A stretch of DNA of 64,000 nt, taken from the NCBI GenBank assembly GCA_964415865.1, contig CAYQBY010000003.1, positions 3,158 through 67,157 on the forward strand, in the 5' to 3' direction. The stretch comes from an uncultured Piscirickettsiaceae bacterium (GTDB lineage: Bacteria; Pseudomonadota; Gammaproteobacteria; GCF-002020875). Shown one piece after another: positions 1-64,000 of the stretch (the first letter of the stretch is position 1; each line of letters begins with the position of its first letter). Below the pieces are notes generated by a model. It saw nothing but the letters and a program-made list of their open reading frames with translations, had not been told where the DNA came from and did not search any database. A program made the position numbers and the translations under genes.

Positions 1-2138
1 GTGATGAGTATATCGCCTTCAGTTCCGGTGGACAGAGCGGACAGCTGATTGTCTATGGAATCCCCTCCATGCGTATCCTCAAGTATGTTGCGGTATTCAC
101 CCCAGAGCCATGGCAGGGTTACGGCTTTGATGATGAGTCCAAGGCGGTACTGGCTCAGGGTCGCATCAACGGCAAGGATATCCTCTTTGGTGATACCCAC
201 CATCCGGCGATCTCCGAGACCAATGCCGAGTACGATGGACAGTATCTCTTCATCAACGACAAGAACAATCCACGTATTGCAGTTGTTGATCTGCATGACT
301 TCGAGACCAAGCAGATTGTGGTCAACCCACACTTCAACAATGAGCATGGCGGTGCATTTGTAACCCCAAATACTGACTATGTCATCGAGGCGGCACAGTA
401 CCCCGCCCCATTCGAGGATGAGTATGTACCCCTGGAGCAGTTCAATGACCGCTACCGTGGTGGTGTCACCTACTGGAAGTTCAACCGTGAGGCAGGTCGT
501 CTCGACCCATCTCAATCCTTCACCGTCGAGATGCCTCCATATAGCCAGGACCTCTCCGACTTCGGAAAGTTTGGCAGTGATGGCTGGTCCTTCACCAACT
601 CCTTCTGCTCCGAGCGTTATGTGGGCGGAATCGAGAAGGGTCGCCCTCCTTATGAGGCAGGCTGCTCGCAAAAGGATACTGACTTCCTCCACGTCGTAAA
701 CTGGGAGAAGGCTGCTGAGCTATACAAGGCTGGCAAAGGTACTTCTGTAAATGGTATGGATGTACTCTCCATGGATACCATGGTTAAGAACAATGCCATG
801 TTCCTGGTTCCTGAGCCTAAGAGCCCTCATGGAGTTGACGTCTCTCCAGACGGTAAATTCATGATCGTATCCGGTAAGCTCGATAGCCATGCATATGTAT
901 ACAGCTTCGAGAAGATGATGGCTGCACATAGTACTGGAAAATATGAGGCTCGTGATGCCTACGGTATCCCTATTGTCTCTCTGGAAGATGCATTGGAAAG
1001 ACAGGTACAGGTTGGTCTTGGACCACTGCACACGCAGTATGACTCCAAGGAGTGTACGGTCTACACCTCCATCTATGTGGATTCACAGGTCACCAAGTGG
1101 AATTACTGTACTGGCGAGATTCTGGACAAGATCTCCATCCACTACAACATTGGTCACCTGATGACCATGGAGGGTGACTCTGCATCTCCAGATGGTAAAT
1201 ATCTGGTAGCACTGGACAAACTGGCGATTGACCGTTTCAATCCTGTTGGCCCACTTCATCCTCAAAATCACCAGCTGATCGATATCAGTGGTGACAAGAT
1301 GGAGCTACTCTATGATATGCCTCTACCATTGGGCGAACCACACTATGCGGTTGCGATTAAGGCAGACAAGCTGAAGCCTGTAATCCGCTACAAGTCTGGT
1401 TGGGATAGCCGCTCTGACAAGCGCTCTCCATACAAGACCCGTGCTGGTCGTGAGAAGACATCTCGTACCTGTGATGGTGACAACTGTACTGTTGAGGTAT
1501 TTGGTACTGTGATTCGTTCACACATCACGCCAGAGACTATTGAGGCTGAGGTTGGTGACAAGGTAATCATTCACCTTACCAACCTGGAGCGTGCTGAGGA
1601 TGAGACCCACGGTTTCGCAATCAACGGCACCAACGTAAACCTCTCTCTGGAGCCTGGTAAGACAGTCTCTGCAACATTCATGGCAGACACAGAGGGTGTA
1701 TTCCCTTACTACTGTACTGAGTTCTGTTCAGCACTCCACCTTGAGATGGAAGGATACCTGCTGGTCAAACCTAAAGGCTACAAGGCTGAGGCAGGTGAGA
1801 TTGTTGATGGCACCACCTATACCAAGGGAGATTATGACAAGCAGTACCAGACCAATCTGGATACTCAGGCCATTATCGACAGTGTTGTAGGGTACATCAC
1901 CAGTACTAACTTCAAGGACTTCGCACCCGTGACTGCACTGGTTGAGGATGCCGTTGATCAGTTAGGCTTTGCTGCAGCATGGCAGAAGAAAGCAGAGGAA
2001 TCTGCAGCTGCCAGTGACTTCCAGAATGCAACTCTGCAAGCTGGTCAGTGGTGGCAGTATCAGGTTAAGGCTGCGGACATCGGTCTGCGTGCCAAAACCT
2101 ACCTGGAAGAACACGGTGCGGTTGTGCAAGCTAAATAA
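1..2138 (+). CDS. nosZ: Nitrous-oxide reductase NosZ, 5' partial (ORF continues upstream of the window); carries a ~105-aa non-heme C-terminal extension
   Basis: Frame continuous from nt 3 (DEYIAFSSGGQSGQLIVYGIPSMRILKY...); characteristic N2OR beta-propeller sequence; C-terminal cupredoxin CuA motif HGFAINGTNV...YYCTEFCSALHLEMEGYL. Confidence 0.93.
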   Translation, partial: DEYIAFSSGGQSGQLIVYGIPSMRILKYVAVFTPEPWQGYGFDDESKAVLAQGRINGKDILFGDTHHPAISETNAEYDGQYLFINDKNNPRIAVVDLHDFETKQIVVNPHFNNEHGGAFVTPNTDYVIEAAQYPAPFEDEYVPLEQFNDRYRGGVTYWKFNREAGRLDPSQSFTVEMPPYSQDLSDFGKFGSDGWSFTNSFCSERYVGGIEKGRPPYEAGCSQKDTDFLHVVNWEKAAELYKAGKGTSVNGMDVLSMDTMVKNNAMFLVPEPKSPHGVDVSPDGKFMIVSGKLDSHAYVYSFEKMMAAHSTGKYEARDAYGIPIVSLEDALERQVQVGLGPLHTQYDSKECTVYTSIYVDSQVTKWNYCTGEILDKISIHYNIGHLMTMEGDSASPDGKYLVALDKLAIDRFNPVGPLHPQNHQLIDISGDKMELLYDMPLPLGEPHYAVAIKADKLKPVIRYKSGWDSRSDKRSPYKTRAGREKTSRTCDGDNCTVEVFGTVIRSHITPETIEAEVGDKVIIHLTNLERAEDETHGFAINGTNVNLSLEPGKTVSATFMADTEGVFPYYCTEFCSALHLEMEGYLLVKPKGYKAEAGEIVDGTTYTKGDYDKQYQTNLDTQAIIDSVVGYITSTNFKDFAPVTALVEDAVDQLGFAAAWQKKAEESAAASDFQNATLQAGQWWQYQVKAADIGLRAKTYLEEHGAVVQAK

Positions 2139-2167
2139 TGCACGATTAACACACTGTTAGTCCATAA

Positions 2168-2199
2168 GGGGAGAGCACTAGTTGCTCTCCCCTTTTTTT
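2168..2199 (+). terminator. Rho-independent terminator after nosZ
   Basis: GGGGAGAGCA-ctagt-TGCTCTCCCC stem-loop followed by TTTTTTT. Confidence 0.8.
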
Positions 2200-2298
2200 C
2201 ATAAAAACCCCTTGATAAACTGTTCTGAAATAGTTTGGAAATAAAGTTTTAATAGGATCTAATGCAATTTGATAATGTATTGAACAAAGGAACAGATA

Positions 2299-2619
2299 AT
2301 GAAAATCAGAAACACTCTACTTGCAGCATCATCCATAGCCCTGCTATCTGCAATGGCTACCACAGCATCAGCAGATGGTGCCGCACTCTACGAAAGCAAG
2401 ACATGCTGGGCATGTCATGGAAAGGATGCACAAACCCCTGTGCTTCCAACATATCCAAAACTAGCCGGACAGAGTAAAGAGTATGCTCTTAATCAGATGA
2501 AGGACATCAAGTCAGGGGTTCGCAGCAACGGTGGTGCAGCTGCAATGCAGGGTGTAATGGGGCTGGTTAATGATGCAGAGATGGCAGAGATTGCCGGGTG
2601 GCTGTCTACTCTTAAGTAA
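2299..2619 (+). CDS. Monoheme class I cytochrome c (c552/c553-like), Sec signal; nos-associated (nosC-like)
   Basis: Signal peptide, single CWACH heme motif, 106 aa. Confidence 0.8.
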   Translation: MKIRNTLLAASSIALLSAMATTASADGAALYESKTCWACHGKDAQTPVLPTYPKLAGQSKEYALNQMKDIKSGVRSNGGAAAMQGVMGLVNDAEMAEIAGWLSTLK

Positions 2620-2709
2620 AAAGAGAGCATTGACACAGATCAAAGCAAAAAACAGCTCTATCGCATAATCTATAGAACGCCTGAATAAACAGAACATAGT
2701 GGAGAGATA

Positions 2710-3438
2710 TTGATGAAGAAAATTACAGCAATTGCAGCTGGGATTGCACTGATTGGGATGAGTGTTGGTGGTACAGCCTCAGCCAGCGGACAGGTTACTG
2801 ATGTAAAGGACTGGAACACTGGTGAAGGTGAGCAGAGTGTAGCCATGACACTTACTCCAGATCGCGAAAACGGAATTGAGGTATATGAGGTCTGCTCAGC
2901 ATGTCACCTGCTTGAAGGCTGGGGCATGAAGAATGGAACATTCCCCCAGTTGGCAGGACAGCACAAAAATGTACTGATCAAACAGTTGGCAGATATTCGC
3001 GCCCTGAACCGTGATAACCCAACCATGTACCCTTTTGCACTTCCTGAATCGATTGGTGATGAGCAGGCAATTGCCGATGTGACCGACTATATCGCCAAGT
3101 TGCCGATGAATCCGGATAATGGCAAGGGGGATGGCACCAATCTGGCCCAAGGTGAAGAGCTCTACAAGAAAAACTGCACGCAATGTCATGGTGACAATGG
3201 GGAAGGCAGTGAGGAGAAATTCTATCCCAAGATCCAGGGGCAGCACTATGCCTACATGTTGCGCCAGTTCGAGTGGATCCGTGACGGCAAGCGTCGTAAT
3301 GCCAACCCAGATATGGTCAAGCAAATTGCCGAGTTCAGTAATGATGACATGAAGGCGGTTATCGACTATACATCCCGTATCCCTGTACCTGCAGAGGATC
3401 TGGGTCCTATTGGCTGGATCAACCCTGACTACGATTAA
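2710..3438 (+). CDS. Diheme cytochrome c4-type protein, periplasmic
   Basis: Signal peptide; two CxxCH motifs (CSACH, CTQCH) in two ~100-aa halves. Confidence 0.8.
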   Translation: MMKKITAIAAGIALIGMSVGGTASASGQVTDVKDWNTGEGEQSVAMTLTPDRENGIEVYEVCSACHLLEGWGMKNGTFPQLAGQHKNVLIKQLADIRALNRDNPTMYPFALPESIGDEQAIADVTDYIAKLPMNPDNGKGDGTNLAQGEELYKKNCTQCHGDNGEGSEEKFYPKIQGQHYAYMLRQFEWIRDGKRRNANPDMVKQIAEFSNDDMKAVIDYTSRIPVPAEDLGPIGWINPDYD

Positions 3439-3563
3439 TGTTCAGTTCACCCTCCTCTTTAGGGAGGGTGAAACTTGAATTTCTCATGGAGGAGTGAGTA
3501 ACGATATATAGAACAAAACAGGGCAATAAAACCAGATAAAAAAGATACAAGGTTTTTTCAAAC

Positions 3564-4775
3564 ATGAGCACTACCAGCACAAAACAGAATTTCATCATAG
3601 GCACCCTATCAATGGTTGCTGTCGGTCTACTGATCTCCATCTTCTACAGCCCTGTTTGGTGGGTAGCACTAAAGGCACCACAATATCCAGAGGCTGCATT
3701 TCCTCAGGGAATTCGTATCCACTTCCATGTCAATGGTGTCTTTAATGGCTGTGAAAAAATCGAATCTGAAGAGAAATTTGAAGAAGAAGCTCTAAACTGT
3801 AAACATGAGATGGATGCCATCAACCACTATGTTGGTATGTATCCAATTGCCGCTGGGGCCCCGGTAGAGCGAGCAGTATCTCCATTTGTATTTGTTCTGC
3901 TTGGGCTGATGATTATCGCCTTTGCAATACCCAACAATCGACAACGCATAATCCTGATGGGCGCTGGCTCTATCGTAATAGCAAGCTGGGCATACACCAC
4001 CCTGTACACTGAAGGGGGATTGAACATGCAATCTTCTCCCTACCGTGACGACCTGATGAGCACCATGCAACACACACCAGAGGAGATTGAAAATTGGAGT
4101 GGAACTCAGGCAATCAAGGCTAGCTATGAGGAGGCTCTGGCACGCTACTTCCCAACCATTGGGATAGATTGTGACAGTTATGCTGAGAAGATGACCTATG
4201 TTGATCTTTATGCAACCCAGGAGCGTCCTTTTGAGGACCTGAATGATCTACTGGTTAATGCTGGTGCAACCCCTGCCGTCATGTCTACCTTCCATGATAT
4301 GTACAAGATGATCCAGAGTGATTCATCCATGACTACCGAACAGCAACAGAGTGAATTCATAGCTCGTTGTGGGGTTATGGCAAACAAGGTTGGCATGACT
4401 GATATCGAGCGTACCGAGCTTATGATGACCCTTACAAACATTGTCTTTGGTGGTCTGCTGGCAGCAATGGCGCTGATCATAATTGGCCTATGGAAGATGG
4501 AGAAGATCTTTACCTGGGTGTTAATCCTTGTACCAATGGCTCTACCAATATTCTTTATTATGGATTACGCTGGATGGCTCTGGTGGTTTGGACATCATCT
4601 GAGTGAGATGGGGGCATTTACTGTAAAACCATTTATGCCAACAGTATTTGGTGTCGGCAAGGTTGCCCAGTTTGCCACCTACTCATATCCATACTATGGA
4701 TTCGGGTTAATCATGCTCAACTCGGTGATTCTGGCTGCAGTAGCACTGATTCGTCTGAAATCATCACAGCAATAA
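3564..4775 (+). CDS. nosB: Polytopic membrane protein, NosB-like (clade II nos cluster membrane protein)
   Basis: Multiple hydrophobic helices; position between nosZ/cytochromes and nosD as in clade II nos clusters. Confidence 0.5.
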   Translation: MSTTSTKQNFIIGTLSMVAVGLLISIFYSPVWWVALKAPQYPEAAFPQGIRIHFHVNGVFNGCEKIESEEKFEEEALNCKHEMDAINHYVGMYPIAAGAPVERAVSPFVFVLLGLMIIAFAIPNNRQRIILMGAGSIVIASWAYTTLYTEGGLNMQSSPYRDDLMSTMQHTPEEIENWSGTQAIKASYEEALARYFPTIGIDCDSYAEKMTYVDLYATQERPFEDLNDLLVNAGATPAVMSTFHDMYKMIQSDSSMTTEQQQSEFIARCGVMANKVGMTDIERTELMMTLTNIVFGGLLAAMALIIIGLWKMEKIFTWVLILVPMALPIFFIMDYAGWLWWFGHHLSEMGAFTVKPFMPTVFGVGKVAQFATYSYPYYGFGLIMLNSVILAAVALIRLKSSQQ

Positions 4776-4805
4776 AACGAATTGATTTAAGCGGAGTCAA
4801 TCAGC

Positions 4806-6227
4806 GTGAGACAGACGATGGTAGTGAGCTGGAACCGACAACAGCTCACTACACGCTGGTTACTATTAACCGCATTATTACTAAGTCTTCCTGCACTCAT
4901 GCAAAGGGCTGAGGCTGTAGCTCTCCCCTCCTTTCAAGAGCTGGTAGATGCCACCCCAAAGGGCGGTGTGTTGACACCACCTGCAGGAATCTATGCAGGT
5001 CCAGTTATCATTGAGACCCCTATCACCATTGATGGAAAAAACGGGGTCACCATTGATGCTGGCGGCAAGGGAAGCGTGGTATATGTCGATACAGATGGGG
5101 CTACCCTGCAAAACCTGACACTGACAAACTCCGGTGTATCCCATAACGACATAGATTCCGGGGTACAGGTTCGTGGCAACTTCAATGTAATTAAAGATAA
5201 CATCATCAAAGAGTGTCTGTTTGGGGTTGATCTTGGACAGGCCGAAAACAACATAATTCGCCGCAACCATATCAGCTCAAAAAGTGATCGTGATCTAGGT
5301 CTACAAGGAGACTCTATTCGCCTCTGGTACAGCTTCAATAATCAGATCACCGACAACATCATTACCAACTCTCGAGATATGGTGGTCTGGTACTCGAAAG
5401 ACAACACCATTGCTCGTAACAAATCATCCGGGGGACGCTATGCTCTCCACTTCATGTACTCGCAGGGAAACCTGGTTGAGGAGAATGAGTATACCGACAA
5501 CTCTGTAGGTATATTTTTGATGTACAGTGATGGTGCAGTAATTAAAAATAACTATATAGCCCACTCCCAAGGAACAACCGGAATGGGGATAGGCCTCAAA
5601 GAGACCAGTGACGTTAAAATCACCGACAATAAGATTCTATACTGTGCCACTGGCATCTACAGTGATGTATCACCATATCAACCAGACACCATCAATCTAA
5701 TGGAGGACAACCTGATAGCCTTTAATGGTATCGGCATGCTCTTCCATACCCCATGGTGGGGAAATGTTGCCCGCAACAACTCATTCAAGGACAACATCAC
5801 CCAGGTGGCTGTTGATGGAAATGGTGGTGCCACCAAGAATGTGTGGGAGGGAAATCACTGGGACGACTACGAAGGTTTTGATCAGAATCGTGACGACACT
5901 GGAGATACCCCTTATGAGCTCTATGCTTATGCTGACCGAATCTGGATGGATCGTCCTGATGCCCGCTTCTTTATGGGCACACCACTCCTGGCATCCCTCG
6001 ATTTTCTTGAGCGACTTGCCCCATTCTCGGAACCAACACTGCTTCTGAGAGATGAAAAACCACTATTGGCATCTCTGGATACCCGTATACTCAACAGTGA
6101 AGACCGGGATATTACACCAGCCACAGAACGTGACAGTTCAGGAAAGGAAACCAAAGATGATGATGCAAATCCTGTCAATAAAGACTGGGCATCATCACTA
6201 AGATTACTTGAGAAGAGCCTGCAATGA
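4806..6227 (+). CDS. nosD: Periplasmic copper-processing protein NosD (right-handed parallel beta-helix repeats)
   Basis: Signal peptide; repeated NxI/ITDN beta-helix repeat pattern (NNIIRRNHIS, NQITDNIITNS, NTIARNKSS...) typical of NosD. Confidence 0.85.
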   Translation: MRQTMVVSWNRQQLTTRWLLLTALLLSLPALMQRAEAVALPSFQELVDATPKGGVLTPPAGIYAGPVIIETPITIDGKNGVTIDAGGKGSVVYVDTDGATLQNLTLTNSGVSHNDIDSGVQVRGNFNVIKDNIIKECLFGVDLGQAENNIIRRNHISSKSDRDLGLQGDSIRLWYSFNNQITDNIITNSRDMVVWYSKDNTIARNKSSGGRYALHFMYSQGNLVEENEYTDNSVGIFLMYSDGAVIKNNYIAHSQGTTGMGIGLKETSDVKITDNKILYCATGIYSDVSPYQPDTINLMEDNLIAFNGIGMLFHTPWWGNVARNNSFKDNITQVAVDGNGGATKNVWEGNHWDDYEGFDQNRDDTGDTPYELYAYADRIWMDRPDARFFMGTPLLASLDFLERLAPFSEPTLLLRDEKPLLASLDTRILNSEDRDITPATERDSSGKETKDDDANPVNKDWASSLRLLEKSLQ

Positions 6228-7048
6228 GCGAATCAGAGAAAAGACCTGAGCGTCTATCAAGAAAAGAGAGGGAGCGCCGAGAGTTCATGAGAACCTCAGC
6301 CATGGTTGCTGGAGTTACCGGATTCTCACTACTTACCCTTATCCCCACAGTTAATAATGCTGCACCCAGATTGCGCCCACCTGGTGCACTGGATGAGAAA
6401 GAGTACCTGGCCTCCTGTATAAAGTGTGGACAGTGCGTTCAGGTATGTCCGGTAGAGGCCATTGAGTTGGCAGATATTTTTGATGGGCAAGGTCAGGGGG
6501 CAGCCTATATTGATGCACGTGACCAGGCCTGTGACTTCTCCTGTGATGGCCTGCAGTGTGTTCTGGCCTGCCCCACCGGTGCCCTGACTCATGAGATCAA
6601 CTACTCCCATGAAACCAGAATGGGGATCGCACGACTCGAGCTACCGGATGAATGTCTTGCAATGAAAAAAGAGGGGTTTCGAGGGGTTACCCGAGGGCTA
6701 GAGTATAGTGGCAAACTGCGCTTTGATGAGATTGACCGCTGGGAGCCGCAACCACTTAATGAACAACATTTTGATCTACCGCTCTGTGACCTCTGTGTTC
6801 GCCTCTGCCCGATAGAGATACGAGCCAACCAGTGTGATGCAGGTAAACCGCCATCCGGTGACCAGAACCAATGCCCTCCAAACAGGGCGATAATGCTCTC
6901 CGTGGAGAAGAAGGCAGATGGTGGCCTACAGTATCGTCCTACTGTGCTCGAGGGGTGTGTCGGCTGTGGAGTCTGTGAGATGGTATGCCCTACCACTGCA
7001 CCATCCATCGTCATTGATGAAAGAAAAGTTTGGGAGGATGTCGCATGA
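6224..7048 (+). CDS. nosG: Tat-exported 4x[4Fe-4S] ferredoxin NosG (NapG-like)
   Basis: RREFM twin-arginine signal; four CxxCxxCxxxCP-type clusters. Confidence 0.8.
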   Translation: MSESEKRPERLSRKERERREFMRTSAMVAGVTGFSLLTLIPTVNNAAPRLRPPGALDEKEYLASCIKCGQCVQVCPVEAIELADIFDGQGQGAAYIDARDQACDFSCDGLQCVLACPTGALTHEINYSHETRMGIARLELPDECLAMKKEGFRGVTRGLEYSGKLRFDEIDRWEPQPLNEQHFDLPLCDLCVRLCPIEIRANQCDAGKPPSGDQNQCPPNRAIMLSVEKKADGGLQYRPTVLEGCVGCGVCEMVCPTTAPSIVIDERKVWEDVA

Positions 7049-8022
7049 GGATCGGAAAATATTGCGTCAATATAATGATGGGGAAGAGCCCTACCAAGAC
7101 ACCCCCAGAAAAAATTTCTACCGAGGCACAAGAGCTCCATGAGCGCAAGAAAAAAAATGGGGAGGTAGACAAGGTCAAGGCACGTGAGGAGCATCAGATA
7201 TATCGTGAAACTCATAATAAAAAGTGGCGCAAGAGACGCTGGACCACCCTGATACTGGTTAACCTCCTATTTGTTGTCTCCTACGCACTGGATATCCAGG
7301 TACTGGAGGGAGCACTAACCGCATCCCGTTTCCTTGGATTTCATATGGCTGATCTAAACTCAGCTCTACAGGTAATGCTCGCCTTCAAGACAGTAGTGAT
7401 AAATCTGCTGATTGGAACTGTAACCATCCTGATCCTCTGGTTGTTGCTTGGTGGACGTACCTTCTGCTCCTGGGTCTGTCCATACCATCTCCTCTCGGAA
7501 TTTGCCGAGATGATCCATATCAAGCTAGTTGAAAAGAAGATTATCAAGAACCATCTCTTCAACCGTAAGGCACGCCTCTATCTCTATATTATCTTTCTTG
7601 CTCTAGCCCTTGGTACCGGCTATACAATTTTTGAGGCCATCTCCCCTACAGGGATTCTGAGCCGAGCACTGATTTATGGCCCCACAGTTGCGCTACTTTG
7701 GGTACTGTTTTTGCTGACAGTAGAGATCTTCTACTCCCGTAGAGCCTGGTGTCGTTACGCCTGCCCTATTGGCCTGACCTATGGCTTTGTTGGTATCTTC
7801 TCTCCACTGAAGATCAACTACAATGTCGATGCCTGTCACCATGAGGGAGACTGCCGCAAGGTCTGCCTGGTTCCACATGTGTTGGAATGGACAATCAAGG
7901 GGCGGGCACCGGATATTAATGTGGGGATCGGTCCGGACTGTACCAGATGCGGCATGTGTGTAGATGTCTGCCCAACAGATTCTCTAAGCTATCACTTCAA
8001 AGGCCTAAGCAAGAAAAAATGA
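7030..8022 (+). CDS. nosH: Membrane-bound ferredoxin NosH (NapH-like); true start may be an internal Met (MRIGK/MMGKS)
   Basis: TM helices plus CxxC and CPxG motifs, then C-terminal CxxCxxCxxxCP clusters; gene order after nosG. Confidence 0.75.
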   Translation: MGGCRMRIGKYCVNIMMGKSPTKTPPEKISTEAQELHERKKKNGEVDKVKAREEHQIYRETHNKKWRKRRWTTLILVNLLFVVSYALDIQVLEGALTASRFLGFHMADLNSALQVMLAFKTVVINLLIGTVTILILWLLLGGRTFCSWVCPYHLLSEFAEMIHIKLVEKKIIKNHLFNRKARLYLYIIFLALALGTGYTIFEAISPTGILSRALIYGPTVALLWVLFLLTVEIFYSRRAWCRYACPIGLTYGFVGIFSPLKINYNVDACHHEGDCRKVCLVPHVLEWTIKGRAPDINVGIGPDCTRCGMCVDVCPTDSLSYHFKGLSKKK

Positions 8023-8873
8023 TCCTTTTAAAGAAGGTATCCAAGACCTTCAAACGTACCACCGTTCTGCAAGAGCTTGATCTGGAAATCAAGACGGGCG
8101 ACAGGGTTGCCCTGATTGGCTCCAATGGTGCCGGTAAAACAACCCTGATCCGCTGCTTGCTCGGTGAATACAGCTTTGATGGAGAGATCACCCTTGATGG
8201 CAAGAACCCGCGCAGGGAGAGAAAGGAGGTTCTATCACGTATAGGATTTGTACCTCAACTCCCTCCCCCGCTCAAAATGCCTGTTCAACAATTACTGGAT
8301 TTTTCCGCCAGCGTCTGCGGGTGCTCTACAGAGGAGATGGTATCAGTAGCTGAACAGCTGGGGCTTGAACTTGAGACCATAAGAAAAAGAGCATTTGTAA
8401 AACTCTCTGGCGGACAGAAACAGAAACTACTGATCGCCATCGCACTAGGGCGCGCCACCAATCTACTTATAATGGATGAACCTGCCGCCAACCTTGATCC
8501 TGAGGCCAGACACATTCTCTTCTCCATGCTTGAGAAAAAGAGAAAAGAGACTGCCATGTTAATCTCCAGCCATCGTCTTGATGAGGTGGCCTCACTGGTA
8601 AATCGGGTGATTGAGCTGGATCGAGGCAAGGTGATTCTGGATGATCGAGTTGATGATAGTGTAGAGCTCTCCAGTCTACTGAGCTGCACTATCAAAACCA
8701 CTCGTATCGAACCTGCATTTTCAGCAGCCATCAAATCATGGGGATTCAGCAACCAAAACTCTGAAACAGAATGGAATGGAACTATTCCGGGACCAGATCG
8801 CCTCCGTTTTCTGGGAGTACTCTCACGCTATGCCGCCTTGTTGGCACAGGTCAATATTGAGGAGAGTAGTTGA
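8019..8873 (+). CDS. nosF: ABC transporter ATP-binding protein NosF
   Basis: Walker A GSNGAGKTT, signature LSGGQKQ, Walker B LLIMDEP; ATGA overlap with nosH stop at 8019-8022. Confidence 0.85.
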   Translation: MILLKKVSKTFKRTTVLQELDLEIKTGDRVALIGSNGAGKTTLIRCLLGEYSFDGEITLDGKNPRRERKEVLSRIGFVPQLPPPLKMPVQQLLDFSASVCGCSTEEMVSVAEQLGLELETIRKRAFVKLSGGQKQKLLIAIALGRATNLLIMDEPAANLDPEARHILFSMLEKKRKETAMLISSHRLDEVASLVNRVIELDRGKVILDDRVDDSVELSSLLSCTIKTTRIEPAFSAAIKSWGFSNQNSETEWNGTIPGPDRLRFLGVLSRYAALLAQVNIEESS

Positions 8874-9382
8874 TGAGATGGTCAACCATGAATCTACTGA
8901 AGGTTATATACCTGACCTCACTGCTGTTTCTGGCTGGCTGTAGCGGTGATCCCGCAACAGGTCCTGTTGATGTCACCTGGGATCGAGATAACTGTGACCG
9001 CTGCATGATGGCACTTAGTGATCGCAACCACTCTGCCCAGGTTCGTGGTGGCAAACAGCACACCCCATACACTTTTGATGACATAGGTTGTGCCCTGCTA
9101 TGGCTTGAAGAACAGTCATGGAAAGATGATCCAGCAACTGAGATCTGGGTAAACAACTACCATGATGGAAGCTGGCTGAATGCCAGAGAGGCACAGTATG
9201 TGAAAATTACCCATACCCCAATGAATTACGGCTTTAGTGCACAACCAAAAGCCACCGATGAGTCAGTCGACTTTAAAGAGATGAAAAGTTCTGTTTTCCG
9301 CCAGGAGGATACCTACCACGCCTCACTAAAGGCTCGTCTTGCCCATCGCGCCACAGAGGCTGTAAACGGGAACAAACCATGA
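8870..9382 (+). CDS. nosL: Copper-binding lipoprotein NosL
   Basis: Lipobox LLFLAGCSGD; size and position within nosDFYL module. Confidence 0.75.
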   Translation: MMRWSTMNLLKVIYLTSLLFLAGCSGDPATGPVDVTWDRDNCDRCMMALSDRNHSAQVRGGKQHTPYTFDDIGCALLWLEEQSWKDDPATEIWVNNYHDGSWLNAREAQYVKITHTPMNYGFSAQPKATDESVDFKEMKSSVFRQEDTYHASLKARLAHRATEAVNGNKP

Positions 9383-10206
9383 AACACACCTGGATGACAG
9401 CCAAGGCAGATATCTCTGAATCACTGCGAAGCAAGTGGTTCCTGATATATTCAATTGTCTTTGGGGGAATAATTGCTCTGCTCTTTGCCTTTGGATTGAC
9501 TGAATCCAGGATCATGGGGTTTGTCGGTCTATCACGCCTGTTGATTACATATATTCAGCTATCAATGGCAATCCTCCCGATATTTATTCTAATCACCACA
9601 GTGCGCTCTGTTGCTGGTGATCGTGATGCAGGAATATTTGAGTACCTGCTCTCACTCCCAATATCCCTCTCCTCATGGTTCTGGGGCAAAATGTTTGGTC
9701 GCTTCACTGTTGTCTTTCTTCCGGTTTTCCTCGCCATGGCAGGGGCAATTGTGTGGGGAGTCATTCAGGGAATGGAGATCCCATGGTCCATCTTCCTCTT
9801 CTACACAGCCCTGCTCTTCTCTCTGTCATGGTGTTTCCTCGGTATTGGGATGCTGATCTCCACCATTGCACGATCACCAGATGTGGCTCAGGGTAGCGCC
9901 TTTATGATCTGGCTCTTCCTGCTACTGTTTCTGGATCTTATTCTGCTTGGCATAATGATTCAGCAACAGATCCCCTCGGATACCATTGTTGCCATCGCGC
10001 TTAGTAATCCACTACAGGTGTTTCGCACTGCATCAATGCTGCTGTTTGATCCCCAGCTGGTTCTGCTTGGCCCCTCAGCCTATCTGATTCTCGACCATTT
10101 TGGAGAGTTCTGGTATCTGATATGGGCTATGGCATATCCTCTTGTGCTTGGTACTGTTACCGCATCCATCGGATATATGCTGTTTCGCCGTGGTGATCAA
10201 CTGTAG
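9379..10206 (+). CDS. nosY: ABC-2 type permease NosY
   Basis: Six hydrophobic helices; follows nosF/nosL. Confidence 0.75.
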   Translation: MKHTWMTAKADISESLRSKWFLIYSIVFGGIIALLFAFGLTESRIMGFVGLSRLLITYIQLSMAILPIFILITTVRSVAGDRDAGIFEYLLSLPISLSSWFWGKMFGRFTVVFLPVFLAMAGAIVWGVIQGMEIPWSIFLFYTALLFSLSWCFLGIGMLISTIARSPDVAQGSAFMIWLFLLLFLDLILLGIMIQQQIPSDTIVAIALSNPLQVFRTASMLLFDPQLVLLGPSAYLILDHFGEFWYLIWAMAYPLVLGTVTASIGYMLFRRGDQL

Positions 10207-10237
10207 AAGCTCAACCCTATTATTCTTAATCCCTGCC

Positions 10238-10906
10238 ATGGAAAGAATCAAACAGACATTAACGGCAATCACTATTGTCCTTATATCCAGCGTCTCATCT
10301 GCTGCAAACCTGGAGATTGGTGAAGAGATCAATGAGGTATGTGCTGGATGTCATGGTGAATATGCCGAAGGGGGTAAAGAAGGGGAATATCCTCGTCTCG
10401 CAGGACTGCCAGAGAAATACATTGCCGAAGAGCTGCGCCGTTTCAAAAGTCATGAGCGTCTAAACCACCCTATGGTTCCATACACCAAGGAGCGGGAGCT
10501 ACCAGAGGAGGATCTTCTGGATGTATCTGCATACCTCCCAACCATACAACTCTATTCAAAACTCCCGCCAATAGACAAAGAAAACTTTGATGCCTACGAA
10601 CGCCTTCTGCTTAGTAAAAAACTTATCACCATACCCAGATTTGAAGGTGACGTGAGTGCAGGAGAAAAATTATACAACCAAGAGTGTGCAAGCTGTCACG
10701 GACGTCGTGGAGAGGGAAAACTTAAAAAGAGTATTCCACTGCTGACTGGACAATATAGCTCATACCTACTGAAACAGATCAGCGCCTACAGAGATGGCAA
10801 CAGAGTTCATGACAATGAGGAGCCAAATGAATCTCTCTTCAACGAATATAGCGAGGAAGATCTTCACAACCTGCTAGCCTATCTATCTATCCTGGATGAT
10901 GATTGA
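10238..10906 (+). CDS. Diheme cytochrome c4-type protein (start taken at MERIKQTL, not the upstream in-frame Met)
   Basis: Signal peptide; CAGCH and CASCH motifs. Confidence 0.75.
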   Translation: MERIKQTLTAITIVLISSVSSAANLEIGEEINEVCAGCHGEYAEGGKEGEYPRLAGLPEKYIAEELRRFKSHERLNHPMVPYTKERELPEEDLLDVSAYLPTIQLYSKLPPIDKENFDAYERLLLSKKLITIPRFEGDVSAGEKLYNQECASCHGRRGEGKLKKSIPLLTGQYSSYLLKQISAYRDGNRVHDNEEPNESLFNEYSEEDLHNLLAYLSILDDD

Positions 10907-11909
10907 CTCACTCTTTATCCTCCCTTACCACCTACCACTAAAACGTCCATGGATAACCAACTACGGGACAACTAACAACCGTGATGGTTTTCTTGTAGAG
11001 ATCAGTGAGCAAGATGGCTCTACAGGTATAGGTGATGCGGCCCCCCTACCCAATATGGGCGGTGAATCGTTGGAGCAGTGCCGCACCACTCTGGAGTTAC
11101 TAAAAGAGGAGGCAAGCAATATCTCTGTTGATGATATGCTGGACAGACTCTCCCCCCTGCGAGAAATCTCTCCTGCAGCCTGCTGCGGGGTAGAATCTGC
11201 CCTGATTACGATCTTGGCAAAGAGATGCAACCTGACTCCAGGCAGATGGATCTCACCCAACGCCAGCAACAAAATCAGGGTTAACTACTCTGCAGGTAGT
11301 TTGAACAGCGCAACAGCACCCGTTGATGGTGAATCAGTTATAAAGATAAAGGTTGGTCTATCACCTGTTAATGAAGAGATTGAACAGCTTCACAAGTTAT
11401 CTGCAACTCTTCCAGAGGATATCACGGTAAGGCTTGATGCAAATCAGGCATGGAGCATGAGAGAGGCTTCTCAATTCATCTCTGCCACCAAGTCACTCTC
11501 CATAAAGATAGAGTCACTGGAAGAGCCACTAACAAACCCCACCCTTGAGGCCATACACAGGCTACAGAAAGAGGCCCCCTTCCCTCTGGCACTGGATGAA
11601 TCAGTATCTAACTTTGGGATTAAGAGACTACTAGATGATGAAAAGCTCCAGCGTGTCGTCCTTAAACCTACTCTAATGGGAGGGCCATACACTACGTTCA
11701 AGATTGCCAGCCAGTTCAAACAACGAGGGGTTGATGTCATCATAACCTCGGCACTTGAGAGTAGCGTGGGAATCATCTCTGCCGCACACTGTGCCGGGGC
11801 CATTGACCCGGAACAGAAATATGCACACGGACTTGCAACTGCATCATTACTGGCAGAAGATCTTATGTTGGCTCTACCAATAAAAAACGGGATACTGACC
11901 CTGCCATGA
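10896..11909 (+). CDS. menC: o-Succinylbenzoate synthase (enolase superfamily)
   Basis: Enolase-superfamily length and pattern; embedded in men cluster. Confidence 0.7.
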   Translation: MMIDSLFILPYHLPLKRPWITNYGTTNNRDGFLVEISEQDGSTGIGDAAPLPNMGGESLEQCRTTLELLKEEASNISVDDMLDRLSPLREISPAACCGVESALITILAKRCNLTPGRWISPNASNKIRVNYSAGSLNSATAPVDGESVIKIKVGLSPVNEEIEQLHKLSATLPEDITVRLDANQAWSMREASQFISATKSLSIKIESLEEPLTNPTLEAIHRLQKEAPFPLALDESVSNFGIKRLLDDEKLQRVVLKPTLMGGPYTTFKIASQFKQRGVDVIITSALESSVGIISAAHCAGAIDPEQKYAHGLATASLLAEDLMLALPIKNGILTLP

Positions 11910-12328
11910 ACAATATTTTCTCCTACACCCATAGAGTTCAACTCCACGAGATTGATGGCGCAGGAGTGCTCTTCTATGGAGAGATATTCAGGATTATCCA
12001 TAATGCCTATGAGGAGATGTTATTCAGCAACAACCTTCCTCTTCATAAGATAATTCATGAGCGCAGGGAGGCGATTCCTCTGGTCCACACTGAGGCTGAT
12101 TATTATCGGCAAATTAAACTTGGTGAAACTCTTAATCTAAACATGAAGGTGGCATCCATTGGCGACCACTCCTTTACCCTGAAAACCACCGTAGATGGCT
12201 TTGATAACAATAGTGAGCCACAACATAAAGCTACCGTTACAACTACTCATGTAACCACCTCTATCGATAGCGGGAAAAAGATAATAGTCCCTGATGTTCT
12301 CAGAGAGATCCTGCTGAGATATGAGTGA
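11906..12328 (+). CDS. Hotdog-fold thioesterase (likely 1,4-dihydroxy-2-naphthoyl-CoA hydrolase)
   Basis: 140-aa 4HBT-like protein between menC and menD. Confidence 0.6.
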   Translation: MNNIFSYTHRVQLHEIDGAGVLFYGEIFRIIHNAYEEMLFSNNLPLHKIIHERREAIPLVHTEADYYRQIKLGETLNLNMKVASIGDHSFTLKTTVDGFDNNSEPQHKATVTTTHVTTSIDSGKKIIVPDVLREILLRYE

Positions 12329-14036
12329 TATCGGCACCACGAATCTGCAGTGGTCCGCCATACTGATACAGACTCTGGTTGATGGTGGCATAAACCACTT
12401 TGTCATCTCACCAGGCTCCAGATCCACCCCCCTGGCACTGGCTGTCGCTCGCCATCCAGACACCAAACATTGGGTTATCATAGATGAACGTGATGCAGCC
12501 TTCATGGCCCTTGGACAGAGCAAGCAGAGAGGGGTTCCAACTGCTCTAATCTGCACCTCTGGAACCGCTGTTGCCAATTGGCTTCCTGCGGTTGTTGAGG
12601 CATACCACTCAGCCACTCCTGTTTTGCTGCTCTCTGCAGACCGCCCACCAGAGCTCCACAACTGTGGAGCCAATCAGACAATTGCCCAAAACAATATCTT
12701 TGGAGAACAGGTTAGAGCCTCCTACACCACCCTCCCTCCTGATGAGATCGATGACTCTGTCAGCCAACTAACTGAGCTGGTGCCACAGATCATGGAGTCA
12801 ATGAAGAATCCAATTCCTGGACCTGTCCATCTGAACATCCCGTTTAGGGAGCCACTTATTGCCAATAACTGTGAACAGATCAAATGGCACAATAGTGGCC
12901 TGCAATATAAAAACCGAGCCCATACCAACCACTCCACAGCTGCTGTTGACTACCAGGCTATATCACGGGAGATCAATGGCAGGCCTGGGATTATCCTGTG
13001 TGGGGAGTCTGGCTATCCTGATAACTTTAATGAATTGGTAACCCAGCTTGCAGAGAATCTGGAGGCTCCAATTTTTGCCGATCCACTCTCCAACCTGCGC
13101 TGGGGAGATAACAGCACCCAACATATCTTTACCCACTACGATGGGATCCTTCATGATGAAGATAATCGTAAATTGTATCGTCCCGATTGGGTGATCCAGT
13201 TTGGGCGCTTCCCACTCTCAAAATCGGTAGCCACTCTGCTACAAGAGAGCAAGCCAGCAAAATACATAACCGTTCATCACAAAACCATCTGGAGTGATCC
13301 ACTATCACTCTCCACTTCGAAAATCTCCACCCCTCCATCAAACTTCTGCCAACAACTGCTACAACATACAGGTTCCAGCCCCATAGACAACAACCATCTC
13401 AAGATGTTGCAAGAGAAGGAGCAGTTGGCAACAGAGTGGAACAGCAACGATGATAACCTAAGCGATGATCAGGTTATTAAAGTGCTACATCGACAACTGC
13501 CTGGTGGCACCATCCTGTTTAGCGGCAACTCCATGGTTATCAGAGATATAGATGGCTGGATGAGTTGCAGAGGCAGGAACCTAAAACTATTTGCCAACCG
13601 TGGCGCCAGTGGGATTGATGGAAACCTTGCTACCGTCTGCGGTATCCGTGCAGTTACAGACCCCAACACTCCTGTTGTGGCACTTTTGGGAGACCTTACC
13701 CTCTTCCATAACCTGAATGCTCTCTATCTGGCAAAAGAGCTGGGAATGAATCTGACCATCATGGTAATCAATAATGGTGGTGGTAATATCTTTAGCCACC
13801 TCCCCCCAGACCAGCTACCTGAGTTTGAGAAGTTATGGCTAACCCCGACCACAGTAAACTTCAAAAGAGCTGCTACCCTCTACGATATCCCCTACAGAGA
13901 GATAACAGATGGAAAAGAGCTCGCACTATGCATAGATGAGCTACTCCAACAGCCCCACCCCAAACTGATAGAATTAACCATCGATCGCAACATCAGCAAC
14001 CATAACCATCACCAATACTGGGAGTCACTACATTGA
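12321..14036 (+). CDS. menD: SEPHCHC synthase, ThDP-dependent
   Basis: N-terminal TPP-enzyme pattern ([10 protein letters not shown]), GDLT..H..N ThDP motif; 571 aa. Confidence 0.85.
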
Positions 14037-14881
14037 TTGAGTGGACAAGAGAAGAGAGCTCCAATCGCCCCGAACGATCACAGGACGGTAACTACCAGGA
14101 CATACTCTATGACCATGCAGATGGTATCGCCAAGATAACCATCAACCGCCCTCAGGTGCGTAATGCCTTTAGACCGGAGACTATCAGGGAGATGATGGAG
14201 GCTTTCCACAATGCCCATATGGATCCAGAGATTGGTGCCATCATCCTGACTGGGGCTGGTGACAAGGCATTCTGCTCTGGTGGTGACCAGAAAATACGTG
14301 GCGAAGAGGGATACAGGGATGAGAGAGGTGGACAACATCTAAATGTACTGGATCTGCAGAGACAGATTCGCACCCTCCCCAAACCAGTTGTGGCCATGGT
14401 AAACGGCTTTGCCATAGGTGGTGGACATGTTCTGCATCTGATCTGTGATCTCTCCATCGCATCTGATAACGCCATCTTTGGGCAGACCGGACCCAAGGTT
14501 GGAAGTTTTGATGCAGGTCTCGGCGCGGGGCTGTTAGCACGTACCGTGGGGATGAAAAAAGCAAAGGAGATCTGGTTTCTCTGTCGTCAGTACAGTGCTA
14601 CGGAAGCACTGGAGATGGGGTTGGTAAATAGTGTTGTCCCCCATGACCAACTTGAGGAGGAGACAGTGAGTTGGTGCCAGGAGATGTTGCAGCACAGCCC
14701 AACTGCACTACGGCTTCTCAAGGCTGGGTTCAATGCAGATACCGATGGGCTTGCCGGCATTCAGGAGCTCGCCGGCAATGCAACTGCTCTATTCTATATG
14801 TCAGACGAGGGACAGGAGGGGCGCAATGCTTTTAATGAAAAACGTCCTCCAGACTTCACAAAGTTCAACAGAAGAACATAA
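14033..14881 (+). CDS. menB: 1,4-dihydroxy-2-naphthoyl-CoA synthase (crotonase fold)
   Basis: Crotonase motifs ([11 protein letters not shown]); 282 aa. Confidence 0.85.
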
Positions 14882-14888
14882 ATAATAA

Positions 14889-16259
14889 TTGATGTTCAAT
14901 AAGTTAAAGAATGAACTTGATCTAATTTATAGCGATCAGAGCAGTTCGCTTAATCAGGTTATCAGCATCATTCTCTCATTCAATGAGCGTCCATTCACTG
15001 CCCCGCCACCTCTAAATAGTGGTATCTACTGGAGAAGTCCACGTGAAGAGACGAGACTGCTAGCCCTGCAGAGTGGGTGGCAGAGAGAACTAAAGGGGAG
15101 AGAGCGTTTCACTGAGGCCAGGAAAGAGTTCCTGCAACTCACAAATTCATGGTCCATATTTGACCCGGAAGAGACAGGGGCCTCACCAAAAACACTCTTT
15201 CATTACGCCTTCCATGAGAATGATCCGATGGGGAGTGAGTGGCAGGGCTTTCCCAACACCCTGCTTATGCTGCCGCGAGTTCAGCTCATCAACCAGCGCG
15301 GAAGACAGAGCATAATTTTCTCACATAAAACAGACCAAACAACCCAAGAGGTGATTCTGGAAAACTGGCAGACAGATCTCAACCAGCTTAGGGAGATTCT
15401 AGATAACCACCCTCCCCAAGGATCACCAGCTACAACCACACCTGACAACAGCCTTAATTCAGCAAAACCAATTTTTAGAGATGCAATTGAGAGCATCCAC
15501 TCCACCTCAATCAAAAAGTTGGTGATCGGGCAACAACAATCATTCCACTTCTCCAATCCAGTCAATACAGAACGGACACTGAAAACACTGGAACGGAGTA
15601 GCCCATCAAGCACACAGTTTTTATTCTCCATAGAGGACAAACATTTCATTGCCGCACCTCCTGAACGTCTATTCTCAAAGCAAGGTGATAACGTGGAATC
15701 TGACGCCCTGGCAGGAACCCTGCCCAGAGGCAACAATAATGAAGAGGATATTACACAGGAACAGACCCTGCTCCATGATCCAAAACTACGTCATGAACAC
15801 CAGCTAGTGGTTGATGCCATTGGTAACGCGCTGTCACCACTGTGCAAGACTGTAGATATTCCAGCTATGCCAACTGTTCATAAACTGGAGAATATCCAAC
15901 ACCTGTTGACAGCGATTAAGGGGCAGCTACAGACGGAAGATAACAACAACACCTCCATCTTTGAATTGATTGAGGCACTTCACCAGAGCCCTGCAATCTG
16001 CGGTGATCCAAAAGCAGAAGCGCTCCAGTGGCTAACTAAACACAACAATAGCTATCGTGGTGGATACTGCGGGGGGGCAGGATGGATTGATCCCCATGGA
16101 GATGGAGAGATCCACGTACTACTACGCTGCGCAATGGTTGAGGGCACAAAAGCCATCCTCTACGCCGGTGCCGGCATTGTTGATGGTTCAATTGTCGAGG
16201 ATGAGATATCGGAGATAAGCCTAAAGATTCAAGGTATGCTAAACGCACTTTCAGCCTGA
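14889..16259 (+). CDS. menF: Isochorismate synthase (chorismate-binding enzyme)
   Basis: C-terminal chorismate-binding signature (GGYCGGAGW..., ...AGAGIV); men context. Confidence 0.75.
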   Translation: MMFNKLKNELDLIYSDQSSSLNQVISIILSFNERPFTAPPPLNSGIYWRSPREETRLLALQSGWQRELKGRERFTEARKEFLQLTNSWSIFDPEETGASPKTLFHYAFHENDPMGSEWQGFPNTLLMLPRVQLINQRGRQSIIFSHKTDQTTQEVILENWQTDLNQLREILDNHPPQGSPATTTPDNSLNSAKPIFRDAIESIHSTSIKKLVIGQQQSFHFSNPVNTERTLKTLERSSPSSTQFLFSIEDKHFIAAPPERLFSKQGDNVESDALAGTLPRGNNNEEDITQEQTLLHDPKLRHEHQLVVDAIGNALSPLCKTVDIPAMPTVHKLENIQHLLTAIKGQLQTEDNNNTSIFELIEALHQSPAICGDPKAEALQWLTKHNNSYRGGYCGGAGWIDPHGDGEIHVLLRCAMVEGTKAILYAGAGIVDGSIVEDEISEISLKIQGMLNALSA

Positions 16260-16268
16260 TATAGATAT

Positions 16269-16643
16269 TTAGTGCTCACCCTTAGTTTTACGAATACCTG
16301 CAATACGGTTACCTTGTTTCTGTGGTCCACCCATAGGAAAGAGATCATGGAGATAACGGTTATTACCATGTTCTTTCCCCCATTTTTTTGTAAAATGTTT
16401 GATCATCTTTCTCACTTCTATTTGCACACCATGATTTTCATGATGATCACGTATCAGTTTTATCACATCCCAGTGCTCGTCAGTTAATTCATCTATCCCC
16501 TCTTTTTTTGCCTGTGCAACAGCAAACCCTTCTGACCATTGATCAAGATCCTGTATATAACCCTCTTGATCTGTTGCAATCATCTTACCATCAACCTCAA
16601 CATGCTCTATGCGTATAGCAGATGGATTGGTATTAATTCCCAT
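16269..16643 (-). CDS. TusE/DsrC-family protein lacking the C-terminal conserved cysteine(s)
   Basis: Strong similarity to the TusE/DsrC core (GYIQDLDQWSE...HWDVIKLIRD...GNNRYLHDLFP.GPQKQ..IAGI), but the C-terminus is RKTKGEH instead of PKPxGC. Confidence 0.65.
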   Translation of the reverse strand: MGINTNPSAIRIEHVEVDGKMIATDQEGYIQDLDQWSEGFAVAQAKKEGIDELTDEHWDVIKLIRDHHENHGVQIEVRKMIKHFTKKWGKEHGNNRYLHDLFPMGGPQKQGNRIAGIRKTKGEH

Positions 16644-16716
16644 TAAAGCTCTCCTTAAAAAAAGGCTAACCCGAGAATTTATGATTTCCCAGGCTAGCCC
16701 AAATACCACCAGAGTT

Positions 16717-17409
16717 TTAGTTTACGCTGATGTACTTGACCCTAACGATCTGATAAGCACGCCCCAGGTAGGTTACAGGAACACTCCAGACATGAACCAG
16801 ACGGGTAAATGGAAATACCAGGAAGATAGTCATACCAAAAAACATATGAATCTTGTACGTACCAGAAACATTTGCAATCAGACTTGGATCAACACTTAGG
16901 GTTGCGATACTTTTGACGTATTCAGCAAGAATCAACATGGTTGTAACATCACCTTCAGCTGCATGATGCATTGAGCCTGAAATTGTATTTAGTCCTAATG
17001 CAGCAGTAACCAATAACCAAAAGATAATGAAATTGTCCCGTGTACGGCTAATAGCCTTCACTCTAGGATTGGTCATTCTACGAACAAACAGTATTAACGC
17101 ACCAACAAGAGCCATCCCGCCAAAGACAGCGCCTGCATAGATTGCAATATATTGATGCTGAACATCCGTAGCTACCATCTGCCACCAACTGTGTGGCAAC
17201 AACATACCTGCCGCATGGCCAAAGAAGATACCAAGGATTCCAACATGGAACAGATTACTACCCAACCACATACCCTTGTTACTTAGCAATTGACTGGAAT
17301 CAGCCTTCCAAGTGTACTGTTCTCGGTCAAAACGAATCCAGCTACCTAGAATAAAGATTGTTCCAGCCAGATATGGATAAACACCAAAAATAAAATCATG
17401 TAATGTCAT
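16717..17409 (-). CDS. narI: Respiratory nitrate reductase gamma subunit (diheme cytochrome b)
   Basis: Five TM helices with His pairs; follows narJ. Confidence 0.9.
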   Translation of the reverse strand: MTLHDFIFGVYPYLAGTIFILGSWIRFDREQYTWKADSSQLLSNKGMWLGSNLFHVGILGIFFGHAAGMLLPHSWWQMVATDVQHQYIAIYAGAVFGGMALVGALILFVRRMTNPRVKAISRTRDNFIIFWLLVTAALGLNTISGSMHHAAEGDVTTMLILAEYVKSIATLSVDPSLIANVSGTYKIHMFFGMTIFLVFPFTRLVHVWSVPVTYLGRAYQIVRVKYISVN

Positions 17410-17420
17410 TATTGACTCCT

Positions 17421-17945
17421 TTAAGCCGCCTTGACCAATTGGCCACGGTTTTCAATCATCCGAACCAACTTTGCATATGGGCTATTGGCTTTCTCAAGAT
17501 TATCTCCAAGGATTGCAAGAATCTTCCCAACATCTGCCAGGAAGAAACGACTCTCCTCCTCCCCCAGAGTGGAAACGTACTCCAACAACAGAGGGAGATA
17601 ATCAGGAATCTCTCCATCCTTAATCTCCAAACCATTCGCCTTGAAGTGTTCTGTCAGATCAATCAATGCAGGGCCACGATCACGGCTATCACCATGAATA
17701 TGGTGAGTCATATGCAAATCATGCTCAGGAACCATATCAAAGGTCTGTACATAAATTTGCTGGGCCCCGGTCAGGTCATGAAGCTGAAGCCAACTGATAA
17801 AGTCAGCCACCTCTTTGCGTTCACCCTGCTTGATCTGAGGATCACAGTCAATCACCTCTGTGATCTCTGTCAGATGTTCCATCAAAGCAGTAGTTGGATA
17901 ATCTAGCAATCGGGCTAGTACAGTATAAAGTTTCATATCTAACAC
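17421..17945 (-). CDS. narJ: Nitrate reductase assembly chaperone (delta)
   Basis: 174-aa NarJ/TorD-like protein between narH and narI. Confidence 0.85.
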   Translation of the reverse strand: MLDMKLYTVLARLLDYPTTALMEHLTEITEVIDCDPQIKQGERKEVADFISWLQLHDLTGAQQIYVQTFDMVPEHDLHMTHHIHGDSRDRGPALIDLTEHFKANGLEIKDGEIPDYLPLLLEYVSTLGEEESRFFLADVGKILAILGDNLEKANSPYAKLVRMIENRGQLVKAA

Positions 17946-17951
17946 TCCTTA

Positions 17952-19514
17952 TCAAGATCTTCTGCTTTTGGGTGGAGCAACAATGGCCATTGGGGTCACT
18001 GTCTTCTTTCTGGGAACTGGGAATAGACTAACTCCCTTACCAGAATCCCCACCATGAGAACTCATATTTCCACCAGAGAAACCATTCTGCCCCTGGAATC
18101 CATAAGGGTCCTCAAGATGCAATTCCTCGTGAGAGGTTGGGATCACAAACCTATCTTCATAGTTGGCAATTCCAAGATAGCGATACATCTCTTCAGCCTG
18201 CTCTACCGTCAAACCAACAGTATCTAGAGCATCCTCACCAGTACCACCCTCAACAGCTTTCATGCGCTGATGACTGCGCATCGCAAGCAGGCGACGAATT
18301 GCATCCATCACTGGAACCTCATCTCCTGCAGTCAATAGGTTGGCAAGAAATTTGGTTGGGAAACGAAGTGCATCAACAGTTGGGATAACTCCATCTGCCT
18401 CAGTAGGCAGGTTACCCTGGTCAATCTGACCCTGTACTGGAGACATAGGTGGTACATACCACATACTTGGCAAAGTACGATACTCAGGATGTAGCGGGAA
18501 TGCTATCTTCCACTCAACAGCCATCTTGTATACAGGGGACTCCTGTGCTGCATCAATCCATGATTGAGGTACACCATCGGCCAGAGCCTGCTTGATCACC
18601 TCAGGATCATTTGGGTCCATATAAGTATCCAGATGTTGCTGATAGAGATCAGTTTCATTATTAGTTCCTGCAGCATCGCTAATCCGATCTGCATCGTAAA
18701 GCATTACACCCATATAACGGATGCGTCCGACACATGATTCTGCACATGCAGAAGGCATTCCTGATTCAAGACGTGGATAACAGAGAATACATTTCTCAGA
18801 CTTTCCAGATTCCCAGTTATAGTAGATTTTCTTGTATGGACAGGCACTGACACACATACGCCATCCACGGCAACGGTCCTGATCAATAAGCACCACACCA
18901 TCCTCATCTCTCTTATAGATTGCACCAGATGGGCAACTTGCCACACAAGCTGGATTCAGACAGTGATTACATAAACGAGGAAGATACATGTGGAATGTGT
19001 TCTCAAACTCTGAGTACATCTGTTTTTGTATACCATCAAAGTTCTTATCTTTGGAACGGTGCTCAAATTCCCCGGCCAGATCATCTTCCCAATTTGGTCC
19101 CCAAGTAATCTTGTCCATGGTCTCACCAGTGATCTGGGAGACTGGACGTGCCGTAGGTGCTGCTTCAGAGAGTGGCTTGTTCTGCAGCTTGGGATAGTCA
19201 TAATCAAATGGCTCGTAATAATCATCCACCTCCGGCATATCTGGATTAGCAAAGATATTGAGAAGCTTGCTGGCTCGTCCTCCTGCTTTTAGTTCCAACT
19301 TACCATTCTTGCTAACCCAACCACCACGCCACTGCTCCTGATCTTCCCACATCTTGGGGTAACCAACACCCGGCTTGGACTCAACATTATTAAACCAGGC
19401 ATACTCAACACCCTTACGATTGGTCCAAATATTTTTACACGTCACCGAACAGGTATGACAACCAATACACTTGTCCAGGTTTAGTACCATTGCAATTTGT
19501 GCACGTATTTTCAT
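17952..19514 (-). CDS. narH: Respiratory nitrate reductase beta subunit (Fe-S)
   Basis: Four Cys clusters (CIGCHTCSVTC, CNHCLNPACVASC, CRGWRMCVSACP, CILCYPR); 520 aa. Confidence 0.95.
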   Translation of the reverse strand: MKIRAQIAMVLNLDKCIGCHTCSVTCKNIWTNRKGVEYAWFNNVESKPGVGYPKMWEDQEQWRGGWVSKNGKLELKAGGRASKLLNIFANPDMPEVDDYYEPFDYDYPKLQNKPLSEAAPTARPVSQITGETMDKITWGPNWEDDLAGEFEHRSKDKNFDGIQKQMYSEFENTFHMYLPRLCNHCLNPACVASCPSGAIYKRDEDGVVLIDQDRCRGWRMCVSACPYKKIYYNWESGKSEKCILCYPRLESGMPSACAESCVGRIRYMGVMLYDADRISDAAGTNNETDLYQQHLDTYMDPNDPEVIKQALADGVPQSWIDAAQESPVYKMAVEWKIAFPLHPEYRTLPSMWYVPPMSPVQGQIDQGNLPTEADGVIPTVDALRFPTKFLANLLTAGDEVPVMDAIRRLLAMRSHQRMKAVEGGTGEDALDTVGLTVEQAEEMYRYLGIANYEDRFVIPTSHEELHLEDPYGFQGQNGFSGGNMSSHGGDSGKGVSLFPVPRKKTVTPMAIVAPPKSRRS

Positions 19515-19542
19515 CTTTATTTTCTCCTGTGTCCTGACTCAA

Positions 19543-22500
19543 TTAGTTGTTGATACCGGGAGGGTTCTTCTTCGCCTCTCGCTCTGGCGTCAATGGACGC
19601 TCCAGCCAATCAACATCCTGATCATCGATCTTGTGGACAATGACATGTTCATCACGATTCGAACCCACCGTTCCATAGTAGTTAAATGCATAAGACAACT
19701 GCGCATAACCACCAATCATATGGGTTGGCTTCGGTACGGTACGGGTCACACTATTGAGAATTCCGCCACGCTTCCCAGTGGTATTGGAACCGGGAACATT
19801 AACGTTCTTCTCCTGTGCGTGATACATAATCGCCATGCCATTTGGAACACGCTGTGAGACAACAACGCGGGCAACCGTGGCACCATTGTCATTCATTGCC
19901 TCCACCCAGTCGTTATCTTTCAGACCGATAGAACGCGCATCCTCTTCAGAAACCCAGAAGTAAGGCCCGCCACGGAACAGGGTCAACATTCTCAGGTTAT
20001 CCTGATAGGTGGAGTGAATTCCCCACTTGGAGTGCGGCGTAATCCAGTTCAGCACCAAGTGTGGCTTACCCTTGATGGCTGCAGGAACATTCTTATGCGC
20101 CTGTAGATCCACTGCTGGCTTATAGGCACAGAAGCCTTCACCAAAGTCGAGCATCCACTCATGATCCTGATAGAACTGCGCACGTCCAGTCAATGTACGT
20201 AGCGGAATATGCTCATGGAGGTTGGTATAACAGGCGTTATAACTGACCTCTTCAGATTCAATGCCCGACCAGGTAGGTGCGGTGATGATCTTACGGGGTT
20301 GAGAGACAATATCATGATAAGTGATCTTCTCATCCTGACGTCCCTTATAGAGGTGACTATGATCTACACCCGTCTTCTTGCTCTGTGCACTCCATGACTT
20401 GTGGGCGACCTCACCATTAGTCTCCGGCGCCATACGCATCACTGCATCACAGACATGAACATCCTCAGAGAGTGAAGGCATTCCCTTACTGATACCCTCT
20501 TCTTTGATCACACCATTGAGAGAAGCAAGCTCCTCAATCTCCTTGTCTGTATTCCAATCAATTCCTTTGATGGTGTTACCCAGTTTGTTCATCAGAGGGC
20601 CGAGGGCAATATACTTGGAGTATGTACTTGGATAATCACGCTCTACCACCTTAAAGATCGGGGCCGTCTTCCCTGGAATCAGATCACAATCACCCTTCTT
20701 CCAATCCTTGACCTCGCCAAAAGGCTGCGCCAATGCCATCGGAGTATCATGTTGCATCGGTAGTGCAACCACATCCTTCTGAGTTCCCAGATGAGTCTCA
20801 GAGAGCTCAGAGAACTTTTTGGCAATGGTCTTAAAGATCTGCCAATCCGATTTTGACTCCCAAGCAGGATCGACCGCCTTAGATAGTGGATGGATAAACG
20901 GATGCATATCGGTGGTATTCAGATCTGCCTTCTCATACCAGGTGGCCGTTGGCAGAACCATATCGGAATAGGCCCCTGTTGAGTTTAGACGGAAGTTGAT
21001 ATCGACCATCAGATCCAGCTTTCCAGTTGGGGATTTTTCTCTCCACTTAATCTCTCTACAGGCTGCTCCCTCAGTTCCCTCACTCATAACACCATTCTGT
21101 GCGCCGAGCAGATGTTTGAGGAAGTACTCATGTCCCTTGGAAGAACAACCAATCAGGTTCGAGCGCCAGACGAAGAGGTTACGTGGATGATTCTCTTCCG
21201 CATCAATATCCTCGTAGGCAAAATTTATATCACCAGACTTCAGTTTCTCAGCAAGATAACTGGAAACGCCAGCCTCATCTGTTGCGCCGGCCGCCTCTGC
21301 CTCCTTCACAATCTCAAGCGGATTCTTGTCAAAATGCGGCATGGATGGGGTCCATCCCAGACGCTGTGCAACCACATTATAGTCTCCCAACTGATACCCT
21401 TTATAACGTCCCTTGGCAGTAGACGCGAGCAGGCCATCTGCCTCTACACGCTCATAACGCCATTGATCCGTATGGAAATACCAGTAGGTAGTGGAAGCTG
21501 TGTGACGAGGTGGACGGTGCCAATCCAAACCAAATGCGATTGGTGCCCAACCAGCCTGTGGGCGAAGTTTCTCCTGACCCACATAATGTGCCCAACCACC
21601 ACCAGATTGACCTACGCAACCACAGATATGGAGCAGATTCATGATGCCACGATAGTTCATATCATTGTGGTACCAGTGGTTAATTGCAGCACCCAGAATC
21701 ACCATCGATTTACCACGAGTCTTCGAGGCATTGTCAGCAAACTCACGGCCAGTACGCTCCAGATCAGCAGCAGGAACACCTGTTACCATTGATGCCCATG
21801 CTGGGGTATAAGGTACAGATTCATCGGAATAATCTTTTGCCAGGTTATCGCCCAGTCCACGGTCAATACCGTACTGTGCTACCTGAAGATCAAATACCGA
21901 AGTTACATGAACCTCTTCACCAGAGGCTAGAATAAGCTTACGTGCTGGAATCTTGCGAACCAGTGAATCACCATCCTCTGGGGTAAAGTGAGGGAAGGTT
22001 ACATCTATAACCTCATCCCTATTATCTATACAGCTAAGCTCAGCCTCGATCTCATTACCATTGGCCTGTTCAAGGATATTCCACTTACCCTCCTCACCCC
22101 AACGGAATCCAACAGAACCATTTGGTACAACAAATGAGTTACTCCTAGAGTCACGTACAATTGTCTTCCATTCAGGATTATTGCTCTCTCCCATGTTGTT
22201 ATCAAAATCAGAAGCGCGGAGGAAACGACCAGTAATCAGTTTATCTCCCTGCTTCTCCAGAATGACCTGCATTGGGAAATCTGTAAAACTACGCGCATAC
22301 TCAGTGAAGTATGGATCTTGCTGATTGACATGAAACTCTTTCAATGCCACATGGCCCATTGCAAGAAATGCAGCGGAGTCTGTACCCTGTTTCACAGGCA
22401 TCCAGAGATCAGCAAACTTCACATACTCTGCATAGTCTGGTGCCATCGATACAATCTTGGTTCCGTTATAACGAGATTCCACTGCAAAGTGAGCGTCCGG

Positions 22501-23292
22501 TGTACGGGTCATTGGCAGATTTGCACCACAGACAATAATGTACTTGGAGTTATACCAATCCGCAGACTCTGGCACATCAGTCTGCTCACCCCAAACCTGA
22601 GGCGAAGCAGGTGGCAGATCACAATACCAATCATAGAAAGAGCCAACTCCAGCACCAATTAGGGATAGGTACCTGGAACCAGCCGCATAAGAGATCATCG
22701 ACATCGCAGGGATTGGCGAGAAACCATAGATACGGTCTGGTCCCCACTTCTTGATGGTATGAATATTAGCTGCAGCAATCATCTCAACCATCTCATCCCA
22801 CTCTGCGCGGACAAATCCACCCAGACCACGAACACCCACATAACTTTCACGTTTTGCTGAATCATTCTGAATCGCTGCCCAGGCATCGACAGGATCTTTT
22901 CCCGAGTCACGCTCCGCACGATAGAGATCCACCAAGCGACCACGCACCAGCGGATATTTAATACGGTGAGGACTATAGAGGTACCAAGAGAAAGAGGCGC
23001 CACGCTGACACCCTCTGGGCTCATGGTTAGGGAGATCATCCCTGGTTCTAGGGTAATCAGTCTGCTGCATCTCATATGCAACCAACCCATTCTTGACATA
23101 AATCTTCCAGGAACAACCACCAGTACAGTTCACACCATGTGTTGAACGCACCATTTTGTCATGGCGCCAACGGTTACGGTATGTATCTTCCCACTGACGA
23201 TCCTCTTGGGTCACAATGCCGTGCCCCTTTGAGAAGGTATCTTTGACTTTGCCAAAATATCTCAAACGATCAAGAAAATGACTCATAAACAA
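19543..23292 (-). CDS. narG: Respiratory nitrate reductase alpha subunit (Mo-bisMGD)
   Basis: 1249 aa; N-terminal HGVNCTGGCSW FS0 motif; no Tat signal. Confidence 0.95.
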   Translation of the reverse strand: MFMSHFLDRLRYFGKVKDTFSKGHGIVTQEDRQWEDTYRNRWRHDKMVRSTHGVNCTGGCSWKIYVKNGLVAYEMQQTDYPRTRDDLPNHEPRGCQRGASFSWYLYSPHRIKYPLVRGRLVDLYRAERDSGKDPVDAWAAIQNDSAKRESYVGVRGLGGFVRAEWDEMVEMIAAANIHTIKKWGPDRIYGFSPIPAMSMISYAAGSRYLSLIGAGVGSFYDWYCDLPPASPQVWGEQTDVPESADWYNSKYIIVCGANLPMTRTPDAHFAVESRYNGTKIVSMAPDYAEYVKFADLWMPVKQGTDSAAFLAMGHVALKEFHVNQQDPYFTEYARSFTDFPMQVILEKQGDKLITGRFLRASDFDNNMGESNNPEWKTIVRDSRSNSFVVPNGSVGFRWGEEGKWNILEQANGNEIEAELSCIDNRDEVIDVTFPHFTPEDGDSLVRKIPARKLILASGEEVHVTSVFDLQVAQYGIDRGLGDNLAKDYSDESVPYTPAWASMVTGVPAADLERTGREFADNASKTRGKSMVILGAAINHWYHNDMNYRGIMNLLHICGCVGQSGGGWAHYVGQEKLRPQAGWAPIAFGLDWHRPPRHTASTTYWYFHTDQWRYERVEADGLLASTAKGRYKGYQLGDYNVVAQRLGWTPSMPHFDKNPLEIVKEAEAAGATDEAGVSSYLAEKLKSGDINFAYEDIDAEENHPRNLFVWRSNLIGCSSKGHEYFLKHLLGAQNGVMSEGTEGAACREIKWREKSPTGKLDLMVDINFRLNSTGAYSDMVLPTATWYEKADLNTTDMHPFIHPLSKAVDPAWESKSDWQIFKTIAKKFSELSETHLGTQKDVVALPMQHDTPMALAQPFGEVKDWKKGDCDLIPGKTAPIFKVVERDYPSTYSKYIALGPLMNKLGNTIKGIDWNTDKEIEELASLNGVIKEEGISKGMPSLSEDVHVCDAVMRMAPETNGEVAHKSWSAQSKKTGVDHSHLYKGRQDEKITYHDIVSQPRKIITAPTWSGIESEEVSYNACYTNLHEHIPLRTLTGRAQFYQDHEWMLDFGEGFCAYKPAVDLQAHKNVPAAIKGKPHLVLNWITPHSKWGIHSTYQDNLRMLTLFRGGPYFWVSEEDARSIGLKDNDWVEAMNDNGATVARVVVSQRVPNGMAIMYHAQEKNVNVPGSNTTGKRGGILNSVTRTVPKPTHMIGGYAQLSYAFNYYGTVGSNRDEHVIVHKIDDQDVDWLERPLTPEREAKKNPPGINN

Positions 23293-23335
23293 CTCTCCTT
23301 AAAAATTAATTGGAGTTCAATATAGATAGTAAGGT

Positions 23336-23413
23336 CAGGGCAACCCCTATGCAGATTTGTGATGGGTTTGGTAATCTGCAGGGTGTACGAGTACAACACA
23401 AAGGGTTGCCCTG
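23336..23413. promoter_or_regulatory. Long imperfect hairpin in the narK-narG intergenic region (possible attenuator or processing site)
   Basis: 11-bp perfect inverted repeat CAGGGCAACCC...GGGTTGCCCTG, with a nested TGCAGATT/AATCTGCA stem. Confidence 0.45.
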
Positions 23414-23428
23414 TATTTTGTCTAACAG

Positions 23429-25060
23429 CTATGGGTTATCGAACTCTCTCTTCGGCCCTAGGTAATACCACCAGTTCAATACCAGACAGACCGTATAGAA
23501 GATTGCAAATCCATATAGTGCATTCTCTGGCGTTGCTGCCTTGATCTGCTCGCCGAACACCTTCGGGATAATAAATGCACCATAGGCTGCCACTGCAGAT
23601 GTCCATCCAAGTACTGGTCCAGCTTGTTCCCTGTTAAATACCATCGCAATGGTACGAAAGGTGGAACCATTGCCAATCCCTGTTGCTGCAAATAGAATCA
23701 GGAAGAGTATAAAGAACGGGAAGAAGAACTCTTCTGGAGTTGCAGACTGATAAGCTGCAGCCATAAAGTATGCGACACCCAAGGCACTACCAATCATTGT
23801 TAGCGATACATATTGAGTCACCTTGGCACCACCAATCTTGTCAGCCATCCAGCCACCAATTGGACGGATTAGTGCACCAATAAATGGACCCATCCATGCA
23901 TACATAAGTGCTGATGGACCATTTGGATTTGCCGCATCATGTAACATTACACCGTCCGCACCCATCACATGGGTAAAGCCAAAGATAACCTTGATCGCCA
24001 ATGCAAAACCTGCGGAGTAACCAATAAAGCTGCCGAAAGTCATGGTATAGATAACACTCATAACCCAAGTATGTTTGTTACCAAATATCTTATACTGACG
24101 CTTTAGGTTGTTACTAATATTACCTGGTAACATCTTCAGTAACTGAACAGTCATAAAGAGAATACCTGCAATTACAGGCCACTTAGCCCATCCAGGAGCA
24201 CCGATACCAGTAGGATCAGGAAGAATCACATAGAGACCAGCTGCAGCAGTGATAAAACCAATGATCAACATCATACTAATCATCGAGAAAGCGCCAACTG
24301 GGGATGGTAGATCAGGTGTCACATGATCTACCTTTAGATTATTCATCCCAAACCATCCAGCAATTGCTAGAGGTATCAGAAACAACAGCCAAATAAACCC
24401 AGCATTATGAATATAGGTATCAGATCCAGCTGGAATCTTGCCAATCAATGTGCCTGATGTATTCACCAACTGCATTGGATCGCCACCGAAAATACCAAAG
24501 GTCATAACCAGTGGAACCAGTATCTGCATAGTTGTTACACCAGCATTACCAAGACCGGCATTCAGACCAAGCGCCAACCCTTGCTGCTTTTTGGGATAAA
24601 AGAAGCTGATATTTGACATTGAAGAGGCGAAGTTACCGCCACCAAAACCAGAGAGGAATGCCAAAATCTGGAATTGCCACAGTGGTGTATTCATATCCTG
24701 CAGTGCGAATCCTGCCCCTACAGCAGGAATCATCAGCAGTGCGGTAGTAAAGAAGATGGTGTTTCGACCACCCGCAATACGGATAAAGAAACTACTGGGG
24801 ATACGCAGTGTGGCGCCCGTCAGTCCAGCAATTGCCATAAGGGTAAAGAGTTCTGTTTTTGCAAAGGGAAAGCCCAAGTTGAGCATCTGTACGGTGATGA
24901 TGCCCCAATAAAGCCAAATCGCAAAACCGTTTAACAGACTAGGAATAGAGATCCACAAGTTTCGACTTGCAACCTTCTTTCCTTCCGACTCCCAGAACTG
25001 TTCATTCTCTGGGTCCCACTTGGTGATATCCGACATTACTGTCTCCTTATCGTTGAACAA
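23429..25060 (-). CDS. narK: MFS nitrate/nitrite transporter NarK (NarK2-like)
   Basis: 12-TM MFS; immediately upstream of narG on the same strand. Confidence 0.85.
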   Translation of the reverse strand: MFNDKETVMSDITKWDPENEQFWESEGKKVASRNLWISIPSLLNGFAIWLYWGIITVQMLNLGFPFAKTELFTLMAIAGLTGATLRIPSSFFIRIAGGRNTIFFTTALLMIPAVGAGFALQDMNTPLWQFQILAFLSGFGGGNFASSMSNISFFYPKKQQGLALGLNAGLGNAGVTTMQILVPLVMTFGIFGGDPMQLVNTSGTLIGKIPAGSDTYIHNAGFIWLLFLIPLAIAGWFGMNNLKVDHVTPDLPSPVGAFSMISMMLIIGFITAAAGLYVILPDPTGIGAPGWAKWPVIAGILFMTVQLLKMLPGNISNNLKRQYKIFGNKHTWVMSVIYTMTFGSFIGYSAGFALAIKVIFGFTHVMGADGVMLHDAANPNGPSALMYAWMGPFIGALIRPIGGWMADKIGGAKVTQYVSLTMIGSALGVAYFMAAAYQSATPEEFFFPFFILFLILFAATGIGNGSTFRTIAMVFNREQAGPVLGWTSAVAAYGAFIIPKVFGEQIKAATPENALYGFAIFYTVCLVLNWWYYLGPKREFDNP

Positions 25061-25119
25061 AAAAATAAAAACATAAAAAACAATACCCCTATCTCACACA
25101 AGATAGGGGTATAACAAAG

Positions 25120-26562
25120 TTACTCAAGTGACTCGCTAGGGGGGAGGCCATCAATACGCTCTCTCTTCATCCGTTCCGCATCAGTCCTAGCACATTCGCG
25201 AGAAGATACATAACGCTCGTAGAACTCCTCCAACAGATCCGCCTGATCCACAGCCGCTCTGGCAGATACATAGGCATCCAAATCCTCATGTGCCTGCTCG
25301 TATTCATACATCACATGATCTCTTGCAATCTGCGCATCCTGTCGCTGCTTATCCCGTGCGAAGGTGTAGTGCATCCAGACTAGGGAGACCGAGGTAGCTC
25401 CATAAAGCAACATAAAGACCACACTATTAACACCAGTGAGGTCAATTAATGCGCCAAACATGATCGGTAAAAAAAATCCGCCCATACCACCAGCAAGCCC
25501 CACAATTCCTGAGGCCACACCTATGTTTTCAGGGTACTCATCGGAGAGAAACTTAAAGACCGATGCTTTACCAAATCCCCAGGCGATACCAACAACAAAC
25601 AATAGGGAGGTAAATACCCAGACATTCAGGCCAATCCCAACAGCCACACTACCAGTAGTAGTCTTGATTACCATCTCAGTTTGTGGGTATGACATCAGGA
25701 ATAGGCAGACCCAAGAGATCCACATGACCCACCAGGTCACCTTATAGGCACCATATTTATCAGAGAACCAACCACCCAATGCACGAATAACACCAGATGG
25801 GAGCACAAATGTAGCTGCCAATAGTGCTGCCGTAGTAAGATCCAAACCATACTCAGCTATATAGTACTTAGTCATCCATAGAGAGAGGCCGACAAACCCG
25901 CCAAACACCAGAGAGTAGTACTGCATATACTTCCAGATGTTTGGGTCCTTCAACATCTTGAGCTGATCCCCAACTGTAATATGGGCGCCCACCTTATGGT
26001 CAGGGTCCTCATATGTAAACATCCAGTAGATTACGACAGTAACAAACATTGCCACCGCATAAACCTTGGGTACCATCTGCCAGCCATAAGCGACTACCAG
26101 TGAGGGGGCGACAAACTTGGTGAGGGCGGCACCCGCATTACCGGCACCAAAAATCCCCATAGCAAAGCCCTGCTTCTCTTTGGTAAACCAACGCGCGGTA
26201 TAGGCGATCCCCACCGAAAAAGAGGCTCCAGCAATTCCCACAAAAAGGCCAAGTACAATAAATTGCCAGTACTCAGTAGCCTCACTGATAAACCAGAGTG
26301 GGATAATTGTGACCAGCATCAGAATAAAGTAGACAATTCGTCCACCAAACCGATCCGTCCACATTCCAACTGGTAGACGAACAACAGAACCTGTAAGGAT
26401 AGGGGTTGCAATCAGAATCCCAAACTGGGTCTCATTCAGCAACAGTAGGTCCTTAATCGGAATACCGATAATCGAGAACATCACCCAAACTGCAAAGCAT
26501 GCAGTAAAGGCAAAGGTATTCATGGTCAATACCGACAGTTGTTTGGCTCTAAAACTAGGCAT
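25120..26562 (-). CDS. narK: MFS nitrate/nitrite transporter NarK (NarK1-like) with ~75-aa hydrophilic C-terminal extension
   Basis: 12-TM MFS followed by a charged tail (QRQDAQIARDH...ERMKRERIDGLPPSESLE). Confidence 0.85.
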   Translation of the reverse strand: MPSFRAKQLSVLTMNTFAFTACFAVWVMFSIIGIPIKDLLLLNETQFGILIATPILTGSVVRLPVGMWTDRFGGRIVYFILMLVTIIPLWFISEATEYWQFIVLGLFVGIAGASFSVGIAYTARWFTKEKQGFAMGIFGAGNAGAALTKFVAPSLVVAYGWQMVPKVYAVAMFVTVVIYWMFTYEDPDHKVGAHITVGDQLKMLKDPNIWKYMQYYSLVFGGFVGLSLWMTKYYIAEYGLDLTTAALLAATFVLPSGVIRALGGWFSDKYGAYKVTWWVMWISWVCLFLMSYPQTEMVIKTTTGSVAVGIGLNVWVFTSLLFVVGIAWGFGKASVFKFLSDEYPENIGVASGIVGLAGGMGGFFLPIMFGALIDLTGVNSVVFMLLYGATSVSLVWMHYTFARDKQRQDAQIARDHVMYEYEQAHEDLDAYVSARAAVDQADLLEEFYERYVSSRECARTDAERMKRERIDGLPPSESLE

Positions 26563-26699
26563 ATATCCTCTCCCTCAAAGCTCTCCCTAAAAGTACTGTT
26601 TCACCAAACCAGCAAAAATCACTGATGATGGAACTTAGCTATCAGAAGACACACTTGCAAGCCATTTGCTCTCTTTAACAATTCAATAGAATTCTCTCT

Positions 26700-26717
26700 G
26701 TACCACCATGGTGGTAC
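26700..26717. promoter_or_regulatory. 18-bp perfect palindrome in the divergent narK/narX intergenic region, candidate NarL 7-2-7 site
   Basis: GTACCACCATGGTGGTAC = TACCACC-AT-GGTGGTA, inverted heptamers with a 2-bp spacer. Confidence 0.4.
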
Positions 26718-26864
26718 AAATAGGTATTCATTTATCTCTTTGTAACTATTGATATATTTTGTAAACGCTATACGATAGATAACAATCCGGTTAAGTAGAG
26801 CTCTCTCAAAACATACCCCCATTTTTCTCTGCAATACTGCTGCCTCACAATTACCTATAGAGCC

Positions 26865-28790
26865 ATGACAACCAACAACAAAAAACAATCTCTGATACTG
26901 CGTTTTGGGCTTACGCTTGGTGGCATTATCCTTCTGGGATTCATAAGCATGCTCAGCTCTATTTTTATATCAGAATCAATAACTGGTATGGGAAGCGCTA
27001 TTAATCACGCAGGTTCCCTACGCATGCAGTCATTTCGTATTGCAACTGATCTTGTCTATCAACTGCATGACAACAGAATTGACAATGAAGAAGGTCATCG
27101 CTATGCCAACTATGTGCATGACTTTGATGCACGTATACGTAATCAAAAACTAAAAAATGTAATACCTAGCAACCATGATTCTGCAATCTATAAAAGATAC
27201 GTAGATGTGTTAGATACATGGGAATACAAGATTAAACCCTTGCTATATGTCTACGAGAAGATGGGTAACCAACAGTCTATTATTGACTACAAATATGATG
27301 AGAAATACTGGGATACCTTCACCGACACATCCAGAAGACTTATTCGTCAGCGCTATATGGACTTAGTGGAACATTTCGTAAACAAAATAGACAGAATGGT
27401 AGTAGAGCTTGAACTTGAGACTGAGAAAAAGATAAAGCTGTTGAACGTGATTGAATTAATCAGTCTATTCCTGGCAATAATAATTGTGCTAATAACCATG
27501 ATTGTTCTTCAATCAAGAATCATCTCTCCCCTCCAATCCTTGATGATGGCCACTGAAAAAATCAGGGAGGGAGATTTTAGTTATAAGGCCATAGTAAATG
27601 GCAACAATGAACTCTCCAGACTTGCTAATACCTTCAACGCCATGTCAACTGAGCTCTCGGAGACATACATCAGCCAAGCAGAAGAAATATCTCGCAAAAC
27701 TAATGACCTTAAACAGAAAAAAGATGAGATGGAATTGCTATATCATACAGCTGAGATATTAAGCTCATCTCCAGCAAACTCCAAAAGTTATGAAAAAATA
27801 ATCACAGAAATCAAACAAAAATTTAATATACGTTCTGTAATTATTTGTTTATCGAAGCCAGACAGCGCCGCCGGGCATCTTCTTTCCTCCAGCCTGGAAA
27901 ATTATGAGTGCAGTAGTAACTGCAAAAAATGTCACACTAACAGAGGAGGACATGATCTTATTTTTCCAATTGAGGATATAAATAGATCATATGGTCTTTT
28001 AATTATTGAAAGATCACAAGATGATCTGGATGAATGGCAAACGTCAACTCTTAAAATAATATCAGAGCAGATTGCCTCTGCCATAAATATAGTTGGCAAT
28101 AGTATAAAGGATAGAGACCAAGCATTAATTAGAGAAAGAAGTATGATCGCCAGGGATCTTCATGATTCACTTGCCCAATCACTCAGCTATCTTAAAATTG
28201 AGGTCAGCCGGGTTCAGGATCATATGAATAAAAATATGGATAGCACTGTTATAACCCCGATAATATCTGATATTAGAGATGAGATCAGTAACGCCTACCA
28301 ACAACTAAGAAAATTAATTACCACATTCCGACTTACAGTAGATAGCACAAACCTTGAGAACACCATAAATAATGCCATAGAAGATTTCAAGCAACTTAAG
28401 GATGTAGATATGACTGTTGACGTTCGTGCTACAGGATGTGAAATGAACCCAAGTGAGGCTATGCATCTTATATATATTCTGCGTGAATCTCTTAACAATA
28501 TATACAAACATGCGAATGCAAGCCATGTTTGGGTTGAACTCAGATGTGCACCATCACACCAAATTACTCTAACAGTTCAGGACAATGGTGATGGCCTAAG
28601 TTCTGATGCAAAAAAACATGGTCATCATGGGCTCTCTATCATGCAAGAACGAGCCAGCCTAATTAATGGAACATATGGTGTCAGTTTACGTCCTGGTGGA
28701 GGAACCTCAATAGAGGTAAGCTTTACTCCAGTTCAGCACCGTAACCACTCAACAAATGGCAATATAGAATCATGGATCAGTCAACTATGA
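26865..28790 (+). CDS. narX: Nitrate/nitrite sensor histidine kinase NarX
   Basis: Two TMs flanking a periplasmic P-box (HAGSLRMQSFRIA); HAMP; central Cys cluster; HisKA_3 H-box (HDSLAQSLS); HATPase. Confidence 0.9.
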   Translation: MTTNNKKQSLILRFGLTLGGIILLGFISMLSSIFISESITGMGSAINHAGSLRMQSFRIATDLVYQLHDNRIDNEEGHRYANYVHDFDARIRNQKLKNVIPSNHDSAIYKRYVDVLDTWEYKIKPLLYVYEKMGNQQSIIDYKYDEKYWDTFTDTSRRLIRQRYMDLVEHFVNKIDRMVVELELETEKKIKLLNVIELISLFLAIIIVLITMIVLQSRIISPLQSLMMATEKIREGDFSYKAIVNGNNELSRLANTFNAMSTELSETYISQAEEISRKTNDLKQKKDEMELLYHTAEILSSSPANSKSYEKIITEIKQKFNIRSVIICLSKPDSAAGHLLSSSLENYECSSNCKKCHTNRGGHDLIFPIEDINRSYGLLIIERSQDDLDEWQTSTLKIISEQIASAINIVGNSIKDRDQALIRERSMIARDLHDSLAQSLSYLKIEVSRVQDHMNKNMDSTVITPIISDIRDEISNAYQQLRKLITTFRLTVDSTNLENTINNAIEDFKQLKDVDMTVDVRATGCEMNPSEAMHLIYILRESLNNIYKHANASHVWVELRCAPSHQITLTVQDNGDGLSSDAKKHGHHGLSIMQERASLINGTYGVSLRPGGGTSIEVSFTPVQHRNHSTNGNIESWISQL

Positions 28791-29434
28791 CCACGACAAC
28801 CATATTAATCATTGATGACCATCCACTGTTCCGTAAGGGAGTCAGAAATCTTCTTTCCATGAACCCACAATTCTCAGTGACAGGAGAAGTTGATAATGGT
28901 AGAGATGGAATTATGGAGGCAGTAAGACTAAGACCTGATCTGATATTGCTTGATATTGATATGAAGGGTCTTAATGGTATTGAGACATTAGCTCTTCTCA
29001 AAAAGGAGAATCTTCCATCCAAAGTAGTTATGTTAACAGTGTCCTCTCACGAGGAGAATGTACTACAAGCACTTCGAGCAGGAGCTGATGGATACCTTCT
29101 GAAAGATATGGAACCAGAAGACATCCTGGACAAGCTTAAACAAGCTTCAGAAGGTCATACAGTTATTAGTGAGGCTCTGACAACTCTTTTGGCTAAATCA
29201 ATCCGTAATGAACATCAGTTACCTCAATCCTCAAAAGAGGCCAATTTAACTAGTCGTGAAATAGAAATTCTACGCCTTGTAATGGACGGGTTGAGCAACA
29301 AACTTGTTGCTAGAGAACTAGATATTTCTGATGGTACCGTTAAGGTTCATATGAAACACATATTGAAAAAACTGCAACTAAAAACCAGAGTAGAAGCTGC
29401 AGTATGGGCAATCAAAAACCTGGATGCTCAATAG
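28772..29434 (+). CDS. narL: Nitrate/nitrite response regulator NarL (REC plus LuxR HTH)
   Basis: Receiver domain (LDIDM), C-terminal LuxR-type HTH; overlaps narX end. Confidence 0.9.
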   Translation: MDQSTMTTTTILIIDDHPLFRKGVRNLLSMNPQFSVTGEVDNGRDGIMEAVRLRPDLILLDIDMKGLNGIETLALLKKENLPSKVVMLTVSSHEENVLQALRAGADGYLLKDMEPEDILDKLKQASEGHTVISEALTTLLAKSIRNEHQLPQSSKEANLTSREIEILRLVMDGLSNKLVARELDISDGTVKVHMKHILKKLQLKTRVEAAVWAIKNLDAQ

Positions 29435-29942
29435 CTGTTGCCTTCTGATAAAACGGATTTTTCTCTCTCACAGTAGCCACTGCCATAGCAATTGAGAGCA
29501 GAATTATGGCATTCAGAAATACCGGAACAATCATAAAAGCATAACCAAGGCTCTCTATCTGTTGGCTACCAATAGCTGCTGTTACCGCTGTTGCCCCACC
29601 TGGTGGATGCATACATCGTAGTGAATGCATCAAAATCATCGCAACAGCAATAGCCGCTGATGAGGATAGTAGTGGACTCTCGATCAGTAGCAGACAGCTA
29701 ACCCCAACAAAAGCAGAAATCAGATGACCACCAACAAGATTCCATGGCTGTGATACTGGGCTATGTGGAAGTGCAAATATAAGCATTGCAGACGCACCGG
29801 TAGATGCGAGAATCATTGGAATATTATCCTCCTGCAAAATTGTATAGCTCAGAAAAGATGCCATCAGTGTTGCCAGAAAAGCTCCAACAACAGAGAAAGC
29901 GGCCTCTCGATTACTCATTCCATGCATCATCACTCCTCCCAT
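29412..29942 (-). CDS. HPP-family integral membrane protein (family includes plastid/cyanobacterial nitrite transporters)
   Basis: Four hydrophobic helices with a conserved HPP motif region (HPPGGA). Confidence 0.6.
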   Translation of the reverse strand: MGGVMMHGMSNREAAFSVVGAFLATLMASFLSYTILQEDNIPMILASTGASAMLIFALPHSPVSQPWNLVGGHLISAFVGVSCLLLIESPLLSSSAAIAVAMILMHSLRCMHPPGGATAVTAAIGSQQIESLGYAFMIVPVFLNAIILLSIAMAVATVREKNPFYQKATAIEHPGF

Positions 29943-29963
29943 CTGTAAACACCCTAAATCTAC

Positions 29964-30371
29964 CTAATGCAGTAACTGATAATAACCATCCTCCTGCAGA
30001 AAACGTTTTGCCTCCTCAGGGTCAAGCTCCTCTACGGGACGAGCAATATGATAAGGTAGTTCGTGCTGCTCTTTACTTAGCTGAACTGTCCCTGACTCTA
30101 CCAGCCTTTCCATAACAGAGAGAACCGTACGCTCCAGATCATCTGGGGGAGAGTCTCCATAATGGACTCGTAGATAACTAAGCAACTCCTCAACAGTATG
30201 CTGCCCATCTGCTAACACAAACACTGTTGCCAGCCATGGTTCCATCTTAACTGTCTCTTTGGGGTTTCTCTTATCAACAAGCGCAACCTCTCCATCTCCT
30301 CCAGTCAATTTCGTATAGGCATTATTACGATAAAAAAAGTTCCCCTTATCAATTTCCAGTTCATCAGTCAT
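29964..30371 (-). CDS. Hypothetical cytoplasmic protein with a PqqD/RRE-like core (weak)
   Basis: Segment EPWLATVFVLADGQHTVEELLSYL resembles a PqqD-family peptide-chaperone motif. Confidence 0.3.
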   Translation of the reverse strand: MTDELEIDKGNFFYRNNAYTKLTGGDGEVALVDKRNPKETVKMEPWLATVFVLADGQHTVEELLSYLRVHYGDSPPDDLERTVLSVMERLVESGTVQLSKEQHELPYHIARPVEELDPEEAKRFLQEDGYYQLLH

Positions 30372-30380
30372 AAACTGCTC

Positions 30381-30692
30381 CTACAACCAACCATTTAATC
30401 TTGCTGCATGTGCTATCAACAATAACACCACCGTAAAGATCATCACATTCTGAATAAATGTAATCATCATAATGCGGTTGATATTCTGCTCCAGATCCTT
30501 TGCAGCCTGCGGTCTTTCCTTGTCTGGCAACGCATCTACTGCTGCCCACTTCTCCTTGCGTATCCTGACCTGGTCAACGGCCTGAGTAAGACATACCACC
30601 AGAATAGCCACGCCTATGCGCTCCTGCGTAGGCAGAAAATAGTGAGCACCCAACCACCCCATAAGGGCATGCATCATAAAATTCCACAACAT
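30381..30692 (-). CDS. Small integral membrane protein, unknown function
   Basis: 103 aa with 2-3 predicted TM helices. Confidence 0.4.
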   Translation of the reverse strand: MLWNFMMHALMGWLGAHYFLPTQERIGVAILVVCLTQAVDQVRIRKEKWAAVDALPDKERPQAAKDLEQNINRIMMITFIQNVMIFTVVLLLIAHAARLNGWL

Positions 30693-30842
30693 TATTAATA
30701 CCTCTCAATCATTATAGGCAACAGTCTGCATAGCTCCACTCACCCAGTCAATACCTCTCCTGCTATACCTCCTATTTACTGTTGTAACAGATGAGCGATT
30801 AGCATTAGCATCTTCTCTACTATTAATCAGCTGAACACACCA

Positions 30843-31328
30843 ATGAAAGTTACAAAAGACCGAGTCATAACCATTGAGTACAAGATGGTAAATCATAAAG
30901 GAGAGATTATTGATAGCACTGACAACAGTGATGCACTCTCATTCATTCAAGGATATGGATCAGTAATTCCTGCAATTGAGAAACAGATTGAAGGACACCA
31001 CACAGGAGATCGCCTTACTTTTGCTCTTAAACCAACAGATAGTTACGGAGAGAGAGATGAGTCAAAAGTTAAAGTAATACCAAAGAGCCAGTTCAATATG
31101 GATGGTGACCTTCATGTTGGCATGCAATTCTATACCCATAAAAATGGACATGATATTCCTGTCACAATTACTACTATAAATGATCAGCAAATAACCATTG
31201 ATGGAAACCACCCACTAGCTGGTGCTGATATCAATGTTGATCTGGTTATAGTTGATGTACGTGAGGCTATTGATGTTGAACTTGAAAGTGGTGAAGTTCA
31301 AACTGATGAGGATATATTCAATAACTGA
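30843..31328 (+). CDS. slyD: FKBP-type peptidyl-prolyl cis-trans isomerase (SlyD-like)
   Basis: N-terminal FKBP pattern (VITIEYKMVNHKGEIIDST...LSFIQGYGSVIPAIE) with IF insertion. Confidence 0.8.
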   Translation: MKVTKDRVITIEYKMVNHKGEIIDSTDNSDALSFIQGYGSVIPAIEKQIEGHHTGDRLTFALKPTDSYGERDESKVKVIPKSQFNMDGDLHVGMQFYTHKNGHDIPVTITTINDQQITIDGNHPLAGADINVDLVIVDVREAIDVELESGEVQTDEDIFNN

Positions 31329-32287
31329 GCCCTCAACCACTCTCGATCCAATTTCCCCATACTGTTTCGTTTTAATCCAGATACAAACAGCAGTTCTCGT
31401 GGACGCAGACTTGATGAAATATTAGCTCTCATCCATCTGCTTACGATCTCCTCCTGATCTCTCTCACCATCTATAACTGCAACAATACGCTCACCCCACT
31501 CCTTATCAGGAATAGACCCTACCGCCACATCTCTCACCCCTGGTGCAGAGACCATCAACTGCTCTATTACGACAGGATCAATGGTCTCCCCTCCAGAGAT
31601 AATCCGATCATCCAGCCTTCCATAAATATGGAGATGTCCGTCCTTATCCATAGCCCCATGGTCAGCTGTTACAACCTCATCCTCACCCAGTAACAGATTA
31701 CTCCTTATCCTTATCTCACCCTGCTCTCCTATAGCAATAGAGACTCCAGACAGAGGGGCTCCTACATCACTATCATCCCACTGATCTATATTTTCTCTAC
31801 CAAGTCGCAACATGGTGATTCTGGATGCGGTCTCGGTCATCCCATAGGAGACAACAATGGGCCACCCGCTCTCTACTGCACGCTGGGCCAGTGGCTTTGG
31901 CAGACGGTCTCCACCAATCAGTACCGTCTTCAGTGATTCAGGGGCAGGCTTATCTCCGAAGTAATCCAGCAGTTTTGAGAGCATTACAGGTACAAGCGAG
32001 ATATGGGTGATAGTGTAACGCCCTAGATCACCATAAATTCTTTCTGGATAAAAACCCTCATGAAGCAGCATGGTGGCCCCTGCCTCTTCACAACGATATT
32101 TGATAGAGAGTCCGCCAACATGATTTAGGGGAAGACAGTTTAGCCAGCAATCCCCTTTCTGAAGTCTCTCATACTGCTGCCCCATACGAGCACTAGCACG
32201 AAGGGTATCTACGGAGAGGAGAACCTTTTTTGAAATACCTTCAGTACCACTGGTCTCCAGAATGAGGCCTGCTCCATCGGCACTCAT
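31298..32287 (-). CDS. menE: MenE-like acyl-CoA (o-succinylbenzoate) ligase lacking the N-terminal ~110 residues; starts at the P-loop
   Basis: AMP-binding P-loop TSGTEGISKK at residues ~13-22; C-terminal adenylate-forming domain; in-frame stop two codons upstream of the ATG; ATGA overlap with ubiE. Confidence 0.6.
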   Translation of the reverse strand: MSADGAGLILETSGTEGISKKVLLSVDTLRASARMGQQYERLQKGDCWLNCLPLNHVGGLSIKYRCEEAGATMLLHEGFYPERIYGDLGRYTITHISLVPVMLSKLLDYFGDKPAPESLKTVLIGGDRLPKPLAQRAVESGWPIVVSYGMTETASRITMLRLGRENIDQWDDSDVGAPLSGVSIAIGEQGEIRIRSNLLLGEDEVVTADHGAMDKDGHLHIYGRLDDRIISGGETIDPVVIEQLMVSAPGVRDVAVGSIPDKEWGERIVAVIDGERDQEEIVSRWMRANISSSLRPRELLFVSGLKRNSMGKLDREWLRAQLLNISSSV

Positions 32288-33000
32288 TTCTCACCAATAT
32301 GGATAGCGGCAATTCCGAAGGTTAGATTGCTGTAGCTAACATTTGTGAATCCAGCCTGCTCCATCAACCTCTTCATCTCTTCCTGGTCAGGAAAGCGGCG
32401 GATAGATTCCACCAGATAATTGTAGGCAATTGGTGCCTTGGCTATCCATGCACCGAGTCGTGGGATCACATAGAAGGAGTGGAGATCATAAAATGGCTTG
32501 ATCAACCAGTGGGGTCTGGAGAACTCAAGACAATACATTTTCCCACCAGGCTTTAGCACGCGATTTATCTCGCGCAGAGCCTGCTCCATGTTTGTCATAT
32601 TACGGATACCAAAAGAGATGGTAAGACGGTCAACCGAGTTGTCATCCAATGGAATTGACTCCCCTGCTCCCACACGAAACTCCACCCCCTCTATTCCTCT
32701 CCTCTCACCCTCAGCCATCATCGCCTCACTGGGGTCTATAACAATAACTGTTCTCTCACCTGCTGCCATCTTTTCTGCTATATCACCAGTACCTCCAGCA
32801 AGGTCAACTATCAACTCGTTATTCTCTGGACTAACCATCTTTACCAGATGACGCTTCCAGAGACGGTGGATACCGAAACTCATCATATCGTTCATAAGAT
32901 CATAGCGGGGTGCTACTGCCTGAAAAACCGCGCGGATCTTCTCCTCGCGCTCCTGCTCGCCTACCTTTGAAAAACCAAAAGTCTGTGACAGCTTGTCCAT
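32284..33000 (-). CDS. ubiE: Demethylmenaquinone/ubiquinone C-methyltransferase
   Basis: UbiE/MenG signature (YDLMNDMMSFGIHRLWK) and SAM motif (DLAGGTGD). Confidence 0.9.
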   Translation of the reverse strand: MDKLSQTFGFSKVGEQEREEKIRAVFQAVAPRYDLMNDMMSFGIHRLWKRHLVKMVSPENNELIVDLAGGTGDIAEKMAAGERTVIVIDPSEAMMAEGERRGIEGVEFRVGAGESIPLDDNSVDRLTISFGIRNMTNMEQALREINRVLKPGGKMYCLEFSRPHWLIKPFYDLHSFYVIPRLGAWIAKAPIAYNYLVESIRRFPDQEEMKRLMEQAGFTNVSYSNLTFGIAAIHIGEK

Positions 33001-33842
33001 TATCTAATTGCCCCACCAAGATCATAGAGCGTACGGTGCACCCCGTGGCATCGTGCACAGACCGCAACCCCAACCTCACCCAATTTTCGACCAACCCCGC
33101 TGGAGTTTTTAGTAAGCAGAACAGATAGCTCTTCCAACAGAAATTCTGTCTCCTCACCAAGGATACGTTCTCGAGGATATTCGTCACGGTGACAGCCACT
33201 ACAGCTCTCACCCAGATCAATCACCCTAGTTGAGAACAGATCAAGATAATCTGTTGCGGCAGTTATGCGTCCGTCCTCAACTGCAATCTTGAAACGGTTC
33301 ATTGAGGTTGAAAGGTTATTCATTGTATCTTTGTAGGATAGCTCCTCCATGGTTTCACTATCCTCAACCATTACCTTCTCAAAATTTGGGGTTCTGTATA
33401 ACGCCGCAGTCACTGCCCGATAATCATCATGGCATGAACCACAGGTCATACCCACTTTTCTGAGGGCGCCGCCCATGGCCTCCCAATCTCTATCTTTTAT
33501 CACCTGCTCAAGTCGATTTATCCATTTTGGTTCAATCTCGTTACTCCACTCAGGCACCATCTCGGTAATGCTTCTATAGTCCTTGATAAATTGTGAACCC
33601 CACTTATCCAGCAGCTTCTCATTCTGCAGGGCCGTATACTCCTGAATTGCCAGCATGGAACGGCGCAGACGGAACATGGTATGGAGCCATACCTGCCTCT
33701 TATTTTGTGGTTTGTACCACTGAGCGATGGATGTTGGTGGTAGCTGAACTGACATCTCCTGTTCATAACTCTGCGTATCAGCACTGCAAAGTGGTGACAG
33801 AAAGAGTGTGACTGCAATAAAAGCGATATTTTTTATATTCAT
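33000..33842 (-). CDS. Periplasmic tri-heme c-type cytochrome of unknown family, inside the men operon
   Basis: Signal peptide; three CxxCH motifs (CGSCH, CSGCH, CARCH), each at the end of a ~80-aa predicted helical segment. Confidence 0.6.
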   Translation of the reverse strand: MNIKNIAFIAVTLFLSPLCSADTQSYEQEMSVQLPPTSIAQWYKPQNKRQVWLHTMFRLRRSMLAIQEYTALQNEKLLDKWGSQFIKDYRSITEMVPEWSNEIEPKWINRLEQVIKDRDWEAMGGALRKVGMTCGSCHDDYRAVTAALYRTPNFEKVMVEDSETMEELSYKDTMNNLSTSMNRFKIAVEDGRITAATDYLDLFSTRVIDLGESCSGCHRDEYPRERILGEETEFLLEELSVLLTKNSSGVGRKLGEVGVAVCARCHGVHRTLYDLGGAIR

Positions 33843-34714
33843 AGGTAAAGTCCAAATATCATCAAGATTCCAAACAGAAGCTGGAGCTGAGCCGTCTGTG
33901 CCAACAGTTTATTTAATCCTCTACCATGAGGTAAAAGATAGATTTTTCTCCCCAGGTAGAGTGAAACCGGTAGTGCCGGCATCATAACCCATATCAATAA
34001 CGGCTTCTGAAGTTGTTCAGACAAAATCAGAAGTATCAGGAATGGGGTTAATAAAAGTGTGAGATAGAGAACTCTGGTAAGCGACATTCCTAAACCAACT
34101 GCCAGGGTGTTTTTTCCAACAACACGATCAGTATCAATATCTCGATAGTTGTTTACAACTAGAACTGCTGCAGCCAACAGCCCTATCGCGGACCCTGCCA
34201 ATAGAGCTGTAGAGCTCCACTGCAGAGTAACCAGGTAGGTAGTACCCATAACTGCAGCAACACCAAAAAAGAGAAAGACAAATAGCTCTCCCATAAATGT
34301 ATAGGCAATGGGGATGCGGCCTCCAGTATAGGCAAGCCCCGCAGCAATTGATGACAGCCCAATCAACAAGATTGGTAGCCCACCAACCACAACCAGGGAT
34401 ATCCCTATTATAAAAGCTGCTGAAAAAGATCCAATTGCAGCCTTTTTAACACCATTCGCACTCAACAACCCTTCCGAAACCATCCGCTTTGGACCAAGAC
34501 GATCTGGACCATCAGCTCCACGTAGCGCATCCCCAGCATCATTGTATAGATTTGTCCCAACCTGAATCAGAAGAGCCGCCAGAAGAATAAGGGTGAGTAG
34601 CAGAGGTTTAAACAGGGCACTCTCTGTATGAGCTATAACTGCTCCCAGAAGTACCGGAATTACCGCCATTGAGAGGGTTTTTGGACGTACGGCATGTAAC
34701 CATGGGGAGTTCAT
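33839..34714 (-). CDS. menA: 1,4-dihydroxy-2-naphthoate polyprenyltransferase (UbiA family)
   Basis: UbiA-family NDAGD motif; 8-9 TM helices. Confidence 0.85.
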   Translation of the reverse strand: MNSPWLHAVRPKTLSMAVIPVLLGAVIAHTESALFKPLLLTLILLAALLIQVGTNLYNDAGDALRGADGPDRLGPKRMVSEGLLSANGVKKAAIGSFSAAFIIGISLVVVGGLPILLIGLSSIAAGLAYTGGRIPIAYTFMGELFVFLFFGVAAVMGTTYLVTLQWSSTALLAGSAIGLLAAAVLVVNNYRDIDTDRVVGKNTLAVGLGMSLTRVLYLTLLLTPFLILLILSEQLQKPLLIWVMMPALPVSLYLGRKIYLLPHGRGLNKLLAQTAQLQLLFGILMIFGLYL

Positions 34715-34812
34715 AAACAGCTGCTCTTGATCTGAATCAACACCGTCTCAGTCTCGCATTTGGTAAGATTGTCCGCAAGTAACACCTTCATAATAATCTA
34801 CAATTTACCTCT

Positions 34813-35160
34813 ATGAAAAAAAGCTACCTTATACTCTGTTTTGCACTACTAACAGCACCAGTTCACGCTGTCAGTGACCATCAACTTGAGAAGGTAAAAC
34901 AGTTGGGGGAGCTCAACGGGATTGCTCTTAATTGTGGATATATTGATGAGACCCGCAGAATGAAACGAGCTATGGTATCAACTGTCCCCAAGATCAGGGT
35001 TATTGGGATAGCTTTTGATGAGGCAACTAACAGCTCCTTTCTCTCAACAATCAAATCGGGAAATTCATGTCCTACAGAGAAGTCACTTAGCCAACAGGTT
35101 GACAGCAGTATTGAGCAGTTGGAAACAGTATTTATGAATCATCAGGAGAAACTATTTTGA
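34813..35160 (+). CDS. Small secreted protein, unknown
   Basis: Signal peptide; 115 aa; ATGA-coupled to the downstream fusion gene. Confidence 0.4.
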   Translation: MKKSYLILCFALLTAPVHAVSDHQLEKVKQLGELNGIALNCGYIDETRRMKRAMVSTVPKIRVIGIAFDEATNSSFLSTIKSGNSCPTEKSLSQQVDSSIEQLETVFMNHQEKLF

Positions 35161-36587
35161 GGCTGCTCTCCCTATTTGTACTGCTCATCTTCTCCTCAAC
35201 CACATGGAGTGGCGAGCCTCTCAGGATTGTTACCACCATAAAACCAATTCATTCAATCCTCTCTGGTCTACTGGCAGGGACACGGCCTCCCGAACTACTT
35301 GTAGATAATCAGCAATCACCATATACAGTAACTCTCTCAAGATCCAAGCAACATACCATCAGGGATGCTGATATGGTCGTATGGGTGGGGCCAGAACTGG
35401 AGCAGTTTATGGTTAAGCAGATAGAACAGCTTGGCCCGAAGACAACCCTCTTTACCCTGCTTGATAATGAAGAGATCAAGGTTCTTCAGTCACGCTGGAA
35501 CAAGGGGAAACGTGATCCATTCTTATGGCTTGATAGCCGCAACATACTTATCCTTACTGATGAGCTTTTCAGAGCACTAATCAAGCTTGATCCAGAGCGC
35601 AGATCTCTATATGAAAATAACCGACGCAACCTGTTAAGCAGACTGGCAGAACTTGACCGCCGCCTGGAGTATGGATACAGAGGGCTGAAGAGCGGTATTG
35701 GCATGGCCTACTACGATACCTTGCAGTATTTTGAACAGGCATATGCACTAAAAATCAGGGGGGTGGTTGCAGAGTCACCAACAACACCAGTTAGTGGACT
35801 CTCTTTTCTACAGAGCAGGGCCAAACTCAAAAGTGGTGACTATAGCTGTCTGTTGACTGAACAGCAGATCGATCCTGATGACTTATCTCTGCTTACCAAT
35901 GAGATCACACTCAATATTGGTCTTTTGGACAGTTTTGGATCAAAAATAGATGCTGGAGAAGATCACTACTTCAAATTGATGGAGCAGAATACAGCTACTA
36001 TCAAACAGTGCTTAAAGTACGTGGATGATTCAATTGCAGAGGAGGTAGCAAAAGAGGTCATCCAAAACAGCACCAGTAATTCCACCACAACCAGCTATAT
36101 TGGTGGCAAGTTCATGTTACGTGATCATCACGGTAAACTATTTACCGACCAGGATATGCTGGGGGCATTCCATCTGGTCTACTTTGGATATACCTTCTGT
36201 CCTGATGTCTGCCCCACCTCACTACTCACCATCTCCTCAGCACTGAACAAACTTGGGGATGATGCCAAACAGATCCAGCCATACTTCATAACGGTTGACC
36301 CAGCCAGAGACAGACCAGAGGCGCTAAATACCTATGTTAACTATTTTCACCCGACCCTGATTGGACTAACTGGCACTCAGTCCATGATTGACCGGGTTGC
36401 CCGAATGTATCATGTGAAGTATGAGAAGGTTATTGACGAATCAAGAGACCCTGATCAATACATCATGGATCACTCATCAGGGGTTTTTGTGATGGCGCCC
36501 AGTGGAGAGTTCATAACTAAATTAGCTCACGGAATATCAGCTGATGATATGGCTGCCCGCATCAGAGATGTCCTGTCAAAACAATAG
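35157..36587 (+). CDS. Fusion protein: degenerate ZnuA/TroA-like periplasmic solute-binding domain plus a C-terminal SCO1/SenC copper-chaperone domain
   Basis: N-terminal TroA fold pattern with two canonical metal-binding His replaced (DPFLWLD for DPHxWLD; YDTLQYF for HDAFGYF); C-terminal CPDVCP CxxxC motif and conserved DHSSGVFV His. Confidence 0.65.
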   Translation: MRLLSLFVLLIFSSTTWSGEPLRIVTTIKPIHSILSGLLAGTRPPELLVDNQQSPYTVTLSRSKQHTIRDADMVVWVGPELEQFMVKQIEQLGPKTTLFTLLDNEEIKVLQSRWNKGKRDPFLWLDSRNILILTDELFRALIKLDPERRSLYENNRRNLLSRLAELDRRLEYGYRGLKSGIGMAYYDTLQYFEQAYALKIRGVVAESPTTPVSGLSFLQSRAKLKSGDYSCLLTEQQIDPDDLSLLTNEITLNIGLLDSFGSKIDAGEDHYFKLMEQNTATIKQCLKYVDDSIAEEVAKEVIQNSTSNSTTTSYIGGKFMLRDHHGKLFTDQDMLGAFHLVYFGYTFCPDVCPTSLLTISSALNKLGDDAKQIQPYFITVDPARDRPEALNTYVNYFHPTLIGLTGTQSMIDRVARMYHVKYEKVIDESRDPDQYIMDHSSGVFVMAPSGEFITKLAHGISADDMAARIRDVLSKQ

Positions 36588-36639
36588 AACTACCGATAGG
36601 TATTTACTATGAAAGGCAACAGTAGAATAATGCTATTCA

Positions 36640-36927
36640 ATGAGCAGCAACCAACCCATAGCCATTGTCGATGTGCGTGGACTAAAGTGTCCCGAACCTT
36701 TCAGGCAGGCTACATCAACAGCTATGGCACTACCACCAGGGGGGTCATTCCAACTCCACATCTCTGTTGAACCACAGCCACTCTATGAGCACCTCAATGA
36801 ACTTGGGTTTACCATTCACCCAGAAACAGCGTCTGATGGTGATTTTCTGATCACCATAACCGCACCTGATAATCCTGTTGAAAATAGCGAAGAGATACTG
36901 AAGAGCAGACCAATCTGCATCTCCTGA
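36640..36927 (+). CDS. TusA-like sulfurtransferase
   Basis: VDVRGLKCPEP CPxP motif; 95 aa. Confidence 0.7.
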   Translation: MSSNQPIAIVDVRGLKCPEPFRQATSTAMALPPGGSFQLHISVEPQPLYEHLNELGFTIHPETASDGDFLITITAPDNPVENSEEILKSRPICIS

Positions 36928-36936
36928 GGGGGCAGA

Positions 36937-37623
36937 TTAAAAGTCCGGGTTCTTCCACCCTTCTGGTGCCACATCCTCTGCAGGTGGCTTAATTCTGGAA
37001 ATATAGTCCGCCAGGATCGAAAGCTCAGCATCCTTCATCTTGCTAACCCTGCGCATCATCTCGCTATTGGCATTACGTCTCTTGCCGTCACGAATCCACC
37101 TCAACTGCCTTAACAGATAGGCATAGTGCTGGCCTTGGACGCGAGGAAAATATCTAACAGGATCTCCTCCACCATCACCACCATGACATTCGGCACATTT
37201 TCTAAAATATGTACGTTCCGCCTTGCCCAGTTTATGCCCAGGGCCAATACCTGGGGTTGAGGTCATAGGTAGCGTCTGAATATAGGCAGTGACATCAGCA
37301 ATTGCCTGAGGGCCACCCATCACCTTCTCCTGGGCGATTACCAACATGGATGGATTATCCCGATTGCCAGCTCTGATATCGGCAATCTGCTTGATTATGA
37401 CACTACTGTGCTGTCCTGCGAGCTGAGGATAACTGCCATCAACAGTTCCCCATGAATTGGTTTGGTGACAAACAACACAGAGCCTGAAAACCTGCTTACC
37501 TGACTCCACATTTGGAGTGGCTGCCATTGCAATGGCAAGCTCATCATCGAGTGGCGCATCGGCTGAGACCACAAAAGAGAGGAGTACAGCACCAACCCCA
37601 AATAACCTACCCAACTCTCTCAT
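36937..37623 (-). CDS. Diheme cytochrome c4-type protein
   Basis: Signal peptide; CVVCH and CAECH motifs. Confidence 0.8.
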   Translation of the reverse strand: MRELGRLFGVGAVLLSFVVSADAPLDDELAIAMAATPNVESGKQVFRLCVVCHQTNSWGTVDGSYPQLAGQHSSVIIKQIADIRAGNRDNPSMLVIAQEKVMGGPQAIADVTAYIQTLPMTSTPGIGPGHKLGKAERTYFRKCAECHGGDGGGDPVRYFPRVQGQHYAYLLRQLRWIRDGKRRNANSEMMRRVSKMKDAELSILADYISRIKPPAEDVAPEGWKNPDF

Positions 37624-37629
37624 ATAACT

Positions 37630-38214
37630 CTACTTTACCCCGTTGGATATCAGGAACTGACCCAGCTCCTTATCAGTGCGTACGATATGGTCAAGTAGCC
37701 ACTCCTTCAGGAAGTGGTGAATCTCTGTGCTGAGATCCTCCTGGTCATCCAGATTACCTGTATGTTGACCACTAAAGGTCTCTACCTTCTCCACCATATC
37801 CCTATGCTGCTTCATGTGCGCATCTATATCTGGCCAGTTGTTATCTCTCATCAACCCCTCCTCGCGCTCGAAATGGTATTTGGTATATTCGATCAATTCA
37901 TCAATAACACCCTTCACATACCCCTCACCCATATTGTAATGGGAGGCACTAACAACCTGATTCAACAGTCCAACCAGCTTTTGGTGATCATGATCAATTA
38001 ACTCCACCCCAACCTCATACTGGCTATTCCAATCTATATACTCCTTACGCACACTGCGTTCATGAAGATATGGAATCAATGCCAGAATAACCAATATTAC
38101 CCACGGAACAGGATTGGCCAGACCAGCCTCAGATGTAACAAACCCCAGAAAGACGACCACTAACGCAACGATGATCAGTGAGAACAGTGCGAACATCGAG
38201 TAACTTTTTTTCAT
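37630..38214 (-). CDS. Membrane-anchored hemerythrin-like protein
   Basis: N-terminal TM helix; HHE cation-binding pattern (HDHQKLV...H...H..E...H...D). Confidence 0.7.
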   Translation of the reverse strand: MKKSYSMFALFSLIIVALVVVFLGFVTSEAGLANPVPWVILVILALIPYLHERSVRKEYIDWNSQYEVGVELIDHDHQKLVGLLNQVVSASHYNMGEGYVKGVIDELIEYTKYHFEREEGLMRDNNWPDIDAHMKQHRDMVEKVETFSGQHTGNLDDQEDLSTEIHHFLKEWLLDHIVRTDKELGQFLISNGVK

Positions 38215-38282
38215 AAAACAGATTCCTCGCGAGAGTTAAACACAACTAAAGGTAGCATACCTAAGATACCATTATGAATGAT

Positions 38283-38296
38283 TTGATGTGTATCAA
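38283..38296. promoter_or_regulatory. FNR/Dnr-type box TTGAT-GTGT-ATCAA
   Basis: Perfect palindrome ~75 bp upstream of both the hemerythrin/c4 operon (minus) and dnr (plus). Confidence 0.7.
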
Positions 38297-38367
38297 ACCC
38301 TTAACAAACCAGAACAATACCTATAAACTTCACACACATTATAAGAACTAGAACTACCAAACCACCC

Positions 38368-39054
38368 ATGTCTATATCCACTGTTTTTGAGCGCGAGCTT
38401 CGCCGCTCCCCACTATTTTCCTCTCTATCCAAAGAGGCCATGGAAGATATTATAGACTCATCCGAACTTATCAGAAAAAAACCTAATGAGGTTCTGTTTC
38501 TGCAGGGAGATGCCGCTACCCATTTCTATGTTGTACGGACCGGCACCATTAGACTCTACCTGCTTACTCCAGATGGCGATGAAAAAACCGTAAATATCCT
38601 GCAGGCCGGCAACTCTTTTGCTGAGGCAATGGTGTTTATGGATGGCGGCAAATACCCAGTCAACAGCCAGTTTCTAGAGGACGGAGAGATATTCTCCTTC
38701 AACAGTAAGGTATACAAAAATATCATGCGCACAGATCCTGAAACAACCTTCTCGATCATGGCCGATCTTAGTATGCGACTACAGAACTACGTGCAGGAGA
38801 TCGAGCAGCTCTGCCTGCATAATGCCACCCACAGACTAATGAGTTACCTGCTTACCTTTATTCCTGCCGAGGACAATGAGGGAACCTTTCAATTACCAAC
38901 CCAAAAAAGCGTCATTGCGTCCAGACTCTCAATTCAGAGAGAGACCTTCTCGCGCATTCTTGGAAAACTGAAAAAGAGAAAGATGATTGATGTTAATGGC
39001 AACGAGGTTCATATCCTCGATGCTAAAATGATGCGCAGCGCTCTAGTTGATTGA
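38368..39054 (+). CDS. dnr: CRP/FNR-family transcriptional regulator, Dnr/NnrR-type
   Basis: cNMP-binding domain plus C-terminal HTH; no N-terminal Cys cluster. Confidence 0.75.
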   Translation: MSISTVFERELRRSPLFSSLSKEAMEDIIDSSELIRKKPNEVLFLQGDAATHFYVVRTGTIRLYLLTPDGDEKTVNILQAGNSFAEAMVFMDGGKYPVNSQFLEDGEIFSFNSKVYKNIMRTDPETTFSIMADLSMRLQNYVQEIEQLCLHNATHRLMSYLLTFIPAEDNEGTFQLPTQKSVIASRLSIQRETFSRILGKLKKRKMIDVNGNEVHILDAKMMRSALVD

Positions 39055-39402
39055 TACCACACTAATGTTCCCAACCATCTCAGGATGTGGGCCACATAGA
39101 TAACTATAGACCCCCTCTTGGGTGAAAGTATGTTCCCAGCTCTCCCCGGGAAAGAGATACTCTGACCCAACCAGATCACCTCCACCATAACCATTCAGTT
39201 TTACTGAATGATACTGCCTCTTCTCATGGTTGACCCAGCGTACTGTATCACCAGGATTGATCGTCACAGTTTGCGGTTGGTATCTGTAATCAATAATCTC
39301 AACCTCAACCACCCTTGGTTGAGGTATATCATTCGAACATCCTGACACAAAAAAAAGGCCTCCCAGCAGAAGCATGAGAGGCCTGTTATTAATCATTGTC
39401 AT
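39043..39402 (-). CDS. Blue-copper cupredoxin (amicyanin/plastocyanin-like) lipoprotein
   Basis: Lipobox FFVSGC; type-1 Cu ligands H..., CGPHPEM (C-x2-H-x2-M as in amicyanin). Confidence 0.7.
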   Translation of the reverse strand: MTMINNRPLMLLLGGLFFVSGCSNDIPQPRVVEVEIIDYRYQPQTVTINPGDTVRWVNHEKRQYHSVKLNGYGGGDLVGSEYLFPGESWEHTFTQEGVYSYLCGPHPEMVGNISVVSIN

Positions 39403-39403
39403 C

Positions 39404-41095
39404 TCACCATTTTACAGCATTGATCTCCGCTTTTGGATTGTCAAATCCGAGCTTGTAACCAAATGAGACATGGTGGAAGCGTCCATTTGTATAGTCATCG
39501 TGGATGGCGAAACCAAAGTTATAGACCTGGTCCAGTACCAGAGTTAGGTCATCTACATCACCAGAACTGAGCTTGCGCTTCATATCTACCACCCAGTTAC
39601 CCTGATCATCTCTCTTGCCCTCAAACTCAAGGTCACCACTATTACCACTCATATCACGATCAGCAAGTATCATTCCATCCTCAGCCTGCTTACTACCCGA
39701 CTTGTAGCGCACAAGATCCATGATCTTTTTCTGATCCAGTGCCGCCTTAATCTCTTCAGGCTTTCTCAGCTTGTCCCAGCCACCACGCTTCTTGCCACGA
39801 CGCCCCTTCACCTCAATCTTGGTACGTGACTCCTTGGTGTATTTGGTTACATCTGTACCCTCTGGCTGATGAGGCATACCGTTGGCATCATGGTGACAAG
39901 TTCCCCAACAACCTGCTCTATCCGCAAACTCAACCTCATCTGTAGCAAACATCATTGCCAGCTTGACAGGGTTCTCAGGATCCATCCGCTCAGAATCTGC
40001 AACTGGCTTATACTCTGTTGCTTCATTATGGTGGGCAACATCATGCCAGATAAACCGCATATATAGATTCTCACCATCATGTGCGGCCTTCACCATCACC
40101 GGGATTCCACCTCGCTTGCCAGGAATTGGAGTGGGCTCCATCGCCTTCTCATGCTTTCCACCAACAATACGGTCACCCATAACCTTGGCCTCTTTATCAT
40201 GACAGGTAAAGCATCTATCTCCACCCTTTTTAAAGGCATTTGCCCCACCATGATCTGTTCCATTAAGCACCCACTCTATGGATGTCTGTCCAGGATAGAT
40301 AACATAGATCTCTCTCCCTACAATAGATGACCAATCACCAGCCTTGGCTGATGCTGCCGCCTTGGCTGCTGCCTCAGCTGCCGCCTTCTCTGCTGCGGCT
40401 TTGGCTGCTGCCGCCGCCACTGGATCAAGATCAGCAAGCTGGAACAGTTTTGCCCCAGGTTTCGCCAGTGACTCGTCAGGGGCCTCCATAGCCTCCTTCT
40501 CCTCATCACTCAACAGCTTATGAACCCCTTTGTGCGCAACACCCTTATGACAGTCAATACAGGTCTGTCCCGATCTAAGAGCATTGGTATGTTGATTCAT
40601 AGCACGAGGTTTCTGCATGTCTCCATTCATAGCCTCAAAATTGTGGCAGTTCCGACACTCTCTGGAATCGGTACTCTTCATCGAACGCCATACATTTTTT
40701 GCCAACTGCAGACGTTTCGCATCAAACTTTTCAGGGGTATCAATAGTCCCCAGCACTTTATGCAACACCTCGTTACTGGCCTGAATCTTTCTGGCTACCT
40801 TATGTACCCATGGATCAGGTACATGACAATCCGAACAGGTTGCCCGTACTCCAGTACGATTCGCATAGTGGATAGTCTTCTGGTACTCCTTGTAAACATT
40901 GTCCTCCATCTCATGACATGAGATACAGAACTCAAGAGTATTGGTAACCTCCATTGCCGTATTGAATCCACCCCAGAAGATAATTCCAAACAGGGCAAAA
41001 ACCAGGCCTCCTCCAAGTGTCGTATTGAGGATCAAACGACGTGAGAACATCAACTTCATTCTCTCTTTGAAACTTGGTCTCTCAGGAATTGGCAT
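39404..41095 (-). CDS. nirT: NapC/NirT-family membrane tetraheme cytochrome fused to a ~370-aa C-terminal periplasmic domain with additional heme motifs
   Basis: N-terminal TM anchor plus four CxxCH (CISCH, CSDCH, CRNCH, CIDCH); Ala/Lys-rich linker; then CFTCH and CWGTCH; start chosen at MPIPERPS so that the nirS1 terminator is not included. Confidence 0.7.
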   Translation of the reverse strand: MPIPERPSFKERMKLMFSRRLILNTTLGGGLVFALFGIIFWGGFNTAMEVTNTLEFCISCHEMEDNVYKEYQKTIHYANRTGVRATCSDCHVPDPWVHKVARKIQASNEVLHKVLGTIDTPEKFDAKRLQLAKNVWRSMKSTDSRECRNCHNFEAMNGDMQKPRAMNQHTNALRSGQTCIDCHKGVAHKGVHKLLSDEEKEAMEAPDESLAKPGAKLFQLADLDPVAAAAAKAAAEKAAAEAAAKAAASAKAGDWSSIVGREIYVIYPGQTSIEWVLNGTDHGGANAFKKGGDRCFTCHDKEAKVMGDRIVGGKHEKAMEPTPIPGKRGGIPVMVKAAHDGENLYMRFIWHDVAHHNEATEYKPVADSERMDPENPVKLAMMFATDEVEFADRAGCWGTCHHDANGMPHQPEGTDVTKYTKESRTKIEVKGRRGKKRGGWDKLRKPEEIKAALDQKKIMDLVRYKSGSKQAEDGMILADRDMSGNSGDLEFEGKRDDQGNWVVDMKRKLSSGDVDDLTLVLDQVYNFGFAIHDDYTNGRFHHVSFGYKLGFDNPKAEINAVKW

Positions 41096-41127
41096 GGATA
41101 GCTCCCCAGGCAATACAAATAAGTTAT

Positions 41128-41162
41128 ATAAAAAAGCCGGCACCTGATATGCAGGTGCCGGC
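41128..41162 (-). terminator. Rho-independent terminator downstream of nirS copy 1
   Basis: GCCGGCACCTG-atatg-CAGGTGCCGGC stem followed by a T-run on the minus strand. Confidence 0.75.
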
Positions 41163-41173
41163 CACTACTCTAC

Positions 41174-42808
41174 TTAGGTTACGTGGTTAGTTCTACTGTA
41201 AACGTTGAACTTACCAGTTGGTGTGGTCAGTCCCTTGATACGAGCCTTCTCTTCAAGAGTGTCCGCATCATAGACTACGATCTCACCAGTTGGGTTACCG
41301 TTATCAGTACGGTTCCAGACAGAGACCCAGGCCTCACTTCCATCCTTGTTAAACTCAATATGGAGTGCCGCCTTACCCTTCTCTTCAGTTACACGGATGG
41401 TCTTAACGATCTCACCGGTCTCCTTGGAGATAACCTGTACAGACTGCTGGATCTCAGGCTCAGGATTCTTGACCTGATCTGCCCATACGTACTTGGAGTT
41501 TGGATGAGTACGGATAAACGCACCTGCTCCATCAGTCTCGATCTCACGTACGATCTTCCACGCCTTGCTTGGTGTACCAGCTGGATCATTACCCCATACG
41601 GTTACCATGCCTGTTCCCAGATGGACTGTAGCACCTACAGGACCATGCTTTGGATCATCCCAGTTTGCACCAGGACCAGGGTGTGGCTTCTTGCCAGTGG
41701 TATCAATCATCGCCTCAAGCTTGCGGGTCTTGGTATCAACTACAACCATCTTGTTGGATGCATTTGCCGCAATCTGGAAGTAACGTCCGGTTGGATCAAA
41801 GAATCCATCATGAAGATATTTAGCTGAATCAATCTTGGTGATTCGAAGATTCTCGATATCAGTGTAGTCAACCTGCCACATCTGTCCCAGCTCCTTGACC
41901 GCAACCAGGAAGGTTGGCTCGTTTGGAGTGGTGTAGACCGCAGCTACGCGTGACTCATTTACATATTCACCATCAACATTTACCCCGCGAGTGGATACTA
42001 CCTTCAGCGGCTCCATGGTCTTGGCATCAGCAATTACGAAGTGTGGTGGCCAGTAGCCTCCACCAATTACATATTTACCGTCACCAGAGATTGCAACATC
42101 ACGTGCATCGTATGCAATCTGGGTCTTGGCAACCAGCATGCTTCCTGGCTGTTGCCATAGATCGATCTTACTCATTACACCATCACGACCCATTGTGTAC
42201 CAGAAACGTCCGGCAACACCATTCTCTGGGTGCTCAGTCTCATGATGCTCAGTGGCCTTGATTACGTGTACTGCATAACCAGTATCAATATGGTCGATAA
42301 TCTCTTTGGTATCACCATCGATTACTGCTGCCTTACCGGCATCACGCTCGATTACTACGAAGAAGTTCTCCCAATTGCGGCCATGCAGTGGCTTGGTTGG
42401 ATAGTCCTTAGGATCGACAAATACCTCTGTGCGCTCCTTCATCATAGCCAGTGACATCTCTGGTGGAACTGGTGGCTCCAACTGGATGTAGGTGGCCATC
42501 ATTGAGATCTCTTCTTTACTGAAAATATCATCAAAGTTGTTCATTCCACCGTCTGTTCCGTAAGTCAGGATCTTCTCTAGACGCTCCTGACCTAGTTCAC
42601 GAGTATTTTTTGGCTCCAGGCTCTTGCCTGTCGCTCCCTTTCTCAGTACACCGTGACAACCTGCACAGCGTTGGAAATAGAGCTTCTTGGAGTGCTCAAA
42701 ATCCGCCTCTGATAGTGATGGCTCAGCACTTACTGTAGTACCGACCCCGCCCATTGCAACACCCACTGCAAGACTTAACGCAGTCAATGATAATTTCTTC
42801 ATATTCAT
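41174..42808 (-). CDS. nirS: Cytochrome cd1 nitrite reductase NirS, copy 1 (Sec signal peptide, soluble periplasmic)
   Basis: Signal peptide MKKLSLTALSLAVGV...; c-heme CAGCH; d1 eight-bladed propeller sequence; start taken at MNMKK. Confidence 0.92.
   Translation of the reverse strand: MNMKKLSLTALSLAVGVAMGGVGTTVSAEPSLSEADFEHSKKLYFQRCAGCHGVLRKGATGKSLEPKNTRELGQERLEKILTYGTDGGMNNFDDIFSKEEISMMATYIQLEPPVPPEMSLAMMKERTEVFVDPKDYPTKPLHGRNWENFFVVIERDAGKAAVIDGDTKEIIDHIDTGYAVHVIKATEHHETEHPENGVAGRFWYTMGRDGVMSKIDLWQQPGSMLVAKTQIAYDARDVAISGDGKYVIGGGYWPPHFVIADAKTMEPLKVVSTRGVNVDGEYVNESRVAAVYTTPNEPTFLVAVKELGQMWQVDYTDIENLRITKIDSAKYLHDGFFDPTGRYFQIAANASNKMVVVDTKTRKLEAMIDTTGKKPHPGPGANWDDPKHGPVGATVHLGTGMVTVWGNDPAGTPSKAWKIVREIETDGAGAFIRTHPNSKYVWADQVKNPEPEIQQSVQVISKETGEIVKTIRVTEEKGKAALHIEFNKDGSEAWVSVWNRTDNGNPTGEIVVYDADTLEEKARIKGLTTPTGKFNVYSRTNHVT
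41178..42721. repeat. Direct repeat unit A (1544 bp, 100% identical to 42890..44433), mature nirS coding region
   Basis: Identical spurious ORFs in the six-frame track at a constant +1712 offset; base-by-base boundaries checked. Confidence 0.95.
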
Positions 42809-42843
42809 AGTTCTCCTAAACAAAACAAAAAACCTCCTCTTGT

Positions 42844-42876
42844 AAAAAACCCCTTTAGCCAATCAGGTTAAAGGGG
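42844..42876 (-). terminator. Rho-independent terminator downstream of nirS copy 2
   Basis: CCCCTTTA-loop-TAAAGGGG stem followed by TTTTTT on the minus strand. Confidence 0.7.
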
Positions 42877-42885
42877 TCTCTTTTA

Positions 42886-44643
42886 TCAAGTTACGTGGTT
42901 AGTTCTACTGTAAACGTTGAACTTACCAGTTGGTGTGGTCAGTCCCTTGATACGAGCCTTCTCTTCAAGAGTGTCCGCATCATAGACTACGATCTCACCA
43001 GTTGGGTTACCGTTATCAGTACGGTTCCAGACAGAGACCCAGGCCTCACTTCCATCCTTGTTAAACTCAATATGGAGTGCCGCCTTACCCTTCTCTTCAG
43101 TTACACGGATGGTCTTAACGATCTCACCGGTCTCCTTGGAGATAACCTGTACAGACTGCTGGATCTCAGGCTCAGGATTCTTGACCTGATCTGCCCATAC
43201 GTACTTGGAGTTTGGATGAGTACGGATAAACGCACCTGCTCCATCAGTCTCGATCTCACGTACGATCTTCCACGCCTTGCTTGGTGTACCAGCTGGATCA
43301 TTACCCCATACGGTTACCATGCCTGTTCCCAGATGGACTGTAGCACCTACAGGACCATGCTTTGGATCATCCCAGTTTGCACCAGGACCAGGGTGTGGCT
43401 TCTTGCCAGTGGTATCAATCATCGCCTCAAGCTTGCGGGTCTTGGTATCAACTACAACCATCTTGTTGGATGCATTTGCCGCAATCTGGAAGTAACGTCC
43501 GGTTGGATCAAAGAATCCATCATGAAGATATTTAGCTGAATCAATCTTGGTGATTCGAAGATTCTCGATATCAGTGTAGTCAACCTGCCACATCTGTCCC
43601 AGCTCCTTGACCGCAACCAGGAAGGTTGGCTCGTTTGGAGTGGTGTAGACCGCAGCTACGCGTGACTCATTTACATATTCACCATCAACATTTACCCCGC
43701 GAGTGGATACTACCTTCAGCGGCTCCATGGTCTTGGCATCAGCAATTACGAAGTGTGGTGGCCAGTAGCCTCCACCAATTACATATTTACCGTCACCAGA
43801 GATTGCAACATCACGTGCATCGTATGCAATCTGGGTCTTGGCAACCAGCATGCTTCCTGGCTGTTGCCATAGATCGATCTTACTCATTACACCATCACGA
43901 CCCATTGTGTACCAGAAACGTCCGGCAACACCATTCTCTGGGTGCTCAGTCTCATGATGCTCAGTGGCCTTGATTACGTGTACTGCATAACCAGTATCAA
44001 TATGGTCGATAATCTCTTTGGTATCACCATCGATTACTGCTGCCTTACCGGCATCACGCTCGATTACTACGAAGAAGTTCTCCCAATTGCGGCCATGCAG
44101 TGGCTTGGTTGGATAGTCCTTAGGATCGACAAATACCTCTGTGCGCTCCTTCATCATAGCCAGTGACATCTCTGGTGGAACTGGTGGCTCCAACTGGATG
44201 TAGGTGGCCATCATTGAGATCTCTTCTTTACTGAAAATATCATCAAAGTTGTTCATTCCACCGTCTGTTCCGTAAGTCAGGATCTTCTCTAGACGCTCCT
44301 GACCTAGTTCACGAGTATTTTTTGGCTCCAGGCTCTTGCCTGTCGCTCCCTTTCTCAGTACACCGTGACAACCTGCACAGCGTTGGAAATAGAGCTTCTT
44401 GGAGTGCTCAAAATCCGCCTCTGATAGTGATGGTCCGGATGCAGCCACCTTGGCTGGTGCTGCTGGGGCTGGAGCAGGGGCTGGTGCCGCTGCTGGAGCT
44501 GGTGCTGGTGCTGGTGCTGGTGCTGCAGTTTTTGATGCACCTGAATCACCAGAGTCACCACACCCTGATAATCCCAGAGTCATGACTATTGCCAGACTCA
44601 GGGTTGCACCCTTCTTGAAACTCCTCTTCTTACCATCGATCAT
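42886..44643 (-). CDS. nirS: Cytochrome cd1 nitrite reductase NirS, copy 2, lipoprotein form with a Pro/Ala-rich linker
   Basis: Lipobox LGLSGC followed by (PA)n linker; then identical to copy 1 from SLSEADFEH to the C-terminus. Confidence 0.9.
   Translation of the reverse strand: MIDGKKRSFKKGATLSLAIVMTLGLSGCGDSGDSGASKTAAPAPAPAPAPAAAPAPAPAPAAPAKVAASGPSLSEADFEHSKKLYFQRCAGCHGVLRKGATGKSLEPKNTRELGQERLEKILTYGTDGGMNNFDDIFSKEEISMMATYIQLEPPVPPEMSLAMMKERTEVFVDPKDYPTKPLHGRNWENFFVVIERDAGKAAVIDGDTKEIIDHIDTGYAVHVIKATEHHETEHPENGVAGRFWYTMGRDGVMSKIDLWQQPGSMLVAKTQIAYDARDVAISGDGKYVIGGGYWPPHFVIADAKTMEPLKVVSTRGVNVDGEYVNESRVAAVYTTPNEPTFLVAVKELGQMWQVDYTDIENLRITKIDSAKYLHDGFFDPTGRYFQIAANASNKMVVVDTKTRKLEAMIDTTGKKPHPGPGANWDDPKHGPVGATVHLGTGMVTVWGNDPAGTPSKAWKIVREIETDGAGAFIRTHPNSKYVWADQVKNPEPEIQQSVQVISKETGEIVKTIRVTEEKGKAALHIEFNKDGSEAWVSVWNRTDNGNPTGEIVVYDADTLEEKARIKGLTTPTGKFNVYSRTNHVT
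42890..44433. repeat. Direct repeat unit B (1544 bp, identical to 41178..42721)
   Basis: As above. Confidence 0.95.
44458..44530. repeat. Simple-sequence repeat (GCTGGT/GCTGGG)n encoding the Pro-Ala linker of lipoprotein NirS
   Basis: gctggggctggagcaggggctggtgccgctgctggagctggtgctggtgctggtgctggtgctg. Confidence 0.85.
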
Positions 44644-44771
44644 CTTGGATATCCCTCTTTACTATTTACAGAAGATAAAACAGCAGGTGGAAAAACAGAT
44701 GTAATTCCCGTTCCTGTTGTCAGGTTTTTTTTACACGGGGGAAGGATCTACCAAAAGCCACCTGCAGTTCA

Positions 44772-44785
44772 TTGACCTAGGTCAA
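44772..44785. promoter_or_regulatory. FNR/Dnr-type box TTGAC-CTAG-GTCAA upstream of nirS copy 2
   Basis: Perfect 14-bp palindrome with TGA-N6-TCA core, ~135 bp upstream of the nirS2 start. Confidence 0.6.
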
Positions 44786-44864
44786 ACTACAACTTACTAA
44801 TATAAATTAACCCTACCGAGTGCTGCAATGGTTCAAATTCTACGTAGATAATGAGGCGTTATTA

Positions 44865-44878
44865 TTGATATGAATCAA
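44865..44878. promoter_or_regulatory. FNR/Dnr-type box TTGAT-ATGA-ATCAA upstream of nirE
   Basis: Perfect consensus FNR palindrome ~40 bp upstream of the probable nirE start (44915). Confidence 0.65.
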
Positions 44879-44914
44879 TTACGCATAATCTGTTTTCCAC
44901 TAAATTGTATACCC

Positions 44915-45724
44915 ATGAAAAAGAGTACTGAAAAAGAACCTGTTGTTTCACTGATTGGAGCAGGTCCAGGAGATCCTGACTTGTTAACAATCAAGGCATT
45001 GCGACGTATTGAGCAGGCTGAGGTTGTGGTTCATGACCGTTTGGTGAGTGAGGAGATACTGGCTCTTATCCCTCAGGGGGTGCCACGTATCTATGCCGGC
45101 AAGAGTTGCGGCAAACACTCCATGACCCAGGATGAGATAAATCAGACTCTGGTTAATCTTGCCAGGAATGGGCGTAGTGTTGTGCGGCTCAAGGGAGGTG
45201 ACCCATTTGTCTTTGGTCGTGGCAGTGAAGAGGCTCTGGTTTTGCATAGAGCAGAGATAAAATTTGAGATTATTCCAGGAATTACCTCTGGAATTGCCGC
45301 CACAGCATATGCCGGAATCCCTGTTACTCACAGATCACTCTCCAGAGGAGTTCTGTTCGTTACCGGGCACTTCAAGAATGATGAGGCAGTGGAGCTGGAT
45401 TGGAGTGGAATGGCTAACCCAGAGTTGACTCTGGTCATCTACATGGGACTGCATAATCTTCCGATGATAAGGGATAATCTAATTAGTCATGGACTCTCCC
45501 CCGAGACACCAGCGGCAGTAGTTGAGAATGGCACAACCAGAAAACAGCGCAAAGCAATCGCCACACTCTCCACTATCGAGGATGCTACCAGAGATAAAGG
45601 GCTATCATCCCCTGCGCTTATCATTGTAGGTAAGGTTGTTGCACTCAGTGATGAGCTGGAATGGTTTGATAAGGTTGCGGAAGAGTCTGCGACAATTGAT
45701 GCTGTAGCCCTGAATGCCTCATAA
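44915..45724 (+). CDS. nirE: Uroporphyrinogen-III C-methyltransferase (heme d1 pathway NirE/CobA)
   Basis: SLIGAGPGDPDLLT SAM-MTase motif; start taken at MKKSTEK, downstream of the FNR box. Confidence 0.85.
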   Translation: MKKSTEKEPVVSLIGAGPGDPDLLTIKALRRIEQAEVVVHDRLVSEEILALIPQGVPRIYAGKSCGKHSMTQDEINQTLVNLARNGRSVVRLKGGDPFVFGRGSEEALVLHRAEIKFEIIPGITSGIAATAYAGIPVTHRSLSRGVLFVTGHFKNDEAVELDWSGMANPELTLVIYMGLHNLPMIRDNLISHGLSPETPAAVVENGTTRKQRKAIATLSTIEDATRDKGLSSPALIIVGKVVALSDELEWFDKVAEESATIDAVALNAS

Positions 45725-45730
45725 TTGTGA

Positions 45731-46069
45731 ATGAAATTTTTATCTATCCTGCTGATACCACTACTATCTTTTACTCCACTGCTCTCTAATGCAGCGGGCG
45801 AAGAGCCGCTCACTGAGCAGAGAAAAGGCGAGATTACTCACATGGTTAAACAGGATTGTGGCTCTTGTCATGGGCTAACCCTTAAGGGAGGGTTAGGCCC
45901 AAGCCTCGATCCGGTACGACTCAACCTCTATCCTGAAGGTTTTTTGGAGACCACTATATTTCATGGCCGCCCCGGAACCCCAATGCCACCATGGGCCCCT
46001 ATTTTAACTGGTAGTGAGATTAGCTACATTGCCACTCAATTATTGAAAGGTAGCTGGTATGAAAAGTAA
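45731..46069 (+). CDS. nirC: Monoheme cytochrome c (NirC/c55X-like)
   Basis: Signal peptide; CGSCH. Confidence 0.7.
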   Translation: MKFLSILLIPLLSFTPLLSNAAGEEPLTEQRKGEITHMVKQDCGSCHGLTLKGGLGPSLDPVRLNLYPEGFLETTIFHGRPGTPMPPWAPILTGSEISYIATQLLKGSWYEK

Positions 46070-47240
46070 CTTATTGATTTCCATTGTTATTCTACTGGGA
46101 ACTGTTCATACCTCACTATCTGCCTGTGAGACCAGAGGAACTGGTGATCTGGGCATAGTAATCGAGCGTGCCAGCGGATCCATTCAGATTATCGACACTA
46201 CAGAACGTGCCTCACTAGGACGCATAGAGGGGCTTGGTGACCTCTCTCACGCCTCTGCCGTCTACTCACGCGACGCCCGTTATGCCTTTATCTTTGGCAG
46301 GGATGGCGGCCTCACCAAGATTGATATTCTCTGCAAAAAGATAGAAAAACGTATTATCCAGGGCGGCAACAGTATTGGTGGGGCAATTTCTCAGGATGGA
46401 AAATGGGTTGCTGTCTCAAACTATGAGCCTGGTGGTGTCCGTATTTTTAACAGCAGAACCCTTGAGCTGGTGGCCGATATCGAAGCAACCGCACTATCAG
46501 AGCAGAAGAGATCACGAACAGTTGGTCTAGTAGATGCCCCCGGAAACCATTTTGTATTCAGTCTGTTTGACAGTGGTGAGATCTGGATTATCAAGATGAG
46601 TGATGACGGCTCATCATCCATCAAAAAGTTCACCGATATCGGCAGACAACCATATGATGGCTTAATCACCCCGGATGGACGTACCTACATTGCCGGGCTG
46701 TTTGGTGAGGATGGGCTCGCCCTGCTTGATCTCTGGCACCCGGAAAATGGGGTGCAACGAATTCTTGACCACTATGGACGTGGTGAACAGAAACTCCCTG
46801 TCTACAAGATGCCCCATCTTGAGGGGTGGGCAGAGGCCGGGGATAAAACATTTCTGCCGGCTGTAGGTCGCCACGAACTACTGGTGGTAAATAGCGGAAG
46901 CTGGCAAGAGAGCGGGCGTATTCAGGTACATAGCCAGCCAGTATTTGCCATAAGCCGCCCTGATGGACGACAGATCTGGGTAAATTTTGCGTTCCCACAC
47001 AATGATACCCTGCAAATTATTGACGCAGAGAGTCTAAAGATAATCCACCAGATACAACCCGGGAAAGGTGTACTGCATATGGAGTTTACACCCCGTGGCG
47101 AGGAGGTCTGGGTCTCGATACGCGACAAAAATCTTGTAGAGATCTATGACACAGAGACATTTGCACTCCTGAAGAGCCTGCCAATGGAAACCCCCAGCGG
47201 CATCTTCTTTACCAACAGGGCCGGACAGATCGGGCTTTGA
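46059..47240 (+). CDS. nirF: Heme d1 biosynthesis protein NirF (cd1-like beta-propeller, putative lipoprotein)
   Basis: Propeller similarity to the NirS d1 domain without a c-heme; LSAC lipobox. Confidence 0.8.
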   Translation: MKSNLLISIVILLGTVHTSLSACETRGTGDLGIVIERASGSIQIIDTTERASLGRIEGLGDLSHASAVYSRDARYAFIFGRDGGLTKIDILCKKIEKRIIQGGNSIGGAISQDGKWVAVSNYEPGGVRIFNSRTLELVADIEATALSEQKRSRTVGLVDAPGNHFVFSLFDSGEIWIIKMSDDGSSSIKKFTDIGRQPYDGLITPDGRTYIAGLFGEDGLALLDLWHPENGVQRILDHYGRGEQKLPVYKMPHLEGWAEAGDKTFLPAVGRHELLVVNSGSWQESGRIQVHSQPVFAISRPDGRQIWVNFAFPHNDTLQIIDAESLKIIHQIQPGKGVLHMEFTPRGEEVWVSIRDKNLVEIYDTETFALLKSLPMETPSGIFFTNRAGQIGL

Positions 47241-47317
47241 TAGTGCCAATCAATCTTGATTTTGAATTGATCCAGAACAAATCCGCCCCCTCTAAATAGG
47301 TAGATAATATCCGCTAT

Positions 47318-47827
47318 ATGGGTCAACCTCTCTCAATACAGGATCGTCGTCTGCTGAATGAATTTCAGCACCACTTTCCCCTCTCTCCTCGTCCCTATGC
47401 AGAACTGGCAAAGCGACTAGGTACCAGTGAGGACGAGATACTTGGGCAGATAAAACGACTCCAGGGTGATGGATTAATCAGTCGTGTGGGAGCAGTAATT
47501 CAACCTCACACCATTGGTTACAGCACGCTGGCCGCAATGAGCATTCCTGCTGAAAAAATTGATGATGTTGTCAACTTTATCAATCAGCTCCCACAGGTTA
47601 ACCACAATTACGAACGAGAAAATGAGATGAACATCTGGTTTGTGGTGACTGCTGAGGATGAGCATGACCTCAAGCGTATTCTGCAAAGAATTGAAAGAGA
47701 GACCGGTTACTCAGTGTACTCGTTTCCAATGGTACAAGACTTCCATATCGACCTTGGATTCAAGCTTGACTGGAAACATCCACTCAGCAGACAGTCCAGT
47801 TCTGTACATCCGGCAGCATTCTCATGA
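47318..47827 (+). CDS. nirD: Siroheme decarboxylase subunit (Lrp/AsnC-like), NirD
   Basis: AsnC-type fold; first of four paralogous genes. Confidence 0.7.
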   Translation: MGQPLSIQDRRLLNEFQHHFPLSPRPYAELAKRLGTSEDEILGQIKRLQGDGLISRVGAVIQPHTIGYSTLAAMSIPAEKIDDVVNFINQLPQVNHNYERENEMNIWFVVTAEDEHDLKRILQRIERETGYSVYSFPMVQDFHIDLGFKLDWKHPLSRQSSSVHPAAFS

Positions 47828-48411
47828 TAAGCAATAAAAACATAGTCACCACTGAAATTACTGAGGCTGACAAGATGGTATTGGCTGCAATCCAGAGTGG
47901 GCTTCCTCTAACCCCTCGACCATATAATGATATTGGAAAAATGGTTGGGATGAGTGAGGATGAGGTGATTGAGCGAGTCCATAAACTACAGCTTGATGGC
48001 ATTATCAGACGTATGGGAATTATCGTTCACCATCGTCCTCTGGGCTACAACGCCAATGCCATGGTTGTGTGGAATCTGCCAACTGATCTTGTTGGTGAGT
48101 TTGGCAAAAAGGTTTCCAAGCTTGAGTTTGTCACCCTATGCTATCAACGTAAAACTGATCCTGAGGCATGGCCATACAACCTCTATACCATGATTCATGG
48201 CAAGGATCGTGAGAGTGTAATGGAGAGGGTTAATACTCTACTGTCACTATCACCAATTGAAGACATGGATCATCAGATTCTGTTCAGCAGTCGTCGCTTT
48301 AAACAACAGGGTGCCCAATATTTTTCGCCTAGCAACGCAGCAGAGAATAGAGACACTGAGGAGAAACAGGGGTCATCAGACTCAGCACTGGAGCTGAAAT
48401 CGTCAGAATGA
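47824..48411 (+). CDS. nirL: Siroheme decarboxylase subunit NirL
   Basis: Paralog in series. Confidence 0.65.
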   Translation: MISNKNIVTTEITEADKMVLAAIQSGLPLTPRPYNDIGKMVGMSEDEVIERVHKLQLDGIIRRMGIIVHHRPLGYNANAMVVWNLPTDLVGEFGKKVSKLEFVTLCYQRKTDPEAWPYNLYTMIHGKDRESVMERVNTLLSLSPIEDMDHQILFSSRRFKQQGAQYFSPSNAAENRDTEEKQGSSDSALELKSSE

Positions 48412-48881
48412 GACAGGTTGAAGCACCCCCTATTCTGGATGCCATTAATCGTAGAATCATAAATAATCTACAGGGTGGATTTCCTGTCACAGAATCTCCA
48501 TATCGAGATATTGCGATTAAAATAGGGATCTCCGAAGATGATTTATTGTGGCGTCTTGAGGTGATGAAAACAGACCAGGTCTACTCCCGTTTTGGTCCGT
48601 TATATAACGCAGAGGCTCTTGGAGGAGCAGTCACCCTGGCTGCACTCAAGGTTCCGGAAGATGATTTCGAACGGGTAACTGAACTGGTTAATGCTCACGA
48701 TGAGGTTGCCCATAACTACAGGCGATCACCCTCCCCTCTCAATATGTGGTTTGTGGTCTCAACCGAGAGCAGAGAGGAGATACAATCTGTGCTAGATAAA
48801 ATAGAGCAGGAGACCGGGCTCAAGGTATACAACATGCCTAAACAGAAAGAGTATTTTCTGGAACTCAAACTCTTTGTCTGA
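48408..48881 (+). CDS. nirG: Siroheme decarboxylase subunit NirG
   Basis: Paralog in series. Confidence 0.65.
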   Translation: MRQVEAPPILDAINRRIINNLQGGFPVTESPYRDIAIKIGISEDDLLWRLEVMKTDQVYSRFGPLYNAEALGGAVTLAALKVPEDDFERVTELVNAHDEVAHNYRRSPSPLNMWFVVSTESREEIQSVLDKIEQETGLKVYNMPKQKEYFLELKLFV

Positions 48882-48890
48882 GATGTAGGT

Positions 48891-49385
48891 ATGGATGAGA
48901 TAGATCGTAAAATTATTGCAGCAACTCAATCTGGATTACCTCTGGTTAATCACCCCTATCATGAGGTGGCAGAATCGCTGGGGTTATCTGCAGACACTGT
49001 AATGGAGAGAATGCAATCCATGGTACAGAGCGGGATTATTCGCAGGATTGGCATAATCCCAAACCACTATAAACTGGGATACAAATCAAACGGCATGACG
49101 GTATGGGATGTTCCTGATGATGAGATTGACGAGCTTGGCATGGCTATAGGAAAACTTGATTTCGTTAGTCACTGTTACCAGAGACCGCGTCACCTGCCAG
49201 ACTGGAGCTACAACCTGTTTGCCATGGTGCATGGTAAAACCAGAAATGAGGTATTGAACAAAGCTGAACAGATCAGTGAGATCATGGGAAATTCAGTTCG
49301 CGCTCACGATATCCTCTTTAGTGATGCTATCCTGAAAAAGACAGGTCTGCGCCTACTACAGGCACATAACACCAAAGCAGAATAG
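48891..49385 (+). CDS. nirH: Siroheme decarboxylase subunit NirH
   Basis: Paralog in series. Confidence 0.65.
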   Translation: MDEIDRKIIAATQSGLPLVNHPYHEVAESLGLSADTVMERMQSMVQSGIIRRIGIIPNHYKLGYKSNGMTVWDVPDDEIDELGMAIGKLDFVSHCYQRPRHLPDWSYNLFAMVHGKTRNEVLNKAEQISEIMGNSVRAHDILFSDAILKKTGLRLLQAHNTKAE

Positions 49386-49395
49386 ATCTTTTCCA

Positions 49396-50538
49396 ATGTT
49401 TCGAATTAGTCAATACATGAAGGAGTTGCGTACTCCCACTCCTATCCAGCCAACCCACTCCCCGTCTGGACCTGTGGTGATCTGGAACCTGATCAGACGC
49501 TGTAATTTAACCTGTAAACACTGCTACTCCATCTCTGCTGATACCGATTTCAAGGGTGAACTATCAACCCAAGAGGTCTTCACGACCATGGATAACCTTA
49601 AACAGTATGGGGTAAAGGTATTGATACTCTCTGGCGGAGAGCCATTGATGCGGCCAGATATATTCGAGATCTCTCACCACGCCAAGGAGATGGGGTTTTA
49701 TGTTGGTCTCTCCACCAATGGAACATTGATAGATTATGACAACATAGATCAGATTGCAGGTGCTGGCTACGACTATGTAGGGATCAGTATTGATGGAATG
49801 CAAGAGACCCACGATCAGTTTCGTCGCAAGGACGGGGCCTTTGAGGAGTCCATGAGAGGGATCCAGCTATGTATGCAACATCAGATAAAGGTTGGTCTGC
49901 GATTTACCCTTACCCAGGATAATGAGAATGAACTTTCACAGATGTTGAAGATGCTGGAGATTAAAAATATTGAGAAGTTTTATCTGTCACACCTCAACTA
50001 TGCAGGACGTGGCAACAAAAATCGTAAGGATGACACCTATCACCAGACCACAAGACGGGCGATGGATTTGCTGTTTGAGGCAGCCATGCAGTCTGTACAG
50101 CACGGGATCAAACGAGAGTATGTGACCGGCAATAATGATGCAGATGGTGTCTACCTACTACACTGGGCAAGAAAAAATTATCCTGAACATGCTGACCATA
50201 TTGAACAAAAACTGCTGCAGTGGGGAGGCAATCAGTCTGGGGTGAATATCTCGAATATTGATAACCTTGGAAATGTGCATCCAGATACGATGTGGTGGGA
50301 CTATAATCTTGGCAATGTCAGGGATAGACCTTTTTCTGAGATCTGGGAGGATACCAGTGACCCACTTATGGCTGGCCTTAAACAGCAACCACGTGCTGTC
50401 AAGGGTCGCTGCGGAGAGTGTGCATACCTCAAAATATGTGGTGGCAATACCAGAGTACGAGCCCAGCAACTCTCTGGTGACGTATGGGCCGAGGACCCCG
50501 GCTGTTACCTTACTGATGAGGAGATAGGGATTTCATGA
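49396..50538 (+). CDS. nirJ: Radical SAM heme d1 biosynthesis protein NirJ
   Basis: CNLTCKHC CxxxCxxC radical SAM motif; SPASM-like C-terminal Cys. Confidence 0.85.
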   Translation: MFRISQYMKELRTPTPIQPTHSPSGPVVIWNLIRRCNLTCKHCYSISADTDFKGELSTQEVFTTMDNLKQYGVKVLILSGGEPLMRPDIFEISHHAKEMGFYVGLSTNGTLIDYDNIDQIAGAGYDYVGISIDGMQETHDQFRRKDGAFEESMRGIQLCMQHQIKVGLRFTLTQDNENELSQMLKMLEIKNIEKFYLSHLNYAGRGNKNRKDDTYHQTTRRAMDLLFEAAMQSVQHGIKREYVTGNNDADGVYLLHWARKNYPEHADHIEQKLLQWGGNQSGVNISNIDNLGNVHPDTMWWDYNLGNVRDRPFSEIWEDTSDPLMAGLKQQPRAVKGRCGECAYLKICGGNTRVRAQQLSGDVWAEDPGCYLTDEEIGIS

Positions 50539-52070
50539 AAATAACAGGCCACATATCGGTAGCTCCAAAACTTTCGCAACGATTAATATTACTAGTCTCT
50601 CTACTACTTCCACTAGCGCCCCTGCAGGCTGCAGAGCAGACAACGACTCTTGCCAATGAGGATCTCTACCAGCAGAACTGTGCCGCCTGCCATGGTGCCG
50701 ATCGACTTGGGCTTGTAGGTCCTGCCCTGCTTCCAGAGAACCTGAAACGACTACGCAAGAAAGCGGCCATTGAGACTGTCACCAATGGACGTCCTGCCAC
50801 TCAGATGCCCCCTTTTGGAGAGAAGCTAAGTGGTGAACAGATCAGTGCCCTTGTATCTCATATCTACACCCCGCTAATTGATATTCCTGATTGGGGAGAG
50901 AGTGAGATCAGAAAAAGCTATATAAGTCACACCTCGCTCACTGAACTGCCAACAGAACCACAACATGGTGCTGACCCACTAAACCTCTTTTTTGTGGTTG
51001 AGGCAGGTGACCACCACGCTACTATTCTGGATGGTGACAAACTTGAACCTATCCACCGCTTCAAGACCAGATTCGCACTCCATGGTGGCGCCAAATATTC
51101 GCCAGATGGACGTTTTGTCTACTTTGCCTCACGTGATGGATGGGTAACCCTGTTTGATCTCCATAGCATGCAGATGGTTGCCGAGATAAGAGCCGGCATC
51201 AACACCCGTAACATTGCCGTCTCCAGTGATGGCAAAACTGTTGCTGTTGGCAACTACCTTCCACATAACCTGGTGCTGTTAAATGCCACAGACCTCTCTC
51301 TAAAGAGTGTAATTCAGGTGACCTCTGGCAGAGAGAGCTCGAGGGTTAGCGCAGTATATGATGCTACACCTCGTAATAGTTTTATCTTGGCACTTAAGGA
51401 TCTACCGGAGGTATGGGAGATCCCCTTCCCCACATCTTCTCAACCAGAACCTGCAATTCGAAAAATCAGGCTAAAAGAGACCCTGGATGATTTTTTCTTT
51501 GACCAGCAATATCGTCATCTAATTGGGGCATCCAGGAAAAGTCAGGGACAGGTCATTGACCTTGATCTAGGCAAGAAGATTGCCGATATTGCCCTTGAAG
51601 GAATGCCCCACCTTGGATCAGGGATCAGCTGGAGACGTGGCAGTCAGACCGTCATGGCCTCCCCAAATCTACGCAAAAGTGCCCTCACTGTTATTGATGT
51701 CAACAACTGGAAAACTGTTGAAGAGATCAAAACCAAGGGGCCTGGCTTCTTTATGCGTAGCCATGAGAATAGCCGTTATGCATGGGCTGATGTCTTCTTT
51801 GGCCCCAATCGTGACCTGGTCCATATCATAGACAAGGAGACGCTCGAGATCATAAAAACAGTTCGTCCAGCCGCTGGTAAGACCGCTGCCCATATCGAGT
51901 TTACCCGTGATGGACGTTATGCCCTGCTCAGTATCTGGGAGGAAGATGGTGCCCTAATTGTCTATGATGGAGACACCCTGGAGGAGGTCAAACGGATCCC
52001 AATGAAAAAACCAGTGGGTAAATATAACGTCTACAATAAGATCACAAAATCTGAAGGTACCAGCCATTAA
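50535..52070 (+). CDS. nirN: NirN (cytochrome c plus cd1-like propeller; dihydro-heme d1 dehydrogenase)
   Basis: CAACH c-domain plus d1-type propeller; terminal gene of the nir cluster. Confidence 0.8.
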   Translation: MKITGHISVAPKLSQRLILLVSLLLPLAPLQAAEQTTTLANEDLYQQNCAACHGADRLGLVGPALLPENLKRLRKKAAIETVTNGRPATQMPPFGEKLSGEQISALVSHIYTPLIDIPDWGESEIRKSYISHTSLTELPTEPQHGADPLNLFFVVEAGDHHATILDGDKLEPIHRFKTRFALHGGAKYSPDGRFVYFASRDGWVTLFDLHSMQMVAEIRAGINTRNIAVSSDGKTVAVGNYLPHNLVLLNATDLSLKSVIQVTSGRESSRVSAVYDATPRNSFILALKDLPEVWEIPFPTSSQPEPAIRKIRLKETLDDFFFDQQYRHLIGASRKSQGQVIDLDLGKKIADIALEGMPHLGSGISWRRGSQTVMASPNLRKSALTVIDVNNWKTVEEIKTKGPGFFMRSHENSRYAWADVFFGPNRDLVHIIDKETLEIIKTVRPAAGKTAAHIEFTRDGRYALLSIWEEDGALIVYDGDTLEEVKRIPMKKPVGKYNVYNKITKSEGTSH

Positions 52071-52076
52071 GGAACT

Positions 52077-53159
52077 CTATCTCATCCCGCGACGAGCAGC
52101 ATAGGTTACAAACAGGGTTATAGTAAAGAGTGCCACGGCACCTGCCTGATGAGTTGATGCCAGATGAATTGGAACAACCAACAACAGTGTACTAATTCCA
52201 AGAGCGACCTGTATCAGAACCATTACCATCAGTGCATTCATTCCGCTGCGGGCATATTTTGACAGCTCTACCTGTCGATATCGGAACCAGATAATTATGG
52301 TTGCTATCAATACGGTAATTGCCAACAGGCGGTGGTCAAACTGTACTGTAGTTCTGTTTTCAAAGATGTTGATCCAGAATGGGCTCTCCCTGAATAGTCC
52401 ATCAGGAATATACATTCCATTCATATCGGGGAAGGTATTGTAGCCATACCCTGCCTTGAGACCTGCAACAAACCCACCCGAAAGGATAGTGATTACAATC
52501 AGAAGAGTCAGCCAGCGTGACGTCCTGTATAGGTTGGCCGAGACCTCTCTCTCCATTCTAAATTTGGCATTGGGAAACAGATAGCCAAGCGCGGTCCAGA
52601 ACAGGTATGCATAGATAAGGAATGCTGCTGCAAGATGCGCAGTCAGACGGTACTGGCTGACATGAGGATTATCAATCAACCCGCTCTTGACCATATACCA
52701 ACCCAACACCCCCTGAAGACCACCAAGAATAAACATCAGAATAAACCGTGGAATGGCCGAACGCTGAATCTTGCCAGAGACCCAAAAGTAGATGAATGGC
52801 AACAGGAAGGCAAGGCCGATCAGGCGGCCCAAAACCCTGTGCAGATACTCCAGCAGGAAAATTGATTGAAAACCTGCCAGATCCATCCCCATATTGATTT
52901 TCTGGTACTCGGGGGATTGGCGATAGAGCTCAAAAACACGTTCCCACTCCAGCTGGGTCAGTGGCGGAATCCAACCCATTAGCGGATCCCAATCCACCAT
53001 TGAGAGGCCAGAGCCGGTCAGACGGGTAACTCCACCAAGCACCACCATTGCATAGATAAGAAGACAAACAGCAAGGAGCCAGATCCCGATCTGGCGATTG
53101 TGACTATATTCTGAAAGAGAGCTATACACTGCTATCTGTCTCCACAGCTTTCCTGTCAC
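52077..53159 (-). CDS. ctaA: Heme A synthase, COX15/CtaA type 2 (no Cys pairs)
   Basis: Eight TMs with conserved His (HRVLG, HLAAAF, HRLLAI). Confidence 0.75.
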   Translation of the reverse strand: MTGKLWRQIAVYSSLSEYSHNRQIGIWLLAVCLLIYAMVVLGGVTRLTGSGLSMVDWDPLMGWIPPLTQLEWERVFELYRQSPEYQKINMGMDLAGFQSIFLLEYLHRVLGRLIGLAFLLPFIYFWVSGKIQRSAIPRFILMFILGGLQGVLGWYMVKSGLIDNPHVSQYRLTAHLAAAFLIYAYLFWTALGYLFPNAKFRMEREVSANLYRTSRWLTLLIVITILSGGFVAGLKAGYGYNTFPDMNGMYIPDGLFRESPFWINIFENRTTVQFDHRLLAITVLIATIIIWFRYRQVELSKYARSGMNALMVMVLIQVALGISTLLLVVPIHLASTHQAGAVALFTITLFVTYAARRGMR

Positions 53160-54027
53160 CGGTCAGGGAAAAGTAGATCAGCAGAGCCGTTATCAGCAGT
53201 TGGGAGAATGTAGAGTGGAGCGATGTAGCAACCAGTGGAAGTTGCCCCTCAACCATGAAGCCACCAAGCTTGGTCTGTACAAACAGCAACAACAGCAAGA
53301 TCAATAGAAAGTTTCTCTGACCAGCATCCCCTCTCCTGAAGGCACGAAGCAGCATTACAGAAAAGTAGAGCAGTGCAACAAGAGCTGAGAACCTGTGCAT
53401 CATATGCATCTGTATTAGAGGGTTTTCTGACCACCAATATCCATTGCAGTCAGGCAGTGTTGTACAGGCCATCCCTGCAAATTTGGCAGAAACCATCCCA
53501 CCCTGCATTAACATGGTAAGCAGCAGCATGGCACCGGCTAGCATTACCGCCCTCTGTAGTGAAAACCGCTGCTCCCAACCAAAAACTCTAGCCATAAGCA
53601 GGGCAGATGCACCTAACAGAACCATTCCACCCAGAAGATTACCCATAACAACCCACAACTCAAGTGATCCACCTGCTGCTATCCCAAGTCCGGCTAGCCA
53701 CAATACGGCACCACCCATGACCACAGCGTACTGCCTTAATCTTGCAGCACCCTCTCCAGCACGAATCAGTACAATATTTACCAACAATACAAGTATGGCA
53801 ATAACACCAGCCAGGGTACGGTGGGCAATGGTTGCAAAGTGATATTCACCCTCAGCAACACCGGCAAAACCCTTGGCCTCACCAGTGACTCCAACCTCAC
53901 CATAACAGAGTGGCCGTTCCACACACTCCAGTCCGGACTTTACATGTCTGATATATGAGCTGGTGAAATTAAGGGTAACCACCAGCAGAACAGTTATTAC
54001 AACCAGATAGCGGATATTAAGCCCCAT
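53122..54027 (-). CDS. ctaA: Heme A synthase-like protein, CtaA type 1 (Cys pairs in loops)
   Basis: Eight TMs; CVERPLC and CTTLPDC loop cysteine pairs; His in TM2 and TM6. Confidence 0.65.
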   Translation of the reverse strand: MGLNIRYLVVITVLLVVTLNFTSSYIRHVKSGLECVERPLCYGEVGVTGEAKGFAGVAEGEYHFATIAHRTLAGVIAILVLLVNIVLIRAGEGAARLRQYAVVMGGAVLWLAGLGIAAGGSLELWVVMGNLLGGMVLLGASALLMARVFGWEQRFSLQRAVMLAGAMLLLTMLMQGGMVSAKFAGMACTTLPDCNGYWWSENPLIQMHMMHRFSALVALLYFSVMLLRAFRRGDAGQRNFLLILLLLLFVQTKLGGFMVEGQLPLVATSLHSTFSQLLITALLIYFSLTGDRKAVETDSSV

Positions 54028-54030
54028 CTG

Positions 54031-54711
54031 TTACTGCTCTCTTCGCTCTGGCCTCTCACCAAAGAGCTCATTTTTGTTGTCCTGAATATATGCGTCATCC
54101 ACCTTTCCAGCAACCAGGCGAATGTGTTTGGGATTCTTCTGCCAATCCACATGGTCGTAGCCCAACTTGAAGTCCCAGGCCCATGCACTTCCTCCCTGGA
54201 ATGCGTAAGTTGATGATGTCCAGTAGTCGGCAGAGTGTCCATTAGGGAAGAAATTACGAAAGATTGGGTCAATACTCCTGTCCTTGCTGATGAAGGCAAT
54301 TGATCCCATCTCTATATTCTCTGGCAGATGCCAATCCTTAAGCCCACAGATTCCCTCCTTGTTAACCTCTGTCACATAGGAGATCGCATCACAATCACTC
54401 CCTGCACAGCTGCCTCCATTAGGTACACCTATAAAATTCTCTCTCATCTCCGGGTCATACCAGGTATAAGTGTTGTCGGCAGAACGTAGCACGGCCGGCT
54501 CAGGCTTCTTTACCTCCCAGTGGAGACCTGTTGACTTGTCATATACACACTCCCAGGGGGCATCTGCATAATTGCCGCTACCGCTGTATACCGAGCCATC
54601 TGCAGTAACCCTGACAAAATTCTCCTCACGGATCTTTCTATCCTCGTCCGTGAGCCCTTCGCACCCCATCAAAAATAGTGGGAACAGGATCAAGCCTATT
54701 ACTTTCTTCAT
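54031..54711 (-). CDS. Lipoprotein with DUF1566 (Lcl C-terminal-like) domain
   Basis: Lipobox FLMGCEG; GLHWEV...DWHLPE motif pattern. Confidence 0.5.
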   Translation of the reverse strand: MKKVIGLILFPLFLMGCEGLTDEDRKIREENFVRVTADGSVYSGSGNYADAPWECVYDKSTGLHWEVKKPEPAVLRSADNTYTWYDPEMRENFIGVPNGGSCAGSDCDAISYVTEVNKEGICGLKDWHLPENIEMGSIAFISKDRSIDPIFRNFFPNGHSADYWTSSTYAFQGGSAWAWDFKLGYDHVDWQKNPKHIRLVAGKVDDAYIQDNKNELFGERPERREQ

Positions 54712-54841
54712 AATCGATGAATTTCCTAGTGATCTATTTTGGTGGTCAGATATCGCCTGTTGCGACCTGAATATGTGGCTGAGAGTATACTATTTTTCCA
54801 GATCCTGAGATACCTCCAACCCCATCTAAAACCGGTTGATC

Positions 54842-54853
54842 GATCAAAACATT
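54842..54853. promoter_or_regulatory. 12-bp palindrome TTGATCGATCAA in a divergent intergenic region
   Basis: Perfect palindrome; FNR-like half-sites but with N2 spacing. Confidence 0.3.
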
Positions 54854-54923
54854 CTATCGTCCAAGAGCTGAAGGTATGTACAATTAGGGGCCGTTTAACT
54901 GCAACCAAAAGATAGAGAAAAAG

Positions 54924-55058
54924 ATGAGAGAGTTAAGTACGTTCTGGATTATCGGTATCATTTTAAATCTGGGAGTTGTTATTGCCGCATTTGTCTGGCT
55001 CTTCAAGATAATGGAACGTCCAGAGAGACAAACAAAAGACAAAAATAACAATAAATAA
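54924..55058 (+). CDS. 43-aa single-TM small protein (MRELSTFWIIGIILNLGVVIAAFVWLFKIMERPERQTKDKNNK)
   Basis: Translated by hand; hydrophobic helix plus basic tail; below the ORF-track cutoff. Confidence 0.35.
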   Translation: MRELSTFWIIGIILNLGVVIAAFVWLFKIMERPERQTKDKNNNK

Positions 55059-55125
55059 CAAAACTCTTACCGGCCGCATTGGATCACAAACTGTTGTAGC
55101 AGAGTAAACTCGAAGAATTACCCAA

Positions 55126-56481
55126 ATGAACAGACAACCAGATTACCAGCCCTCTGTCCCTGACTCCGTCCAGCCATTGATCCGAGGGTGGATCTATCTG
55201 GCACTGGCCTCACTCATCGTCCCCGGGCTGACAGCGGTACTTCTTGTATTGCTACGCACATTGGTAGTTGATTCGGCATCATGGACCGATCTGTTCCGTA
55301 CTGCACTGGTGGTACATGTCGACCTTTCTGTATTTGTCTGGTTTCTTGCTATCGGAGGGGCGCTGTGGACCAGCATGCTATCATCACCAACCACGGCTGC
55401 CAAATGGTCTCTCCGCCTGGCCGTAAGCGGAACAGTCATCATATCTGTTGCTCCACTACTGGGTGCAACCACACCGGTAATGAACAACTATATTCCAGTG
55501 CTTGACCATCCAATTTTTCATCTTGGTCTGGGTCTCTTTGCAGTTGGGATACTTCTTCTAGCTCCCTCCATCATGGGTCGATCACCCAGGCTCTTACCAG
55601 AGACTGGAGAGGAGCTAATACAACTTGGTGGATGGCTTGCGATGTTGGCAACAGTTATTGCAGCAATGGCCTTTATTCACACCTGGTTATCCATTCCTGT
55701 TGACCCGGAGAGGGCTGCTGTTACCTATTACGAGATTCTGTTCTGGTCTGATGGACATATTCTACAATTCACCTATACGACTCTACTGGTTGTTGCTTGG
55801 TTGGCATTGGGTTCTGCACTGAGGATCAACCCTGCCCCATCTCCAGGTATGACTGCAATCATGCTGGTTATCGGATTTATACCTCTAATTATTGTCCCCT
55901 GGATTCTCTCATCCTTTGGTGTCCTCTCGGCAGAATACAGGGGATGGTTTACCTGGCTAATGCGCTATGGCAACAGCCTGGCACCAGTACTTGTCTCTGT
56001 TGTGATTCTGGCAGGAGTGCTTCGCTCCAGGGCAATGACTGATGAACAGCGCCCTCTGCACGCATCACTGGTTGCATCATTTATCCTGTTTGCGGCTGGA
56101 GGTGTCATTGGCTTCATGATCTCCGGGATCAACACCATTATTCCTGCTCATTACCATGGCTCTATTGTCGGAGTCACATTAGCATTTATGGGGCTGGTCT
56201 ATATCTTGTTACCAAGGGTTGGTTTTGTGGCCCCAACCGGGCGCATGGCTATACTGCAGCCCTATGTGTATGCAGTGGGTCAGCTCATGCATGTTGCAGG
56301 ACTCGCAATGTCTGGTGGTCACGGAGCAGCTCGTAAGAGTGTCGGGGGCTCACTTGGAGTAGATGATTTTTATGGCACATTGAGTGTCGGCTTCACCCGT
56401 ATTGGCGGCCTGCTGGCCGTAGTTGGCGGGATACTATTTCTGGTGGTCTGCTGGAAATCAATTCGTGCCAAAAAAGGTTAG
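55126..56481 (+). CDS. 12-TM membrane protein, NnrS-like (putative heme/copper NO-stress protein)
   Basis: About 12 hydrophobic helices with scattered conserved His; denitrification context. Confidence 0.35.
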   Translation: MNRQPDYQPSVPDSVQPLIRGWIYLALASLIVPGLTAVLLVLLRTLVVDSASWTDLFRTALVVHVDLSVFVWFLAIGGALWTSMLSSPTTAAKWSLRLAVSGTVIISVAPLLGATTPVMNNYIPVLDHPIFHLGLGLFAVGILLLAPSIMGRSPRLLPETGEELIQLGGWLAMLATVIAAMAFIHTWLSIPVDPERAAVTYYEILFWSDGHILQFTYTTLLVVAWLALGSALRINPAPSPGMTAIMLVIGFIPLIIVPWILSSFGVLSAEYRGWFTWLMRYGNSLAPVLVSVVILAGVLRSRAMTDEQRPLHASLVASFILFAAGGVIGFMISGINTIIPAHYHGSIVGVTLAFMGLVYILLPRVGFVAPTGRMAILQPYVYAVGQLMHVAGLAMSGGHGAARKSVGGSLGVDDFYGTLSVGFTRIGGLLAVVGGILFLVVCWKSIRAKKG

Positions 56482-56521
56482 TTGGCGTTAAAATACGGCT
56501 TTGAAATAGGAGACAGTCAGT

Positions 56522-56752
56522 ATGGAAATGGTTCTTTATACGGTAATTGCCGTTGTTCTCTATCTGGTATCAGATAGAATTCTGAGTTATCTGGAGTCAA
56601 TGTATGGAAAAGTACTTCCATACAGAAGTGTTATATTCTTTGTGATTATCCTGATACTTGCTGTCTCTGTTTTCAGTGTCATGGAGAGTCTCATGAAACC
56701 TGAGAGTGGCGCGCTATTGAACAACGGCTCCTACCAACTACCAGCAAAATAG
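56522..56752 (+). CDS. Small two-TM membrane protein, unknown
   Basis: 76 aa; hydrophobic. Confidence 0.3.
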   Translation: MEMVLYTVIAVVLYLVSDRILSYLESMYGKVLPYRSVIFFVIILILAVSVFSVMESLMKPESGALLNNGSYQLPAK

Positions 56753-56792
56753 CTTAGAAAAACAGAGGGATGCTCTATTGCCTCTGATCAGA

Positions 56793-57137
56793 TTATCGGG
56801 GCTTTACCTTCACCCCATAACGCTTGTTGCTCTCGCACAGTGAGTTCTTGGAGCGCCAGCTACCATCCTCCTGGGTATAGCTTGTTTTAGGAACCTCTAC
56901 CTCACCACTCTTCTTGATCTCAAAAATGGTCACTTTGGCTGGATCAGGCTCACGTACCCTTATCAATCGCCCAAGACTACATAGGGTATCTGCATAGTAG
57001 TGGATGGTCATATCAGAGTAGAAGCCACCCTTGCAGTCCGTATCACAGTAGTCCTCATCCTTAAATATATCGACAACTGCCTTGTACGCATACATAGGGC
57101 AGCGTCTCTTCCCAAAAAAATTACTCAGTATCCCCAT
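56793..57137 (-). CDS. Hypothetical Cys-containing protein
   Basis: 114 aa; last gene of the minus-strand operon. Confidence 0.35.
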   Translation of the reverse strand: MGILSNFFGKRRCPMYAYKAVVDIFKDEDYCDTDCKGGFYSDMTIHYYADTLCSLGRLIRVREPDPAKVTIFEIKKSGEVEVPKTSYTQEDGSWRSKNSLCESNKRYGVKVKPR

Positions 57138-57167
57138 ACTATCCCCTCCGGAAAATGCAGATATATA

Positions 57168-57671
57168 TTATTCAAAGATAAATTCTCCATGTTTTGCATC
57201 AAAATCCACCACTATGATCTCTGCTGGGGCCATATCAACATCTTCCTCAGCAATATAATCAAATTCATCACTATCTACGCTATCACGCATTTTCACCCCA
57301 AGCCTGTGTTTGCCTGATGGCACTGTTATCTTCTGATAAGTATATCCTGCAGCATCATTGTGCAGCCCTGAAGGTATGATGGTCTCAGAGTGTACTACCT
57401 CTCCATCAAGCTCCAACTCAAGAAAAATGGGGGAACGCTCTCTTGGACATACAACAGGCATCCGCATATTTGGTGGTAGCTTTGCTAACTGTTCCGGAGT
57501 CTGTTTCACACACTCCCCAGCTGGTTCACTGGTATGTGCCAGACTAATCTTGATCAATGCTGTATCCGCCCCCATGTGATTATATGATGGTGATGTAGAG
57601 AGGTAACCAACTACCGCCATGAACAGTCCATAAAGCACAACCTGACCGATTATCTGCATAACCTTGCTCAC
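57168..57671 (-). CDS. Membrane-anchored periplasmic protein, unknown
   Basis: N-terminal TM; 167 aa; ATGA-type overlap with the upstream gene. Confidence 0.4.
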   Translation of the reverse strand: MSKVMQIIGQVVLYGLFMAVVGYLSTSPSYNHMGADTALIKISLAHTSEPAGECVKQTPEQLAKLPPNMRMPVVCPRERSPIFLELELDGEVVHSETIIPSGLHNDAAGYTYQKITVPSGKHRLGVKMRDSVDSDEFDYIAEEDVDMAPAEIIVVDFDAKHGEFIFE

Positions 57672-59236
57672 TGTTTTACCTCCTCTTCACTACCCTCTCC
57701 ACTATCCTGCTCACCGCTATAACCATGCAGGTAGTCACGGAACTCTTTGATCTGTGAATCAAGTTGTTTTTGGTCGGGACTCTCGGCACGGAAAATACGG
57801 ATACGGTTACGATCAACTCGTGAGCGCAGTGCAGGCTTTCTGTCCTTATGAATCCTCTCATCAAGCCAGTGATTTCCAAGACGATAGTGGCAATTATTCT
57901 CCAGACAACCGGTAATAAATACACCGTCTGCATTACCACGTCTGAATGCATAATCAATGAATGAGGCTGGCAACATTCCTGTGCACGGAAGGGTAACTAC
58001 TGCTGTATCACCACCCTTGTATCTATCCAATTCAGCTGCGTGATCACAACCAAAGATGATAATACGGGTCTCACCATCCAATGCTCCAAGTTTGGTGTTG
58101 CACTCCTCACGCAACATATTGACTGACTCATGAGGCATATCAATACCGGTCACCAGTGGCTCCATCTTTCTGAATGGAGTTGATGATGGGCAGGAACCAG
58201 CACAGATTCCACAACTGGCACAGTAGCTATCATGTACTACTGCAACCTCATCATATGGGAGATCATCCGTTCTTGGCTCCATAGTGATTGCGCTATATGG
58301 GCAATCATCAACGCACTGACCACAACCGTTACACTCCTCCGGGAAGATCACGGCAACCGGCGGCTGCTTCTTCTTGGGGAACCATGGAAGAATAATCAAC
58401 AGGGCACTAACTGCCCAGACCAGAGACCATACCGCCCACATTGGCCAGCTATCAGCTAGTGGATAGATATTAAGATAGAACCAGTCAAGATTTATATCGG
58501 TTGGTACCGTATCAAGATTTGCCTGTTCGTGGCTCACCGCCGGCTTGTATAGTGAGAGTGCAACAAGGGCAACAAGCGTTCCAATAGCCAGACCACGTGG
58601 CGGATTAATAACCGAACGACTTATCCGTAGCAGGTGTATCCAGATCCCGAAGAGCAGGAATATTGGCAGACCGATAACGTGGATGAACGCAATCAGGGTA
58701 AAGAAGCGGTCATTCATATCATCACTGGTCAGGAAGTTCCTGGCCATCGGCTCAGTAAAGATTGGCAGCCAGTCCATCATCTCTGATGATGCGATTGCAA
58801 CATACTGAGCCATGGTATCCCATACCATCCAGTACCCAGAGATACCAAGCAGTGCTGTCATCCACAACAGTGGTACCCCGGAAAACCAGGAGAACCAGCG
58901 AAAGCTGCGGAACCTATCCAACACAAACTCACGGCTCAGGTGAAGGATGATGGTAATGATTGCGGCATCAGATGCATATCGATGGAGGCTGCGCATAATC
59001 CCGGCAGACCACCACAGCTCATTACTCATGTATTCCAGTGATGACCAAGCCCCAAATATACTGGACTCGTAAAGTACAAAAACATATATCCCACTTACCA
59101 GAACGATCCAGAATAGATATACGGTCAGGGCTCCAAGGTGGTAGATGGGGTTCAGCTCTTTGGTGAAAAATATATTGAACCATCCCTCCATCGTAGAGAC
59201 TACGGACTCTCTAACTTTTTGTATGTGATTATTCAT
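57668..59236 (-). CDS. Fusion protein: N-terminal diheme cytochrome b (bc-type Cytb_N-like) plus 2x[4Fe-4S] ferredoxin plus MvhD/FlpD-like Cys-rich domain
   Basis: TM helices with paired His (HLGALT, SLHRY...ILHLS, FIHVIG...IHLL); CNGCGQCVDDCP and CASCGICAGSCP; C-terminal FGCDH...LPCTG...TGCLENNCHY. Confidence 0.65.
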   Translation of the reverse strand: MNNHIQKVRESVVSTMEGWFNIFFTKELNPIYHLGALTVYLFWIVLVSGIYVFVLYESSIFGAWSSLEYMSNELWWSAGIMRSLHRYASDAAIITIILHLSREFVLDRFRSFRWFSWFSGVPLLWMTALLGISGYWMVWDTMAQYVAIASSEMMDWLPIFTEPMARNFLTSDDMNDRFFTLIAFIHVIGLPIFLLFGIWIHLLRISRSVINPPRGLAIGTLVALVALSLYKPAVSHEQANLDTVPTDINLDWFYLNIYPLADSWPMWAVWSLVWAVSALLIILPWFPKKKQPPVAVIFPEECNGCGQCVDDCPYSAITMEPRTDDLPYDEVAVVHDSYCASCGICAGSCPSSTPFRKMEPLVTGIDMPHESVNMLREECNTKLGALDGETRIIIFGCDHAAELDRYKGGDTAVVTLPCTGMLPASFIDYAFRRGNADGVFITGCLENNCHYRLGNHWLDERIHKDRKPALRSRVDRNRIRIFRAESPDQKQLDSQIKEFRDYLHGYSGEQDSGEGSEEEVKQ

Positions 59237-59324
59237 AGGTGAGAACTTTTTACCTTACTAAGTTTTTTATTATATTGCGCGTGACACACTACTGCGTAAA
59301 TGTTTCTAAAATATTTCCATAAAG

Positions 59325-60149
59325 TTATTTGCGTCGATTGATTACAAACTCCTTGATCAGGAAATAGACTCCAATGGAAATAATCATGAAACCAATAAAC
59401 ATACTGACAAAAATCGAGTAATCAAACCTATAACCCCCGCTGGCAGGGTCATATACCGTACAGAAAAAGCGAACACGATCCTCTATGTTTGCAACAATTC
59501 CTCTATTAGTGGGCCGCTTGTAGACCAACTCCTTGAGTGGCTCCATAATCAGTGGCGCATCGTATGATTCCCCATATACCTGGGTATATATTTTGCCTTT
59601 TTGATCAACAACAGTGGCCTGCAGAATATGGTCAAAACCCTTGGTTGTTCTGATATAGGTAAAACCAACATCATTCATAAACCTTTCGACACTGCTGGCA
59701 TCCCCGCTCAAAAAATACCAGTTATCCAGATCAATTCTTCTTAATTTTGCATAATCCTCCATCATCTCTGGACTATCAATCATGGTGTCAAAACCGAGAG
59801 TGATGACATTAAATTTGTCAGAACCGAGTGATTCAGTGGCTATCTCGACCATCTTTTTAAGATGTTCGGTAGTCATCTGACAGATATGGTAACAACTGGT
59901 GTATACCAAATTAACTATTAACGGCTTATTGCGAAAACTTTCCAGGTGAACTGGCATCCCATTAATATCAGTGAATGTATAGTCTGATAGTATGTTACCA
60001 ACTGCCCCTCTGCTCTTTTCAAGTGCTGAGGCATGGTCAAAAACACCCTCCTCTACATCTGCAGAGAACGATATCTGGGAAATACCCAAAAGCAGAAAAA
60101 ACAGAGCTGCCGTAGAGAACCACAGACTGACATCTAGCCATTTATACAC
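59325..60149 (-). CDS. senC: SCO1/SenC copper chaperone with N- and C-terminal membrane segments
   Basis: CYHIC CxxxC motif; conserved FDHIL His. Confidence 0.75.
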   Translation of the reverse strand: MYKWLDVSLWFSTAALFFLLLGISQISFSADVEEGVFDHASALEKSRGAVGNILSDYTFTDINGMPVHLESFRNKPLIVNLVYTSCYHICQMTTEHLKKMVEIATESLGSDKFNVITLGFDTMIDSPEMMEDYAKLRRIDLDNWYFLSGDASSVERFMNDVGFTYIRTTKGFDHILQATVVDQKGKIYTQVYGESYDAPLIMEPLKELVYKRPTNRGIVANIEDRVRFFCTVYDPASGGYRFDYSIFVSMFIGFMIISIGVYFLIKEFVINRRK

Positions 60150-60175
60150 AGAGAGACCCTCTCGGTATTGTCTGA

Positions 60176-61048
60176 TCAGACCAGCTGAATATCAACAACA
60201 GCTGCAATCAACAGCAGTGTCAACTGAACAAGTGATGCGTAGAAACTAGACATTGCCGTATCCCGGTTGGTATCACGGATAAGTACAATGTTTTTATATA
60301 GGAAGTAGAAACCACCAACAGCTGCACCTGCAAAATAGACAAACCCAAGACCCAGATCAAAGAAAAATGGGGTGAATGAGGCACCCACAAGAAGTATTGA
60401 GTTACCAAAGATTGCCCATGCCGCTTTATGATCACCCACAACAACAGGAAGCATCGGAATCCCGCCACGAGCATAATCGTCATGCAGGGTTATCGCCAAA
60501 CTCCAGAAATGTGATGGTGTCCACAAGAAGAGGACAACAGCAAGAATCAGTGGAAATGTATCCAGTCCAGTTGGGTTTACTGTTGCAGCACCAGCCAGTA
60601 CAGCAAAGCTACCGGCAAGTCCGCCAATAACAATATTGAGCCAGGTTCTACGTTTCAACCACCATGTATAGACAAACGCGTAGAAAAAAGCACCAAGAAA
60701 AACATAGAATGCGGCCACACCATTCAGTATATAGGCAGCACCAAGAACAGATACAAACAATAGAGCATAGAGAAACAGTGGCCAACCAATGCCAGCCTTG
60801 ATCTCTCCTGTTACAAATGGACGATTGCGTGTTCTCTCCATTCGACCATCATAATTACGCTCAAGATACTGGTTAAACCCACCTGCACTTGCTGATGAGA
60901 GTAGAACAACCACCAATAACGTTAAGATCTGTGGTAGCGGGACAGATGGCCCTGGAGTAACGGCTAGTCCGACAAGTGCTGTAAGCGCAATTGTGACGCC
61001 AATACGTAACTTAAAGATATTTGCAATTTGCTTAAATCCAAGCACCAC
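60176..61048 (-). CDS. ctaB: Protoheme IX farnesyltransferase (heme O synthase)
   Basis: UbiA-superfamily motif (NQYLERNYDGRMERTRNRP); 8-9 TMs. Confidence 0.8.
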   Translation of the reverse strand: MVLGFKQIANIFKLRIGVTIALTALVGLAVTPGPSVPLPQILTLLVVVLLSSASAGGFNQYLERNYDGRMERTRNRPFVTGEIKAGIGWPLFLYALLFVSVLGAAYILNGVAAFYVFLGAFFYAFVYTWWLKRRTWLNIVIGGLAGSFAVLAGAATVNPTGLDTFPLILAVVLFLWTPSHFWSLAITLHDDYARGGIPMLPVVVGDHKAAWAIFGNSILLVGASFTPFFFDLGLGFVYFAGAAVGGFYFLYKNIVLIRDTNRDTAMSSFYASLVQLTLLLIAAVVDIQLV

Positions 61049-61116
61049 GACTCTATTACCTCGTTAATTCAGAACTTGTACTATGCTCCCATTATAACAG
61101 AGCAACCTAATACACA

Positions 61117-61152
61117 ATAAAAAACAGGGGCAGGCTCGAATGCCTGCCCCTG
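61117..61152 (-). terminator. Rho-independent terminator between HCO subunit I and ctaB
   Basis: CAGGGGCAGGC-tcgaat-GCCTGCCCCTG stem followed by a T-run on the minus strand. Confidence 0.7.
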
Positions 61153-61165
61153 AGTTTTGGTTCGC

Positions 61166-62902
61166 TTACGCAAGTCCCCAGACAGATGCCAGGTACTTCC
61201 AGTTAACGAAGTAGTAGAGAACAAAGGTAACAAGGAAGGCCAGTGCCAGAACGAATGTTCCTGGAGCAATGAACCATCCCATACCGATATTTGCATGTCC
61301 CTCATCAGCAGGGGCACGCATCAGCATTGCTGGTCTCTCTGTAGTGTAGCTGTCAAGACCACGGAATCCCATGAACCTAACCTTGCTATCTGTCTTCTTG
61401 CCGAAGAGCAGTGTACCTACTGTCAGCAGACAGAATATGGCTCCACCAAGGACCGCAAGAATCGCAAAGATACCGGCCAGACCCATGATGGTGTAGGCAA
61501 TTGCTGGGTACTCATAGGCATAAGGAGCACCAGTAAATGCCATGTCCCAATGTCTACGGGCAACACCCATGGTACCTGCTCCCATCAGGAAGAGGGAGAC
61601 ACCCGCCATTCCAAGACCAAACAGGTATGGTTGCAGTTTGGCAATTGATGGGAAGATAATCTCACGACCAAACAGGGTTGGTAACAGGAAGTAGGTAACA
61701 GACATGAACGCCATTGTTGTACCCAGTACCACCGTTGCGTGGAAGTGACCTGGTACGTAGATGGTATTATGGATGATCAGGTTGATCTGCTCCACACCCA
61801 TGACCACACCTGAGATACCACCCAGGAATCCAAAACCGATCAAGGAGATAAACATTGAGGAGAATACAGGATTACCCCAAGGTGCTTTCTTCAGCCACTG
61901 GAAGAGGCCACGATTGAGCCCTTTCATACGCTGAGCAACCTCAATTGATCCTGGAACAGTCAGTCCGTGAATCATACTAGCCAGTACAGCGAGGTACATT
62001 GCATAACTGGTGTTGAATACCTTCCAGACAGAACTCACACCTGGGTCAACCAAAATATGGTGAGCAGAAGCGAGCTGCAGGAAGAGGATGTACAACAGGA
62101 ATGCTGAACGACTGATCTTCTCGGACATTGGTTTTGCACCGAACAGTAGTGCTGCAACCATGTACCAGATTGAGATATGAGCGGCAACGTTGATCTGCTG
62201 TGAAGAGTGACCCAATGCCCACCAGATAACTCGATACATCAATGGATCAATATTTGAAATCAGCCCAAGAGACCAGAGGAATGTAGGAATCAGGATGATT
62301 GCACCAGATGCGATGGTAAAGACAGCAATAATTGCTGCAACAGTTGCACCAAATACAACCAGAGGAACTGATCCCTCATAAGTCTTCTCCTCTTTGGCAA
62401 TTACAAGCGTACCGAAGAAGATGAAACAACCGATCAGAGCACCAACAGCAAACAGAATAAGTCCCAGATAGAACAGAGGATCTGCTGGCATTGGTACATA
62501 AGAGGTCATCATCACGCTGGAGTTACCCATAATGATGGCGTAGTTAGTAATCAACGCACCAACAAGCATCAATCCAAACTGAACCCATCCCCACATTGGG
62601 GTTGCCAATCTCGAACGCAGTAGCGTCGATGAGGCAAAGTAGAGTACTGCCATCTCAAAGAAGATGATATAGATAATCAACATATCGATACCGTGACCAG
62701 TCAGTGCCTGATAGAACTGACCGGCTGGAAGTATATGCAATGTTGGCATACGTGTAGCCGTTACCAGCGCAGCAAGGATTCCACCAATAAGGAGGAATAC
62801 CGTAGCAGCAATAGCATTGGCCTTCATTAGATTTTCCGCATTCTTGTGAAAGACAAGCCCTGTGCCTGTCTCTGTACGGAATAGTGGTTTTGCAAAACTC
62901 AT
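61166..62902 (-). CDS. Heme-copper oxidoreductase subunit I lacking the cross-linked active-site Tyr (sNOR/B-family-like, putative NO reductase)
   Basis: Twelve-plus TMs; heme ligands (H in TM2, GHFHATVV in TM10); CuB/FeB His (WWALGH, AHHIL); GHSSQQ where A/B-type oxidases have GHPEVY. Confidence 0.75.
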   Translation of the reverse strand: MSFAKPLFRTETGTGLVFHKNAENLMKANAIAATVFLLIGGILAALVTATRMPTLHILPAGQFYQALTGHGIDMLIIYIIFFEMAVLYFASSTLLRSRLATPMWGWVQFGLMLVGALITNYAIIMGNSSVMMTSYVPMPADPLFYLGLILFAVGALIGCFIFFGTLVIAKEEKTYEGSVPLVVFGATVAAIIAVFTIASGAIILIPTFLWSLGLISNIDPLMYRVIWWALGHSSQQINVAAHISIWYMVAALLFGAKPMSEKISRSAFLLYILFLQLASAHHILVDPGVSSVWKVFNTSYAMYLAVLASMIHGLTVPGSIEVAQRMKGLNRGLFQWLKKAPWGNPVFSSMFISLIGFGFLGGISGVVMGVEQINLIIHNTIYVPGHFHATVVLGTTMAFMSVTYFLLPTLFGREIIFPSIAKLQPYLFGLGMAGVSLFLMGAGTMGVARRHWDMAFTGAPYAYEYPAIAYTIMGLAGIFAILAVLGGAIFCLLTVGTLLFGKKTDSKVRFMGFRGLDSYTTERPAMLMRAPADEGHANIGMGWFIAPGTFVLALAFLVTFVLYYFVNWKYLASVWGLA

Positions 62903-62915
62903 TATTAATTACCCC

Positions 62916-63458
62916 TTATTCTGTAACGTAAATTTTACTGGTCATGAAATGATGACCTACACCACAATACTCATTACAGATTATTGTGAACTCACCAGTC
63001 TGGTTTGGCGTAATTGTTATTACTGACTCATAACCTGGCAAAACCTGGGTATTTACATTGATTGGCTGTACAGAGAAGCCGTGCTGCCAGTCAATTGAGG
63101 AGAGATGCAGACGATATGACTCGTCCTTCTTTAGCTCCAGTGCTGGGTACCACTGCCACTTCTTGCCAAGCATGTAGACATCACTGCCAACAGGTGGTTT
63201 AACAACCGGAACATTCCACGCGGTCTCTCTACGCACTTCGTGTGCTGCAACCATGGCATCAACCTTTGCCTGAAACTTCTCAGGGGTAGTTTTATATGCC
63301 TCATTGGAAAGATTCTGGTTTCCATAGATGTGCCAGATAGGCATCATCGCAAACATAAACAGACACCAGATAAGTGCGATCGCAACCCATAGTCCCTCGG
63401 ACCGATCTACCGGAGTTTTCCACCAGATGGTTTCTGTTGGGGGTAGTATTGAACTCAT
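62916..63458 (-). CDS. Heme-copper oxidoreductase subunit II with a complete CuA site (ba3-like, single TM)
   Basis: H...CNEYCGVGHHFM CuA motif; 180 aa. Confidence 0.8.
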   Translation of the reverse strand: MSSILPPTETIWWKTPVDRSEGLWVAIALIWCLFMFAMMPIWHIYGNQNLSNEAYKTTPEKFQAKVDAMVAAHEVRRETAWNVPVVKPPVGSDVYMLGKKWQWYPALELKKDESYRLHLSSIDWQHGFSVQPINVNTQVLPGYESVITITPNQTGEFTIICNEYCGVGHHFMTSKIYVTE

Positions 63459-63761
63459 AACAGACTCTCCTCCTGAATTATGGGGCTATGGGGATAGAGA
63501 TGATCTCCATGATTCCCCACAAGGTATAGAAAACGGTTGGTACGGCTATTCCAAGAAATAGCAGCAAGAATGGGTTATCGAGCAAGCGCTGCATTGCAGG
63601 TACTCTCTCTTCTTCTTTAGTCTGTTCTTCCACTAGTTGACTCCCTCTGATGTTATAAAAAATATTAACTGATTAATTTGATCTATCTGCCCGCCACAAA
63701 GCGGATACAGATATACCGCAGGTTAGGCCAGCAATTTATACTCTTTAACCAACTATAGCTA

Positions 63762-63775
63762 CGTGACCTAGATCA
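63762..63775. promoter_or_regulatory. Candidate Dnr/FNR-like box gTGAC-CTAG-ATCAA, ~300 bp upstream of the HCO operon
   Basis: TGA-N6-TCA core with the same CTAG centre as the nirS2 box. Confidence 0.35.
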
Positions 63776-64000
63776 AATTGAAATAAAACTGAAACAATTC
63801 AAGAGCCATAATTGCTGATTGATTGTAACAATAGTTTTAAGTTGTGGGAGTTTAAATGTCCGTTGATCCTAATTATTTATATCAACTAGCAGACATTAAA
63901 TTGCGTTAAATCAGCTAATCCACAAATCTGCCTCTACTCCCCCATGAAGACGGTTTTTCAACGCAACTTTCCAACCATTGACATCAGCAAGATTTTTTAC

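Follow-up and report, generated by a model that had tools for sequence, protein, structure and literature searches.

A triheme c-type cytochrome encoded between menA and ubiE, a candidate periplasmic electron carrier of denitrification

What is a c-type cytochrome with three hemes doing among the genes for menaquinone synthesis? A preliminary description of a 64-kb stretch of DNA (the window, meaning the whole of that stretch) had noted an exported 280-residue protein with three CxxCH motifs encoded between menA and ubiE, and had proposed that it is a dedicated, menaquinol-linked electron carrier. We examined the protein, its operon, and the gene neighborhoods of its relatives, and find denitrification the more probable setting for it.

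The cytochrome gene and its operon

The operon and the parts of the cytochrome are these:

33839..34714, minus strand: menA, 1,4-dihydroxy-2-naphthoate polyprenyltransferase (NF004751, 274.5 against a cut-off of 264)
33000..33842, minus strand: triheme c-type cytochrome, 280 residues, with three CxxCH motifs, a partial PF01322 match and 846 homologs
33777..33842, minus strand: Sec-type signal peptide, residues 1-22, with predicted cleavage between CSA and D, read directly from the sequence
33393..33734, minus strand: N-terminal four-helix bundle, class II cytochrome-like, heme 1 (residues ~37-150)
33429-33443, minus strand: heme 1 motif CGSCH (residues 134-138)
33006..33335, minus strand: C-terminal four-helix bundle, hemes 2 and 3 (residues ~170-279)
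33189-33203, minus strand: heme 2 motif CSGCH (residues 214-218)
33045-33059, minus strand: heme 3 motif CARCH (residues 262-266)
32284..33000, minus strand: ubiE/menG methyltransferase (TIGR01934, 263.6 against a cut-off of 158)
31298..32287, minus strand: short-form MenE, o-succinylbenzoate-CoA ligase-like, 329 residues

The interval 33000-33842 is a real gene for an exported cytochrome with three predicted hemes, heme attachment and export being read from its motifs and its N-terminus; open reading frame, export and motifs were all as first described. The three CxxCH motifs are not there by chance, since all are invariant in 113 homologs and are kept in 33 remote relatives as well, down to about 20% identity. 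The mature protein (about 258 residues, about 29.7 kDa without hemes, pI about 5.5) has no cysteine outside them, and two of the five histidines in the whole protein lie outside them, the invariant His269 being one. The N-terminus, MNIKNIAFIAVTLFLSPLCSA followed by D, looks like a Sec signal peptide; in the AlphaFold model a helix (residues 2-19) leads into an unstructured linker, and the region is variable among homologs. This is the only hydrophobic segment; membrane spans are absent from the protein, and a quinol site is not recognizable in it. Identity as a lipoprotein was rejected, there being no lipobox and no conservation of Cys19. GC content and GC3 (both 0.466) lie inside the range spanned by the neighboring genes, which leaves a recent foreign insertion unsupported.

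The menA stop and cytochrome start overlap as ATGA, the cytochrome stop and ubiE start as TAATG, and the ubiE stop and menE start again as ATGA. The overlaps of the cytochrome gene with both neighbors, already seen in the preliminary description, imply co-transcription and probably translational coupling; consensus scans for a promoter or terminator inside the operon, between menA and the cytochrome, gave background levels. The last gene had been written menE'. Its product aligns nearly end to end with NF005877 (positions 42-360 of 362, at a score of 146.5, below the cut-off of 345) and with B. subtilis MenE over residues 141-477; among the nine related loci that include this gene, eight have it at about 325-340 residues and locus L001 has it at 377. 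A truncated gene or pseudogene was rejected because this short form is conserved across the related loci. The cytochrome itself matches only cytochrome-type models in Pfam and NCBIfam, which disposes of a Men enzyme identity and bears out the view that it is no part of menaquinone synthesis.

Upstream of menA lie a putative regulatory site and a divergent operon:

34727..34740, no strand assigned: perfect FNR/Dnr-type palindrome TTGATCTGAATCAA, in the 98 bp (34715-34812) between the divergent menA and DUF115 genes
34813..36587, plus strand: divergent operon for an exported 115-residue DUF115 protein and a ZnuA-SCO1/SenC fusion

The window holds three perfect sites of this type where simple base-frequency arithmetic predicts about 0.06. 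All three lie in divergent intergenic regions, the one at 44865-44878 running into an annotated start at its edge. The site near menA, 19.5 nt from the start codon, is kept in eight of eight related loci with no more than one mismatch. It is placed as in a class II promoter directed toward DUF115 and ZnuA-SCO, and on this basis the divergent operon is probably driven by it; the ZnuA-SCO1/SenC fusion is likely a copper chaperone. Among loci that lack men genes, a box stands upstream of the cytochrome in 10 of 78, against a background of about 4%, mostly through one Sedimenticola motif, a modest enrichment that we do not count as evidence.

Fold, heme ligands and relation to known cytochromes

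The protein belongs to a family of about 280 residues, comprising 309 clusters at 50% identity, whose members carry generic database annotations ("cytochrome c", "c556", "c553"). Neither a full-length Pfam or NCBIfam model nor a full-length PDB sequence match was found, and searches of the literature on triheme denitrification cytochromes, on men with nirS in Gammaproteobacteria, and on Thiopontia brought up no account of the protein or its arrangement; its early designation as uncharacterized stands. Only cytochrome c' is matched significantly in sequence, and the match covers the first bundle alone: residues 107-142 align to positions 86-121 of PF01322 (42.7 bits against a cut-off of 26.5, E 1.3e-10), the same segment that PDB cytochrome c' chains match (E 2e-4).

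AlphaFold models are confident (pLDDT 93.1 and 93.7) and predict two four-helix bundles, the first with one heme site and the second with two. Helices of the first span residues 51-71, 75-95, 105-116 and 120-149, the last of them carrying the heme 1 motif. The preliminary description had envisaged three four-helix units of about 80 residues, resembling cytochrome c' or b562. That count does not survive: the motifs are spaced 80 and then 48 residues apart, there are two bundles rather than three, and what is repeated three times is only the heme-binding helix hairpin, for which profile-profile comparison of residues ~108-140 gives 95% probability against 181-220 and 85-89% against 234-273. The kinship holds for the first heme domain, which superposes on the cytochrome c' structure 1cpr (TMt 0.58) in a Foldseek search. 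For the C-terminal bundle the top match was NaxLS (6r6o, TMt 0.68), with b562 variants at TMt 0.72-0.74; the Foldseek matches of both bundles, all at E > 0.1, mainly reflect the generic four-helix-bundle fold.

Like class II c-type cytochromes (c', c556; b562 fold), the protein is thus built of four-helix bundles with CxxCH on the last helix. Class II cytochromes, however, have one heme in about 110-135 residues, a plan that describes domain 1 and not the whole: here there are two bundles and three hemes in the mature chain, and one CxxCH ends the second helix of the C-terminal bundle, where class II cytochromes are not known to have one. The triheme cytochrome is therefore a relative of the class II (PF01322) family and not a typical member, and its three hemes over two class II bundles, if the models are right, form an unprecedented arrangement.

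Among the homologs Met56 is nearly invariant, Met174 mostly conserved and His269 invariant. Met56 is a candidate distal ligand for heme 1, and His269 and Met174 are candidates in the C-terminal bundle; c556 and b562 have a conserved helix A methionine, and the same is plausible here. The ligation would then be His/Met56, His/His269 and His/Met174, all six-coordinate, and three candidate sixth ligands for three hemes are what would be expected of an electron-transfer cytochrome. Some cytochromes c' have a conserved methionine that does not coordinate heme, so heme 1 may instead be five-coordinate and gas-binding. The protein could in that case be a multiheme elaboration of cytochrome c' that binds or buffers NO, sequestering it or shuttling it between NirS and Nor, or protecting the cell from nitrosative stress, and not an electron carrier. 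We think this unlikely. The cytochrome c' match would suit such a role, as would the common neighbors nirS, norCB, dnr and hemerythrin, all of them linked to NO; the conserved Met56, Met174 and His269 argue instead for six-coordinate hemes, the structural matches speak mainly of a generic fold, and co-orientation with genes for cupredoxin, CCP and multiheme cytochromes is more in keeping with an electron carrier.

NaxLS (Kusta0087/Kusta0088 of Kuenenia stuttgartiensis, PDB 6r6m-6r6o) is likewise a small helical-bundle cytochrome c of nitrogen-oxide metabolism, a heterodimer of two monoheme subunits described as NO-binding (PMC11897245). It differs in belonging to the anammox pathway of another organism, and its sequence match to the triheme cytochrome is weak (E 0.004), the structural match being not significant. 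Small multiheme cytochromes offer a different comparison: c7/PpcA (triheme), c3 (tetraheme) and NapC/NirT also fit three or four c-type hemes into a small protein, with little secondary structure and about 20-40 residues per heme, whereas the present protein is all-helical, has about 86 residues per heme and has no anchor. Profiles for c7 and the nanowire three-heme domain fell below their cut-offs in hmmscan (PF14522, 19.3 against 24.8; TIGR04257, 16.3 against 40). Identity as a triheme c7 or nanowire three-heme protein was rejected, these sub-threshold matches arising through the CxxCH motifs; that of a NapC/NirT quinol dehydrogenase was rejected for lack of a PF03264 match and a membrane anchor and for having three hemes, not four.

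By gene context the closest parallels are soluble electron donors encoded in nir and nos clusters, namely cytochrome c551 NirM, NirC, pseudoazurin and NosC. As with these, the gene for a small periplasmic carrier lies near a cd1 nitrite reductase, a NirT-type dehydrogenase or nos. The known donors are class I monoheme cytochromes or cupredoxins, with no kinship of sequence or fold to the triheme cytochrome.

The denitrification island and the neighborhoods of relatives

The window is an island of nos, nar and nir genes that also has a dnr-like regulator, narXL and the three perfect FNR/Dnr boxes; nirS lies 7 kb and nar 10 kb from the cytochrome gene. Its relevant parts are:

69..16259, plus strand: nos-men co-directional gene string
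6224-8022, plus strand: NosGH
10142-10906, plus strand: diheme cytochrome c, between nosY and menC
10896-11909, plus strand: menC
11906-12328, plus strand: 4HBT thioesterase
12321-14036, plus strand: menD
14033-14881, plus strand: menB
14889-16259, plus strand: menF
36937..44643, no single strand: adjacent nir module
36937-37623, minus strand: diheme cytochrome c
37630-38214, minus strand: hemerythrin
38368-39054, plus strand: Crp/Fnr-family (dnr-like) regulator
39404-41143, minus strand: NirT/NapC-EB_dh fusion
41174-42862 and 42886-44643, minus strand: two cd1 NirS genes

The string begins nosZ, cytochrome c, nosD, nosG, nosH, nosF, nosL, nosY and continues with menC-D-B-F. The window carries almost the whole men pathway. 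Within the string, overlaps and short gaps were checked over the portion from nosF (7947) to menF. Where the diheme cytochrome c gene meets menC, the window has a second junction between cytochrome and men genes. NosGH has been described as a quinone-oxidizing module resembling NapGH (PMC3475470).

We surveyed neighborhoods for the best 80 of 231 genome hits, a set that is phylogenetically clustered, so that its counts are not counts of independent events. The order menA-cyt-ubiE-menE is kept in the nine closest loci, all from MAGs (L001-L009), whose cytochromes are 57-71% identical to that of the window. In the tree these nine and the window form one monophyletic clade, lying within a group of clades that have denitrification contexts. 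Of the 70 loci farther removed, about 68 have no men genes nearby, and the two outside loci that adjoin men genes arrange them otherwise (L026, with menA divergent; L077, with cyt-dnr by menD/F/B/A). A cytochrome embedded among men genes therefore recurs in related genomes, and is not a feature of the family at large.

Genes for nir, nor or nos lie within 6 kb of the cytochrome in 36 of the best 80 loci, in at least five arrangements; on an operational definition of a denitrification island (nir, nor or nos within 6 kb, in several independent arrangements), the cytochrome counts as a gene of such an island. At the other 44 loci, many of them on short contigs, the surrounding 6 kb are free of denitrification genes, and some genomes have the cytochrome gene by itself, amid housekeeping genes. 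Neighbors that recur elsewhere in the family are nirS with heme d1 genes, norCB, nosZ/nosD, dnr, NirT-EB_dh, cupredoxin and CCP. Where denitrification genes are near, the cytochrome is often read in the same direction as a NirT-type quinol dehydrogenase, a cupredoxin, CCP, or a multiheme cytochrome with cytochrome b561. In Thiodiazotropha the order is nirS, nirT-EB_dh, cupredoxin, cytochrome, CCP, the last two separated by 15 nt or overlapping by 4 nt; in tubeworm symbionts the cytochrome is followed by a multiheme Cytochrome_cB and cytochrome b561; in Sedimenticolaceae it follows dnr, adjoining ZnuA-SCO and nosZ. Two Sedimenticolaceae loci, L033 and L049, have the very order of the window (NirT-NirS-hemerythrin-Dnr-cytochrome-ZnuA/SCO-NosZ) without men genes, which indicates that the cytochrome belongs to the denitrification island and that men joined it in the window's lineage. 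Among remote relatives (Aquifex pyrophilus and two metagenome contigs), a c554-like multiheme cytochrome adjoins in three of three long contigs, the pair being preceded in Aquifex by a DUF2231 membrane protein. The few relatives of greater length consist of tandem copies or have added SnoaL, SdrD_B or coiled-coil regions, and are functionally uninformative.

Could the order in the window's clade mean nothing, the cytochrome having been trapped among men genes by a rearrangement in a clade that is young, or in an operon that is hard to break? The single origin of the arrangement would allow it, as would the great variability of context elsewhere in the family. We consider it quite improbable: the arrangement has survived divergence of the cytochrome to the lower end of the identity range given above, over a span in which the flanks change (an MFS gene; menF, menB and menD in different places), the gene overlaps both neighbors, and the diheme cytochrome c forms a second such junction, with menC.

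Still less probable, in our estimate very much so, is an accessory role in maturation of copper sites or N2O reductase together with ZnuA-SCO1 and DUF115, for instance in keeping SCO thiols or copper reduced. The DUF115 and ZnuA-SCO pair does adjoin the cytochrome throughout L001-L009 and in L033 and L049, where nosZ follows, and earlier work has pointed out SCO1/SenC paralogs close to nos genes (PMC3475470). Most family members, however, have neither SCO nor nos nearby, and in the window the cytochrome and SCO units are divergently transcribed.

An electron-transfer role and its meaning

On sequence and context together, the most likely role, one we favor by a modest degree of belief, is that of a soluble periplasmic triheme electron-transfer cytochrome of denitrification, not of quinone synthesis; the carrier role and the partners named here are inferred. 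Electrons would come from a membrane quinol-oxidizing module, in the window NirT-EB_dh and possibly NosGH, and would pass through the cytochrome to periplasmic reductases: cd1 NirS, NosZ and cNor, with a peroxidase in other lineages. The men pathway would have been drawn into the denitrification island in the window's lineage, the cytochrome ending between menA and ubiE, so that carrier and quinone pool would be made together.

The original proposal of a dedicated menaquinol carrier differs in holding that the gene is co-operonic because the protein depends on menaquinone and not ubiquinone, accepting electrons from NirT-EB_dh or NosGH. We regard this as possible and distinctly the less probable reading. 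It draws on the overlaps and the gene order kept in the window and all nine related loci, on L026 and L077, which also place the gene beside men, on the nos string with NosGH running on into menC-D-B-F, and on the co-orientation of the gene in other lineages with membrane redox proteins (cytochrome b561, DUF2231, NirT). What tells against it as a general account is that men genes are missing from nearly all loci outside the clade and from the island of L033 and L049, which shares its order with the window, and that the protein has neither membrane segment nor recognizable quinol site. No well-characterized family covering the full length came to light that would have given the cytochrome an unrelated role; the men linkage, for its part, is conserved in one clade only, with denitrification neighbors elsewhere. 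Being soluble, the cytochrome cannot itself oxidize menaquinol, and a link is possible only by way of the membrane quinol dehydrogenases NirT-EB_dh or NosGH.

If the electron-carrier reading is extended, the relatives of the window, marine sulfur-oxidizing Gammaproteobacteria near Ca. Thiopontia, might conceivably possess a self-contained, menaquinone-based denitrification module that bypasses bc1, a suggestion we offer as speculation. The island would encode its own quinone through the men pathway and its own quinol dehydrogenases, NirT-EB_dh and NosGH; a dedicated triheme double-bundle cytochrome would distribute electrons to NirS, NosZ and Nor, and would be the founder of a new multiheme class derived from cytochrome c'.

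The carriers that lead from quinol dehydrogenases to the periplasmic enzymes of denitrification are poorly known outside model Proteobacteria, and they matter for the turnover of nitrite, NO and N2O, both in waters poor in oxygen and in chemosynthetic symbioses. The cytochrome family is widespread in organisms of just these settings, its carriers including Sedimenticola, symbionts of tubeworms and lucinids, and relatives of Ca. Thiopontia. Among cultivable bacteria, a homolog is present in Sedimenticola selenatireducens DSM 17993, S. thiotaurini, S. hydrogenitrophicus and Thiohalomonas denitrificans. That the men pathway is linked to nos, nir and the cytochrome suggests a low-potential quinone pool which some Gammaproteobacteria reserve for the respiration of nitrogen oxides.

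A triheme cytochrome in a menaquinone operon

The preliminary description placed an exported, 280-residue protein with three CxxCH motifs between menA and ubiE, with overlapping starts and stops, and the reading frame, motifs and junctions are all as it claimed.

Genes and haem-binding motifs of the men-cytochrome operon
33839-34714, minus strand, menA, upstream of the cytochrome (NF004751, 274.5 bits against a cut-off of 264)
33000-33842, minus strand, triheme cytochrome ORF, 280 residues
33429-33443, CxxCH-1, residues 134-138
33189-33203, CxxCH-2, residues 214-218
33045-33059, CxxCH-3, residues 262-266
32284-33000, minus strand, ubiE/menG, downstream of the cytochrome (TIGR01934, 263.6 against a cut-off of 158)
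31298-32287, minus strand, MenE-like ligase, downstream of the cytochrome (short form, 329 aa)

The successive junctions in menA-cyt-ubiE-menE, ATGA, TAATG and ATGA, mark a predicted single, tightly packed transcription unit, probably with translational coupling. The cytochrome N-terminus reads as a Sec signal peptide (MNIKNIAFIAVTLFLSPLCSA, with cleavage before the D that follows); it has no lipobox, and its cysteine, Cys19, the only one in the protein outside a CxxCH motif, is not conserved among homologues. The window MenE lacks about 140 N-terminal residues present in B. subtilis MenE and scores under the cut-off of the 362-position model NF005877. It was ruled out as a pseudogene, because the short length is kept in most related loci and the protein aligns nearly end to end with that model.

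A genome scan, one genome per species, returned 231 loci with homologues of the cytochrome, and the best 80 were analysed. Among these 80, the gene order behind the preliminary description proved real, yet limited to one clade: menA-cyt-ubiE-menE is kept, as far as each contig reaches, in the nine closest loci (L001-L009) and is absent beyond them. These nine, from MAGs labelled Piscirickettsiaceae or Methylophaga, encode cytochromes 57-71% identical to the window protein, form one monophyletic clade with it in a neighbour-joining tree, and also carry a divergent operon for an exported 115-residue protein (DUF115) and a ZnuA-SCO fusion, a dihaem cytochrome, a haemerythrin and dnr. Two lineages outside the clade have adjacent men genes in other configurations, with menA divergent from the cytochrome in a Sedimenticola MAG (L026), and cyt-dnr followed by menD, menF, menB and menA in locus L077. 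Neutral gene order is among the less likely explanations of the linkage, and we give it a small chance.

Architecture, haem ligation and family

Only a partial Pfam match to cytochrome c' (PF01322; residues 107-142 against profile positions 86-121, E 1.3e-10) exceeded threshold, and when a family profile was run against the sequences in the PDB, its sole matches were to the last helix in cytochromes c', in b562 and in the Kuenenia "small soluble cyt c". The AlphaFold2 model, from a 113-sequence alignment, is all-helical and confident (pLDDT 93.1, pTM 0.74). It predicts a first bundle of helices 51-71, 75-95, 105-116 and 120-149, with CxxCH-1 on the last, then a short beta-hairpin at residues 158-169 and C-terminal helices 170-189, 193-216, 230-245 and 247-279. 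Modelled alone (pLDDT 93.7, pTM 0.87), the C-terminal part superposes on four-helix-bundle proteins, with CxxCH-2 ending its second helix and CxxCH-3 inside its fourth. A Foldseek search of the PDB turned up no match over the full length (best E 0.24). Domain 1 is covered by cytochrome c' 1cpr (superposition score, TMt, 0.58), and the C-terminal bundle resembles the NaxLS proteins Kusta0087/Kusta0088 of Kuenenia stuttgartiensis (TMt 0.68), cytochrome b562 variants (TMt 0.72-0.74) and cytochromes c', all at E > 0.1. Profile-profile comparison of segments shows the helix hairpin before each CxxCH to be an internal repeat, present three times (probabilities of 95% and 85-89%). The earlier proposal of three c'-like modules is therefore right on ancestry but wrong on structure, which comprises two bundles with one and two haems and CxxCH spacings of 80 and 48 residues.

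None of the CxxCH motifs varies among 113 homologues, nor in relatives that are about 20% identical, so their presence is not due to chance. Also invariant across the wider superfamily are His269, Pro36, Tyr43 and Trp99; Met56 is nearly so, position 174 usually holds Met but Lys in a subset of sequences, and His54, one of five histidines (54, 138, 218, 266, 269), is not conserved. Three haems are thus matched by three candidate distal ligands: Met56 in bundle 1 (helix A), Met174 at the N-terminal end of the helix that opens bundle 2, and His269 one turn past His266. A helix-A methionine is found likewise in c556 and b562. On this pattern all three haems would be six-coordinate, a state typical of electron-transfer cytochromes, although some cytochromes c' have a non-coordinating Met at the position equivalent to Met56. 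A role in binding NO, like that of cytochrome c' or of NaxLS (PMC11897245), is an unlikely alternative, though not a negligible one.

A word-indexed search (E <= 1e-3) found 846 homologues, nearly all of about 280 aa. Named sources are Gammaproteobacteria: Sedimenticola, Chromatiales, Polarisedimenticolaceae and Ca. Thiopontia autotrophica (86% identity). An exhaustive profile search gave 309 clusters at 50% identity, 227 with E <= 1e-10. More distant homologues, at 20-25% identity but alike in length and motifs, form a remote subfamily present in Aquifex pyrophilus and in Aquificota, Nitrospinota and Aminicenantes MAGs. Source annotations are generic throughout, and a literature search found no published description of the family. 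No characterised family includes the cytochrome, a new multihaem variant made of class II cytochrome modules that is widespread and unstudied.

A denitrification island with menaquinone genes

The window is a denitrification island. It begins with nosZ, a cytochrome c gene, nosD, nosG, nosH, nosF, nosL and nosY, and continues on the plus strand through men genes separated by overlaps or a few bases. After menF come narIJHG, two narK-like transporters, narXL and the menA-cyt-ubiE-menE operon; beyond it lie DUF115, ZnuA-SCO, a dihaem cytochrome, haemerythrin, a dnr/fnr-type regulator, NirT-EB_dh and two nirS, followed by nirE, F, D, L, G, H, J and N, haem A synthesis genes and haem-copper oxidase relatives. 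The island thus houses nearly all of the classical men pathway, half of which runs on from the nos string.

Features of the island
7947-16259, plus strand, nosF-nosL-nosY-dihaem cytochrome c-menC-4HBT thioesterase-menD-menB-menF
10142-10906, plus strand, dihaem cytochrome c, overlapping menC; the second cytochrome/men junction in the window
10896-11909, plus strand, menC, starting inside the end of the dihaem cytochrome c gene
35157-36587, plus strand, ZnuA-type periplasmic metal-binding domain fused to SCO1/SenC copper chaperone
39404-41143, minus strand, NapC/NirT tetrahaem quinol dehydrogenase fused to an EB_dh domain, 579 aa
41174-44643, minus strand, two tandem full-length cd1 nitrite reductase (nirS) paralogues, 562 and 585 aa
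55126-56481 (plus), 57668-59236 (minus) and 61166-62902 (minus), together encoding a divergent haem-copper-oxidase-like protein, a second COX1-family protein (578 aa) and a 522-aa fusion

The EB_dh domain is ethylbenzene dehydrogenase gamma-like (haem b). The genes for NirF and NirN stand apart from the tandem nirS pair within the island. The divergent oxidase-like protein matches COX1 weakly (E 8e-7), and the unusual fusion joins a cytochrome b N-terminal domain to 4Fe-4S and FlpD domains; the COX1-like proteins and the fusion may be alternative modules for NO reduction or quinol oxidation.

Three perfect FNR/Dnr-type palindromes occur in the window, against about 0.06 expected by simple base-frequency arithmetic.

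Palindromes, each TTGATnnnnATCAA
34727-34740, divergent menA/DUF115 intergenic region
38283-38296, divergent haemerythrin/dnr intergenic region
44865-44878, edge of the nirS/nirE divergent region, overlapping the annotated nirE start codon

The first is conserved in 8/8 related loci that include the region. Measured from its centre, the DUF115 start is 79.5 nt away and the menA start just 19.5 nt, and a -10-like hexamer, TAAGAT, lies on the plus strand 24-29 nt downstream; this spacing suggests that it most plausibly activates the SCO operon. The 115-residue protein ahead of the fusion is conserved and exported, with no family match, and the pair adjoins nosZ in Sedimenticolaceae loci L033 and L049. 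A part for the cytochrome in copper maturation is the least likely reading, and we consider it very improbable.

Neighbours in other lineages and the role of the cytochrome

Within 6 kb of the cytochrome, 36 of the best 80 loci (of 231) have nir, nor or nos genes, in arrangements that vary by lineage. The gene is convergent with SNase-nirS-nirJ-nirDLGH in Sedimenticola; in tubeworm endosymbionts it diverges from norCB, and next after it come genes, overlapping each other by 1 nt, for a multihaem Cytochrome_cB protein and cytochrome b561. Sedimenticolaceae L033 and L049 show nirT-nirS-haemerythrin-nirE-dnr-cyt-ZnuA/SCO-DUF115-nosZ, the window order minus the men genes. The order in Ca. Thiodiazotropha is nirS, nirT-EB_dh, cupredoxin, cytochrome, di-haem peroxidase.

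Features in other lineages
L061 (Ca. Thiodiazotropha) 2708-5497, NirT-EB_dh, about 930 aa
L061 5551-5883, 110-aa cupredoxin, plastocyanin/azurin family, between nirT-EB_dh and the triheme cytochrome
L083 (Aquifex pyrophilus) 8555-10763, remote triheme homologue, c554-like partner and DUF2231

NirT-EB_dh genes, in the window and in Ca. Thiodiazotropha, always adjoin nirS. The di-haem cytochrome c peroxidase gene follows the triheme cytochrome nearly gaplessly (15-nt gap or 4-nt overlap). In the remote subfamily, a gene for a c554-like multihaem cytochrome of about 290-325 aa adjoins the homologue, here about 25% identical, in all three long contigs examined (L083, L085, L086), preceded in Aquifex by a DUF2231 membrane protein; the three genes may form a conserved redox module. 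In some genomes the homologue is solitary among housekeeping genes. Many Sedimenticola contigs (L014, L031, L038, L046, L048, L051, L065, L075) end 180-410 bp upstream of the gene, which suggests a repeat or other assembly-breaking element there. What the loci share is proximity to further periplasmic redox carriers, to membrane quinol-linked modules and to denitrification enzymes.

The preliminary description saw a dedicated menaquinol-linked carrier. A soluble protein cannot itself oxidise menaquinol, so a direct form of that idea fails, but an indirect link is possible: the island encodes NapC/NirT-type modules and NosGH, a NapGH-like quinol-oxidising module (PMC3475470), from which the cytochrome could accept electrons. 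As a menaquinone-specific periplasmic acceptor of such modules it is a plausible minority candidate. By a modest preference, we favour a role for the cytochrome in periplasmic electron transfer within the denitrification system. The menaquinone pathway would have been recruited into the island, and the cytochrome would thereby have become embedded in the men operon of this clade. The broader point is moderately interesting and experimentally tractable: in a gammaproteobacterial denitrification island, the menaquinone pathway is wired in together with this cytochrome.

Follow-up and report, generated by a model that had tools for sequence, protein, structure and literature searches.

The locus described here lies in a stretch of 64,000 nucleotides of DNA from an uncultured Piscirickettsiaceae bacterium, hereafter the window; positions are numbered along it, and features lie on its plus strand unless stated otherwise. 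A gene for a small secreted protein of 115 amino acids (34813..35160) is followed by an uninterrupted open reading frame of 476 codons plus a stop codon (35157..36587), whose product consists of a signal peptide, a ZnuA-like domain, a disordered linker and a SCO1/SenC domain, in that order. The TTG start of the fusion at 35157 shares letters with the TGA that ends the small gene (TTGA), an arrangement that the first-pass annotation had recognised as translational coupling of the fusion to a small secreted protein. TTG is supported as the probable start by a Shine-Dalgarno sequence, AGGAG (35143..35147), placed within the 3' end of the small gene and 9 nt upstream, by the overlap of stop and start codons, and by homologues with the same N-terminal signal peptide. 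This signal peptide, MRLLSLFVLLIFSSTTWSG (35157..35213, residues 1-19), is of the Sec type, lacks a lipobox and is predicted from its sequence to be cleaved; a lipobox-like motif was found in just two of the 72 members of the fusion family.

The joining of the two domains in one reading frame, as first annotated, is borne out by both profiles, PF01297 and PF02630, which match over their full length, and by AlphaFold models whose two folds were confirmed with Foldseek. Both Pfam domains are present in all 120 of the best homologous clusters (46-100% identity, about 460-500 amino acids), and the fusion is also encoded in Sedimenticola thiotaurini and Thiolapillus brandeum, both with complete genomes. 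With at least 120 two-domain clusters among the best homologues, complete genomes included, a frameshift or an assembly artefact is ruled out. The linker (36012..36101, residues 286-315) is variable and disordered, with pLDDT below 50 at residues 292-294 and 304-313, and its length ranges from 18 to 30 amino acids across the family. Stand-alone SCOs dominated the scan of loci, which yielded about 8 full-length fusions among the 80 loci kept. In the literature, a search for ZnuA-SCO fusions or for SCO in nosB/G/H clusters retrieved a single paper (Heylen & Keltjens 2012).

Downstream of the fusion lies a gene for a DUF2249 protein (36640..36927; PF10006, E = 2.2e-12). A gene had been correctly noted here and described as TusA-like; its TusA match is below threshold. 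As no terminator is predicted between the fusion and this gene, the two may be co-transcribed; around the pair, scans for promoters and terminators stayed at chance level. A homologue of DUF2249 was found in none of the related loci examined, so that its membership in the system is doubtful.

The SCO domain and its two-cysteine partner

The SCO1/SenC domain (36102..36584, residues 316-476) has the thioredoxin fold and matches PF02630 at residues 316-452 (E = 8.5e-46, 155.7 bits against a cut-off of 22.8, profile positions 1-134 of 134). It is complete, as had been proposed, with CPDVCP starting at residue 348 and DH at residues 438-439. The CxxxC of the domain, C348-P-D-V-C352 (36198-36212), and its distal histidine, H439 (36471-36473), provide three residues, C348, C352 and H439, that do not vary among the 72 family members. 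Sequence searches relate the domain to human SCO1 and to Bradyrhizobium japonicum ScoI with E of about 1e-32, and its identity to SCOs of solved structure is 35-40%. The AlphaFold model, compared with Foldseek, gave a TM score of 0.93 to the Cu-bound ScoI of A. thaliana (6n5u) and of 0.86-0.91 to 1wp0 and 4wbj. The single N-terminal transmembrane anchor that is typical of SCO proteins, although not universal among them, is absent from the fusion, which has the signal peptide and the ZnuA-like domain instead. The unfused SCOs of the same group likewise have cleavable-looking signal peptides.

A second, stand-alone SCO is encoded at 59325..60149 on the minus strand, within an operon of COX2-COX1-CtaB type, where the first-pass annotation had placed a separate senC. 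It shares only 24% identity over 58 amino acids with the SCO domain of the fusion. With this very different SCO dedicated to the haem-copper operon, the fusion is left free for another client.

The small protein has a signal peptide and is predicted to form a four-helix bundle (AlphaFold pLDDT 87.8; helices at residues 22-41, 44-57, 62-82 and 89-106). It belongs to a family of 517 members, none of them annotated, with the motif LGxLNGxALxC and the invariant residues G32, N35, G36, A38, L39, C41, P59, K60, G65, F68, T72 and C86. The two cysteines, C41 (codon 34933-34935) and C86, which is followed by P87 (codons 35068-35073), are its sole invariant reactive residues. No Pfam family was matched by any of the 66 members tested, the PDB gave no profile match by sequence, and the best Foldseek hit had E = 2.5. 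The label DUF3718, carried by one UniRef entry, was rejected on the same Pfam result. NosP and NosQ (bioRxiv 10.64898/2025.12.16.694761) were also discarded as identities for the protein, since both are confined to clade I clusters and have no signal peptide.

Each of the 29 loci of this SCO group has the small gene directly upstream, against none of about 58 other SCO loci. The small gene accompanies SCO in every architecture examined, whether the SCO domain is part of the fusion, stands alone or is joined directly to the small protein, and this last, in-frame fusion occurs in five loci (L025, L031, L032, L045 and L048). In the loci of the group examined, the small protein always goes with the SCO gene or domain and is no incidental neighbour. 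An unannotated family of about 500 proteins is thereby defined, with a tie to SCO that is backed by Rosetta-stone fusions. As to the history of the pairing, a neighbour-joining tree of SCO domains grouped all partner-associated SCOs, yet the tree is poorly resolved and the bootstrap for their strict monophyly was just 13 of 100, so a single origin of the SCO-partner pairing is not claimed.

Gene neighbourhoods and the likely client

The pair adjoins clade II nos clusters in L004/L005, L011, L088, L089, L037 and L093, and nirS clusters in the window, L086, L089, L009 and L010. The unfused SCOs closest to it by distance (L067, L017 and L012, together with L015, L021 and L060) all lie beside clade II nos clusters, and positions directly next to nosZ or nosY come up repeatedly, with several gene orders and across three proteobacterial classes. 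In about one third of loci the surroundings are unrelated, as in S. thiotaurini (L001/L087), in T. brandeum (L003) and in Dechloromonas (L056, L092), where the pair is found in a cobalamin gene cluster. The enrichment of nos or nir neighbours was not significant (10 of 29 loci against 10 of 60 other fetched SCO loci, Fisher p = 0.10), in part because the nearest of the 'other' SCOs are themselves linked to nos. In the window, nosZ is 25 kb from the pair, and the nirS cluster, which contains a type-1 cupredoxin gene (39043..39402), is nearer, as it is in L086.

In the intergenic region between menA and the small gene, about 80 nt upstream of the ATG of the latter, there is a perfect FNR/DNR-type box, TTGATCTGAATCAA (34727..34740, no strand assigned). 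The window holds three perfect boxes against 0.16 expected, a number reached in none of 100 shuffles, and the other two (38283-38296 and 44865-44878) also lie in intergenic regions of denitrification genes. If one mismatch is allowed, 6 of 32 related loci have a box ahead of the small gene, where about 0.66 would be expected. Through such a box, the operon would be expressed together with the denitrification genes.

The metallation of NosZ CuA is unsettled, above all in the Sec-exported clade II enzymes that act as N2O sinks, and the clade I literature is in conflict on the roles of NosL and of Sco/PCuAC. In Paracoccus denitrificans, deletion of senC2 or pcuC lowers N2O reduction at low Cu, according to section 6.4 of a review (PMC7558416), and Bacillus azotoformans has a senC paralogue within a clade II nos cluster (PMC3475470). 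For clade I enzymes, all copper delivery to NosZ has been credited to NosL/NosDFY (PMC8457098; bioRxiv 10.64898/2025.12.16.694761, section 9), so that a SCO may not be needed for CuA.

We propose that the pair handles copper for the cuproenzymes of denitrification, as a soluble Sco-type chaperone system of the periplasm whose most likely target is the CuA centre of NosZ, and we see about equal grounds for accepting and for doubting this reading. The fusion would be a Sec-exported soluble periplasmic protein acting as a Sco-type copper chaperone or thiol-disulfide protein, and it would work with an obligate four-helix-bundle partner encoded just upstream. By analogy with Cox17, COA6, PcuC and TlpA, the two invariant cysteines of the partner probably pass Cu(I) to the CxxxC/His site of the SCO domain, or keep its CxxxC reduced. 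Gene neighbourhood, the evidence for the client, points to the Sec-exported clade II nitrous oxide reductase as the most likely one; the small cupredoxin of the nirS cluster may be an alternative. The first-pass annotation had suggested copper delivery or a redox function for the enzymes with CuA and CuZ. The CuA half of this suggestion fits the gene neighbourhoods, and should NosZ be the target, CuA would be the plausible site, whereas CuZ is an unlikely client because its assembly has been assigned to NosL and NosDFY (PMC6530538, PMC7558416).

The same chemistry might serve a different client, whether CuA or CuB in an NO reductase or a haem-copper oxidase, or else the type-1 cupredoxin encoded with nirS. 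The classical clients of SCO are cytochrome oxidases (PMC6669012, PMC6696091), and both the greater proximity of the nirS-cupredoxin cluster in the window and L086 and the unrelated surroundings in some genomes speak for such a client. Against it, the haem-copper operon of the window has its dedicated SCO, the group shows cleavable-looking signal peptides and no membrane anchors, which suits a soluble client, and adjacency to nosZ or nosY is recurrent, across the gene orders and classes given above. We consider a client other than NosZ unlikely, if still deserving of attention.

A purely redox role, in which the SCO domain would serve in the periplasm as a thiol-disulfide oxidoreductase or in peroxide defence without donating copper, is distinctly unlikely in our view. 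The domain could, for example, keep the cysteines of an apo-cuproprotein or a cytochrome reduced during anaerobic respiration, with the two-cysteine protein as its redox partner. The thioredoxin fold of SCO is compatible with this, redox roles of Sco have been discussed (PMC6307045, PMC6946597), and the partner offers two cysteines as its only invariant reactive residues; moreover, locus L091 has a degenerate ZnuA-like gene that stands alone and shows translational coupling with genes of DsbA-like and CcdA/DsbD_TM type. Nevertheless, invariance extends beyond CxxxC to the DH motif and the copper ligand His439, and the domain is closest to the bona fide copper-binding SCO1/ScoI. Nor does a redox role exclude one in copper delivery, given that the ScoI of B. 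japonicum, a Cu-binding protein, is also a substrate of TlpA (PMC6669012).

A ZnuA fold without its histidine site

The metal site of cluster A-I solute-binding proteins (SBPs) is made of three His, or His/His/Glu, plus an Asp, at the interface of the two lobes. The N-terminal domain of the fusion (35226..36011, residues 24-285) has the ZnuA/TroA fold that the first-pass annotation had assigned to it, together with degenerate ligands: it matches PF01297 over the whole domain (E = 4.8e-36, 125 bits against a cut-off of 29, profile positions 1-263 of 263), and its AlphaFold model has a TM score of 0.85-0.90 to E. coli ZnuA in Foldseek. The NCBIfam equivalog cut-offs were not reached, with 105 against 268 bits for ZnuA (NF007091) and 70 against 350 bits for AztC (NF040870). 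The motifs singled out in the annotation are present, DPFLWLD at residue 120 and YDTLQYF inside AYYDTLQYF at residue 184. Loss of histidine ligands had been noticed correctly, but for two of the three positions, when in fact all three are gone. Alignment to the E. coli and Salmonella ZnuA structures shows that E59-H60 of ZnuA became P55-Y56 (Y56 codon 35322-35324), H143 became F122 (35520-35522) and H207 became Y186 (35712-35714). The Asp of the ZnuA motif LDPLG is retained as D258 (35928-35930), and the His-rich loop of ZnuA is absent.

Across the 72 family members, position 56 is Tyr in 45 and Phe in 23, position 122 is Phe in 42, Tyr in 26 and His in 3, and position 186 is Tyr in 55, Phe in 15 and His in 2. 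In every fusion typed, at most one of the three His ligands is left; deeper-branching fusions still have the third one, so the loss has been graded. By comparison, the nearest canonical stand-alone relatives have H-H-H-D in 121 of 150 representatives. Tyr and Phe swap freely at the former ligand positions, which indicates that the canonical site was abolished and not remodelled. For the same reason, a conserved Tyr/Tyr/His/Asp site like that of ferric-binding proteins was rejected, Tyr being missing from all three positions in seven of the 72 members. H32, D258 and M275 are conserved in the fusion family. H32 was dismissed as a newly gained ligand, since H32, P55 and the inherited Cys pair (C231 and C285) are equally conserved in the canonical H-H-H relatives.

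The loss of the site bears on a further alternative, in which the ZnuA-like domain would be the solute-binding protein of an ABC importer encoded elsewhere, with non-canonical ligands, and SCO an auxiliary metal-capturing domain like ZinT, for instance in copper import. There is a precedent in AdcA, where a ZnuA-type domain is fused to a second metal-binding domain (7jj9, 7jj8), and the conservation of H32, D258 and M275, like the third His of deep-branching fusions, could be read in its favour. Yet the loss of ligands, the interchange of Tyr and Phe and the Tyr-free members argue against it, H32, P55 and D258 come from canonical relatives and are not new acquisitions, and the small partner and the linkage to nos follow the SCO module even where the ZnuA-like domain is missing. 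No ZnuBC-type permease or ATPase gene adjoins the fusion in any locus with annotated neighbours, and such a partner elsewhere in the genome is possible. Metal uptake of this type seems to us very improbable.

Least credible of all is a functionless relic, a decaying passenger that only spaces or solubilises the SCO domain, since, although the canonical ligands are lost and their loss is graded, the mean pairwise identity of the domain (0.568) nearly equals that of the SCO domain (0.609) and is far above that of the linker (0.125), some 30 positions reach 85% conservation or more in the degenerate group alone, and stand-alone degenerate versions persist, one of which (L090) is preceded by the small partner gene. 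The residues conserved solely in the degenerate group include K108, R119, R128, R168, E171-Y-G-Y-R-G176, Q194 and S259. The domain is thus a clean case of a solute-binding fold that has lost its ligand site and is nonetheless strongly selected. Having lost its three-histidine site while staying under such selection, it is probably a docking or scaffold module and not a metal binder. In this lineage, the ZnuA-derived pseudo-SBP domain would have replaced the usual membrane anchor of SCO.

A candidate three-module system and its known relatives

A more specific form of the proposal, tentative and in our estimation possible rather than probable, is that the small two-cysteine protein, the His-less pseudo-SBP and the soluble SCO make up an unrecognised three-module periplasmic machine that assembles the CuA of clade II NosZ. 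The pseudo-SBP, turned from metal binding to protein docking, would hold apo-NosZ or dock onto the Nos maturation complex, and the small protein would be a donor of copper or electrons comparable to Cox17 and COA6. A soluble SCO lineage with a partner of its own, found repeatedly beside clade II nos genes, is in any case a concrete and testable candidate, and Sedimenticola and Dechloromonas, the latter with the pair in its unfused form, are culturable hosts in which it could be addressed.

The SenC paralogues of nos clusters, senC upstream of nosC3 in B. azotoformans and senC2 in P. denitrificans, resemble the present system in that a SCO is tied to the genes or phenotypes of N2O reductase. 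These paralogues, however, stand alone and are membrane-bound, without a ZnuA-like domain or a reported small partner. With the wider SCO1/SenC/ScoI family (human SCO1, B. japonicum ScoI Blr1131, PrrC/SenC), the fusion shares PF02630, the thioredoxin-like fold and CxxxC plus His. It differs in having a cleavable-type signal peptide and a ZnuA-like domain of 260 amino acids in place of the membrane anchor, in its small two-cysteine helical partner, which has not been described for SCO proteins, and in its genomic linkage, which is with clade II nos and nirS genes and not with those for cytochrome oxidase.

The partner can be compared, by functional analogy only, with PcuC/PCuAC, TlpA, Cox17 and COA6, small soluble proteins that supply Cu(I) to Sco or reduce it (PMC6669012, PMC6946597), and of these Cox17 and COA6 are also small, helical and Cys-based. 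It is nonetheless unrelated to all of them by sequence or fold, as judged with Pfam, the PDB and Foldseek. A four-helix bundle with one Cys pair, it has neither the His/Met motif of PCuAC nor the CxxC thioredoxin fold of TlpA.

In the case of the ZnuA-like domain, the two alpha/beta lobes with their long connecting backbone helix, the disulfide-type Cys pair, the frames of the DPxxWLD and xDxxxYF motifs and the Asp of LDxxG are common to it and to ZnuA, TroA and AztC (cluster A-I, PF01297). The three His of the latter correspond to Tyr/Phe, Phe/Tyr and Tyr/Phe in the fusion, which has no His-rich loop and no adjoining ZnuBC genes and shows a signature of its own, formed by an Arg-rich set and EYGYRG. 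Among known architectures, the AdcA of streptococci, whose structures 7jj9 and 7jj8 were among the matches, is likewise a cluster A-I domain followed on a flexible linker by a second metal-handling domain. In AdcA, the ZnuA-like and the ZinT domains both bind Zn and serve an ABC importer, whereas in the fusion the first domain lacks a metal site and the second is of the SCO copper chaperone type.

The ZnuA-like-SCO fusion

The ORF at 35157..36587 (+), which the first-pass annotation had placed exactly, comprises 476 codons plus a stop, and begins with a TTG that shares bases with the TGA stop of a 115-codon upstream ORF (TTGA), 9 nt 3' of an AGGAG Shine-Dalgarno sequence. The two domains proposed from the sequence were both recovered by Pfam as full-length matches far over threshold: ZnuA (PF01297) at aa 24-285 (E=4.8e-36) and SCO1-SenC (PF02630) at aa 316-452 (E=8.5e-46). 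The AlphaFold2 model, for which 72 homologues were used as input, has a mean pLDDT of 87.1 and consists of two well-folded domains with a disordered linker (292-313) between them. In Foldseek searches with this model, the first domain matched E. coli ZnuA with a TM-score of 0.85-0.90, and the second matched Cu-bound ScoI with a TM-score of up to 0.93. The SCO domain is a regular member of its family, and its Cu ligands C348, C352 and H439 are invariant among the 72 family members.

The fusion is real and conserved. Both Pfam domains are present in all of the best 120 homologous clusters (46-100% identity, about 460-500 aa), and carriers include Sedimenticola thiotaurini and Thiolapillus brandeum, both with complete genomes, as well as the Ridgeia tubeworm endosymbiont. 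Given this recurrence, a stop or frameshift separating the domains, the possible flaw named at first reading, is excluded. The database labels of the homologues are generic, either 'SCO family protein' or 'metal ABC transporter solute-binding protein, Zn/Mn family'.

The ZnuA-like domain is folded like a metal solute-binding protein and lacks the features that define one. The fusion falls far under every equivalog cut-off of the NCBIfam ZnuA, AztC and Mn-binding protein models. Two of the three metal-binding His had been thought to be replaced; residue-level alignment to the E. coli and Salmonella ZnuA structures shows that all three are, with ZnuA E59-H60 corresponding to P55-Y56 of the fusion, H143 to F122 and H207 to Y186. 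The Asp of the ZnuA LDPLG motif is retained as D258, and the fusion lacks the His-rich loop of ZnuA. Among 72 family members, position 56 is Tyr in 45 and Phe in 23, position 122 is Phe in 42, Tyr in 26 and His in 3, and position 186 is Tyr in 55, Phe in 15 and His in 2. Seven of these 72 carry Tyr at none of the three, which speaks against a conserved site with Tyr ligands.

An exhaustive search was performed with the ZnuA-like domain alone, and the ligand positions of the hits were then typed. The closest canonical relatives are stand-alone proteins of about 300 aa, 31-35% identical, with H-H-H-D ligands; since they share H32, P55 and the Cys pair, these residues are inherited, not new. The loss of ligands is graded, since fusions that branch more deeply have retained the third His; a few stand-alone proteins are also partly degenerate (P0249, P0256, P0258 and P0264). 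The domain is not a relic: pairwise identity averages 0.568 in it, 0.609 in the SCO domain and 0.125 in the linker, and about 30 positions are conserved in the degenerate group only, including K108, R119, R128, R168, E171-Y-G-Y-R-G176, Q194 and S259. The conserved segments 171-180 and 191-200 are of low confidence in the monomer model.

The small partner protein

The upstream ORF (34813..35160, 115 codons) encodes a protein with a signal peptide, belonging to a family without known relatives: none was found in Pfam, by PDB sequence or by Foldseek. All 517 detectable members are annotated 'hypothetical', and both Cys and the motif LGxLNGxALxC are invariant. The protein was modelled with high confidence as a four-helix bundle (core pLDDT about 97), with C41 where helix 1 ends and C86-P87 in the loop preceding helix 4, a topology that places the two Cys at the same end of the predicted bundle.

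In a profile HMM scan, this gene or domain was directly 5' of the SCO gene in 29/29 loci of one SCO group and upstream of SCO in 0 of about 58 other SCO loci retrieved alongside them. It occurs as a gene of its own that overlaps or adjoins a stand-alone SCO with a signal peptide (Dechloromonas L056 and L092, Sulfuricellaceae L037, and L093); in a single ORF with a linker and SCO, a Rosetta-stone fusion (L025, L031, L032, L045, L048); before the ZnuA-like-SCO fusion, in the window as well as in 15 further loci; and before a stand-alone degenerate ZnuA-like protein without SCO (L090). The small protein is thus the constant element; both SCO and the degenerate ZnuA-like module occur as its partners. 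A further stand-alone ZnuA-like gene, in L091 (1868-4333), is partly degenerate, with Q-Y-H in place of the three ligands. It and the end of a DsbD_TM/CcdA gene overlap, and the latter comes after a DsbA-like gene, an order that suggests a thiol-redox connection of this module.

Genomic setting

The window is a denitrification island. It holds a clade II-type nos cluster (nosZ with a CuA motif, c-type cytochromes and nosB, D, G, H, F, L and Y), narGHJI, narK, narXL, two nirS genes, haem d1 and menaquinone biosynthesis genes, a dihaem cytochrome c, a hemerythrin, a Crp/Fnr regulator, a cupredoxin, a NirT-EB_dh fusion and a COX2-COX1-CtaB-SCO operon, whose SCO is barely alignable to that of the fusion (24% over 58 aa). 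No ZnuBC-type, PCuAC or TlpA gene was found in the window, or adjoining the fusion in other loci with annotated neighbours. Perfect FNR/DNR boxes (TTGAT-N4-ATCAA) occur at 34727-34740, upstream of the small gene, and at 38283-38296 and 44865-44878, three against 0.16 expected, all of them intergenic and among denitrification genes. The pair has a similar box upstream of it in 6/32 loci, against about 0.66 expected. The third box overlaps the called start of a nirE-like gene, a start that may therefore be miscalled.

Several other features of the window were recorded. The gene after the fusion (36640-36927 (+)), described at first as TusA-like, is present, but belongs to DUF2249, with a TusA match under threshold, and follows the fusion in no related locus. 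Close to it are the hemerythrin, with an N-terminal hydrophobic segment (37630-38214 (-)), and the dihaem cytochrome c, both kept in L086. The NapC/NirT tetrahaem cytochrome fused to EB_dh (PF09459, ethylbenzene-dehydrogenase-like; 39404-41143 (-)) adjoins the cupredoxin and nirS, and is also kept in L086 and L089. The nirS genes (41174-42862 (-) and 42886-44643 (-)) are 100% identical over 515 aa and differ in their N-termini alone, with a start-to-start spacing of the DNA repeat of 1712 nt, as would result either from very recent duplication in tandem or from misassembly. The haem-copper operon (57668-63458 (-)) encodes a small COX2 of 180 aa, COX1, a CtaB-like prenyltransferase and its own divergent SCO, which has a CYHIC motif; a cytochrome b-ferredoxin-FlpD fusion protein comes next. 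This layout resembles sNOR/qCuANOR-type clusters with senC (PMC3475470). Two adjacent CtaA/COX15 paralogues lie at 52077-54027 (-), one a strong match and one weak (E=2.8e-18). The menaquinone genes form two blocks (10896-16259 and 31298-34714) and are linked to clade II nos and the pair in several genomes (L004, L037, L088), which would fit menaquinol-dependent electron input through NosGH. Between ubiE and menA lies a gene (33000-33842 (-)) for a protein of 280 aa that has three CxxCH motifs and whose C-terminal part gives a cytochrome c'-like match; it is kept beside the pair in L086 and L089. A DsrC-like gene directly downstream of narI (16269-16709 (-)) points to a sulfur-oxidising host.

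In related genomes, the pair lies directly upstream of nosZ (L004/L005), directly after nosY (L011), after nosY-UbiA (L088), divergent from nosZ and adjoining nirS (L089), or adjoining nirS or nirF (L009, L010, L086); in L037 and L093, an unfused pair adjoins clade II nos genes. The unfused SCOs with the smallest distance to the window's SCO domain (L067, L017 and L012, then L015, L021 and L060) come from alphaproteobacterial MAGs and are 44-55% identical. Every one of them neighbours a clade II nos cluster: in three the SCO gene is oriented divergently from nosZ, and in the other three it comes after nosY and a cytochrome c gene. These six are also the commonest intruders in the partner-associated SCO group, whose monophyly has a bootstrap of 13/100; the SCO tree is unresolved. 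About one third of loci have the pair in unrelated surroundings (among them S. thiotaurini and T. brandeum), and the enrichment of nos/nir neighbours over the other fetched SCO loci was not significant (p=0.10).

In L017 (8354-9892), a gene with SUMF1 (formylglycine-generating-enzyme)-like motifs, read by eye, separates the nos-linked SCO from the nosY-cytochrome c genes. The Dechloromonas pairs (L056 7512-9518, L092 5220-6943) are inside a cobalamin biosynthesis cluster that holds two BtuF-like (Peripla_BP_2) genes, and TonB-receptor, FecCD and Peripla_BP_2 genes adjoin the pair in L088 (9464-13638). N2O inactivates B12, and a link of the pair to B12 via N2O is conceivable.

A possible role in copper delivery

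Judging from the signal peptides, all three modules would be exported by Sec. The SCO domain probably binds copper via C348, C352 and H439, as homology and invariance suggest. The invariant Cys pair of the small protein, together with its fusions to SCO, points to a partner that may pass Cu(I) to the SCO site or reduce it, in functional analogy to PcuC/TlpA or Cox17/COA6 (PMC6669012, PMC6946597). The ZnuA-like domain may replace a membrane anchor and act as a docking or scaffold module, a role suggested by the loss of ligands, the strong constraint, the group-specific residues and the segments 171-180 and 191-200.

From the gene neighbourhood, the client would be a soluble periplasmic denitrification cuproprotein, with the CuA centre of clade II NosZ as the most likely candidate. 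As a precedent, mutants of P. denitrificans in senC2 and pcuC reduced less N2O at low Cu, according to a review (PMC7558416, section 6.4), and a senC paralogue is present in the nos cluster of B. azotoformans (PMC3475470). Against this reading stands work on clade I enzymes, which attributes the whole copper supply of NosZ to NosL/NosDFY (PMC8457098).

If SCO-mediated delivery to NosZ is correct, it could represent a new assembly route for CuA. A literature search found no paper on the ZnuA-SCO fusion, on the small partner family or on a proteobacterial SCO lineage associated with nos clusters of clade II.

Follow-up and report, generated by a model that had tools for sequence, protein, structure and literature searches.

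A nirT-nirB gene fusion directly downstream of nirS, a probable bc1-independent route from quinol to nitrite reduction

Fusions of a NapC/NirT module with an additional haem domain have long been known from TorC/DorC. That NapC-type and NirB-type proteins act in series, on the way from quinol to periplasmic reductases, has been shown in other organisms. In Azospira suillum PS, napC and pcrQ are interchangeable, as are napO and pcrO, within each pair, and losing both members of either pair stops anaerobic growth on nitrate and perchlorate (PMC5845722). Hence, the genetics of this unfused pair support a relay from quinol via a NapC-type and a NirB-type protein to a periplasmic reductase (PMC5845722). 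PcrO and the NirB protein of P. stutzeri nirSTBM have in common a signature of CXXCH and an atypical CWXXCH, reported in 2013 (PMC3884062), and the contribution of NirB itself in P. stutzeri has been described as unresolved (PMC13086519). The latter work also mentions a fused NirTB and cites such a fusion for Halomonas sp. 2A (PMC13086519).

We describe here a fusion of this kind on the minus strand of a 64,000-nucleotide window (the whole stretch of DNA that was analysed), in which narGH, nirF, nirDLGH, nirJ and nirN are also encoded. The features of the locus are as follows.

39043..39402, minus strand: type-1 cupredoxin, 119 aa, with lipobox FVSGC and copper loop CGPHPEM (Pfam Copper-bind, 1.1e-10)
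39404..41095, minus strand: nirT-nirB fusion ORF, complete, 563 aa, with ATG at 41095 and stop codon at 39404-39406
39407..40336, minus strand: NirB-type (NirB/PcrO/NapO) dihaem cytochrome module, residues 254-563, an EB_dh/DOMON-like beta-sandwich with predicted haems
39893..39910, minus strand: CWGTCH, residues 396-401, an atypical CX3CH motif
40199..40213, minus strand: CFTCH, residues 295-299, a canonical motif for attaching haem c, in the NirB module
40337..40522, minus strand: inter-domain linker, residues 192-253, outside all Pfam matches
40337-40420, minus strand: Ala/Lys-rich low-complexity stretch, part of the linker, residues 226-253, VAAAAAKAAAEKAAAEAAAKAAASAKAG
40523..41005, minus strand: NapC/NirT tetrahaem module, residues 31-191 (Pfam PF03264), with CISCH(EM), CSDCH, CRNCH and CIDCH
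40547-40561, minus strand: CIDCH, residue 179, in the NapC/NirT module
40643-40657, minus strand: CRNCH, residue 147, in the NapC/NirT module
40823-40837, minus strand: CSDCH, residue 87, in the NapC/NirT module
40913-40927, minus strand: CISCH, residue 57, in the NapC/NirT module
40964..41038, minus strand: membrane anchor at the N-terminus, a hydrophobic stretch recognised in the sequence itself, residues ~20-44, RLILNTTLGGGLVFALFGIIFWGGF, presumed topology
41135..41163, minus strand: terminator-like hairpin with T-run, 12-bp stem with 9 G-C pairs, located past nirS copy B and ahead of the fusion ORF
41174..42862, minus strand: nirS copy B, cytochrome cd1 nitrite reductase with Sec-type signal, directly upstream of the fusion (Pfam Cytochrom_D1, 9.9e-118)
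42886..44643, minus strand: nirS copy A, cytochrome cd1 nitrite reductase with lipobox signal and Pro/Ala linker (Pfam, 1.1e-117)

The fusion ORF is free of internal stops. With a GTG at 41143 as start it would extend over 39404..41143 (579 aa), but the ATG start, with GGGGAG 8 nt 5' of it, is more likely. The architecture given in a preliminary description of this DNA, namely a membrane-anchored NapC/NirT module with four CxxCH motifs that continues in frame through an Ala/Lys-rich linker into a beta-rich domain with CFTCH and CWGTCH, located between nirS and a cupredoxin gene, was recovered in every part. Pfam PF03264 (Cytochrom_NNT) matches residues 31-191 with 242.7 bits (cut-off 24.1; E 2.5e-72). 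Judged from the sequence, the protein has the four CXXCH motifs and the one N-terminal membrane anchor that define the NapC/NirT family, and the anchor lies where it is typically found in this family. The curated NCBIfam models NapC/NirT, NapC and TorC all score under their respective cut-offs (TIGR02161, the napC_nirT subfamily, 262.3 bits, below the curated 310.6), and thus no equivalog assignment is made. Such scores are expected for a fused, divergent member, and the N-terminal module is best placed in the broad Pfam NapC/NirT family, under the curated subfamily threshold. A PDB sequence search with the N-terminal 200 aa returned nothing at E < 0.001.

The preliminary description had cautiously likened the C-terminal domain to EB_dh and proposed an HMM search of the region. 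This search matches Pfam EB_dh on residues 315-544 with 100.3 bits (cut-off 33.3; E 2.3e-28). The AF2 model of the module (pLDDT 80.9, pTM 0.85) retrieves EbdC (2IVF_C, 1.8e-8) and NxrC (7B04_C, 3.1e-8) in Foldseek, and a PDB single-sequence search with the domain gives a marginal match to NxrC and nothing else. All 129 fused relatives retrieved have both extra Cys motifs in each of their EB_dh modules, 93-103 residues apart, and the motifs are also present in full-length standalone homologues of ~300-345 aa that cover the region; the Cys and His residues of the motifs are invariant in a 121-sequence alignment. Thus, these motifs are not there by chance, and two c-type haems, attached via CFTCH and CWGTCH, are predicted for the module. 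Its identity is 32-44% to 120 aligned standalone periplasmic homologues and 31-50% to full-length standalone representatives. One standalone homologue found by profile search is named 'cytochrome c-552 precursor', and the second gene past nirS in P. stutzeri RCH2 is annotated 'Ethylbenzene dehydrogenase'. The module combines the EB_dh fold, the CXXCH and CWXXCH pair and the link to a NapC/NirT gene past nirS, and by these sequence features we assign it to the NirB/PcrO/NapO family of dihaem cytochromes; the tie to P. stutzeri NirB (cytochrome c-552) would follow from published statements and annotations. Consequently, the ORF is to be read as nirT fused to nirB.

We consider it likely that this translational fusion provides a membrane-anchored six-haem, bc1-independent route from quinol to the cupredoxin and/or NirS. 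The NirT module would act as a membrane-anchored tetrahaem quinol dehydrogenase, tied by the flexible Ala/Lys-rich linker to a periplasmic NirB-type module, an EbdC/DOMON-like beta-sandwich predicted to carry two c-type haems on CFTCH and CWGTCH. Quinol oxidation would take place at haem 1 of the NirT module, beside the membrane, and electrons would then pass over the four NirT haems to the two NirB haems and from there to the downstream lipoprotein cupredoxin, directly to NirS, or to both. NirS, the cytochrome cd1, would then reduce nitrite to NO, and the whole route would proceed without the bc1 complex.

The distribution of the fusion in public genomes is wide. A database search returned 2,897 matches, and NapC/NirT and EB_dh are both present in all 120 of the matches listed. 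When genome contigs were scanned with the C-terminal domain, only fused forms were seen among the matches listed; unfused gene pairs of NapC/NirT and an EB_dh cytochrome also exist. A synteny search for fusions beside nirS, likewise suggested in the preliminary description, was carried out on 25 nir loci of gamma- and alphaproteobacteria (Azospirillum brasilense Sp7 and Ruegeria among them), and in each locus a NirT and NirB fusion in one stop-free frame directly follows nirS. One NirB module is present in 14 of these loci and two in 11, and nearly all of the best 120 of the 2,897 matches have two in tandem. The two-module relatives have 8 haem motifs and 900-960 aa; the protein of the window is the one-module form with 6 motifs. 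A cupredoxin gene directly follows the fusion in 16 of the 25 loci. The remaining nine are without a cupredoxin match directly downstream (some are contig ends, and two have a hemerythrin gene instead) and hence the cupredoxin is not an obligatory partner. Plasmids of Azospirillum brasilense Sp7 and Ruegeria also carry the module of nirS, fusion and cupredoxin, as does a tubeworm symbiont, in which nirC/F/D/L/G/H/J/N come next. Public annotations of the fusion read 'NapC/NirT family cytochrome c', 'cytochrome C552' or 'ethylbenzene dehydrogenase-related protein'. The NirT-NirB fusion is therefore real, under selection and common in public genomes, and it is not a new type of protein. The statement in the preliminary description that no fused NirT with extra redox centres of its own had been described has to be withdrawn, given the fused NirTB already reported (PMC13086519), the NirB signature published in 2013 (PMC3884062) and the abundance of such fusions in databases.

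The place of the gene between nirS and a cupredoxin gene indicates a role in electron supply for nitrite reduction. The cupredoxin gene begins one base past the fusion ORF, and its product is probably the electron acceptor or shuttle of the fusion protein. On the other side, the two nirS copies have identical DNA across ~1.54 kb, and copy B is separated from the fusion by the hairpin at 41135..41163 (-29.4 kcal/mol, z = -2.6). With such a strong terminator-like hairpin between them, co-expression of nirS and the fusion is not guaranteed, and the hairpin could possibly be an attenuator that sets the expression ratio of nirS to nirTB. The lipobox of one nirS copy, with its Pro/Ala linker, and that of the cupredoxin also allow a more far-reaching and rather doubtful idea, in which an all-tethered chain of membrane-anchored NirTB, lipoprotein cupredoxin and lipoprotein NirS would form a bc1-independent, membrane-bound quinol:nitrite oxidoreductase assembly, whose docking and exit site would be the unusual CX3CH-bound haem of the NirB-type module, perhaps together with a b-type haem as the third. 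If true, this would establish a new class of electron-transfer domains, DOMON-like and haem-binding, since NirB-type domains are without a solved structure.

The hairpin also implies expression below that of nirS, which would suit a protein that is not a bulk donor to cytochrome cd1 but its reductive activator or regulatory partner, rendering NirS competent or gating it by nitrate or redox state; in line with this, the presence of nirTB has been tied to a phenotype of nitrite accumulation, where the reduction of nitrite is stopped by nitrate (PMC13086519). We regard such a purely regulatory role as unlikely. A wire of six to eight haems with a dedicated cupredoxin appears elaborate for activation alone, the strict conservation in the 25 loci suits a core respiratory function, and activation and electron donation can coexist.

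The direction of electron flow can be questioned from the side of the host organisms. The closest named source of the protein is the sulfur oxidiser Ca. Thiopontia autotrophica, many carriers of the fusion are thiotrophic symbionts or Sedimenticola, and unfused pairs of NapC/NirT and NirB-type genes adjoin MtrA/MtrB-like porin-cytochrome genes. In this sulfur-oxidising chemolithoautotroph, the same fusion might thus run in reverse, from periplasmic carriers, reduced for example by sulfur oxidation, to the quinone pool, as a quinone reductase for reverse electron flow. This seems quite improbable, because the fusion lies inside the nir cluster, directly past nirS, in every nir locus, which points to nitrite reduction, and the genetics of PcrQ/PcrO and NapC/NapO suit a flow from quinol to reductase. 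Furthermore, the study on ImoA reports evidence for quinol oxidation and not for quinone reduction. Quinol oxidation and electron transfer towards NirS therefore remain our preferred reading.

EbdC ligates its haem by Met and Lys, and an invariant Met and an invariant Lys are likewise present in the NirB-type family. In the protein of the window, D403, M407 and K418 are invariant after CWGTCH, and the invariant candidate axial ligands, H282 (near-invariant), M407, K418, H532 and H541 besides the proximal H299 and H401, exceed the need of two bis-ligated haems. Two c haems plus an EbdC-type haem b were raised as a possibility in 2013 by Melnyk (PMC3884062), and each NirB-type module might accordingly hold three haems, or else bind NO, peroxide, nitrite or a similar small ligand, and function in catalysis or sensing. 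We find this very improbable. PDB profile searches with the C-terminal domain align only the beta-sandwich cores of NxrC and EbdC, outside the regions that hold the haem-b ligands, and a search for a catalytic motif in the NirB-type module found none. PcrO and NapO have been treated as dihaem electron carriers, and the genetics suit a simple relay.

An artefact, in which a sequencing or assembly frameshift joined separate nirT and nirB genes as they occur in P. stutzeri and in non-nir loci (a concern also voiced in the preliminary description), has a negligible chance, because 44 public contigs from several sources record a protein identical to the product of the fusion ORF, the 25 independent loci from different taxa all have a single stop-free frame, and the same annotation is found on complete plasmid sequences of cultured strains.

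The quinol-oxidising six-haem route favoured here would mean that the gene marks a probable bc1-free wiring of nitrite reduction to the quinol pool in a sulfur-oxidising bacterium of dysoxic marine water. Such wiring bears on how much energy denitrification yields and possibly on nitrite accumulation, the latter because nirTB has been proposed to be linked with nitrite-accumulating phenotypes in Stutzerimonas. The fusion is also natural evidence for NirT and NirB acting as one unit. Since the NirB/PcrO/NapO domain is widespread and without a solved structure or verified haem count, a naturally fused version with six motifs could be a handy target for biochemistry.

Among known systems, the EbdC/NxrC/NarC-type gamma subunits of the type II DMSO-reductase family share the beta-sandwich fold, but they are subunits of Mo enzymes with one non-covalent haem b, whereas two covalent-haem motifs are found here. 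Membership among the EbdC/NarC/SerC/ClrC-type gamma subunits was rejected (TIGR03477, 17.4 against a cut-off of 169.85), and the neighbours are nirS and a cupredoxin gene, with no Mo-enzyme alpha or beta genes; the C-terminal module thus has the gamma-subunit fold without being a member of that family. The pentahaem cytochromes TorC/DorC resemble the fusion in having a NapC/NirT tetrahaem quinol dehydrogenase with a C-terminal haem domain that serves a periplasmic reductase. In TorC this domain is small and monohaem, in contrast to the EB_dh beta-sandwich seen here, and TorC/DorC membership was likewise rejected (TIGR02162, 240.8 against 478.2, aligned to residues 35-256 only, with an EB_dh fold C-terminally). 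PcrQ/PcrO and NapC/NapO of Azospira suillum PS come closer, with a NapC/NirT quinol dehydrogenase and an EbdC-like dihaem cytochrome with CXXCH and CWXXCH that, according to the genetics, form a serial relay leading from the quinol pool to a periplasmic reductase. They differ in being separate proteins that serve perchlorate reductase or periplasmic nitrate reductase, not a cd1 nitrite reductase. NirT and NirB of P. stutzeri (Stutzerimonas) nirSTBM share both protein families and the gene order past nirS; from literature and annotation, this pair would consist of a tetrahaem NapC/NirT protein and the dihaem 'cytochrome c-552', with EB_dh fold, CXXCH and CWXXCH. There, two proteins are made and the next gene encodes cytochrome c551 (NirM), whereas here one polypeptide with an Ala/Lys-rich linker is followed by a cupredoxin. 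Many fusions in the databases differ from that of the window in having two tandem NirB modules instead of one. The fused NirTB of Halomonas sp. 2A and the database entries, from Sedimenticola, tubeworm and clam symbionts, Methylophaga, Thiothrix, Azospirillum brasilense Sp7 and Ruegeria (NirB part 45-71% identical), represent the same fusion, directly past nirS and with the same pattern of six Cys motifs.

The open reading frame joining a NapC/NirT cytochrome to a second redox module can be read in the window from two starts:

39404..41143, minus strand: fusion ORF from a GTG start, 579 aa
39404..41095, minus strand: fusion ORF from an ATG start, 563 aa

The ATG at 41095 is the likely start, because a GGGGAG Shine-Dalgarno sequence precedes it by 8 nt and public gene calls yield the same 563 aa product. 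Four CXXCH motifs occur in the translated protein (CISCH at residue 57, CSDCH at 87, CRNCH at 147 and CIDCH at 179), followed by an Ala/Lys-rich stretch at residues 226-253 (VAAAAAKAAAEKAAAEAAAKAAASAKAG) and, beyond it, CFTCH at 295 and CWGTCH at 396. Pfam places Cytochrom_NNT (NapC/NirT) at residues 31-191 (E 2.5e-72) and EB_dh at residues 315-544 (E 2.3e-28). The ORF has the coordinates given in the preliminary description, runs on the minus strand and contains all six Cys motifs, and the proposed succession of NapC/NirT module, Ala/Lys linker and beta-rich domain is borne out by translation, Pfam and an AlphaFold2 model. Four sources record an identical protein, on 44 public contigs in all, and a member of its cluster at at least 90% identity is the "NapC/NirT family cytochrome c" of Candidatus Thiopontia autotrophica. 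A frameshift or assembly artefact is ruled out by these 44 contigs and by the 25 related nir-context loci, in all of which NirT and NirB are encoded in a single frame free of stop codons. Hence, translation, Pfam domains and public contigs together confirm the fusion.

With 120 homologues as input, AlphaFold2 modelled residues 246-563 confidently (mean pLDDT 80.9, pTM 0.85) as a mostly beta-stranded domain with one helix beginning at the CXXCH motif. Foldseek searches against the PDB matched it to the ethylbenzene dehydrogenase gamma subunit (2IVF_C, 1.8e-8), nitrite oxidoreductase subunit C (7B04_C, 3.1e-8), CBM9 modules and, more weakly, dopamine beta-hydroxylase (E 9.2e-3), presumably through the DOMON domain of the latter. 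The tentative EB_dh assignment therefore holds at the level of the fold (Pfam, 2IVF_C and 7B04_C), but not as an EbdC-type gamma subunit, which is rejected with a TIGR03477 score of 17 bits against a cut-off of 170. No Mo-enzyme subunit genes adjoin the fusion ORF in the window. With EbdC and NxrC the domain has the beta-sandwich core in common, and alignment of the family profile to both is confined to this core. The two extra haem-type motifs, CFTCH and the atypical CWGTCH, are indeed present, and all 129 fused relatives keep both in each of their EB_dh modules, with a spacing of 93-103 residues. Both also occur in full-length standalone periplasmic proteins (~300-345 aa) spanning the region, standalone homologues having been searched exhaustively (464 representatives at E <= 1e-3). 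In a 121-sequence alignment C295, C298, H299, C396, C400 and H401 are invariant (full-length numbering), as are D403, M407, K418, H532, R539 and H541. Judged from sequence, the two Cys motifs mark a distinct EB_dh subfamily. Sequence, profile and Foldseek searches with the C-terminal domain returned no NirB-type structure among their PDB matches. Around CFTCH (A2 positions 65-95; window 40180-40260) the family profile weakly matched 1E8E, cytochrome c'' of Methylophilus methylotrophus (E 0.02), probably a mere local likeness of motifs.

Three observations lead us to read the ORF as nirT fused to nirB. One source names a standalone homologue of the C-terminal module "cytochrome c-552 precursor", and cytochrome c-552 is what Swiss-Prot calls NirB. 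P. stutzeri RCH2 encodes NirS as Psest_0815, and the second gene after it, Psest_0817, bears the annotation "Ethylbenzene dehydrogenase". Melnyk et al. 2013 (PMC3884062) describe Dsui_0143 of Azospira suillum PS, an EbdC homologue whose gene adjoins Dsui_0144, a NapC/NirT tetrahaem gene, and report that a signature of one CXXCH and one atypical CWXXCH motif is common to PcrO and P. stutzeri NirB. By this comparison the C-terminal module is a NirB/PcrO/NapO-type dihaem cytochrome, its haems being predicted.

The architecture is widespread. The full-length query gave 2,897 matches at E <= 1e-5; both Pfam domains occur in 120/120 of the best 120, most of which have 900-960 aa and two EB_dh modules. 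The 25 nir-context loci comprise 22 from a scan with one genome per species, two annotated plasmid loci and one symbiont locus. The proposed position between nirS and a cupredoxin gene is found in the window, and elsewhere nirS lies immediately upstream of the fusion in all 25 loci and a cupredoxin directly downstream in 16. Carriers include Methylophaga, Piscirickettsiaceae, Thiothrix, Sedimenticola, Motiliproteus, tubeworm and bivalve symbionts, and Alphaproteobacteria such as Azospirillum brasilense Sp7 and Ruegeria, in which the RefSeq order is nirS, "NapC/NirT family cytochrome c", "plastocyanin/azurin family copper-binding protein". In the Escarpia symbiont the nirS-fusion module is followed by nirC-like, nirF, nirD/L/G/H, nirJ and nirN genes; the window also encodes cobA, nirF, nirD/L/G/H-type genes, nirJ, nirN and narGH. 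Domain identity, motif conservation and synteny are established for the fusion. One NirB module (six motifs) is present in 14 loci and two modules (eight motifs) in 11. In two-module relatives (database proteins P0002-P0120, e.g. P0007 and P0011) the modules within one protein are 71-97% identical, while same-position modules of different proteins average only ~63%, a pattern which indicates concerted evolution or repeated internal duplication. The one module of the window fusion stands equally far from both, and the two forms could be interconverted by unequal recombination between modules.

Several neighbours bear on the fusion:

41135-41163, minus strand: strong intrinsic-terminator-like hairpin between nirS-B (the second nirS copy) and the nirTB ORF
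39043-39402, minus strand: cupredoxin gene downstream of the fusion, with lipobox FVSGC and type-1 Cu loop CGPHPEM
37630-38214, minus strand: hemerythrin-domain protein gene near nirS

The tandem nirS copies (41174-44643, minus strand) are 100% identical in DNA over ~1.54 kb and differ only at the 5' end, in N-terminal targeting; so exact a match suggests that the duplication is very recent, that gene conversion has occurred or that the assembly is at fault. Copy B starts with a standard Sec signal peptide. In copy A (42886-44643) a lipobox (LGLSGC) precedes a long linker rich in Pro and Ala, an arrangement suggestive of a lipoprotein NirS tethered to the membrane. Given the lipoboxes of this copy and of the cupredoxin, quinol dehydrogenase, cupredoxin and one NirS would all be membrane-tethered in this organism; among the related loci examined, a cupredoxin lipobox recurs only in two from alphaproteobacterial MAGs (L003, L014). 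The hairpin has a 12-bp stem with 9 G-C pairs and a T-run (-29.4 kcal/mol, z = -2.6); by reducing read-through it could keep expression of nirTB and the cupredoxin gene below that of nirS. A hemerythrin gene lies close to nirS in most of the 25 loci (33-63% identity), directly downstream of the fusion instead of the cupredoxin in L009 and L020; its product may serve in O2/NO sensing or protection. Elsewhere in the window, an ORF at 35157-36587 (plus strand) combines a ZnuA-like periplasmic metal-binding part (residues 24-285) with an SCO1/SenC copper chaperone (residues 316-452), an unusual fusion adjoining the denitrification genes. A 522-aa ORF at 57668-59236 (minus strand) joins a cytochrome b N-terminal part, 4Fe-4S ferredoxin motifs and an FlpD-like domain of the methyl-viologen-reducing hydrogenase delta type.

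The most likely function, by analogy, is a chain from quinol through NirT and NirB haems to cupredoxin/NirS. The NirT module would oxidise quinol at its haem 1, close to the membrane; the motif of this haem is a CXXCHxM variant (CISCHEM), presumably the NrfH-type quinol-site signature. Electrons would pass the four NirT haems and then the two NirB haems, and leave for the cupredoxin and/or directly for NirS, bypassing the bc1 complex; we infer that both extra motifs bind haem, in which direction electrons flow and what accepts them. Serial action of the two cytochrome types has been shown in another organism. In Azospira the quinol dehydrogenases NapC and PcrQ are interchangeable, as are the EbdC-like dihaem cytochromes NapO and PcrO, and a double deletion within either pair leaves the bacterium unable to grow anaerobically on nitrate and perchlorate (PMC5845722). 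These genetics support, by analogy, a relay from quinol via NapC-type and NirB-type cytochromes to a periplasmic reductase. It is less likely that the DOMON-like module holds an additional haem b or binds a ligand; an extra haem b was raised by Melnyk et al. 2013 (PMC3884062), and the invariant potential axial ligands in the 121-sequence alignment exceed the need of two haems. Reverse operation as a quinone reductase in a lithotroph, or a role as reductive activator or regulatory partner of cd1, is likewise less likely than the chain from quinol to cupredoxin/NirS.

Outside nir clusters, NapC/NirT and NirB-type genes are found unfused and adjacent (L025, L026, L027). In L025 (5345-10388) a NapC/NirT protein (202 aa) and a NirB-type EB_dh cytochrome (321 aa) are encoded directly upstream of an MtrA-like decahaem cytochrome and an MtrB/PioB porin, so this pair appears to belong to an extracellular-electron-transfer-type cluster rather than a nir cluster. 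In L028 (5338-12265) an unfused NapC/NirT and EB_dh cytochrome pair precedes genes for a histidine kinase, a sigma-54 response regulator and another EB_dh-domain protein, of larger size (547 aa).

In TorC and DorC, too, a NapC/NirT module carries an added haem domain, and the window fusion resembles them in this design principle; the TorC model aligns to residues 35-256 only, with a score below cut-off. Both modules belong to known families, and their pairing has precedents in P. stutzeri, Azospira and others. The claim that a NirT with built-in extra redox centres had never been described is contradicted by a passage of a paper that mentions a fused NirTB in Halomonas sp. 2A (PMC13086519). 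Thus, NirT-NirB fusions abound in databases and have been mentioned in the literature, and this one is nothing new in kind.
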